Positions 1 to 24,000 of a stretch of DNA of 24,000 bases are shown here, one piece after another (the stretch's first letter is position 1; each line of letters opens with the position of its first letter). The DNA comes from Promethearchaeum syntrophicum (GTDB taxonomy: Archaea > Asgardarchaeota > Lokiarchaeia > Sigyniarchaeales > Promethearchaeaceae), in NCBI RefSeq assembly GCF_008000775.2, contig NZ_CP042905.2, positions 3,625,723 to 3,649,722 of the forward strand. The letters run 5' to 3'. The position numbers were made by a program, and so were the translations under genes. The notes under the pieces were generated by a model. It did not search any database and was not told the origin of the DNA. It saw only the letters and a program-made list of their open reading frames with translations.

Positions 1-1
1 A

Positions 2-796
2 ATAATTTGTCAAGTTTATAAGCATAATCTTCAAAAAGCCGAAGAATATTACAAAAAAGCCTATGATATCACCAAAAATAACCCAGATTTAGGTCTTCGA
101 GACATGATGATTTATAATATGGCTAATATCTACCAACATTATAAAGGGGATTATCTAATCGCTTACCCCTATTATAAAGAAGGGGCAGAAAATGCCCATA
201 AACAAAATAATCCCATTAGAGAAGCCTTTTTCGTGGATCATATGGCAATGAGTATGCATTGGCAGGAAAAATATGATGAAGCTCTAAAATTATTATACCA
301 ATCTCGAAAAATTGTTGCTCATGAAGCACGAGGTGATCACACACTTTATAATAGAATGTTGGAATCCTTAATTTTTCTTGAATTACATCAATTTTCCAAA
401 GCGTTACAAGGAATGTTGAGTGTTATTGACATTAAAATCATGAATAAAGACGGTTTTACTCACAACGATTATTTGTTATGTTTATCTGATATTGCACGAG
501 AATTACCGGCAGAATTTGAGAAATATCAAGAGAAATTAAAACCTATATTAGAAGATAGTTTTACAGAAGAAGAAATTATTGATAAAGCGGTTGCATTTGC
601 AGAAACTAATGGAAGAGCAGATATCGTAGGAAAATCATGCTTATATAAAGCCAAATGGTTATGGAAAAATGAACAACATGAGGATGCTAAGAAATTACTC
701 AAAAAAGGTTGGAAAATTATTCACGAAGATTATCGAGGTGAAATAGTTCAATTATACAATAAATTTATAAACCAAAATCAGATAATTTTAGATTAG
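2..796 (+). CDS. TPR-like helical-repeat protein, 5' end off the window
   Basis: The frame of the 104..796 ORF stays open back to base 2 (IICQVYKHNLQKAEEYYKKAYDITKNNPDLGLRD...), so the gene starts upstream of the window. Recurrent A/Y/L-rich helical pairs (AEEYYKKAYDI, YPYYKEGAENA, YDEALKLLYQS) resemble TPR repeats. Confidence 0.55.
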   Translation: MICQVYKHNLQKAEEYYKKAYDITKNNPDLGLRDMMIYNMANIYQHYKGDYLIAYPYYKEGAENAHKQNNPIREAFFVDHMAMSMHWQEKYDEALKLLYQSRKIVAHEARGDHTLYNRMLESLIFLELHQFSKALQGMLSVIDIKIMNKDGFTHNDYLLCLSDIARELPAEFEKYQEKLKPILEDSFTEEEIIDKAVAFAETNGRADIVGKSCLYKAKWLWKNEQHEDAKKLLKKGWKIIHEDYRGEIVQLYNKFINQNQIILD

Positions 797-841
797 ATTT
801 ACAGAATCATACAGCAATTAAAGAAAAAAAGAATTTCCAAC

Positions 842-1267
842 TTAAACTCGTGTGTTTTTGATTTCATAACCACAATGACTACAAAAATAAACGGACAAAT
901 TTTCTATATTTCTATCTATCTCACTTCCACATTGTAGACAGTATTTCTGATTTCTTCGTATTGTGGTTGGTTTTGGTTCTGAAGGAGATTGTGCCCTTCT
1001 TTGTACGTAATGTTGTGTTCTCCCCCTAGATCGAGCCCTAGAAGCCGAAGAAATTGCCCCTATCACACTTATCATAATTATTACCAAATATATCATAGGA
1101 AAACTAAAAACACTCGACCTACCAATGAAGAAGAATATTCCGAGAAAGAATAATATACTCGTTATAGAAGATATAATCAAAAAATTTCTTTGCCTTGGTT
1201 GAGAATTTCCATCATTTTCATTTTCTTCCTGATTTTGGGAAGCTATAATCGGTGTCATCCATGCCAT
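842..1267 (-). CDS. small membrane protein with a C-terminal zinc ribbon
   Basis: 141 aa. The N-terminus MAWMTPIIASQNQEE matches the N-termini of the two large paralogs. Two hydrophobic helices follow (FLIISSITSILFFLGIFFFIG, FPMIYLVIIMISVIGAISSA), then an Arg-rich linker and CLQC-x15-CSHC (CxxC...CxxC). Met4 (1258) is an alternative start. Confidence 0.6.
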   Translation of the reverse strand: MAWMTPIIASQNQEENENDGNSQPRQRNFLIISSITSILFFLGIFFFIGRSSVFSFPMIYLVIIMISVIGAISSASRARSRGRTQHYVQRRAQSPSEPKPTTIRRNQKYCLQCGSEIDRNIENLSVYFCSHCGYEIKNTRV

Positions 1268-1325
1268 TATAATTTAAATAAGCGAATTTAGGAATAAAAA
1301 AAAAATCCATAATATTCTAGTACTA

Positions 1326-1354
1326 CCATATGCAACCATATGAAAGGTCCATAT
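1326..1354. promoter_or_regulatory. phased CCATATG repeat array in the divergent promoter region
   Basis: CCATATG at 1326-1332 and 1336-1342 (10-bp spacing), with a degenerate CCATAT at 1349-1354. The array lies between the divergent 842..1267(-) and 1387..2073(+) genes. In minus sense it sits just upstream of AATATTAT, about 49 nt before the ATG. Confidence 0.5.
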
Positions 1355-1386
1355 TAAAAATTAAATAAGAATTCAAATGAACTTAA

Positions 1387-2073
1387 GTGATAACGATGAA
1401 CTTAGGATTTGTAAGATTTAAAAGGAAAAAATACAGGGTAAAACGTGCTAATGATTTTATTACCGGTAAAAAGAGTAGATTTCTAACAATAACTAATAAA
1501 AAAATCGAAGATATTTCTGAAATCGAAGGTTTAGATAAATTAACCGAACTCCAAGTGTTAAATTTAAGTAATAATAACATTTCCGAAATTCGTGGGCTGG
1601 ATTCATTGATAAATTTGCATTCACTGATACTAGATGATAACTCTATTCATCAATTAAAAGGATTAGAACATAATTACAAGCTAAAATATTTATCCATCAA
1701 TAAGAATAAATTAAGGGAAATTACTGGTCTTGAAAATCTAACCCAATTGCTTTATTTACAATTAATGGACAATGAAATTTCAGCGATCTCAGGGTTAGAG
1801 ACTTTGATTAATTTACAGGAATTATATTTGCGTAAAAATCATATTTCTAAAATCAGAGGCTTAGAAAAAGTAAGGTCACTCAAAAAATTAAATTTAGAGA
1901 AAAATCAAATTCAAGATCTTGAGGGATTAGAGAATTTGGAAAATCTATTTTGGATTTTTTTGGGAAAAAATCCGGTTTTTAAAGAAGTAAAGAAGATTAG
2001 TAGAACATTTTTGGGATATGCTAAATATCCCCAACGACTTGTGAAATACTGTAAAGACAATCTTCAAAATTGA
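1387..2073 (+). CDS. leucine-rich repeat protein, SDS22-like 22-residue repeats
   Basis: About 7 tandem 22-aa units of the form LxxLxxLxLxxNxIxxIxGLExL (for example LTELQVLNLSNNNISEIRGLDS, LINLQELYLRKNHISKIRGLEK). The track start is GTG at 1387; the first ATG is at 1396. Confidence 0.85.
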   Translation: MITMNLGFVRFKRKKYRVKRANDFITGKKSRFLTITNKKIEDISEIEGLDKLTELQVLNLSNNNISEIRGLDSLINLHSLILDDNSIHQLKGLEHNYKLKYLSINKNKLREITGLENLTQLLYLQLMDNEISAISGLETLINLQELYLRKNHISKIRGLEKVRSLKKLNLEKNQIQDLEGLENLENLFWIFLGKNPVFKEVKKISRTFLGYAKYPQRLVKYCKDNLQN

Positions 2074-2092
2074 AACTGAGAATAATTGAAAG

Positions 2093-2120
2093 ATCCCATA
2101 ATTCTTTGGGATTTTCTTTA
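2093..2120 (+). terminator. hairpin plus T-rich tract downstream of the LRR gene
   Basis: ATCCCA (2093-2098) pairs with TGGGAT (2107-2112) and is followed by TTTTCTTT, 20 nt after the LRR stop codon. Confidence 0.35.
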
Positions 2121-2316
2121 CTACTTTCTTCCAGAACTCACAATATTTCTTTTTCGAAATTCATGTTCACTAATTTCACCTTAGTGGAAATAAAATCTAT
2201 CAAAATCCGAACGATTTTAAATCCCATAAAATCCACGAGAATACACATATTCTTATTCATAAATGAGAGTATATCCTTGAATCAACCATATATTATCAAA
2301 ATATAAGCCAAAAGTG

Positions 2317-2342
2317 AAAAAATAACCGATATATTCTCGGTT
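2317..2342 (-). terminator. hairpin plus T6 tract downstream of paralog A
   Basis: In gene sense: AACCGA gaatata TCGGTT A TTTTTT. Stem arms are at 2324-2329 and 2337-2342; the A6 run on the plus strand is at 2317-2322. It lies about 70-95 nt after the stop at 2411. Confidence 0.45.
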
Positions 2343-2410
2343 AGTGGTCATCTGAACCTAAATGTTGATGACCATAACATTGGGTTGATTACTTTTATTT
2401 GAAAAAAATA

Positions 2411-3940
2411 TTATTCTTCGACTAAATTTTTCTTTTTGTTTCTATATTCTCTAAACCACGGAATTGCTAATGTGATGGATGTCAAGATCCCCATAAAAAC
2501 AAGATAAAATTGTTGAAATAGTATGTATTTATTAAATTCACCAAAATACATATCTGGGATATTTTCATAAGTCCAATTGCTCAGTACTCTAATTAATATA
2601 TTTGGAATGAATACAAATACATTTAGAAGCAGTGCTCCCAAATAAATATTTTTCTTGAATTTGTGTTCTATGAAAAGCAATCCGAAATTAATGATTCCAA
2701 GTATTATTATTGAGATCGTATAAAATGACCACCCATACATCCAAGACGGAATAATTCCAATTAACTCAATAAAATATATCATTTTGAGATAATTGTCATC
2801 GTTACTCAGTTCTTCTTTTAAATTACTTGAATTTATGAACAATTGAATCAAAGCCATAACTTGGAACATAATAAACACTATCCCACTAAAACTAAAAAGG
2901 ATAGTAAGTTCTGCCCACCTGAAAGGAAAATAAAAAACAAAATCAGATATAGCAAATAAGCTTCCCGAAATAAATATTCCATAGAGAATTAATGGTAAAT
3001 TAATTTTAATTTTGGATGCATTTCTATATTTTACAACGATGACACCAATCACTGCACTTAATATGGTAATAATTAGAAATTGTGTGATAAAACTATAACC
3101 AACAAAAACGGACACAAAATTTCCTACAGTAAAATAGAAAGTGAAGAATAAAAGATTCAATTGATCTTTTTTAGATCCCGAAAGAAGGGAAACTCCAATT
3201 CCCAAACAACTGACTATGAATATCACCAAAAATAAAGCTTGAGGACTTTCTACAATTTTTGTCCCGAGATCAGTTTCTCTCCAATAAGTAAAAGAGAGGA
3301 TTCCCAGAAAACAAAGATATTGAATACCAAATAAAATTACATTTTTACCTTTCTCTTGATCACGGGGTTTAAGGGACAGCCAAATAGAAATTATTGCAAT
3401 AATGATGCTAATTGATAACAGAACATAAAAAATAATTTCGAAGGTATGATTGTATCCCCAAAGAATTCCTACAAGATGTGAAGTGAAAATTAGAATGATA
3501 TCCAGAATTATTATTAGGATAGAAAAAATCATTGAAAACTTAATCTCCTTTCCAGCAACCGAGATGCGATATAAACTTGGTTCGGAGGATTTTTCACTTG
3601 TATCTTCCGCATTCATTCCTGATTTAATTTGAATATTTTTTTGTTCCTTTTTATTTATTCCAATGAGAAACACTATAAGAATTAAAATCAGGGTGACTGC
3701 CATTATAAAAGGAATAAAATCAGCTTGGAAAAAATCAGAGAAAAAATTTGAAATTATTCCCGAAATTGAATCAATTCCCATTGTACTTCCTAAATTATTC
3801 AATTTTACTGTAAGGTATGCAAAAAAAACATAGGGAATAAATATCATCAATAAAAATTGTAAATTTTTCTTAAATTGGATTCTATTTTTTCCTTTTTCTT
3901 CCTGAGTTTGGGAAGCCAGTATGGGTGCTTTCGACGCCAT
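2411..3940 (-). CDS. polytopic membrane protein of unknown family, paralog A
   Basis: Long ORF with more than 12 hydrophobic segments and no motif I recognise. The track start at 3964 is a TTG. ATG at 3940 (MASKAPILASQTQEE...) is preferred because it aligns with the start of the 842..1267 protein and lies about 46 nt after an AATATAAA element. Confidence 0.8.
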   Translation of the reverse strand: MASKAPILASQTQEEKGKNRIQFKKNLQFLLMIFIPYVFFAYLTVKLNNLGSTMGIDSISGIISNFFSDFFQADFIPFIMAVTLILILIVFLIGINKKEQKNIQIKSGMNAEDTSEKSSEPSLYRISVAGKEIKFSMIFSILIIILDIILIFTSHLVGILWGYNHTFEIIFYVLLSISIIIAIISIWLSLKPRDQEKGKNVILFGIQYLCFLGILSFTYWRETDLGTKIVESPQALFLVIFIVSCLGIGVSLLSGSKKDQLNLLFFTFYFTVGNFVSVFVGYSFITQFLIITILSAVIGVIVVKYRNASKIKINLPLILYGIFISGSLFAISDFVFYFPFRWAELTILFSFSGIVFIMFQVMALIQLFINSSNLKEELSNDDNYLKMIYFIELIGIIPSWMYGWSFYTISIIILGIINFGLLFIEHKFKKNIYLGALLLNVFVFIPNILIRVLSNWTYENIPDMYFGEFNKYILFQQFYLVFMGILTSITLAIPWFREYRNKKKNLVEE

Positions 3941-3986
3941 AAATGTATTAAATGAAAACGACAATATAGTTAGATCCCTTTATATT

Positions 3987-4022
3987 CATATGACACCATA
4001 TGATACCATATGATGCCTTATG
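3987..4022. promoter_or_regulatory. four CATATG-type repeats at exact 10-bp spacing upstream of paralog A
   Basis: CATATG at 3987, 3997 and 4007, and CTTATG at 4017. In gene sense the array directly abuts AATATAAA (complement of about 3978-3985). Confidence 0.55.
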
Positions 4023-4140
4023 ATTTTTCATTGATTTTTTCAATTTTATTTTTATGAAATTCCTTCTTGGTTTTTTCTGCTAAATGGGGGGAGAATAAAT
4101 GGTAAAGCTATCCAATAGAATGGAATAAGACACAGTTCAA
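4017..4140 (-). pseudogene. decayed copy of the MFS transporter 3' end
   Basis: Aligns with 5979-6101, the true C-terminal codons of the MFS gene. An extra G in the G-run at 4086-4091 (GGGGGG, versus GGGGG in the functional copy) shifts the frame, and nothing homologous lies upstream. Confidence 0.75.
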
Positions 4141-4215
4141 CAAGCAAAGAAGATTAGCAGAATCTTCATGGGATTTCCTAAATATCCTTAAAGACTTGTG
4201 AAATATTGTAGAACC
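4141..4215 (+). pseudogene. decayed copy of the LRR gene 3' end
   Basis: Aligns with about 1983-2058 (AKKISRIFMGFPKYP*RLVKYC versus VKKISRTFLGYAKYPQRLVKYC). CAA has become TAA, giving an in-frame stop. It starts exactly where MFS homology ends, which marks the duplication junction. Confidence 0.7.
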
Positions 4216-4279
4216 AAAGCACATTATGAATGAATGTGGTTAAATCAACAAGAAATTATCATCCCATAAGCAAAAAGTG

Positions 4280-4303
4280 AAAAAAAACCGAGTTATTCTC
4301 GGT
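4280..4303 (-). terminator. hairpin plus T8 tract downstream of paralog B
   Basis: ACCGAG (4287-4292) pairs with CTCGGT (4298-4303). In gene sense the hairpin is followed by T8 (plus-strand A-run 4280-4287). It is the positional homolog of 2317-2342. Confidence 0.45.
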
Positions 4304-4374
4304 CAGTGGTCATCTGGACCTCAAAGCAGATGATCATAGCATCGGGTTAATTACTTCTATCTGTAAAAAAAATA

Positions 4375-5901
4375 TTATTCTTCGACTAGATTTTTCTTTT
4401 TGTTTCTATATTCTTTAAACCACGGAATTGCTAATGTGATGGATGTCAAAATCCCCATAATAACAATATAAAATGGTTGATATTCTACGTATTCGTATCC
4501 ACTAAGGTCACTTTCATAGATCCAATTGCTCAATAATATAATTAATATATTTGTAATGAATACAATTAAATTAAGAAGCAACGCTCCCAAATTAATATTT
4601 TTCTTGAATTTATGTTCCGTGAAAAGTAATCCGAAATTAAGGATTCCGAGTATTATTATTGAGATCGTATAAATTGACCACCCTTCCATCCAAGACGGAA
4701 AAATTCCAATTAACTCAATAAAATATAACATTTTAAGATAATTGTCATCGTTACTCAGTTCTTCTTTTAAATTACTTGAATTTATGAACAATTGAATCAA
4801 AGCCATAGCTTGGAACACAATAAACACAATCCCAATAAAAATAAAATGGATGGTAAGTTCTGCACTCCTGAAAGAACTTCCTAAAATAAATTCATAGATA
4901 GCAAAAGAGCTTCCCGAAATAATTAATCCATAGAGAATTAGCGGTAAATTAATTTTAATTTTGGAATTATTTTTATACTTAATAACAATGAAACCAATCA
5001 CTGCACTTAATATGCTAAAAATTAGAAATTGTTTAATATACAGTAAACCGGCATTATATCCAAAAACGGACACAAAATTTCCTACTGTAAAATAGAAACT
5101 GAAGAATAAAATATTCAATTGATCTTTCTTAGATCCCGAAAGAAGGGAAACTCCAATTCCCAGACAACTGACTACAAATATCACCAAAAATAATAATTGA
5201 GGACTTTCTACTATTTTTATTCCATTACCGAAACCAGTTTCACTCCAATAAGTTAAAGAGAGAATTACCAGAAAACAAAGATATTGAATTCCAAATAAAA
5301 TTAAATTTTTACCTTTCTCTTGCTCACGGGGTTTAAGAGAGAGCCAAATAGAAATTATTGCAATAATGATGCTAATTGATAGCAGAATATAAAAAATAAT
5401 TTCGGAAGTTTGATTATATCCCCAAAGAATTCCTACAAGATGTGCAGTGAACATTAGAATGATATCCAGAATCAATATTATTATAGAAAAAATCAGCGAA
5501 AACTTAATCTCCTTTCCAGCAACCGAGATGCGATATAAAATTGGTTCGGCGGATTTTTCACTTGTTTCTTCCGCCTTCATTCCCGATTTAAATTGATTTT
5601 TTTTATGTTCCTTTTTACTTATTACAATGATAAACGCTATAAGAATTAAAATCATGGTGACTGCAATTATATAAGGAAGGAAATCAGCTTGGAAAATATC
5701 AGAGAAAAATCTTGAAATAATTTCCCAAAATGAATCAACTCCCAGTCTATATCCTATATATTTCAATTTTAATGAGAAGTATGCTAGAAAAACATAGGGA
5801 ATAAATATCATCAAAAAAATGTGTAAATTGTTCTTAAATTGAATTTTTGTTTCATTTTCTTCCGAAGTGTGGGAAGCCAGTATGGGTGCTTTCGACGCCA
5901 T
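4375..5901 (-). CDS. polytopic membrane protein of unknown family, paralog B
   Basis: Collinear with paralog A; roughly three quarters of residues look identical by eye, and differences cluster in predicted loops. ATG at 5901 (MASKAPILASHTSEE...) is preferred over the track's TTG at 5925. Confidence 0.8.
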   Translation of the reverse strand: MASKAPILASHTSEENETKIQFKNNLHIFLMIFIPYVFLAYFSLKLKYIGYRLGVDSFWEIISRFFSDIFQADFLPYIIAVTMILILIAFIIVISKKEHKKNQFKSGMKAEETSEKSAEPILYRISVAGKEIKFSLIFSIIILILDIILMFTAHLVGILWGYNQTSEIIFYILLSISIIIAIISIWLSLKPREQEKGKNLILFGIQYLCFLVILSLTYWSETGFGNGIKIVESPQLLFLVIFVVSCLGIGVSLLSGSKKDQLNILFFSFYFTVGNFVSVFGYNAGLLYIKQFLIFSILSAVIGFIVIKYKNNSKIKINLPLILYGLIISGSSFAIYEFILGSSFRSAELTIHFIFIGIVFIVFQAMALIQLFINSSNLKEELSNDDNYLKMLYFIELIGIFPSWMEGWSIYTISIIILGILNFGLLFTEHKFKKNINLGALLLNLIVFITNILIILLSNWIYESDLSGYEYVEYQPFYIVIMGILTSITLAIPWFKEYRNKKKNLVEE

Positions 5902-5947
5902 AAATGTGATAAACGAAAACGACAATATAGTTAGATCCCTTCATATT

Positions 5948-5983
5948 CATATGATACCATATGTCACCATATGATGCCTTATG
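5948..5983. promoter_or_regulatory. four CATATG-type repeats at exact 10-bp spacing upstream of paralog B
   Basis: CATATG at 5948, 5958 and 5968, and CTTATG at 5978. The last unit overlaps the MFS stop codon (5979-5981). Confidence 0.55.
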
Positions 5984-7328
5984 ATTTTTCATTTGTTTTT
6001 TCTATTTTATCATTATGAAGTTCTTTCTTGGTTTTTTCTGCTAAATGGGGGAGAATAAAGGTTACAGCAATCCAATAGAAAGGGATTAGACATAACTCAA
6101 CATATATAGAAATCAGGAAGGGTGCTGTGGGATCAATTTTATCCCATGCTAAGCCGCCAAAAAGAGGTCCAGCAATATTACCAATATTAATGAATAATTT
6201 TTGAAGACCAAAGATTTTTCCTCTATTATTTATAGAAATCCTGCTAAGTAGATTTTGCACTGAGAGCCCAGCAACGGATGCAATAGTAGTATCTAGAGTC
6301 CACAGAATAGCAATCATTACTAATGAGTCTGTATTAAGGAAGAAATACGTAGTAATAGCCCCAAATACACTTGAAATTGTGATTGCTAATGCAGGATTAA
6401 ACCTATCAACAAAACTTCCAATTTTTGGAGCAAGAGTAAATGAAATAATACCACCGGGGAGATAAGCAAATAAGAGTGCATTTGGATTATTCGAAATATT
6501 GTCTAAAATATAGATTTGAATAAAGGGTTGAGCGATCGACCCATTTAAACTCGCTAAGAATAGAACAATTAATAGAAATACGAACCCTAAAATTAAAAAT
6601 TTTGATTGTGAATTTCCATTCTTTTGGAACAATTCCTCAGTGAATGAATCTGAATTTAGATTGTCTTTCCTAAATTTTATAGATTCATCAACATTTCGGA
6701 CAAATTGAGTACCGGCATACATATTTCCTAATCCAAAAAGAATCATTGGAGAGAAAAGCAAAAAGACTGGCCAATTTAGTCCAGTTCCAAATCCAAAAAG
6801 TGTAAACCCAATAAAGGATCCGATCATTACACCTTTTCCCATTTCCTGGTCTCGCTTACCGAAGGCATAACTCCTATTTTCTCTGTTTGATTTTTCTGAA
6901 ATCAGAGTGTCAAAGGGAATCCAAAAAAAACCAACCCCAAAACCTAGTGAAAATGTCCCTACACTAAGTAAAGTTAATGATTGTGCTAAGGTGGCTATGT
7001 AAATGATAAAATATGAGATTCCTCTACCCCAAGACCCAACTAATATTAATTTAGTTTTTGAGAATTTTGAATTATCAGTTAAGATCCCAACAAATAGAGA
7101 AGAAAACATATATCCAAATATTTGTACTGAAGCCAAAAATCCAATTTGAAATCCCGTTGCTGTTAATGTTTCGTTAGCAATATAAGGAACAAGAAATGTA
7201 ATATAGAACAGTCCTAAACTATTATAAAACACTATTTTTATCATTGAGTTAAAATCTTCAGTAGTTTTTGGAAGCGCCTTTCTGTCAGCTGTTGTTATTT
7301 CGTCTATAATTTTGGGTATATCGGTCAT
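5979..7328 (-). CDS. MFS-type transporter
   Basis: 449 aa, about 12 hydrophobic segments split 6+6 by a polar central loop (RNVDESIKFRKDNLNSDSFTEELFQKNGNSQSK). A motif-A-like stretch GILTDNSKFSKTK follows TM2. Confidence 0.65.
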   Translation of the reverse strand: MTDIPKIIDEITTADRKALPKTTEDFNSMIKIVFYNSLGLFYITFLVPYIANETLTATGFQIGFLASVQIFGYMFSSLFVGILTDNSKFSKTKLILVGSWGRGISYFIIYIATLAQSLTLLSVGTFSLGFGVGFFWIPFDTLISEKSNRENRSYAFGKRDQEMGKGVMIGSFIGFTLFGFGTGLNWPVFLLFSPMILFGLGNMYAGTQFVRNVDESIKFRKDNLNSDSFTEELFQKNGNSQSKFLILGFVFLLIVLFLASLNGSIAQPFIQIYILDNISNNPNALLFAYLPGGIISFTLAPKIGSFVDRFNPALAITISSVFGAITTYFFLNTDSLVMIAILWTLDTTIASVAGLSVQNLLSRISINNRGKIFGLQKLFINIGNIAGPLFGGLAWDKIDPTAPFLISIYVELCLIPFYWIAVTFILPHLAEKTKKELHNDKIEKTNEKS

Positions 7329-7418
7329 TGGTATTTCACGTTTCTTTTTAAAATCTCAATAATCACTATGAGGTTATGTCAATAGATAATACTTCAACGT
7401 AGTTACTGCCATTTGTTA

Positions 7419-8078
7419 TCAAATTAAGAAAGTACAATCTTTAGCATAGAAAAGCAATAATCCACTTTTAAATTTCACTTTTATTGACCCATTTGCTACA
7501 TTACTCAAAGTCAAAGTTGATGAGAGTTCTACAGTTTTATTCTTTAAATCATAATTACTTCCTGTTATTGATACACCAGTGCATTTACTAAATGGGATTA
7601 AAGAAAAAATCGTGTTTGGTTTTAATTCTATGATTGATTCAGAATCAGATTCTAACGCCCATAAAACACCATTAGGGGTTAAAATTTTAATGAAAATTGG
7701 TTTTTTAAATAATAACAATGCATTAAATAGAAAATGATCAAGCCGCGCACCGCTGCTGTTTAGAATTATCATTTCTTGGAATTTTCTTTTCAATGCGAAA
7801 TCAATGGCTAATTCAGTATCAGATTTATCCTTATCACTTTTAAATCTTAAAATTTTATCATTAGAATATTTTTTTAAAATATCGGGCTCAACCGAATCAA
7901 AATCTCCAATTATTTTTGAGATTGGGATTTTAAGTTTATCGCAAATCTCAAGACCCTTATCGATTGCGTAAATCGTGTCTTTTCTCACATCAATTATGTT
8001 TTCTTTAACGAATTTCAAATATTCATAGTTAATTTCTGGTGAACCACTAATTAAGAAAGCTCTTGGATATGATTTCAT
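7419..8078 (-). CDS. thiamine pyrophosphokinase (EC 2.7.6.2, THI80/YloS family)
   Basis: Family signatures appear in order: IGDFDS, KDKSDTELAIDFAL (KDxTDxElA), GARLDH (GgRxDH), then a C-terminal thiamine-binding half with FSLIPF and STLTLSNV. Confidence 0.85.
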   Translation of the reverse strand: MKSYPRAFLISGSPEINYEYLKFVKENIIDVRKDTIYAIDKGLEICDKLKIPISKIIGDFDSVEPDILKKYSNDKILRFKSDKDKSDTELAIDFALKRKFQEMIILNSSGARLDHFLFNALLLFKKPIFIKILTPNGVLWALESDSESIIELKPNTIFSLIPFSKCTGVSITGSNYDLKNKTVELSSTLTLSNVANGSIKVKFKSGLLLFYAKDCTFLI

Positions 8079-8142
8079 CGAATAAAGAAAAAATGAAAAC
8101 CATTTAAAATATCTTATTTTTTAAATCTAATGTGAAAAAAAT

Positions 8143-8529
8143 ATGGAAACAACTAAATCAGTTCTTAGTTCACTCGTGAGTCTGCTTCGAACATATGGTC
8201 ACAGATTGCTTGCAGAATTAACGGATGAAGAAATACATTGGGTACCTTCTCAAACCAGAGGACGTTCCATTTATAGTTATTTCCTCCATTTGATCAATTC
8301 AGAATACTATTGGTTCAAGGATTTTGGTTTTTCAACCCCAGAATACCTTGGGAAAGATGCACCTTTTGACGAGCTTTTGCAGAGTTATAATGATCTGGAG
8401 AACTATCTGATCGAAACGATTCATAATATACCAGATGATCAATTTTTTTTACCTACTAAATTTTTGGAAATTAGTATTTTTAGGAAAAACTATAACATCT
8501 ATTTTTTATTTTATGAAATTGTTACTTAA
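8143..8529 (+). CDS. DinB/YfiT-like helical-bundle protein, possibly degraded at the C-terminus
   Basis: The N-terminal part (LAELTDEEIHWVPSQTRGRSIYSYFLHLINSEYYW) resembles DinB-family helices with His ligands. After a T8 run at 8443-8450 the last 35 aa are low-complexity and lack the usual C-terminal His pair. Confidence 0.4.
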   Translation: METTKSVLSSLVSLLRTYGHRLLAELTDEEIHWVPSQTRGRSIYSYFLHLINSEYYWFKDFGFSTPEYLGKDAPFDELLQSYNDLENYLIETIHNIPDDQFFLPTKFLEISIFRKNYNIYFLFYEIVT

Positions 8530-8546
8530 AGCAAACAAACTTGAAG

Positions 8547-8571
8547 GAAAACTCTTCGGGATGAGTTTTTC
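8547..8571 (+). terminator. hairpin plus T tract after the DinB-like gene
   Basis: GAAAACTC (8547-8554) pairs with GAGTTTT(T)C (8563-8571) around an 8-nt loop, with the T-run at the 3' side, 18 nt after the stop. Confidence 0.45.
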
Positions 8572-8636
8572 GATTTTAAATTAAACTCGAAAGCCATTTA
8601 TAGCATCTCTTTTTTTTATTCACATGTGGAAACACA

Positions 8637-9845
8637 ATGAAAAAAAATTATACTTTTTTATCGATTTTACTATTACTTCTAGTGGTAAGTTCACAGATTT
8701 CAGTAAAAAGTGAAGAAATTCAGAGTGAGACGAAACTAACGATATATACTTATGATTCCCTTCTAGATGATCCTGGTTACGATTTTATAGGAGCGTTTGC
8801 AAATCATTCTGGGATATTGAAGGAAGAAATTAATCTTGTGCTCTTATCAGATGCCAACCAAATTGTAACACAAATGGCGTTGGAAAAGGATAGCCCCGTT
8901 GCAGATGTAGCAATAGGTATTGATAATGTTCTTATCCATAGTGCAAAAAGAGATAATTTGTTAACGCCTTATATCTCCCCTGAATTAGCAAATATATCCT
9001 CAGATTTGATAGATAACCTCGATTCTGAAAAATTTGTTCTACCCTATGATTTTGGTATAATAGCTTTATATTATGATATGAATCGAATAAATTCAACTAC
9101 AAATCCAGAGATTACGAATATAACTTTAGAGGAAATTATTGAGTTCGATTTGGATAAAAAACTAATTGTTGAAGATCCAACTCTGAGTTCACCAGGATTA
9201 GGTTTTCTTCTATGGACGATTGCAATTTATGGTGATCCTACAATTAATTTCAACGGAACCTTAGGTTTAGATTGGCGTGATTGGTGGAAAACAACAAAGG
9301 ATGATTTGAGGATTGCCCCAAGTTGGACCGCAGCTTTTGGGGAATGGTATGAGGGGGAAGAAAATCGCCCAATTATGGTTTCATATGGAACAAGTCCAGC
9401 ATATAGTGCTTGTCAATATAATGATACATCTCAAGGCGCCTTTTTATCTCATGAAAATGGAACGCAAAACGGATGGTTACAAATCGAAGGAATTGGGCTC
9501 GTGAATAACGCCCCTCATGAAGATCTTGCCAAGAATTTTATAGATTGGTTCTTAAGTAAAGAACTCCAAGACAACATTGCGGAAAATAATTGGATGTATC
9601 CCGCAAATGATTACGCTGAAATCTCAACTAGGTTTAATGAATCATCAATTAATCCCGATGATGTTAACATTTTAAATTCACTAATATCTTCGGAAACAAT
9701 AGGAACAAATCTCGAGATGTGGAAGGGAGATTGGGAAACCATTATAAGTTCAGACCTTAACATTAGCGGATATAGTTCAATTTTCTTCATTTTTGCTTCA
9801 ATAGGAGCAATAGCGTATATACAAAAGAAAATAAAGAGAAATTAG
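8637..9845 (+). CDS. thiB: thiamine ABC transporter substrate-binding protein (ThiB/TbpA family), membrane-anchored
   Basis: Blocks shared with E. coli ThiB as recalled from memory: LTIYTYDSL, ADVAIGIDNVL, LPYDFGIIALYYD, DPTLSSPGLGFLLW, MVSYGTSPAY, NNWMYPAN. There is an N-terminal signal-like segment and a C-terminal hydrophobic helix followed by KKIKRN. Confidence 0.85.
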   Translation: MKKNYTFLSILLLLLVVSSQISVKSEEIQSETKLTIYTYDSLLDDPGYDFIGAFANHSGILKEEINLVLLSDANQIVTQMALEKDSPVADVAIGIDNVLIHSAKRDNLLTPYISPELANISSDLIDNLDSEKFVLPYDFGIIALYYDMNRINSTTNPEITNITLEEIIEFDLDKKLIVEDPTLSSPGLGFLLWTIAIYGDPTINFNGTLGLDWRDWWKTTKDDLRIAPSWTAAFGEWYEGEENRPIMVSYGTSPAYSACQYNDTSQGAFLSHENGTQNGWLQIEGIGLVNNAPHEDLAKNFIDWFLSKELQDNIAENNWMYPANDYAEISTRFNESSINPDDVNILNSLISSETIGTNLEMWKGDWETIISSDLNISGYSSIFFIFASIGAIAYIQKKIKRN

Positions 9846-9886
9846 AAAAATCGAAAATAAGAAAATCTAAAGGTTAAAATTAATAC

Positions 9887-11629
9887 ATGAAAAATTCAAA
9901 GCCGAATTCGAAAATTAAGACTGAAGGCTTATTAAATAAGCTGATTGTAGGGATAGTTATTACAGCCTTAATTTCTTTTTTACTCACTTTTTTTTATTTA
10001 CCAATTGTTAAAATCTTAAATTTTGCGTTAATTCAAGAGGGTTCATTCACATTCGATATTTTTTGGTCGACTCTCACTTCTTCATTAAATCTTAATGCTA
10101 TTGCCTTTACTTTTATTCAATCACTACTTACGACATTTATTTGTATGTTTTTAGGATTTCCAGTCTCATTTTTTTTAGCTAAATATTCCTTTAAAGGGAG
10201 AAAATTGATAATAAATCTATTAACTGTTCCGTTTGTGTTACCATCAATTGTAGTTTTACTCGGTTTTATAATTTTATACGGTGAAGGAGGTTTTATCAAC
10301 CAAATTTGGATAAATATTGCTGGAGTGCCTTTAATCAATTTGTACGGAAGTATTGAAGGCATTGTACTTGCTCATTCCTTTTATAATATTTCAGTAATAA
10401 TCCGAATGATGATCCCAGCTTGGGAAAATCTTGATCCGAATTTAACTGAAATTTCCAAGACACTTGGAGGAAAAAACTGGATGATATTCTGGAAAATTAT
10501 GTTTCCCCAAATCAAAAACTACCTGATCTCAGCCGGTTTGTTGGTATTTACCTACACTTTCAACAGCTTTGCTCTTGTCTTGTATCTTGGTGAAGTAAAA
10601 TTCCAAACCTTGGAAGTAAGAATTTTTAAACTGATGAGGAATACTTTAGATTTTCCTGCAGGGGCATCTTTAGGAATTTTACAACTGTTTTTTAATTTAA
10701 TCATAATAATTCTCTATATAATTTTTGAAAAGAAAACTAGGGCCATGGCTTCTGGAAAAGATAACATATATCACCATGAAAAAATTGTTTTTTTAAAATC
10801 AAACTGGAAAAAAACTTTAGGAGAAATAATCCTCATAATTTTTACAATTCTCATAATTCTTTTCTCAATTTCACCTATGATTGCAGTTTTCATTACTTCT
10901 CTTACTCCGAATACCTTAGGTGGTTCTCCATTTTGGGGATATACAAGTTTATTATCAAATGATTATGATACTCTACTTGGAGCACCTCCTTCAAGATTAC
11001 TTCTAAATACATTAACATTTGCCTTTCTAACCACATTAATTACTTTGATTTTCTCAATCGGAATTGTTTTTATACTCAGAAATCGCTTGCAGCGCGTAAA
11101 TAATTATAAAAAATCAGTTATTGAAAACATAATATCACTAGCAATTATTCTACCAATGGGTACTTCATCGATTACATTAGCAATGGGGTTATTTCTTCAA
11201 CTGAAAGATAGTGCCGTTTTTAAAAATTATGTGTGGATATTAATTGTTCTCGCTCATGTTTTAATTAGCGTCCCCTTTGCAACGAGATCTATTTTATCAG
11301 CCTACAATCGAATTGATACTGATTTGCTTAATATTGCTTCTACGTTGGGGGCATCCAGATTAAGAATATTTTGGAAGGTAGAATTGCCCATGATAAAATC
11401 AGGGTTAATAGTTGCAGGAATTTTTTCATTTGCTATAAGTCTTGGTGAGTTTGGTGCCACCAATTTCTTAGCTCGGGCAGAATACGGGACATTATCATTA
11501 GGAATTTCAAAATTATTATCTTCACGAACAATGCAACTCCCGGCTTCAATGGCTAGCATTTTAATCATCGTAACTTTTATTTGCTTTTTTTTAATTCAAA
11601 AAACAGGAGAAAAAGATTTGAAATTTTAA
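9887..11629 (+). CDS. thiP: thiamine ABC transporter permease, two fused transmembrane domains (ThiP type)
   Basis: 580 aa with two EAA-loop-like segments (LTEISKTLGGKNWMIFWKIMFPQIK and LLNIASTLGASRLRIFWKVELPMIKSG), each inside a 6-TM half. It lies directly downstream of thiB. Confidence 0.8.
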   Translation: MKNSKPNSKIKTEGLLNKLIVGIVITALISFLLTFFYLPIVKILNFALIQEGSFTFDIFWSTLTSSLNLNAIAFTFIQSLLTTFICMFLGFPVSFFLAKYSFKGRKLIINLLTVPFVLPSIVVLLGFIILYGEGGFINQIWINIAGVPLINLYGSIEGIVLAHSFYNISVIIRMMIPAWENLDPNLTEISKTLGGKNWMIFWKIMFPQIKNYLISAGLLVFTYTFNSFALVLYLGEVKFQTLEVRIFKLMRNTLDFPAGASLGILQLFFNLIIIILYIIFEKKTRAMASGKDNIYHHEKIVFLKSNWKKTLGEIILIIFTILIILFSISPMIAVFITSLTPNTLGGSPFWGYTSLLSNDYDTLLGAPPSRLLLNTLTFAFLTTLITLIFSIGIVFILRNRLQRVNNYKKSVIENIISLAIILPMGTSSITLAMGLFLQLKDSAVFKNYVWILIVLAHVLISVPFATRSILSAYNRIDTDLLNIASTLGASRLRIFWKVELPMIKSGLIVAGIFSFAISLGEFGATNFLARAEYGTLSLGISKLLSSRTMQLPASMASILIIVTFICFFLIQKTGEKDLKF

Positions 11630-11660
11630 AATTCAAATTATCACAGAATGTGTTGCTAAC

Positions 11661-12764
11661 ATGACCTACTTAAAACTTCAGAATATTCACATGAAATACC
11701 AAAATGAATTGATAATTAATGATCTTAATTTAAATGTTGAACGCGGAGAACTTTTAATCCTATTAGGCTCAAGTGGATGTGGAAAAACAACATTACTCAA
11801 AATTATTGCAGGTTTAATTCACCCTGAACAAGGTTTAATTATGATTGAAGATCAAGATATTACAAATTTTTCTCCACAAAAAAGAGAAATTGGTTATGTC
11901 CCTCAGTCCCAAGTTCTATTTCCCCACCTAAACATCAAGGAAAATATTGCATTTGGACTTCGCGCTAGAAATAAAGAAAATTCTAAAGAAGAAATTGAGC
12001 AAAAAATCCAAGAAGTTGCTAAATTAGCTCAAATCGAAGATATTTTATCTCGTTTTCCAAGTGAAATTAGTGGAGGGCAAAAACAGCGAGTTGCCCTAGC
12101 TAGAGCTATAGTTATAAATCCAAGATTACTTTTACTTGATGAACCCTTATCAAGTATTGATGCAAACGGTCGCGAATCCTTAGCATTAATGATAAAACGA
12201 ATCCAAAGAGAAACAAAAACAACTACAATTTATGTCACACACAATCAACAAGAAGCTCGTTTGATTGCTGATAAAGTTGCTATAATGTATGATGGGATAA
12301 TACAACAATCAGGAACCATGACAGATATCGATATCCATCCGATGAATTTCCAGATCGCTAACATAATTGGAAAACTCAATATTTGGAAAGTATATTCGCA
12401 AAAATTTGAACAAGGACAGCTAATTATTTCGAGTCCTCTCGGTGATATAACAATTGCTTCTAAAGAAGAGAAAAAAATAGCAGGAATTCAAATTCACCCC
12501 AGTAAAATCAAAATAGCTAATGAAAATGAAAACTTCGACATGAAATTCTCAGAGCAGATTTTAGTAATTAAAGGGAAAATAATCTCCATTATTCAATTAA
12601 AAAGTAAAATATTTCAAATAATTATCCAAATCAATGAAAATCAATTAACTAAGCCATTTATCTACATCAAAATGCAATTGCTGGATCAAAATTTAATTAA
12701 AAATCTAACAATTAACCAAGATATTAAACTTAAAATAGATCCAAAGGATATAATTCTTTTTTGA
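11661..12764 (+). CDS. thiQ: ABC transporter ATP-binding protein with a C-terminal beta-rich extension
   Basis: Walker A GSSGCGKTT, Q-loop VPQS, signature SGGQKQRVALARA, Walker B LLLLDEP, H-loop VTHNQ. About 130 extra C-terminal residues resemble a TOBE-like regulatory domain, as in PotA/FbpC-type ATPases. The thiQ name rests on operon context only. Confidence 0.8.
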   Translation: MTYLKLQNIHMKYQNELIINDLNLNVERGELLILLGSSGCGKTTLLKIIAGLIHPEQGLIMIEDQDITNFSPQKREIGYVPQSQVLFPHLNIKENIAFGLRARNKENSKEEIEQKIQEVAKLAQIEDILSRFPSEISGGQKQRVALARAIVINPRLLLLDEPLSSIDANGRESLALMIKRIQRETKTTTIYVTHNQQEARLIADKVAIMYDGIIQQSGTMTDIDIHPMNFQIANIIGKLNIWKVYSQKFEQGQLIISSPLGDITIASKEEKKIAGIQIHPSKIKIANENENFDMKFSEQILVIKGKIISIIQLKSKIFQIIIQINENQLTKPFIYIKMQLLDQNLIKNLTINQDIKLKIDPKDIILF

Positions 12765-12807
12765 TTTTTATCTACTTCAGAGTTATTGTGAAACAAATCC
12801 AAAGATA

Positions 12808-13539
12808 CTAAATTGCTAAATTCTTGAGTCTTTGTTGAAGATCTTCTAAAAACGGTTTATAATAATCCTGAGTTTCAGATAATTTTTCTATTTGAAGTAA
12901 CGATCTATCGTAAGCCCATTTTACTTTATCTAAAAGACCCATTTCCTCGTAATTTAAACCCAAGTAATAAAATGCCAATGGATAATTAAAGTCGATTTTG
13001 ACAAGTTTCATTAATTGTTGTATCGCCTGTCCATGTTTCTTCAGTTTATAAAATGCATAGGCCAAAAAAAATAGAATTTTTGGATATCGGGGGTCCCTAT
13101 TAGCAAATTTGTAGATGTCAATCATATCCCAAAGTAAATTGAGCGCCTCCGTATATTTCTCCACGGAAATTAATTTTTCCATACGTTCAAATTTCTCCAA
13201 ATACTCTGGATCTTCTTCTTGGGATGCTTGTTTCAATTTTTCTTTTTTTGCTTGGAGTTCCTGCTCTCGTTTCTCCGCTTCTTTACGATCTTTTTCCAGT
13301 TGCTCCAAATATTCATTAAATACATTAATAACGTGGGTATCGTACTCCTCAAAACATAAAGGGCACTTTGTACTATGAGAAATCCACTTTTTTAAACACT
13401 CATAATGAACTAAGTGCCCATTCGGGCAACCAACAAAATTTTTTGTAACATGTTCCCTTCCAAAATGTGATAAATCAATCGGTCCATGGCAAATGCAGCA
13501 TTGCATAACTTTGGCATTGGAAGTATCAAGTTTACCCAT
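12808..13539 (-). CDS. RING-H2 zinc finger protein with coiled-coil and TPR-like C-terminal region
   Basis: C14-x2-C17-x20-C38-x3-H42-x2-H45-x2-C48-x10-C59-x2-C62 fits the RING-H2 spacing exactly. The HYECLKKWISHSTKCPLC stretch mirrors the canonical HxxCIxxWLxxxxxCPLC signature. An E/K-rich heptad region follows, then 2-3 TPR-like helical pairs. Confidence 0.8.
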   Translation of the reverse strand: MGKLDTSNAKVMQCCICHGPIDLSHFGREHVTKNFVGCPNGHLVHYECLKKWISHSTKCPLCFEEYDTHVINVFNEYLEQLEKDRKEAEKREQELQAKKEKLKQASQEEDPEYLEKFERMEKLISVEKYTEALNLLWDMIDIYKFANRDPRYPKILFFLAYAFYKLKKHGQAIQQLMKLVKIDFNYPLAFYYLGLNYEEMGLLDKVKWAYDRSLLQIEKLSETQDYYKPFLEDLQQRLKNLAI

Positions 13540-13631
13540 TTTCTTATAATTTTATAATGGAACGGTTGGAAAAAAAGAAATCGAAATCTTATTTCATCCC
13601 TGAAATCATAAAATTTTTTTGTTAAAACACG

Positions 13632-13641
13632 TTTATTTAAA
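13632..13641 (+). promoter_or_regulatory. TATA-like box for the tRNA gene
   Basis: TTTATTTAAA is centred about 27 nt upstream of the predicted tRNA 5' end. Confidence 0.4.
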
Positions 13642-13662
13642 TCACTTAAGGAATTTTATGAA

Positions 13663-13760
13663 AGGTCCGTCGTCTAGCCTGGATATGGCGCTGGGTTGCG
13701 ATCCATAACGTAATTGTGGCAAACACCCAGTTTTCGAGGGTTCAACTCCCCCCGGACCTA
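13663..13760 (+). tRNA. tRNA-Arg(GCG) with a 23-nt intron at the canonical 37/38 position
   Basis: Hand fold. Acceptor AGGTCCG/CGGACCT (7 bp). D arm GTCT-AGCCTGGATA-TGGC. Anticodon stem CTGGG/CCCAG. Loop TT-GCG-A, then the intron (13702-13724), then A. T arm GAGGG-TTCAACT-CCCCC with one A:C mismatch. Discriminator A; no encoded CCA. TTGC (13696-99) pairs with GCAA (13719-22), flanked by two 3-nt bulges that hold both splice sites, which is a BHB motif. A T5 run follows at 13772-13776. The segment is a GC-rich island in AT-rich DNA. Confidence 0.8.
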
Positions 13761-13846
13761 CTAACTCCTTCTTTTTGGATTTTGAGAGTATAAATCTAAA
13801 AAAATTTCTTGAAGAGGACTCACCTACCTATGGGGCGATTTTTTCT

Positions 13847-14950
13847 TTAATATGATTCCACGAAAAAGACATCCACATTATGATCTGTCATAAAAACGTA
13901 TACATCACCAGAAAGGATTTCAATCGCATCTGAATTCTTCTTAAGGTGCGCGTCCATGTGTAAGAGACCAAGTCCTTGTAAATATGCATGCCCTTCTTCA
14001 GCAGAACACAATATATCAAACGAAGGCATTTTTTCTTTAATTTTCTTTGACAAGGGAACATCTCCAAAAAATATTTCTGGGTGCTGTTTGATTAGATTAT
14101 GAGTCGATTCTGCTTCCTTGCAGAAGTGCAAATGATCAGCATTATTAAGAACTACCATTAATTTGGGTTCTAATGTGCGTTTAAACATGTCATAGATCGA
14201 TCTTACATCTACTAATGTATCATTCTGTGCTGCCAGGTATAGTGTTGCAATAGTGTGCTTCCAATCTAAGTTTAGGATATCGGAAAGCGGATTTGATTCT
14301 TTTAAGTCAGGAGAATTACCACCTATTGAAGCAATAGGAAGAGCTGCAGAAATTCTTGAATCACTAGATGCTACCATAAGAATGGTCCATCCTCCATAGC
14401 TGTACCCGGCCACGCCTATACTATTAACATCAATCATCTTTAATGGGATTTTTACCTTCTCAGATGTCATACAATCTATAATGAATTTGATATCACTGGG
14501 GCGGTTCATGAAAATCTGTCTACTGAGTTCTGCTGTATTTGGAGGCATTCCTTTCTGAGTATGTTCTCTGTAGGTTAATAAATCCAGATATGTATTACCT
14601 AAATGATCGGGTGCAGCTACAATATAACCGTGACTGGCTAAGTGAGTACATAAGTGTGAAGTTAAACGTCGATGAGCGCCATGTCCATGGGAAAAAACAA
14701 TTAATGGATAAAATCCCTCGCGAATGTCTGCATCTCTAACCGCATTTTGAGATAAGGAGATGTCTCCTATTTGATATTTATCTTTCGTAGCTTCCTCAAA
14801 ATCTTTATTCTTAAATTCATCTGTTGCGGGGAACCAAATCTCTGTAGGGAGTGTTCGATTTCTCTTTGGATCATGAAAGTTTTGGGTTATTACACCAACG
14901 GGAAATGGTCCACGATTAAAAGGATTATATTTTGCTTGATCTGTGCTCAT
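13847..14950 (-). CDS. alpha/beta hydrolase (PAF-acetylhydrolase / lipase-like)
   Basis: Nucleophile elbow GYSYGG. Oxyanion-region LIVFSHGHGAHR resembles the PAF-AH/dienelactone-hydrolase-like group. Candidate Asp (AQNDTLVD) and His (NADHLHF) complete a Ser-Asp-His triad in the usual order. Confidence 0.7.
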   Translation of the reverse strand: MSTDQAKYNPFNRGPFPVGVITQNFHDPKRNRTLPTEIWFPATDEFKNKDFEEATKDKYQIGDISLSQNAVRDADIREGFYPLIVFSHGHGAHRRLTSHLCTHLASHGYIVAAPDHLGNTYLDLLTYREHTQKGMPPNTAELSRQIFMNRPSDIKFIIDCMTSEKVKIPLKMIDVNSIGVAGYSYGGWTILMVASSDSRISAALPIASIGGNSPDLKESNPLSDILNLDWKHTIATLYLAAQNDTLVDVRSIYDMFKRTLEPKLMVVLNNADHLHFCKEAESTHNLIKQHPEIFFGDVPLSKKIKEKMPSFDILCSAEEGHAYLQGLGLLHMDAHLKKNSDAIEILSGDVYVFMTDHNVDVFFVESY

Positions 14951-15082
14951 TTTATCTACCTCTTTAAATAAAATTCTAAATTTATATTTGAATAGAGTTT
15001 TTTCTGAACAATAAAATTATTGTTGTTCAAAATATGACTTTAAAAGAATGAAAAATAAAAAAAAAAACTCTAAATTCATTAA

Positions 15083-15970
15083 TTATTCTAAATCCCATTT
15101 CAATAAGGATTTAACAAGATTACCATGACTAAGCTCGCCCCTGGACATAAATTTTGCAAAGCGATTTTCACCCTTCTTCCATAGGAGGGTTACAATCTTC
15201 TTCACCACATCCTCAGTTTTAATCACACCTTGACTCCTCAATTGATCCTTAAATTGATGGACATCTAAGTGTAACTTTTCGATTTCATCTATTTTTTCCT
15301 TAAGAAATGTACGGGGATAGACCTTGGCATGGGCTACAAAGATACGCAAATCATCCATACCCTCTGTTAACTCATATAATTTTTTTTGGGAAAAATAAAT
15401 CTCCTTAATATTCTCTTGAATATCTTTACAACCACCCCCAAAAAGCATCTCATACCGTTTCATAAGGGCATCCCCCACAAATAGAAGTTGATGCTCACGC
15501 TCGAGTAAAGCGGTTAGATCGGGTGAATGGCCTGGGGAGTTGATCAAATCAAAATTATATTTTCCTGATTTTGAGGAAATATGATCACTAATTGGTTGGG
15601 TTGAAATAGGGGGTAACAATTTTCTGCCCCAGTATATTTGGCGGTACAATCGGTAAGATTTGAGGGATTCAAACTGTTTCTGAGTAGAGGGAGAACAGAA
15701 GATTGGAATATTCATTCGTTCTTGAAGAATTTTGGCACCTCCGGCATGATCCTCATGGAAATGTGTAAGATATACTTGGTTAATGCGATCATTTTCGGGT
15801 AATTGCGATGCCCATTCATAAATATCCTCACTCCCTGCAGGTGCACCGGTATCTATTAATAAACCATCTAATTTGTAACTTGAAGTCCATTTTGGGATAG
15901 TGGCCAGCCAATGTTCGGATTTCCATTGCCATTCTAATATATCCCCATGCAATTTTGTACGAGTAATCAT
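15083..15970 (-). CDS. metallo-beta-lactamase-fold hydrolase
   Basis: THFHEDHAGG (HxHxDH motif), later His/Asp ligand candidates (SPGHSPD, VGDAL, VAHAK), 295 aa. Confidence 0.75.
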   Translation of the reverse strand: MITRTKLHGDILEWQWKSEHWLATIPKWTSSYKLDGLLIDTGAPAGSEDIYEWASQLPENDRINQVYLTHFHEDHAGGAKILQERMNIPIFCSPSTQKQFESLKSYRLYRQIYWGRKLLPPISTQPISDHISSKSGKYNFDLINSPGHSPDLTALLEREHQLLFVGDALMKRYEMLFGGGCKDIQENIKEIYFSQKKLYELTEGMDDLRIFVAHAKVYPRTFLKEKIDEIEKLHLDVHQFKDQLRSQGVIKTEDVVKKIVTLLWKKGENRFAKFMSRGELSHGNLVKSLLKWDLE

Positions 15971-16209
15971 TTTAAGTTATTCTCCTAATTAATCCAATTT
16001 AAATAAAACCTTTGCTATCTTGTCGACAGTTCGTAATCCAGAACTGTAATTCGGGTAAAAAATTTTCCTTATAGGATAAGGGTGTAAAAATTACTTTAAA
16101 AACTTTAATCTTTTTTGCATTTAAGATATTTGTAAGTCGTTTAACCCATTAATTTATAAGTTAAACCAATTTGGTGAGATAGAAAAAAAAATAAAAATAG
16201 ATATAAAAA

Positions 16210-16971
16210 TTATCGAGCAGAAATTGCCACGCGTTCTAATTCATCCTTGCGTTTAACTGCACGTGAATTAGTATCGTTGCGACCAGCCAAGATTAATTCA
16301 TTAGCTAATAATTCATCAATAGTTTTAATATTATTATATGCAAGCCCTACTGTTCCTTGAACAATCAACTTTAAAGCTAAATCAACTCTGCGTTGTGGTG
16401 AGATATCAACGGCCTGTTGATAACTGATACCACCGAGTGATATTCGGGTTGTTTCTTCTTTTGGAGCTGCATTTTCTATAGCATTAATTAACACTTGAAT
16501 CGGATTCTCTCCGGTCTTATTTTCAATAATTGCAAAAGCATTGTAGATGATATTGATTATTTTTTGCTTCTTACCCATGTTGAGTGATGAACCGCGTCCT
16601 TTGATTCGCTTACCCACTAATCCCGGAGTCATGATCTTGTTAATAAAACGTTCAACAATGGAGATATGTTCCGTCTTCCAGAACTTTTTATGTTGATGTT
16701 TCCCACCTGAATGCGGAATAATAACGGGGGTTAAATTAATGTAACTTTGCAAGCTTAAATCTTTCACTTCAGTACCTTCAAAAGACCAGCGATTAAATAA
16801 CAAAATCTCTTGTCCTGTTTTCTTTTTTGGTGCAGGTTCACTTTCATCAGCAGGTTGAGGTTCTACAGTCGGTTCTTCCGGAGAAGGTTTACTTTCTTCC
16901 ACTTTCTCTTCGGATTTCTCTTCTTTTGGTTCTTCCGGCTTTGCCTCATCTGTTTTCTTCTTTCGTGCCAT
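16210..16971 (-). CDS. rps7: ribosomal protein uS7 with an N-terminal E/K/P-rich extension of about 55 aa
   Basis: The core aligns with archaeal/eukaryotic uS7 (LLFNRWSFEGTEVKDLSLQSYI, PHSGGKH, IVERFINKIM, ENPIQVLINAIENAAPKEETTRI, KRKDELERVAISAR). An AGGTGA Shine-Dalgarno-like motif 8 nt before the ATG at 16971 supports the long form. Confidence 0.95.
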   Translation of the reverse strand: MARKKKTDEAKPEEPKEEKSEEKVEESKPSPEEPTVEPQPADESEPAPKKKTGQEILLFNRWSFEGTEVKDLSLQSYINLTPVIIPHSGGKHQHKKFWKTEHISIVERFINKIMTPGLVGKRIKGRGSSLNMGKKQKIINIIYNAFAIIENKTGENPIQVLINAIENAAPKEETTRISLGGISYQQAVDISPQRRVDLALKLIVQGTVGLAYNNIKTIDELLANELILAGRNDTNSRAVKRKDELERVAISAR

Positions 16972-16991
16972 TTTTTTTCACCTTTTAGAGC

Positions 16992-17435
16992 TTAACGAAC
17001 TGCCCTCTCCTTCTTTCCAGAGATTAAAGCATCTAAACTTACACCGTTCACTTTAATTACTTTCCATCGAATACCTGGTAAATCTCCAACAGCACCTCCC
17101 ATAGCTCCACCGATTCCAACTATTGACACACTGTCGTGTTCTTCAACGAATGTTAGTGCGGAATCTCCTGGTAGAAATGCGGACACTTGTTTACCATTTT
17201 TTCTTAATTGAACTCTTACACATTTTCTGATTGCAGAGTTAGGTTGTTTTGATTCGATACCGATTTTCTCAAGTACAATTCCTTCAGCCATTGGAGCGGC
17301 TTCTAGTGGATCGGTTTTTCTTTTAATCTTCAAAACTCTTCGCTTGTATTTAACATCTTTCCATTGAAAGTGTTTTCGCTTCTTCGCTAGAGCACGTGCT
17401 GCGTATTCGCCTCTAGGGGACTTTGATCTTGCCAT
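16992..17435 (-). CDS. rps12: ribosomal protein uS12
   Basis: 147 aa. [29 protein letters not shown] and [17 protein letters not shown] are classical archaeal S12 / eukaryotic S23 blocks. Its ATG overlaps the eL30 stop (TAATG). Confidence 0.95.
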
Positions 17436-17800
17436 TATTTTATCACCTTTAATATGCTGGAGTTTCCTTCAGAAAGAATTCCAACAGTAGATACCCAAAA
17501 AGGTTTTGCGCAAACAGCTCCAAGATCCCAGCTGGAGTTTTTTGAAGTAAAGATAGGTACGGGTGTTTCTAAACAATTATTAAATAGTTTAATTTGATCT
17601 ACTACCTGTTTGGGGGCATTATTTGCTAAGATTAACAATTTTAAATCTCCCATGGATAGTTGTTTTAGTACGGATTTTGTTCCTAGTAATACCTTCCCAG
17701 TTTTCACTGCAACATTAATCTCTTTGTTCTCATCGAACGAGAGCTTTGCACTGGTGCGCTTTCTTTTCTTGAGTTTTTGTTGACCTCGTTTATAGGACAT
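17435..17800 (-). CDS. rpl30e: ribosomal protein eL30 with a basic N-terminal extension
   Basis: [28 protein letters not shown] and [10 protein letters not shown] match eL30 of the L7Ae/L30e superfamily. About 25 extra N-terminal residues include KLKKRKR. Confidence 0.85.
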
Positions 17801-17961
17801 ATTTTTTCAACTCGATATTTCCTAAAAGGAAAAATGAAGCATAAATAAAAAAATTTGTGAATAGAACGGTTTAATAATATTTTCAGAATGTTTTTTCTTT
17901 GAAAATTTTAATAATCTACATATAAATTTAATAAAGCAAAATTGTATTGTTTTTACATAAA

Positions 17962-18603
17962 ATGATTGATAATTCCGTTTCAAACTTCGATTTAATTTAC
18001 CCAAAAGAATCTAAATTGAATAATAATCCTGAAAAAATGTTTATATTCTCAGTTCTGACATATTTTATTGTAATAGGATTATTTTTAATTCTATCTGCTT
18101 CTGGAGTTGTTGAATTCATACCGAATTACGAAAGTTCCAGAATAATTATTTTGGTTTTTGCAATATCTTGGAATTCTGCAATTCTGATTATAATCGTTGG
18201 TCTTCTGATTAATTCGAATAAGAACATAAAGATTAATTCCGAGAATTTTAATCAGTACACTCAAGAATATCAATCTCAACGAATTGAAATGGAACAGATT
18301 ACTAGATCACATGATTATCTATCTCCACAATTTATCGAAACCAAAAAAAAATTAATCCGAGCTTTTTATATTATGTCTTTTTTTCTTTCTTTTGTGTTTT
18401 TACTTCTCTTGGCTATTGGCATATTATTAATTTTATATTCGGTTGGTATTTTTGATTTCGGTTTAGAAAATCCTTCTTTTAATATAATCCGTAGTATATT
18501 TGCTGGGATTTGGAACATAAGTTTATTTTTTGCATTCAATAAAATTATTAAATCTTTTACAAGGTTACAGAAAAAGACAACTAAAAAATTCAGCTTTATG
18601 TAA
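17962..18603 (+). CDS. 4-TM membrane protein built from an internally duplicated 2-TM module
   Basis: The two halves align without gaps (VIGLFLILSASGVVEFIPNYESSRIIILVFAISWNSAIL versus AIGILLILYSVGIFDFGLENPSFNIIRSIFAGIWNISLF). The track start at 17947 is TTG; the first ATG is at 17962. Confidence 0.6.
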   Translation: MIDNSVSNFDLIYPKESKLNNNPEKMFIFSVLTYFIVIGLFLILSASGVVEFIPNYESSRIIILVFAISWNSAILIIIVGLLINSNKNIKINSENFNQYTQEYQSQRIEMEQITRSHDYLSPQFIETKKKLIRAFYIMSFFLSFVFLLLLAIGILLILYSVGIFDFGLENPSFNIIRSIFAGIWNISLFFAFNKIIKSFTRLQKKTTKKFSFM

Positions 18604-18696
18604 AATTTTTTTTGGAAAAATTATATCATTGCAGAAACCCGATCTATTATTTGGATAGGAACCACTGAAATTTTGGGAGGTATTGGTAGGAAATAC

Positions 18697-18960
18697 TTAT
18701 CTCTCAGTTTTTTCTAAAAGATCAAAATATAACCGTTTGAATAACGATAATTCTCGTTCTAATTCTTTAATTGTTTGTTTTAAATCCCCTTCATTGTTAA
18801 AACCGAATTCTGCAGTATAACAGAATATGTTAGTGGAAATGGCTAAATGAGTATTTTTTTCATCTTTCATGTATCCTAAAGAAACTTGTAATCCAGAGAA
18901 ACAGATATACCCGATTTCTCCATCCGATAATTTACTACCCACTGAAGCATCAGCATGCAA
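18697..18960 (-). CDS. hypothetical small protein
   Basis: 87-aa ORF with a TTG start, a C-terminal amphipathic helix (LKQTIKELERELSLFKRLYFDLLEK), and a TTTATAT element about 45 nt upstream. No family recognised. Confidence 0.35.
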   Translation of the reverse strand: MHADASVGSKLSDGEIGYICFSGLQVSLGYMKDEKNTHLAISTNIFCYTAEFGFNNEGDLKQTIKELERELSLFKRLYFDLLEKTER

Positions 18961-19133
18961 TTCTTTTCTTATACTTAGTGTGGTTAAAGTAGATATAAAA
19001 ATGCATTTAAAAAAAGAGGTTAATCATTAAAATAATTCTTTTCTATCATTTCAACAAATAGGTAAAATACAATAACGTTTTATTTTGTAATGTTTTATGT
19101 TATTATATTTAAAAAAAGGAAGAATGGTAGATT

Positions 19134-21443
19134 TTGATCATCGACATTTATGATAAAAAAACACAGAAAATAATGCTTTTAGTATGGGTTATTTCTGTCG
19201 TTGGTTCAGGCGTTATTTACTCAATAGTAAAGCCTTTAAGTCGGACTGATGTGGATTATATAGCAATAGAGGGTAATTTTCAATTAAATGCATTCTTTTC
19301 AGATCAATCAATGGATGGTGAATCTTGGGATACTGCTTATGTTTTTAAAAACTTCAAGTTTGATATCCCGGATGATAATTATGGTTTAATTCTAAATAAT
19401 ACGGATAAGTTTATTATTATTAAGGATTGTGAATTTAAATGTAAGAGATACAGTGACTCGTATGGAATATATATATTCAATAGTGAAAATATAAAAATTG
19501 ACAGCATTAATTTAAAATATTGCGATATTGGAACAAATATAATAAATTCTTCTAATATTGAAGTTTCCAATACAGATTTTGGAACCAATTCTCGATACGG
19601 TACAATCTTGGAAAATAGTACGAATATCAACCTTAATAAAAATACATATCTGGGACGATCTACATATGACATTAGTATTAGGTCTTCAAACAATTGTTCT
19701 TTAATACAGAACAAAATGATATACAGTGGATTATCTATATCTCTTCAAGATAATCCTTCTTCTCAATTAATGATTGATTCTTCTAATACAATAAATAATC
19801 AACCAATCTATTATTATGAAAACATATCTCATTTAAACATAAACTTCAATCAACAAATAGGTCAATTACTTCTTAACAATTGTTCTGAAAGTACCTTTAG
19901 CAATGCATATATCACGAGCACTAAATCAAATGTGATCATTACTAATTCAAAATTAAATCACTTTAATAACATCTCTTCTACTGAATCAACTGGTTATGGT
20001 ATTAATATGCATAATTCACCCAATAACACGTTTTCATCATGTAATATATCTGAAAACAATGTAGGGTTTCAAATATCTTATTCTAACAATGCAACGATAA
20101 TTGAAAATGAATTATCAAATAATTCTGAAGGAATTTATCATGAATATTCAAACAATTTAATTTTGAAAGAAAATTTAATTTTTAATGAGATATCATCTGA
20201 GGTTGTCGTTGGTTTAAATCTAGATCACAGCAATAACAATACCATTGATAGTAATAGATTTTATTCTCATTATGAATATGAGGGTATAGGAGGTAAATTG
20301 TATTATTCAGAATATAATAGTTTTATCAATAATTCGTTTTATGGGGAAACCGCAATTCATAATGTGTATTATTCACCCTATAATACCTATGTAAATAATA
20401 AATTTATTAACTGCTCCCTTAGTAAATCAATACTACTGGCAGATGAGTTCGATTCATCCAATATCCTTAACGGAAAAGAATTTTCTCTTAACAGAGACAA
20501 AGATGAATTTCAAGTTGAAGATCTCACTGATATTTCTCTTCTGATGTTGGATAATTGCTCCAATTTTGATGTCTCCAATTTAAACTTTTCAAATATCGAA
20601 TATTGTCCTATTATTATAAATGATTGTGAGAATTTTACAATTTCCAATTTAAACATCGAAACAAAGGGATATGGAATAGATATTTATCAGGGCAATATTG
20701 GAATCATTTCTGATTGCACCGTTTATGCAACTAGTTATGCTATTTATTTCTATTTGTGCAATAATCTGACAATTTATGAAAATGAAATTAACTATTCGAA
20801 AAATGGGATTTATATTCAAAGCAGTGATGACATCACCGTTTCTAATAATATTATTAGTAGCATACGAACAAATTCTACGTCTTCTTTCAGTGATGGTGTT
20901 GAAGGAACGCATTCTGATCGAATAAAAATAACCAATAATATTATTGATTGTGATGGTCAAGGAATTTATTTGTATCAATGTAATATCTCCAGAATTAACG
21001 AAAATCAAATAATAATGTCTAATGTAGGTATCACACTTTCTTCTTTTGATGATGATGATGATTATTCTATCCTTGGAAATAATATCACATACATTAGTAG
21101 TTGTATTTCCATTATCATTGATGGAGTTCAAATAACAAATAATACTTTAAATGAAACGAATACATGCAATTACCACGGAATTAATGATGATCCAAATCTA
21201 CCAGAGAATGACTATATTGATAATTTCGGCTTGAATATTGCTATTCTCTTACTACTAATGGCATTCTCTATTACAGTAATAGGGTTAATTTTTCTTAAAA
21301 TAAAAAAATATGAAAATAAGGAACTAATTAGTCCAACGGAATTTAGGTCTCAGATTGACCCAACGGAATTAGATGGATTTAAGACAACAAAGGACCAAAA
21401 TGAAGCAACGGAACATAATGAAACAAAGGAGCTGAAAGAATAA
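19134..21443 (+). CDS. right-handed parallel beta-helix (PbH1/NosD-like) repeat surface protein, membrane-anchored at both ends
   Basis: Many units of about 22 aa of the type NNxIxxNxxGIxLxxSxNNxI (ISENNVGFQISYSNNATIIENELSNNSEGIYHEYSNNLILKENLI; ITNNIIDCDGQGIYLYQCNISRINENQI). N-terminal hydrophobic segment MLLVWVISVVGSGVIYSIV, C-terminal TM FGLNIAILLLLMAFSITVIGLIFL, and a 45-aa acidic tail. More than 20 N-x-S/T sequons by hand count. The track start is TTG; the first ATG is at 19173. Confidence 0.8.
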   Translation: MIIDIYDKKTQKIMLLVWVISVVGSGVIYSIVKPLSRTDVDYIAIEGNFQLNAFFSDQSMDGESWDTAYVFKNFKFDIPDDNYGLILNNTDKFIIIKDCEFKCKRYSDSYGIYIFNSENIKIDSINLKYCDIGTNIINSSNIEVSNTDFGTNSRYGTILENSTNINLNKNTYLGRSTYDISIRSSNNCSLIQNKMIYSGLSISLQDNPSSQLMIDSSNTINNQPIYYYENISHLNINFNQQIGQLLLNNCSESTFSNAYITSTKSNVIITNSKLNHFNNISSTESTGYGINMHNSPNNTFSSCNISENNVGFQISYSNNATIIENELSNNSEGIYHEYSNNLILKENLIFNEISSEVVVGLNLDHSNNNTIDSNRFYSHYEYEGIGGKLYYSEYNSFINNSFYGETAIHNVYYSPYNTYVNNKFINCSLSKSILLADEFDSSNILNGKEFSLNRDKDEFQVEDLTDISLLMLDNCSNFDVSNLNFSNIEYCPIIINDCENFTISNLNIETKGYGIDIYQGNIGIISDCTVYATSYAIYFYLCNNLTIYENEINYSKNGIYIQSSDDITVSNNIISSIRTNSTSSFSDGVEGTHSDRIKITNNIIDCDGQGIYLYQCNISRINENQIIMSNVGITLSSFDDDDDYSILGNNITYISSCISIIIDGVQITNNTLNETNTCNYHGINDDPNLPENDYIDNFGLNIAILLLLMAFSITVIGLIFLKIKKYENKELISPTEFRSQIDPTELDGFKTTKDQNEATEHNETKELKE

Positions 21444-21444
21444 A

Positions 21445-23586
21445 ATGTCAAATAATGGAAATTTAACTAAAAATTCAGAATTGCACCATGGGAAAGGGTC
21501 TATGGATCCTGATAAAGACCCAGATAATGACTTGAATTTTGAGTTTAGATATAAAAATGACAAATTTTTGACTAAAAAACTTATTAATCGTATAGAAACC
21601 CTCTCGTTTGATATTCCTAAAGATGAAAAAATTACTGCCATGTTCTGTGACCTTCAATGGGATGATTCAACACCATTTTTTGTGATTTATCTAATACCAT
21701 TAATTTTTTCTATGTCGATGATGATCCCAGGATTTTTGATTGATGGAATGTCAATAATATCGCTTTTTATTTTACCATTAGGTTTATTATTATCATATAT
21801 TATTATAATTCTTATTACAAAAACGAGACCTTTCAAGATTTTGCTTTTTACAGAGAAATCTATCAATTCAATTCATTTATTTAGAAGTGGGTCGTTTCAT
21901 AAATATATCCCCTATGACAGAATCTCATTTCTTGCTATTGATAAAAATACCATATCGATAGAAGATAAAAATAAAAAGGCTTACATCAAATTTTCCATGA
22001 ATTATAATAAAAATACGTTTCTAAAAACAGTAAGAGAGTTGATATATAATCACTTGGGAGAAAATTCTCTAGTAGAATATGAAAATGATATAATTAAGAC
22101 GCGAGTTGAAGATTTAAAAGAAAAAATTGAAACCTCTAAATCAGGAAAATTTGCGGAAAAAAATAGAAAAAAAAGGTTTAAAGAAATTGAAGGACTAAGC
22201 GTCCCAATAAAAATAGGATTGCACAATTATAATTCTAATGAAAATAGTGTTAAGTTAATTAAGAAGAAAATTAGATCATCCAAAACGACAATAATCGTCT
22301 CAATACTTATTGTAATTCCAATTATTGTCCTCATCACAATCTTTTTCTCTTCATCCTTAACAGTTATGATAATGACATTTATAATAGGTCCGTTGATATT
22401 AGGTGTTTTTATTATTATTTCAATTCAAGAATATCATAGACTAACGAATTTTACAAATTCAGATAAATCTACAATACGGATATTGGAAGATGGCTTGGAG
22501 ATAATTAATAACGACAATAAAGATCTTGGTGGCGTGATTAAAGTGCCGTTTAAGACCGATATGATTATTAAACCATATGGTTATATAAATCCCAGCTACT
22601 CGAAATATAGTATTAATTATAATACTATTGATATTTTAAGATGGCTTCATCCACAATACAAAATTAAGATTGGAAAAATAGAAAATATTCGGGATTTCTA
22701 CAATAACCTCTACATAGCTTATTTTAAATGGTATAAATCCACCCAAGGTGACAAGATCCTTTCAACGGATGAAATTTTTAACAAATTTATACATACTGAT
22801 GATTTCAACAAGAAATTGTATAATACTATGAAACAATCAATTCAAAACTTCCTATGTGATGTAAAACGTTCCACTTATCGTTTTAATAGGATTGAATCTA
22901 TCATGAAAACTGTCAATCTGACGGATATTGACGAAATAAAAAAACCATTAAAAAAACTAGAAGATCTTCCTGAAATAATTGAGATTCCAGAAGGAGTGAT
23001 AAATCCTGATTGTGGCTCTGAATCTGAAGGGGATAAAATCAGAACTAGGGATTTACTTGAGTGGAGTCTTATTTATCCAAAAGAATTCTACCAATTTTAT
23101 ATAAATGATGATGAAAAGATACTATTTGCCTATCATCCATCAAGTAACATAAAAATCGGAACTTTTGTAAAAAGAATCGTTGTTTTAGTTACATTATTTT
23201 TTATATCAACCTATTCAGTTTATCTATTATCTGATGAGATTGTTTCGGCATTATTTCTAACTACTATTCTTTTTCTCTGCCCGATTTTTAAAATTTTCAC
23301 TGGAATAGACACATACAAAAGAGAAATAATCTTTACTGATAAGAAAATTCTTAACTTGAGTTATATGAATCTATATTTTACAACCTATACCAATATTGAA
23401 AAAGCTTCAAAATATCACCAGAAATCGGATAAAATCCTCAAAAAATTAGTCCTCTCTCTAAAAACAAATGCTACAAGTACCACAAATATAAATATTCATT
23501 CAATTAATATAAAAAAACTTCCCCTAAACTCACCAATCTTTGCGATATTATCTAAAAAAGGTGTTTCATTATATAGGAGTGATTAA
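21445..23586 (+). CDS. membrane protein with three TM-hairpin modules followed by PH-like (bPH_2/DUF304-like) segments
   Basis: Modules at about aa 60-175 and 565-660 follow the YdbS/YdbT-type pattern. That pattern is DEKI(x)..., two TM helices, (I/L)(I/L)FT(E/D)K(S/K)I..., then a short beta-rich segment (IPYDRISFLAI). A third TM pair (aa about 285-330) is followed by STIRILEDGLEIINN. The start lies 1 nt after the upstream stop. Confidence 0.6.
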   Translation: MSNNGNLTKNSELHHGKGSMDPDKDPDNDLNFEFRYKNDKFLTKKLINRIETLSFDIPKDEKITAMFCDLQWDDSTPFFVIYLIPLIFSMSMMIPGFLIDGMSIISLFILPLGLLLSYIIIILITKTRPFKILLFTEKSINSIHLFRSGSFHKYIPYDRISFLAIDKNTISIEDKNKKAYIKFSMNYNKNTFLKTVRELIYNHLGENSLVEYENDIIKTRVEDLKEKIETSKSGKFAEKNRKKRFKEIEGLSVPIKIGLHNYNSNENSVKLIKKKIRSSKTTIIVSILIVIPIIVLITIFFSSSLTVMIMTFIIGPLILGVFIIISIQEYHRLTNFTNSDKSTIRILEDGLEIINNDNKDLGGVIKVPFKTDMIIKPYGYINPSYSKYSINYNTIDILRWLHPQYKIKIGKIENIRDFYNNLYIAYFKWYKSTQGDKILSTDEIFNKFIHTDDFNKKLYNTMKQSIQNFLCDVKRSTYRFNRIESIMKTVNLTDIDEIKKPLKKLEDLPEIIEIPEGVINPDCGSESEGDKIRTRDLLEWSLIYPKEFYQFYINDDEKILFAYHPSSNIKIGTFVKRIVVLVTLFFISTYSVYLLSDEIVSALFLTTILFLCPIFKIFTGIDTYKREIIFTDKKILNLSYMNLYFTTYTNIEKASKYHQKSDKILKKLVLSLKTNATSTTNINIHSINIKKLPLNSPIFAILSKKGVSLYRSD

Positions 23587-23589
23587 ATA

Positions 23590-24000
23590 ATGGAAAACAA
23601 CAACAATAATCAACTAGATCCAGATAAAAAGGAGATTGTGGCAAATAATCAAGATTTAAAAATTCAAAATTCAATATTGCATGAAGATAATGAAGATAAT
23701 GAGCAAATTTTATTTTTTAAACAAAAGATCGAGAAGATCTTAAAGGAATATGTTACAGTATTTGAAGTAGAAGAAAAAAACGAGATAGAAGAGAAAGAAA
23801 GGATTAAAGACACTGAAGATGATGTGAAAAAAATCCTTCCTGAATTTATTATTTGTATTACTAGAAAAGATTCTATTGAAGAATTAGAAATGATGAAAGA
23901 CCATCTTAATCAGTCTGGATTTAAATTCACTTTGAATATAATAAAGAAGGAAGATCCCAAAGACTATGCGAATCGAAAAGAGATTATTGATTATATAGAT
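23590..24000 (+). CDS. acidic hypothetical protein, 3' end off the window
   Basis: ATG at 23590, 3 nt after the upstream stop. The frame is open for 137 codons to the window edge (MENNNNNQLDPDKKEIV...EEKNEIEEKERIKDTEDD...). It is absent from the ORF track only because no stop falls inside the window. Confidence 0.6.
   Translation, partial: MENNNNNQLDPDKKEIVANNQDLKIQNSILHEDNEDNEQILFFKQKIEKILKEYVTVFEVEEKNEIEEKERIKDTEDDVKKILPEFIICITRKDSIEELEMMKDHLNQSGFKFTLNIIKKEDPKDYANRKEIIDYID

Follow-up and report, generated by a model that had tools for sequence, protein, structure and literature searches.

We consider it probable, though well short of certain, that a 23-nucleotide element recurring near the start of three genes of Promethearchaeum syntrophicum MK-D1 is peptide-coding sequence, that the 5′ end of a small zinc-ribbon gene containing it was captured by a gene for a multi-TM membrane protein in the MK-D1 lineage, and that the captured end then spread among paralogs. 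The window, that is, the whole stretch of DNA analyzed here, spans 24,000 nucleotides of this genome and has a G+C content of 30.8%. As we picture the history, the 23-mer would encode A-S-Q-N/T-Q-E-E-N, the core of a cytoplasmic peptide that is conserved at the N-terminus of a family of small zinc-ribbon proteins of Promethearchaeota and is a hallmark of that family. A fusion in the MK-D1 lineage would have joined the 5′ end of a zinc-ribbon gene, in frame, to an unrelated gene for a polytopic membrane protein of ~495 amino acids. With it would have come an array of CATATGG units phased at 10 bp, a TATA-like box, a short leader sequence, and the opening ~14 codons. The recipient's own start (M-E-K-E-K-K) would coincide with the E-E of the motif. 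A 2.16-kb tandem duplication would then have copied the chimeric 5′ end from paralog B to paralog A, and the same end would also have reached a third, distant paralog, DSAG12_02472. We infer that the peptide itself works as a short linear motif within a tail that is disordered and cytoplasmic, where it might, for example, bind a partner or direct turnover.

The recurrence of the element, first reported in a preliminary description of this DNA, is real. The three copies lie on the plus strand at positions 1221-1243, 3894-3916, and 5855-5877 of the window, antisense to three minus-strand genes. Each copy covers codons 9-16 of its gene, and these codons read A-S-Q-N-Q-E-E-N in zinc-ribbon gene 1, A-S-Q-T-Q-E-E-K in paralog A, and A-S-H-T-S-E-E-N in paralog B. 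The translated N-termini are MAWMTPIIASQNQEEN for gene 1, MASKAPILASQTQEEK for paralog A, and MASKAPILASHTSEEN for paralog B. The inverted repeat CTTCC-N8-GGAAG occurs exactly three times in the 24 kb, each time at codons 9-15, and did not occur in any of 100 shuffles. Gene 1 and paralog A agree at 22 of 23 positions, as the preliminary description had it; the 20 of 23 that it gave for gene 1 and paralog B is really 19 of 23, because B is more than three mismatches away from gene 1. Paralogs A and B match at 20 of 23 positions, and their three differences are all in the loop. Indeed, every change among the three copies falls in the 8-nt loop and is nonsynonymous, and on this point the preliminary description was correct.

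The native home of the peptide is the zinc-ribbon family. Gene 1 (842-1267, minus strand) encodes 141 amino acids: a disordered N-terminal tail with the motif is followed by two TM helices, a linker rich in Arg and Ser, and, at the C-terminus, a zinc ribbon. The match of gene 1 to a Pfam zinc ribbon is weak, and for the families of gene 1 and of the paralogs, searches of Pfam, NCBIfam, and PDB gave nothing informative beyond the zinc ribbon. All 20 homologues of gene 1 that we collected (~140 amino acids, down to 51% identity) keep the motif, with the consensus M-[AS]-[WYC]-x-x-P-I-[IFM]-A-S-Q-[NT]-Q-E-E-N. Within it, I7 and S10 are invariant; P6, A9, Q11, Q13, and E14 are each conserved in at least 90% of the homologues; and the choice of N or T at position 12 is a common polymorphism of the family. 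The conserved N-terminal peptide of the preliminary description is therefore kept across divergent homologues at the protein level.

Three further loci were confirmed in a metagenome search with the family profile. In addition, a profile search of 1.84 billion representatives recovered 35 relatives of the zinc-ribbon family; the paralog A family was absent from that search at E ≤ 0.001, a threshold at which motif-only matches are undetectable. The distant relatives begin MAWMAPIIANN, MAWTPIIATQQ, MAWIPAIAAAS, or MAWMIPIVAAS, and one of them is named as a Promethearchaeota MAG. They keep MAW(M/I)xPI(I/V)A without SQNQEE. The MAW starts that they share point to the N-terminal half of the motif as an old hallmark of the zinc-ribbon family, and the SQNQEE half, the source of most of the hairpin arm sequence, is specific to one clade. 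In the AF2 model of gene 1, which is weak (mean pLDDT 59.5), residues 1-3 and 6-21 have a pLDDT below 50, TM helices span residues 22-49 and 56-77, and a small beta ribbon lies at the C-terminus. The model is consistent with a motif that sits in a disordered or exposed tail ahead of the first TM helix, and by the positive-inside rule both termini of the protein would be cytoplasmic.

Zinc-ribbon genes are also found in tandem pairs, 5 nt apart (TAATTATAATGGCATGG), at L022 (1538-2415) and L041 (411-1294). The second genes of these pairs, L022b and L041b, have the motif and lack an array of their own, and they are therefore presumably co-transcribed. The sequence around the start codon in the tandem pairs, AATTATA directly followed by ATGGCATGG, is highly conserved.

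The two other genes with the 23-mer belong to a different family. Paralog A (2411-3940, minus strand) is 100% identical to DSAG12_03871 and encodes a polytopic membrane protein of 509 amino acids that belongs to no known family; its residues 1-14 correspond to the captured motif. Paralog B (4375-5901, minus strand) is DSAG12_03872, has 508 amino acids, and lies directly downstream of an MFS gene. The multi-TM family has eight members, including a third MK-D1 copy, DSAG12_02472, which starts MASKTPIMASRNQEEK. All three MK-D1 paralogs carry the motif, whereas none of the five relatives from other Promethearchaeum-like genomes or metagenomes does so (L001, L002, L029, L030, and L033; 55-77% identity). 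These five proteins start M(E/D)(K/Q)(E/D)KK(I/L)Q(F/Y)KKNLQ, which is the very point where the MK-D1 proteins continue after Q-E-E. The DNA upstream of their five starts contains neither the motif nor CATATG arrays, and in L001 an in-frame TGA lies five codons upstream of the ATG.

An NJ tree of the multi-TM family, calculated with the N-terminus left out, places DSAG12_02472 as sister to the motif-less P0008 (97% bootstrap) and groups paralog B with the motif-less P0002 (83.5%). Since the derived "MASK" start is nonetheless common to all three MK-D1 paralogs, the motif follows the genome and not the gene tree. Parsimony favors one capture with later spread among the paralogs over at least three independent losses, each of which would have had to recreate the same start codon. 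Paralog A retains the zinc-ribbon family consensus at the 23-mer, and paralog B has drifted from it (Q11H and Q13S).

A related arrangement is seen at L002 (1881-2085) and L029 (1-170), where a multi-TM gene with the start MEKEKK is immediately preceded by a remnant of the zinc-ribbon family. The promoter and array of this remnant are nearly identical to those of gene 1; its coding part, an ORF of 38 amino acids, has lost PIIASQNQEE and ends after the first TM helix. A rearrangement like the one proposed for MK-D1 may have ended differently here.

The locus itself tells us which family was the donor. The C-terminus of the MFS protein in the window (ending in ...AEKTKKELHNDKIEKTNEKS before the stop) is orthologous to that in L035 (ending in ...AEKTKKEIQNKKNLEKINEKS before the stop). 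Downstream of it, L035 has a zinc-ribbon gene and the window has paralog B. Similarly, a zinc-ribbon gene follows the MFS gene in L022 and L041. This synteny identifies the zinc-ribbon family as the donor. The regions upstream of A and B align collinearly with those upstream of zinc-ribbon genes over the whole stretch of array, TATA-like box, and leader up to the ATG, with 61-68% identity to L035, L034, and L040. Paralogs A and B themselves derive from a tandem duplication of ~2.16 kb (window 1979-6111). Their gene bodies are 88-92% identical, and a comparison of A with B gives a uniform identity of ~88%, with no peak at the 5′ end. At the duplication junction (4058-4217), a remnant of the MFS 3′ end stands beside a remnant of the 3′ end of an LRR gene: positions 4058-4151 are 70% identical to 6018-6111 (MFS 3′ end), and positions 4136-4217 are 79% identical to 1979-2060 (LRR gene).

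The CATATG arrays of the preliminary description also proved to be real. The window has 13 CATATG sites, and eight of them fall in three arrays with a 10-bp period, which lie 47-60 nt upstream of the three start codons. The array of gene 1 (1327-1342, minus strand) consists of two exact CATATGGT units 10 bp apart, with a degenerate AATATG further upstream. That of paralog A (3987-4012, minus strand) has three copies of CATATGGT with a 10-bp period and the TATA-like AATATAAAG directly after them, and that of paralog B (5948-5973, minus strand) also has three copies of CATATGGT and begins just past the MFS stop codon. The general unit is (A/C)ATATGG(T/C), with the palindromic core CATATG, an exact spacing of 10 bp, and an abutting TATA-like box. 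Every zinc-ribbon gene with a promoter of its own has an array upstream, as do A and B; elsewhere in ~90 kb of related DNA there is a single array-like match. Such a distribution suggests a putative operator for one transcription factor that would co-regulate both families. From the position of the TATA-like box, ~30 nt ahead of the ATG, a very short leader is predicted; in the literature we found no promoter or TSS study for Promethearchaeum syntrophicum.

Arrays of this type are not confined to archaeal DNA. The IMG/VR contigs L045-L051, which represent unrelated phages with 47-64% G+C, contain 3-4 copies of CATATGGTCA or GTCATATG at an exact 10-bp spacing, and the L045 array (TGTCATATGGTGTCATATGGTGTCATATGATGTCATATAAG) is close in sequence to that of paralog A. 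The array type found in both phages and MK-D1 may be a recurrent operator or iteron. With such arrays also present in high-GC contigs of unrelated phages, a regulator family cannot be named from the sequence by itself. A separate observation concerns the leader of A and B (window 3945-3975, minus strand), which holds TATTGTCGTTTT, the reverse complement of AAAACGACAATA. The latter lies upstream in L001 (1345-1360), and close variants are found in L030 (420-436) and L033 (845-860). We considered whether this 12-nt inverted match with a motif-less homologue might be an inverted fragment of the native upstream region and set this reading aside; the match is probably due to chance in AT-rich DNA, since the leader of A and B aligns with zinc-ribbon leaders at 19 of 23 positions.

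Here, we must return to the nucleotide-level constraint that the preliminary description read into the element, with a 5′-proximal mRNA hairpin as one possibility. On this reading the hairpin (CUUCC, an 8-nt loop, and GGAAG; ORF +26 to +43) would be selected for tuning translation or mRNA stability, over and above the peptide code. We regard this as unlikely. Our sample comprised 14 DNA instances (the three in the window and eleven from nine loci), which are few, related, and nonindependent, and the stem examined was alignment columns 26-30 with 39-43. Pairing is kept in 95.7% of the stem cells, but none of the five pairs changed on both sides and the covariation score equals the shuffled mean. 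The three broken cells are uncompensated: C.A, from CAG to CAA, in L038 and L041a, which represent two different subclades, and U.C, from GAA to GAC, in L040. There are also two G.U wobbles, TCT (from TCC) in L022b and ATT in L038. Folded alone, the 23-mer reaches -5.5 kcal/mol with a z of -2.4 to -2.8 (~-2.6), but the first 60 nt of the three ORFs (z of +0.87, -0.35, and -0.79) are no more stable than their shuffles, and the stem is just 5 bp around a loop of 8 nt. No Rfam 15 match was obtained at E ≤ 1 for window 700-6200, and distant members of the family retain the N-terminal half of the peptide without the arm region. The codons in the arms are part of the case for a hairpin. The closing C-G pair is formed by TCC, kept in 13 of 14 instances, and by CAG, kept at 10 of 12 Gln positions; the G before GAAG is kept in 12 of 14, even through changes of Q to R (CGG) and Q to S (TCG). 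In paralog B the loop has diverged nonsynonymously around intact arms, and the probability that all A/B differences in the 23-mer would fall in the loop is ~0.03 (hypergeometric). The TCC codon, which had been called atypical, is indeed non-preferred but is not rare, at 12.8% of the Ser codons of the window genes; CAG, at 17% of the Gln codons, is likewise non-preferred. Against this, the synonymous arm sites change at ordinary rates. Among zinc-ribbon genes TCC changed in 1 of 12 sequences and CAG in 2 of 11, within the range of comparable sites (1-3 changes per 10-12 sequences at other Gln codons, and 1-5 different codons per site at 4-fold sites), and other non-preferred codons are kept equally well (AGG in 10/12 and 9/9, GGC in 8/11, TGC in 8/11). 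Synonymous divergence is lower in motif codons 9-16 than in the rest of the gene (0.06 versus 0.27; Mann-Whitney p = 0.006). We read this as weak residual evidence because six of the eight motif codons are preferred ones (GCT, CAA, AAT, GAA, GAA, and AAT), and preferred codons are often invariant elsewhere in the gene. The complementarity of CTTCC and GGAAG arises from the codons GCT-TCC ... (CA)G-GAA-G, and the uncompensated arm changes, together with ordinary synonymous drift, speak against a constraint at the nucleotide level; the preliminary description had itself named these two signs as what would reduce the element to a peptide motif.

The same inverted repeat could instead act as DNA, either as an operator in the early coding region, where a dimeric regulator would block the polymerase, or as a second site beside the arrays. 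In favor of such a site, each of the three window genes has a perfect 5+5 repeat, equally far from its start codon and always together with arrays, but the TCT, CAA, and GAC variants break its symmetry, and in ~90 kb of related DNA TTCC-N8-GGAA occurs elsewhere at three apparently random places and never in a promoter. Moreover, L022b and L041b carry the motif without an array of their own, and the peptide fully explains the conservation; we give the operator very little credence. A recent conversion within the MK-D1 genome that involved gene 1 and paralog A, an alternative along the lines raised in the preliminary description, seems to us just as improbable. It would account for the fact that gene 1 is closer to A in the 23-mer than A is to B, and the way the motif is distributed does imply that the multi-TM paralogs have exchanged 5′ ends to some extent. 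However, gene 1 and A share only 15 of 24 nt just 5′ of the element (codons 1-8) and 55% of the upstream region, and flanks of only 55-62% identity lead us to exclude, with high probability, a recent conversion between them. Orthologues in other genomes have also kept the 21-23-mer. In its 21-nt core, A shows 100% identity to the zinc-ribbon gene of L034, which comes from a different genome, and 95% identity to four others. Lastly, the alternation of T and N at position 12 is common within the zinc-ribbon family, and the uniform identity of A and B shows no local 5′ peak. As part of the capture and spread that we favor, the identity of gene 1 and A at 22 of 23 positions would probably reflect purifying selection on the peptide core in both families, combined with the codon bias of the genome.

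What can be retained of the "portable promoter-plus-N-terminus cassette" of the preliminary description is that the peptide and the array promoter form one 5′ unit, common to two unrelated families, probably through a lineage-specific capture; the hairpin part is not supported. One can imagine a stronger version, in which the array promoter and the 14-codon tag are a module moved between membrane-protein genes, bringing them under one regulator and giving them a common cytoplasmic handle for sorting, turnover, or docking to the zinc-ribbon proteins, and in which the stem closed by C-G may add a post-transcriptional layer. We are doubtful of this. The tag was seen on two gene families, the zinc-ribbon and the multi-TM proteins. 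Genome contigs, in a collection without MK-D1, were scanned with the pattern CCNATNNTNGCTTCCN8GGAAGAA and gave 26 matches, of which 25 are in unrelated organisms (24 bacteria and one Thermoplasmatota MAG), which is about the chance expectation; the remaining match is in Promethearchaeum sp. CSMAG_2396. A viral scan for the 23-mer pattern returned only two chance matches, both internal to unrelated ORFs.

It is worthwhile to set these results beside systems that are already known. Promoter or 5′-end capture fusions, in which a recipient gains the promoter, leader, and first codons of a neighboring unrelated gene, are the closest parallel: here too, homologues without the extension exist, the donor family is identified, and the junction is in frame. 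Unlike such fusions, the captured coding part is just ~14 codons, and the tag is present on all three paralogs of one genome whatever their position in the tree, which argues for secondary spread. Deletion and microhomology in the GAA-rich junction are both candidates for the mechanism of capture. The peptide resembles short linear motifs in disordered N-terminal tails, such as sorting signals and degrons, in having a core of 8-16 residues (with P6, I7, S10, E14, and E15 taken as invariant), an acidic low-complexity sequence after that core, low predicted order, and a place before the first TM helix. Unlike the catalogued tail signals, the MK-D1 motif matches none of those tested, and the likeness is one of anatomy.

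Similarly, the first 45 nt of the ORF allow one to draw a small stem-loop, as in 5′-coding mRNA hairpins that modulate translation initiation; unlike in those, covariation is absent, breaks go uncompensated, and stability in context does not exceed the background. The arrays, for their part, are comparable with phased operator or iteron-like arrays (dimeric regulators, archaeal TATA boxes) in having 2-3 copies, a 10-bp spacing, an abutting TATA-like box, and a position that is kept in orthologues. They differ in that the same type is present in phage contigs that are unrelated and high in GC.

If our account is correct, MK-D1, the first cultured Asgard archaeon, offers a clean and datable case of promoter-plus-N-terminus capture with subsequent spread among paralogs. 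The work also brings to light two undescribed features of this lineage, a conserved N-terminal peptide on small zinc-ribbon membrane proteins and a phased CATATGG array that resembles an operator. Were the tag to serve as a signal for sorting or turnover, it would have a bearing on the organization of the Asgard membrane proteome; as it stands, the finding is mainly one of ordinary gene evolution. It is important to remember that a short inverted repeat is no evidence of RNA structure when it lies in DNA that codes for a conserved peptide.

Some minor observations may be added. Two further readings were discarded. CCCAAAA, considered as a frameshift site, stands in the wrong frame and lacks conservation, paralog A having CCCAAAC, and an internal Shine-Dalgarno sequence with ATG does not work because the ATGs after GGAAGAAA are out of frame. 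On a larger scale, window 7419-17800 is syntenic with positions 1-9714 of L039, a "Prometheoarchaeum_2" contig; the shared order runs L7Ae-S12-S7 ... RING/TPR protein, ABC transporter, solute-binding protein, DinB, and thiamin pyrophosphokinase. In L039 a zinc-ribbon gene comes right after the kinase, and in MK-D1 the MFS gene, B, A, and the LRR gene are inserted between the two. Within this syntenic block, ribosomal protein S7 (16210-16971, minus strand) has 253 amino acids, its Pfam S7 domain (76-253) being preceded by an N-terminal extension of ~75 residues, and its orthologue in L039 is of equal length.

What the first reader, a model, noticed from the sequence alone, without database searches (positions are those of the whole stretch)
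3987..4022. Helically phased CATATG repeats abutting the TATA-like box of three membrane-protein genes
Perfect CATATG hexamers sit at 3987, 3997 and 4007, with CTTATG at 4017, at exactly 10-bp spacing. The same layout recurs at 5948/5958/5968/5978. A third, independent locus has CCATATG at 1326 and 1336 plus CCATAT at 1349. In gene (minus) sense each array ends directly at an AATATAAA or AATATTAT element 46-49 nt before the ATG. CATATG is itself a palindrome, and 10-bp phasing puts every site on one face of the helix. That geometry is expected for cooperative binding of a dimeric transcription factor next to BRE/TATA. Two loci are related by duplication, but the third heads an otherwise unrelated gene, so the array looks like a shared operator rather than a duplication relic. 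At the 1326 locus the array also sits upstream of a TATA-like stretch for the divergent LRR gene, so the regulated gene there is ambiguous.
Basis: seen in the sequence. Interest (0 to 1): 0.65.

Follow-up and report, generated by a model that had tools for sequence, protein, structure and literature searches.

The report
Conserved phased ATATGG promoter repeats
Short ATATGG/CATATG repeats, one DNA turn apart, lie upstream of a small membrane zinc-ribbon gene in the Asgard archaeon Promethearchaeum and its relatives; they are conserved as well as coding sequence, so they are most likely a docking site for an unidentified regulator, and two neighbouring membrane genes acquired the same promoter by gene fusion.

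Summary
The three loci are not independent. A (ATG 3940) and B (ATG 5901) are a 1.96-kb tandem duplication. Locus C (ATG 1267) shares the array, the 5' leader and the first ~16 codons with them. Relatives show the module belongs to the 141-aa membrane/Zn-ribbon family (gene C). The large membrane genes A and B appear to have captured it by in-frame fusion.

Better support for function comes from orthologues. In 12 non-redundant loci from different Lokiarchaeial assemblies, the block ATATGGTAYCATATGG is the only near-invariant non-coding segment. It has 89% column identity, like coding sequence, against 65-77% for the rest of the leader. Where measured (four loci), the second unit starts 65 nt before the ATG. 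This holds whichever gene lies upstream.

What is conserved is a direct ATATGG repeat with a 10-bp period plus a weaker third unit.

Best reading (about 0.5): an operator bound cooperatively on one DNA face by an unknown small DNA-binding protein. TSS, regulator and genome-wide distribution remain untested. It is a new member of a known kind, of moderate interest.

The parts
3987..4022 (-). Array A. Gene sense reads TCATAAGGCA TCATATGGTA TCATATGGTG TCATATG: three perfect CATATG units plus one degenerate unit, period 10. The units start 52, 62, 72 and 82 nt before ATG 3940.
5948..5983 (-). Array B, the paralogous copy. Its three differences from array A are all in the spacers. Unit 5978-5983 contains the TAA stop of the MFS gene 5979..7328.
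1326..1342 (-). Array C: two units (TCATATGGTTGCATATGG in gene sense). The second unit starts 65 nt before ATG 1267. This is the ancestral two-unit core form.
1349..1361 (+). CCATATTAAAAAT, the off-phase (13 bp) 'third copy'. It resembles other promoter cores of this genome and lies 47 nt before the LRR ATG 1396, so it is probably the LRR core promoter rather than an array unit (inference).
3979..3986 (-). Its counterparts are AATATGAA at 5940-5947 in B and AATATTAT at 1309-1316 in C. It is not conserved in orthologues.
3962..3969 (-). CTATATTG (-29..-22), an alternative TATA-like element. It is homologous to CCATATATATTT of orthologues and is positioned for a leaderless or very short-leader mRNA.
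3880..3940 (-). Shared N-terminal coding module of gene A (MASKAPILASQTQEE...). Copies lie at 5841-5901 (B) and 1207-1267 (C).
2411..3940 (-). Gene A: a 509-aa polytopic membrane protein with no Pfam or NCBIfam match. The C-type N-terminus is fused on.
4375..5901 (-). Gene B, the tandem paralogue of A. The duplicated units are 88% identical at the DNA level, with start-to-start spacing of about 1961 bp.
842..1267 (-). Gene C: 141 aa. It has a disordered acidic N-terminus (MAWMTPIIASQNQEEN), two TM helices, a basic linker and a C-terminal zinc ribbon. This family is the ancestral owner of the array promoter.
4023..4217 (.). Duplication junction. It holds a relic of the MFS 3' end (4058-4151 matches 6018-6111) followed by a relic of the LRR 3' end (4136-4217 matches 1979-2060).
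4286..4304 (-). Hairpin + T6 terminator-like site after gene B; its twin after gene A is at 2323-2343. It implies that gene A is transcribed from its own promoter copy.

Best explanation
The array is a cis-regulatory protein-binding site (operator or upstream activating site) of the promoter of a Lokiarchaeial gene family. That family encodes small membrane-anchored zinc-ribbon proteins (gene C). The functional core is two direct ATATGG repeats exactly 10 bp apart (consensus T-N-ATATGG-TA-Y-C-ATATGG). A weaker third unit (YYWTATGA) often follows one more turn downstream.

All sites face the same side of the helix. The inferred mechanism is side-by-side cooperative binding of two to four copies of a small DNA-binding module in successive major grooves, immediately upstream of or overlapping the BRE/TATA region. 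This is the geometry known for ribbon-helix-helix repressors (MetJ, Arc, CopG) and for head-to-tail winged-helix binders (PhoB/OmpR).

In Promethearchaeum syntrophicum the whole 5' module (array, leader, first ~16 codons) was joined in frame to a family of large polytopic membrane proteins. The array gained one unit and was then tandemly duplicated. As a result genes A and B now sit under the same control as gene C.

Shown: the repeats, their phasing, their conservation and fixed position, the common origin of the three loci, and the fusion architecture. Inferred: protein binding, cooperativity, and the class of binder. Unknown: the sign of regulation.
For: Phasing exceeds chance: 7 matches against 0.09 expected, with period 10 by TRF.

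Specificity in Lokiarchaeial DNA: in 72.8 kb, all 8 direct ATATGG pairs with period 10 are in these loci, always on the gene's sense strand. Only 5 other pairs lie within 30 nt, at periods 13, 23 and 30. Perfect CATATG pairs occur only with spacers of 4 or 14.

Phylogenetic footprint in 12 non-redundant loci (encoded proteins 45-75% identical to gene C): array-core columns have 89% identity and 1.47 bits, against 86% and 1.46 bits for the coding part. The rest of the leader has 64-77% and 0.6-0.9 bits. In a full-gene alignment the core scores 0.883, against 0.715 for the remaining leader and 0.828 for coding.

Invariant positions: T42 A43 G45 T47 C50 A51 T52 T54 G55.

Fixed position: the second unit starts 65 nt before the ATG in window C, L126, L127 and L129.

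Linkage: the array stays with the C-type gene whether the upstream gene is MFS, TPK, a divergent LRR gene or another gene.

Paralogue comparison: between A and B (88% identical overall) the 3 changes in the array are all in spacers, with 0 of 24 in hexamers.

The conserved feature is not an RNA fold: orthologue arrays fold no better than shuffles, z from +0.15 to -1.4, and Rfam gives no match.

Gene A needs its own promoter, because a terminator-like hairpin + T6 follows gene B.
Against: No binding protein is identified, and no regulator gene lies in the window or in the syntenic loci.

No TSS data exist, so the position relative to BRE/TATA is unknown.

Every instance found descends from one ancestral module, so there is no evidence of a regulon of unrelated promoters. 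No other instance occurs in about 70 kb of related DNA.

The genome-wide scan failed.

The C genes are only moderately diverged at the DNA level (0.83 column identity). The footprint is therefore clear but not overwhelming.

The extra units in A/B could be neutral slippage products.
Confidence: 0.5

Rival explanations
1. The repeats are part of the core promoter itself, or of an upstream alternative promoter. They would be BRE/TATA-like or decoy sites for TFB/TBP. In many orthologues unit 1 reads GAAAATAATATGG, which loosely resembles this genome's promoter cores (AAAACCATTTAAAA).
For: Other promoters in the window and relatives share a CCAT + A/T-run core: aaaaCCATTTAAAATATc and gCCATTTATAGCATc. 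The orthologues' downstream TATA-like element is itself CCATATATATTT, roughly in 10-bp register with the repeats.
Against: The best-conserved unit is CATATGG, with invariant C and G and no 8-bp A/T run. The A-rich prefix of unit 1 is absent from window A, B, C, L132 and L134. A promoter at unit 1 would give a leader of about 50 nt.
Confidence: 0.12
2. The element acts at the RNA level, in a long 5' leader or in read-through transcripts from the upstream gene. It would work either as a hairpin or as an array of upstream AUGs. Each unit carries ATG(G), and three units 10 nt apart cover all three frames.
For: Array A folds at -18.6 kcal/mol (z = -6.2) and array B at -13.1 kcal/mol (z = -3.3). ATG is the most conserved part of all three units. 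The array starts at or within the stop codon of the upstream gene in B, L127, L133 and L136.
Against: The hairpin is not conserved: window C, L127, L135 and L126 give z from -1.4 to +0.15. Conservation extends beyond ATG to TATGGT and CATATGG. Rfam gives no match. TATA-like candidates lie downstream of the array, which would leave it untranscribed from the gene's own promoter.
Confidence: 0.1
3. It is a DNA-structural element. Flexible TA steps alternate with GG/CC every half turn, giving anisotropic bendability. That could position an archaeal histone dimer or tetramer, or create a bend, that modulates promoter access.
For: The period is exactly 10 bp, with ATAT and GG about 5 bp out of phase. 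Asgard archaea possess histone-based chromatin (review PMC12993045).
Against: Bendability constrains dinucleotide periodicity, not exact hexamers. Here specific bases are invariant in 12 of 12 loci while the spacers vary. Only two units (about 20 bp) are conserved, which is short for histone wrapping.
Confidence: 0.1
4. It is a neutral replication-slippage repeat, a 10-bp microsatellite inherited by duplication, with no function.
For: Copy number differs between loci, from 2 to 4 units. A and B are a recent duplication. The same 10-nt unit forms long tandem arrays in an unrelated MAG.
Against: Conservation is at coding level, and position is fixed across orthologues with diverged leaders. All A/B differences avoid the hexamers.
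Confidence: 0.08

Closest known systems
MetJ met-box arrays and Arc/CopG-type ribbon-helix-helix operators
   Same: Two to five short boxes arranged head to tail. Neighbouring dimers bind on one DNA face and contact each other, so occupancy is cooperative and depends on copy number. In P. syntrophicum each box is also an exact palindrome.
   Different: Met boxes are 8 bp with an 8-bp period; here the period is 10 bp. Palindromy is not conserved in orthologues. No RHH protein is linked to the site. Resemblance rests on geometry only (own knowledge, not tested).
PhoB/OmpR-family direct-repeat sites (pho box) and membrane-tethered relatives ToxR/CadC
   Same: Direct repeats of a 6-7-bp core with a 10-11-bp period, immediately upstream of the core promoter. 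Monomers bind head to tail. The conserved unit here, ATATGG(TA), is asymmetric, as expected for direct repeats.
   Different: Those are bacterial response regulators acting on sigma-70 promoters. No such protein is identified here, and the sequence is unrelated.
Ss-LrpB and Ptr2 (archaeal Lrp-family regulators with multiple phased sites upstream of BRE/TATA)
   Same: Archaeal promoters with several regularly spaced sites near BRE/TATA. Binding is cooperative, and the outcome depends on position relative to TATA.
   Different: Lrp-type boxes are 13-15-bp palindromes spaced several turns apart. The units here are 6-8 bp and one turn apart, too close for independent wHTH dimers.
E-box CANNTG (CATATG) bound by eukaryotic bHLH factors
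   Same: The hexamer CATATG is formally an E-box, and the host is an Asgard archaeon.
   Different: The 5' C is not conserved in units 1 and 3 of orthologues. No archaeal bHLH is known to me. This is a coincidence of sequence until shown otherwise.

Membership tests
Operator/UAS made of helically phased repeats | Two or more copies of a short motif at one-helical-turn spacing, beyond chance | tested here: met
   7 matches against 0.09 expected. Period 10 only. Spacing from unit 1 to unit 2 is 10 bp in 12 of 12 loci.
Operator/UAS made of helically phased repeats | Conserved at orthologous promoters more than the surrounding non-coding DNA | tested here: met
   89% column identity against 64-77%. 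0.883 against 0.715.
Operator/UAS made of helically phased repeats | Defined position next to or overlapping BRE/TATA of a mapped promoter | tested here: inconclusive
   The distance to the ATG is fixed at 65 nt. There are two competing TATA-like elements and no TSS data.
Operator/UAS made of helically phased repeats | Motif shared by promoters of unrelated genes (a regulon) | tested here: not met
   All instances descend from one module. No other instance occurs in 72.8 kb. The whole-genome scan was not achieved.
Operator/UAS made of helically phased repeats | A cognate sequence-specific DNA-binding protein | not testable with these tools
   No regulator gene is in the window. Needs EMSA, DNA pull-down or DAP-seq.
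Archaeal TATA box/BRE | An A/T-rich octamer about 26 nt upstream of the TSS, preceded by a purine-rich BRE | tested here: not met
   The conserved core CATATGG has invariant C and G. The TSS is unknown.
Structured RNA element | A fold more stable than shuffles and kept in orthologues | tested here: not met
   Only A and B fold well. Orthologues give z from -1.4 to +0.15. Rfam finds no family.
Neutral tandem repeat (microsatellite) | Sequence not constrained relative to its flanks | tested here: not met
   Conservation is at coding level. Copy number does vary from 2 to 4.
E-box (CANNTG) site | A palindromic CANNTG conserved in every unit | tested here: not met
   Unit 1 has C in only 4 of 12 loci. 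Unit 3 is YYWTATG.

The most novel reading that the evidence does not exclude
The repeats are the operator of a Lokiarchaeia-specific regulator that may be the gene's own product. Protein C has two TM helices followed by a strongly basic linker and a zinc ribbon, predicted to be cytoplasmic. It could act as a membrane-tethered autoregulator, in the manner of ToxR/CadC, binding direct repeats. In that case the promoter-plus-N-terminal cassette has been copied onto other membrane-protein genes to wire them into the same envelope-sensing circuit. The cassette includes a rare-codon-maintained CTTCC-N8-GGAAG element at +27..+45. This would be the first operator-regulator pair defined in an Asgard archaeon.
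Probability: 0.06. Interest if true: 0.7.

Novelty: new member of a known kind. Interest (0 to 1): 0.4.

Why it matters
My literature searches found no specific regulatory site described for Asgard archaea. This element is short and exactly defined. It is conserved across several Lokiarchaeial assemblies and present in the cultured strain. [quoted passage not shown] The locus also documents a clean case of promoter and N-terminus capture by gene fusion, followed by tandem duplication.

Tried and rejected
Nearly all were chance single hits in bacteria. The one Asgard hit (L063) is in GC-rich unrelated sequence. The source genome was not returned, so promoter enrichment across the genome remains untested.

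2. A viral-contig scan with AATATGGTAYCATATGG gave 19 singletons, about what chance predicts.

3. The locus of P0006 (DSAG12_02472) could not be retrieved. It is the third P. syntrophicum paralogue with the same N-terminal extension, so I could not check whether it has the array.

4. A profile search with the N-terminal peptide, meant to find other families carrying it, failed. The query was too short at first. The 40-aa version returned only P0029, an orthologue of P0006 without the extension.

5. The metagenome scan with the family-C profile gave only 3 loci.

6. AlphaFold of family A was unusable (pLDDT 37). Family C gave only 2 TM helices plus a small zinc ribbon (pLDDT 60), so no fold search was run.

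7. A PDB profile search for C gave weak hits to ribosomal zinc-ribbon proteins only.

8. Literature searches found no mapped Lokiarchaeial promoters and no archaeal factor binding CATATG.

9. The sigma-70 promoter scan is irrelevant for an archaeon and sits at shuffle level.

10. The RNA hairpin idea was rejected because it is not conserved.

Full report
**1. What is in the sequence**

The window is AT-rich (about 30% G+C) and archaeal. It carries an L30e/S12/S7 ribosomal-protein cluster at 16.2-17.8 kb.

Proteins encoded here occur on a 4,324,194-bp contig. A paralogue on that same contig is named by NCBI as DSAG12_02472 of Promethearchaeum syntrophicum. The source is therefore this cultured Lokiarchaeon or a near-identical genome.

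- CATATG-N4-CATATG with up to 1 mismatch occurs 7 times, against 0.09 expected.
- Tandem Repeats Finder reports period-10 arrays at 3987-4024 and 5948-5985.

All three genes are on the minus strand.
- Gene A is 2411..3940 and gene B is 4375..5901. Both are polytopic membrane proteins of about 509 aa without any Pfam or NCBIfam match.
- Gene C is 842..1267, encoding 141 aa. AlphaFold and Pfam suggest a disordered acidic N-terminus, two TM helices, a basic linker and a C-terminal zinc ribbon.

**2. The three loci are not independent**

A and B are a tandem duplication.
- The start-to-start spacing is about 1961 bp and the units are 88% identical.
- The unit runs from the 3' end of the LRR gene to the 3' end of the MFS gene.
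- It leaves an MFS relic (4058-4151) and an LRR relic (4136-4217) at the junction.

Locus C aligns with A/B from the array, through the leader, into the first ~16 codons. Compare MAWMTPIIASQNQEEN with MASKAPILASQTQEE (repeat family D6).

**3. Where the module comes from**

All 20 members of family C found in public data keep the N-terminal motif.

In family A only the three P. syntrophicum paralogues have it. These are A, B and DSAG12_02472.
- The closest orthologues from other assemblies start at MEKEKKIQFKKNLQ (P0029).
- Their upstream regions contain no array (L121, L124).

In L122 a decayed C-type gene lies directly upstream of a family-A gene. It has the array ATATGGTATCATATGGTAGTACTAG, a mutated start codon and an internal deletion.

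In L127, L133 and L136 the order is MFS, then array, then C gene. The MFS stop codon sits at or in the first unit, exactly as at locus B.

The A/B module is closest to L133. L133 reads TCATAAGGTA TCATATGATAC TCTATGAATATTAAGGG, and A/B have one extra unit.

The simplest history (inference) has three steps:
- An MFS-array-C arrangement lost the body of C and joined in frame to a family-A gene, within the A-rich GAAGAAAA stretch.
- The array gained one unit.
- The segment then duplicated.

The closest orthologue of A/B (P0002, 77% identical) lacks the module, while the distant paralogue DSAG12_02472 (59%) has it. Spread among paralogues within this genome by recombination is therefore likely. I could not retrieve that locus.

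**4. The array is under constraint**

I collected 12 non-redundant loci (13 with B) from different assemblies, whose C-type proteins are 45-75% identical to gene C. I aligned -110..+54 around the start codon.

| Region | Column identity | Bits |
|---|---|---|
| Array core (two central units) | 89% | 1.47 |
| Coding part | 86% | 1.46 |
| Third unit | 64% | - |
| Second TATA-like zone | 65% | - |
| Array core, full-gene alignment | 0.883 | - |
| Rest of leader, full-gene alignment | 0.715 | - |
| Coding, full-gene alignment | 0.828 | - |

The only non-coding run of invariant columns is the array core.

The second unit starts exactly 65 nt before the ATG in window C, L126, L127 and L129.

Homology to the left ends at unit 1, whatever gene lies upstream: MFS, thiamine pyrophosphokinase, a divergent LRR gene, or a 608-aa gene. 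The array therefore belongs to the C-type gene.

In 72.8 kb of Lokiarchaeial DNA, all eight direct ATATGG pairs with period 10 are these loci, on the sense strand.

Between A and B the three substitutions in the array are all in spacers.

**5. What exactly is conserved**

Per-column counts give these consensus units:

| Unit | Consensus | Note |
|---|---|---|
| 1 | T(A/c)ATATGGTA | 5' C of the hexamer present in only 4 of 12 loci |
| 2 | YCATATGG(T/c)A | C, A, T, T, G invariant |
| 3 | YYWTATGAAT | recognisable in 8 of 12 loci |

The conserved repeat is thus the asymmetric ATATGG(TA) with a 10-bp period. Perfect CATATG palindromes in every unit are a peculiarity of P. syntrophicum. A direct-repeat reading fits at least as well as a row of palindromes.

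**6. Relation to the core promoter**

It is not conserved in orthologues.

About 15-20 nt further downstream, orthologues carry CCATATATATTT at roughly -35..-24. A and B have the homologous CTAACTATATTG there.

In 38 other upstream regions, TATA-like words peak at -35..-21 with a second bump at -50..-46. Typical cores read aaaaCCATTTAAAATATc. Shine-Dalgarno sequences are reported to be rare in Lokiarchaea (PMC12993045).

Either element could be the TATA box. The array could therefore abut the BRE, giving a repressor geometry, or lie one to two turns upstream of it, giving an activator geometry. Only TSS mapping can decide.

A hairpin + T6 follows gene B (4304..4286). Gene A therefore probably uses its own copy of the promoter.

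**7. Rivals**

- RNA structure. Arrays A and B can fold into strong hairpins (z = -6.2 and -3.3). That is a by-product of tandem palindromes. Orthologue arrays fold no better than shuffles, and Rfam finds nothing.
- Core-promoter mimic. The best-conserved unit contains invariant C and G.
- Bendability or histone positioning. This would not hold exact bases invariant while the spacers drift.
- Neutral slippage. This explains the copy-number differences but not the footprint.
- Array of upstream AUGs. It cannot be excluded without a TSS.

**8. Mechanism proposed**

Sites 6-8 bp long and one turn apart are too close for independent wHTH dimers. They suit small modules that occupy successive major grooves on one face. 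Examples are ribbon-helix-helix dimers (MetJ, Arc, CopG) or head-to-tail monomers (PhoB/OmpR type). This comparison rests on established knowledge of those systems, not on a test here.

I therefore propose cooperative binding of 2-4 copies of an unidentified small DNA-binding protein. The extra units in A/B would raise occupancy. Confidence is about 0.5.

No candidate regulator is encoded in the window. The zinc-ribbon protein C as its own membrane-tethered regulator is a speculative possibility.

**9. Verdict**

- The element is a new member of a known kind, a phased-repeat cis-regulatory site. Its value lies mainly in its host, where my literature searches found no described operator.
- Interest: 0.4.

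Noticed in passing
window 3896-3914, 5857-5875 and 1223-1241 (minus strand; codons 9-15 of genes A, B and C), and all C orthologues: The motif-coding DNA GCT TCC CAA AAT CAG GAA G keeps rare codons. TCC occurs in 13 of 13 sequences (genome usage 13%). CAG occurs in 10 of 13 (usage 16%). Together they form the inverted repeat CTTCC-N8-GGAAG at about +27..+45. This suggests a nucleotide-level constraint (a small mRNA hairpin or a second protein site) on top of the peptide. No compensatory changes were seen, and it is broken in L129 and L135.
   Followed up: partly
L055 1-240; L077 1211-1317 and 1657-1783; also L032, L089, L106 (Phycisphaerales MAG ALOHA_ZT_35): An unrelated marine MAG carries long tandem arrays (10-24 copies) of the same 10-nt unit CCATATGGNN. 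In L055 one frame is open through the array and encodes a decapeptide repeat (GPYGAIWDHM). It is thus a 10-nt repeat read in three frames. No link to the Lokiarchaeial promoter is evident.
   Followed up: partly
window 2323-2343 and 4286-4304 (minus strand): Bacterial-style hairpin + T6 terminator-like sites lie about 70 nt after the stop codons of genes A and B. They are conserved between the two duplicated units.
   Followed up: no
window 2411-5901; L121, L122, L124: The family-A membrane proteins of P. syntrophicum carry an N-terminal extension taken from the unrelated family-C protein. Orthologues in other assemblies lack it. L122 preserves an intermediate state, with a decayed C gene directly upstream of a family-A gene.
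   Followed up: yes
window 8079-8142 and 8560-8636; L126 2352-2471 and 2988-3051; L129 1168-1207: A strongly conserved promoter core, aaaaCCATTTAAAAYATC, is shared by the DinB-like, substrate-binding-protein and TPK genes across species. It gives a first view of what a Lokiarchaeial BRE/TATA may look like. In the divergent TPK/DinB pair one such core sits between the two genes.
   Followed up: partly
L130 363-1294; L127 1538-2415: Family-C genes often occur as tandem pairs only 5 nt apart, with no array between them. One array promoter probably drives both.
   Followed up: no
window 3941-3966, 5902-5927; L121 about 1350-1365; L124 about 810-825: The leader of A/B contains ACTATATTGTCGTTTTC. 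The family-A orthologues without the module carry the reverse complement AAAACGACAATAGTAT at a similar distance from their start codon. A third partial copy is at window 22268-22293 (repeat family D11). The meaning is unknown.
   Followed up: no

Follow-up and report, generated by a model that had tools for sequence, protein, structure and literature searches.

The RING-TPR gene lies on the closed chromosome (4,324,194 bp; 4.32 Mb) of an Asgard archaeon of the Promethearchaeota/Lokiarchaeia type. We analysed it within a stretch of 24,000 nucleotides, hereafter the window, which corresponds to C1:3625723-3649722 of the single-contig genome (about 30% GC). The features of the gene and its surroundings are listed in Table 1.

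Table 1. Features of the RING-TPR gene and its neighbourhood (window coordinates).
Feature	Position	Strand	Remarks
RING-H2 / charged helix / TPR gene	12808..13539	-	243 aa, ATG start (ORF listing)
RING-H2 finger, residues 14-62	13354..13500	-	ligands C14, C17, C38, H42, H45, C48, C59, C62
Amphipathic helix after the RING, residues 66-81	13297..13344	-	Y66, V70, I71, V73/F74, Y77/L78, L81
E/K/R-rich helical linker, residues 82-107	13219..13296	-	long single helix in the AF2 model, pLDDT about 60-82
Three TPR repeats and C-terminal capping helix, residues 111-242	12814..13209	-	Pfam TPR_11, AF2
Thiamine importer and diphosphokinase region	7419-12764		related thiamine loci: L026, L034-L052, L057-L059
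Neighbours of the RING-TPR gene			thiamine diphosphokinase, ABC importer, alpha/beta hydrolase, metallo-beta-lactamase-fold (MBL) hydrolase, tRNA
Further neighbours			archaeal ribosomal protein genes S7, S12 and L7Ae

The binding protein of the adjoining ABC importer passes the NCBIfam thiamine-SBP model TIGR01254. A tRNA gene of about 98 nt with an intron, at 13663-13760 (+), is oriented divergently from the RING gene; its anticodon loop has an insert of about 25 nt, and the anticodon was read as GCG (Arg). It scored 35.4 bits with Infernal and was missed by ARAGORN and by an Rfam gathering run with default filters. The orthologue in locus L026 also has a tRNA upstream. Elsewhere in the window, two adjacent ORFs of about 517 aa each, at 2411-3964 (-) and 4375-5925 (-), gave no Pfam match at E <= 1e-5, and genes for a TPR protein and an LRR protein are located near them.

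Eukaryotic contamination is excluded as the origin of the gene, since the chromosome is closed and archaeal and the gene is located beside archaeal ribosomal protein genes (S7, S12 and L7Ae); the eukaryotic or contaminant contig that the earlier note had allowed for was thus not found. Synteny around the gene is kept in more than 140 archaeal genomes, homologues recovered by a word search came from Promethearchaeota metagenomes, and the ESM Atlas cluster of the protein is 100% Archaea.

Read directly from the ORF, residues 14-62 give the motif C14-x2-C17-x20-C38-x3-H42-x2-H45-x2-C48-x10-C59-x2-C62 (C3H2C3), exactly as described in the earlier note. Residues 45-62 read HYECLKKWISHSTKCPLC, and the letters previously given for the stretch with the conserved Trp were also exact. 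The ligand spacing of 2/20/3/2/2/10/2 agrees with the RING-H2 consensus, C-x2-C-x(9-39)-C-x(1-3)-H-x(2-3)-H-x2-C-x(4-48)-C-x2-C. Genome-wide, this pattern matched 1 of 6309 open frames of at least 80 aa, namely the RING-TPR gene, and it had no match in 20 residue shuffles of all 6309 frames. The eight ligands, W52, P60 and H18 are invariant in 17 full-length homologues and I16 is near-invariant, while 24 RING segments from two taxonomic families share the eight ligands and N40 without exception and vary by up to 18 residues in the length of the first loop. The hydrophobic E2-binding residues of active RINGs (Ile or Val between the first two Cys ligands, Trp after the sixth ligand and Pro after the seventh) are all present; the corresponding I16, W52 and P60, which form the putative E2-binding face, are invariant or at least 90% conserved in homologues down to 35% identity.

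Against the Pfam model zf-RING_2 (PF13639) the protein scored 22.6 bits (E 1.3e-4), below the curated cut-off of 27.3 bits, which is passed by orthologues with a shorter first loop (34.3 and 27.8 bits). A family profile restricted to the RING retrieved 48 matches from the PDB at E <= 0.01, every one of them a RING E3 ligase, with Hrd1 (2.5e-8), RNF165/ARK2C (2e-7) and Arkadia among the best. A Foldseek search with the whole protein was uninformative about the RING because the TPR half dominated the matches, and residues 6-74 were therefore modelled alone with AlphaFold (AF2; pLDDT 78). The resulting model superposed on the RINGs of RNF165, EL5 and RNF146, and a non-RING fold was not seen. Foldseek aligned it to RNF165 with a TM score of 0.71-0.75 and an rmsd of 2.1 Å and gave a probability of 1.00 for RNF165, TRAF6, gp78 and Rbx1; the 50 Foldseek matches listed all belong to RING domains, U-box domains or closely RING-like zinc fingers. 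VIA-align yielded Z scores of 6.0-6.5 to the RNF146, RNF165 and EL5 RINGs; the matches listed are nearly all RING-type domains, aligned over 49-57 residues with Z scores of 5-6.5. Taken together, the profile and fold evidence supported a predicted RING cross-brace for the Cys/His set and disfavoured zinc ribbons, in line with the earlier designation of the finger as a cross-brace RING-H2 and not a simple zinc ribbon.

The finger had also been called canonical, which holds for motif and predicted fold but is slightly generous in view of the sub-threshold Pfam score, the maximal x3 spacing and the lack of a basic linchpin. Compared with Hrd1, the distance between the third ligand (C38) and His42 is two residues greater, which puts the C-x3-H spacing at the limit of the consensus, and in the HMMER alignment the invariant N40 falls in the column of the third Cys of Hrd1. 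Directly after the last Cys, where an active RING is expected to carry a basic linchpin, the protein has F63 and its homologues have A, H, S, N, T, G or Q; Arg or Lys was absent from this position in all family members compared (17 full-length sequences and 24 RING segments). In the RING E3 of Caldiarchaeum the linchpin is Arg69 and the R69A mutant is impaired, as are the I30Q and W58A mutants, so that the equivalents of the Ile and the Trp are needed for activity (PMC5654768). Other RINGs of the genome that hosts the RING-TPR gene vary too; a 190-aa protein encoded at C1:137316 has CPICK and another has CPVCM. Since a basic linchpin is also missing from other RINGs of the host genome, its absence is not diagnostic of inactivity.

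In the segment that follows the RING, the columns of residues 66-81 named in Table 1 are 82-100% hydrophobic in 17 homologues, have an a/d-like spacing and are helical in the AF2 models; we infer only that the segment could pack against the RING or dimerise. The AlphaFold model contains one helix from about residue 68 to 107. Residues 75-107 consist to about 70% of E, K, R, D and Q. Residues 82-107 are about 70% charged or polar, the share in the alignment columns being 70-100%, and L95 is the only well-conserved hydrophobic position among them. These features do not establish a coiled coil; a stiff single helix of the ER/K type is at least as likely. The earlier description gave an E/K-rich coiled coil about 60 aa long, of which there remains a mostly E/K-rich helix with a length of about 40 aa.

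The TPR-like repeats of that description were recovered as a TPR_11 match at the Pfam threshold (26.9 bits against a cut-off of 26.8) and as seven helices, three pairs and a cap, in the AF2 model of residues 111-242 (pLDDT 92-98), which thus combine a profile match with a predicted helix-pair solenoid. The top Foldseek matches were three-TPR domains of the SGT, RPAP3, CHIP and Hop type (TM 0.7-0.8), and an NCBIfam scan of the protein gave weak TPR and coiled-coil noise and nothing else. The most conserved stretch of the whole protein is 175-212, with L176-L179, P187, L188, F190-Y192, G194, K205, W208, A209 and R212 invariant, and this sequence conservation points to a putative conserved binding partner. 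Helix A of TPR3 (residues 189-200, AFYYLGLNYEEM) has no Lys or Arg and its invariant residues are aromatic or aliphatic. Since the helix lacks a basic residue, the two-carboxylate clamp for EEVD found in chaperone-binding TPRs of the CHIP type is absent.

Annotation of the window confirmed that it contains no ubiquitin, E1 or E2 gene. No ubiquitin-system gene was linked to the RING-TPR gene in this or 35 related loci, and the locus does not have the layout of the operon-type archaeal cassettes, in which the RING gene adjoins ubiquitin, E1 or E2 genes. A search of the genome for Ub-like, E1-like, E2-like and JAMM genes found all four elsewhere on the chromosome. The single canonical E2 (UQ_con, 84 bits) has the HPN motif, the catalytic Cys and the YPF and TPS loops, and the ubiquitin gene (L013:1444-1695) encodes 83 aa that end exactly in Gly-Gly without a pro-peptide. 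The loops of the E2, which is encoded at L011:1477-1995 and given on the chromosome as C1:500252-500671, are of the RING-binding type, and the ubiquitin and E2 genes are both located far from any E1 or E3 gene. The host genome further encodes five ThiF-family/E1-like proteins, two of which are long, four JAB (JAMM) proteins and several other RING proteins, and an E2 is present in 152 of 154 genomes of the order carrying the RING-TPR family. A 553-aa ORF at C1:1594996-1595781 represents the E1 of eukaryote type. Action in trans, as suggested in the earlier note, is plausible because ubiquitin, E2, E1-like and JAMM genes are available elsewhere in the genome.

To delimit the family, we collected 22 homologues with 36-97% identity in the word search and scanned 1.84 billion representatives with HMMER, which returned 33 matches at E <= 1e-30; by this count the family is small. 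In a survey of 400 genomes from the phylum, full-length members occurred in 13 of 13 genomes of the host's own family (f1) and in 128 of 135 genomes of a sister family (f3) in the same order, and genomes outside the order gave weak single-domain matches only, with one contig-edge match as the exception. On these sequence matches, the RING-TPR family is limited to one Asgard order, bar this exception. The exception is a strong full-family match (1.8e-48) at G073:C309:1-570, at the very edge of a contig in a genome from a different family of the phylum. Instead of marking a genuine occurrence beyond the order, it may stem from faulty binning.

In one genus of the host's own family, the orthologue is a longer protein of 570-699 aa (L029:1492-3591 (-), L030:214-2241 (+) and L031:478-2190 (+)). 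In the two longest forms (L029 and L030), the RING-helix-TPR part is preceded by an extra N-terminal RING, in which the Trp is replaced by Arg, and by about 380 residues without a Pfam match. A similar extension is present in the 570-aa form (L031), where no RING motif could be identified. Across the longer fused members of the family, the 200-450 additional residues were without a Pfam match.

We also compared the gene neighbourhoods. In the sister family, a gene for ThiDN, ThiN or a ThiD-like kinase is located directly downstream of the RING-TPR gene in all 19 sampled loci; in most of them ThiDN or ThiN is on the same strand after a gap of 24-84 nt, with ThiC beyond it and a Ras-family GTPase gene divergent upstream. 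Four to five genera of the host's own family have ThiDN or ThiN downstream, on the same strand in four, two of which have ThiC beyond. In 3 of 3 genomes checked, the only ThiN gene is the neighbour of the RING-TPR gene. Three closed genomes without ThiN, including the host, have at this place instead a convergent thiamine ABC importer and a thiamine diphosphokinase, which looks like an in-place replacement of thiamine synthesis by import and salvage, the RING-TPR gene remaining as the constant neighbour. No thiamine gene was found within 4 kb in a third family (f2; L054), and Rfam scans of the window and of 20 related loci detected neither a TPP riboswitch nor any other cis element.

Among eukaryotic RING-H2 E3s, the protein shares the C3H2C3 order and the predicted fold with Hrd1/synoviolin, Arkadia/RNF165 (ARK2C), EL5, RNF38 and gp78, and with them also the E2-face residues C-x-I-C, W and C-P-x-C; Hrd1 is the best match in sequence (E 2.5e-8) and RNF165 the best Foldseek match in fold (rmsd 2.1 Å). 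It differs from these proteins in the C-x3-H spacing of the third ligand, the invariant Asn in place of the Cys of Hrd1, the lack of an Arg linchpin and of a membrane domain, and the placement of the RING at the N-terminus, ahead of the TPRs. Like the RING-TPR protein, the srfp protein of Caldiarchaeum subterraneum and the Helarchaeia RING E3 are RING-H2 proteins from archaea that conserve the Ile and Trp contacts to E2, and all of the hosts encode a eukaryote-like E1, E2 and ubiquitin. These two are small, have an Arg or Lys linchpin and are encoded in Ub/E1/E2 or ESCRT operons, whereas the RING-TPR protein has a TPR arm, no linchpin and a thiamine locus far from the ubiquitin genes. CHIP/STUB1 (TPR, helical hairpin, U-box) likewise combines a three-repeat TPR with a long helix and an E2-binding domain of RING fold; its TPR is among the top Foldseek matches, and the cluster of CHIP appears as a weak neighbour in a language-model comparison (score 0.87), which we take as no more than a lead. 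In CHIP, however, the domain order is reversed, the E2-binding domain is a U-box instead of a zinc RING and the TPR has the EEVD clamp, and the likeness rests on the shared domains, with homology not shown beyond them.

Our preferred reading is that the protein is probably a soluble RING-H2 E3 ubiquitin-ligase candidate that would recruit a substrate and act in trans. The N-terminal RING would bind two zinc ions in a cross-brace, with C14/C17/H45/C48 as site 1 and C38/H42/C59/C62 as site 2, and would use the Ile16/Trp52/Pro60 face to dock the single canonical E2~Ub of the genome. With the stiff charged helix as a spacer of about 4 nm, the three-repeat TPR domain would recruit the substrate or a partner, and E1, E2 and ubiquitin would be supplied in trans from dispersed genes. 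The arrangement of RING, charged helix and TPR supports the E3-plus-substrate-adaptor architecture proposed before, the zinc and E2 binding, the ligase activity and the substrate being predicted in each case.

The main rival, which we regard as unlikely though a serious contender, is that the RING is non-catalytic and does not itself activate E2~Ub, the protein binding its partners either as a TPR scaffold or adaptor stabilised by zinc or, like BARD1, Bmi1 and MdmX, as the inactive half of a RING pair. The lack of a basic linchpin throughout the family would fit such a role, as would the higher conservation of the TPR half compared with the non-ligand residues of the RING, the lack of linkage to ubiquitin genes and the genus whose fused forms carry two RINGs per chain, reminiscent of RING pairs. 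Yet inactive partner RINGs often lose the E2-contact residues, and Ile16, Trp52 and Pro60 are kept here; the linchpin argument is weakened by its absence from other RINGs of the genome. Far less probable, and hardly to be reconciled with the matches obtained, is that the domain is not a RING at all but a pair of independent zinc ribbons or a different treble-clef fold, or that the gene is a eukaryotic contaminant. Pairs of C-x2-C are common in zinc ribbons and would fit that fold too, and the copy in the window is below the Pfam RING cut-off, but all 48 PDB profile matches are RING E3s, the Foldseek and nearly all VIA matches listed are to RING, U-box or RING-like domains, and the closed archaeal chromosome, the adjacent S7, S12 and L7Ae genes and the synteny in more than 140 archaeal genomes speak against contamination.

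A further alternative, which we hold to be improbable, is a RING/TPR regulator dedicated to thiamine homeostasis that marks or binds the thiamine enzymes or the importer, with or without ubiquitin. It would account for the run of ThiDN or ThiN and then ThiC downstream in all 19 sister-family loci and in genera of the host's own family, for the sole ThiN gene of the three genomes checked being the neighbour of the RING-TPR gene and for the importer and diphosphokinase at the same position in the three closed genomes without ThiN. Adjacency among relatives can, however, be inherited synteny, and in the host the gene is convergent to the importer and not co-transcribed with it; the thiamine-free surroundings in f2 and the lack of a TPP riboswitch in the window and 20 related loci also count against it. 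That the association reflects a functional link rather than inherited synteny is improbable in our estimate. The same low expectation applies to the more specific proposal of an archaeal E3 bound to the thiamine locus, in which the TPR arm would recognise ThiDN or ThiC or, after the swap to import, ThiBPQ.

Under the preferred reading of a candidate E3 acting in trans, the protein most likely adds a further member to a kind of RING E3 already known in Asgard archaea from the reconstitution of archaeal E1/E2/RING cascades, namely that of Caldiarchaeum (PMC5654768) and, in vitro, the Asgard cascade from a Helarchaeia operon (bioRxiv 10.1101/2023.07.25.550441). A whole Asgard order would thus keep a candidate-E3 layout of two modules, a RING and a substrate-binding repeat domain on a rigid spacer. 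To our knowledge, the archaeal E3s tested so far are minimal RING proteins encoded in operons. The combination of a RING with a separate substrate-binding module is a design principle of most eukaryotic RING ligases, and in eukaryotes ubiquitin drives the down-regulation of nutrient transporters. The fixed neighbourhood of thiamine genes offers a concrete set of candidate substrates, and if the thiamine proposal were true, it would mean ubiquitin-dependent control of vitamin supply in a prokaryote.
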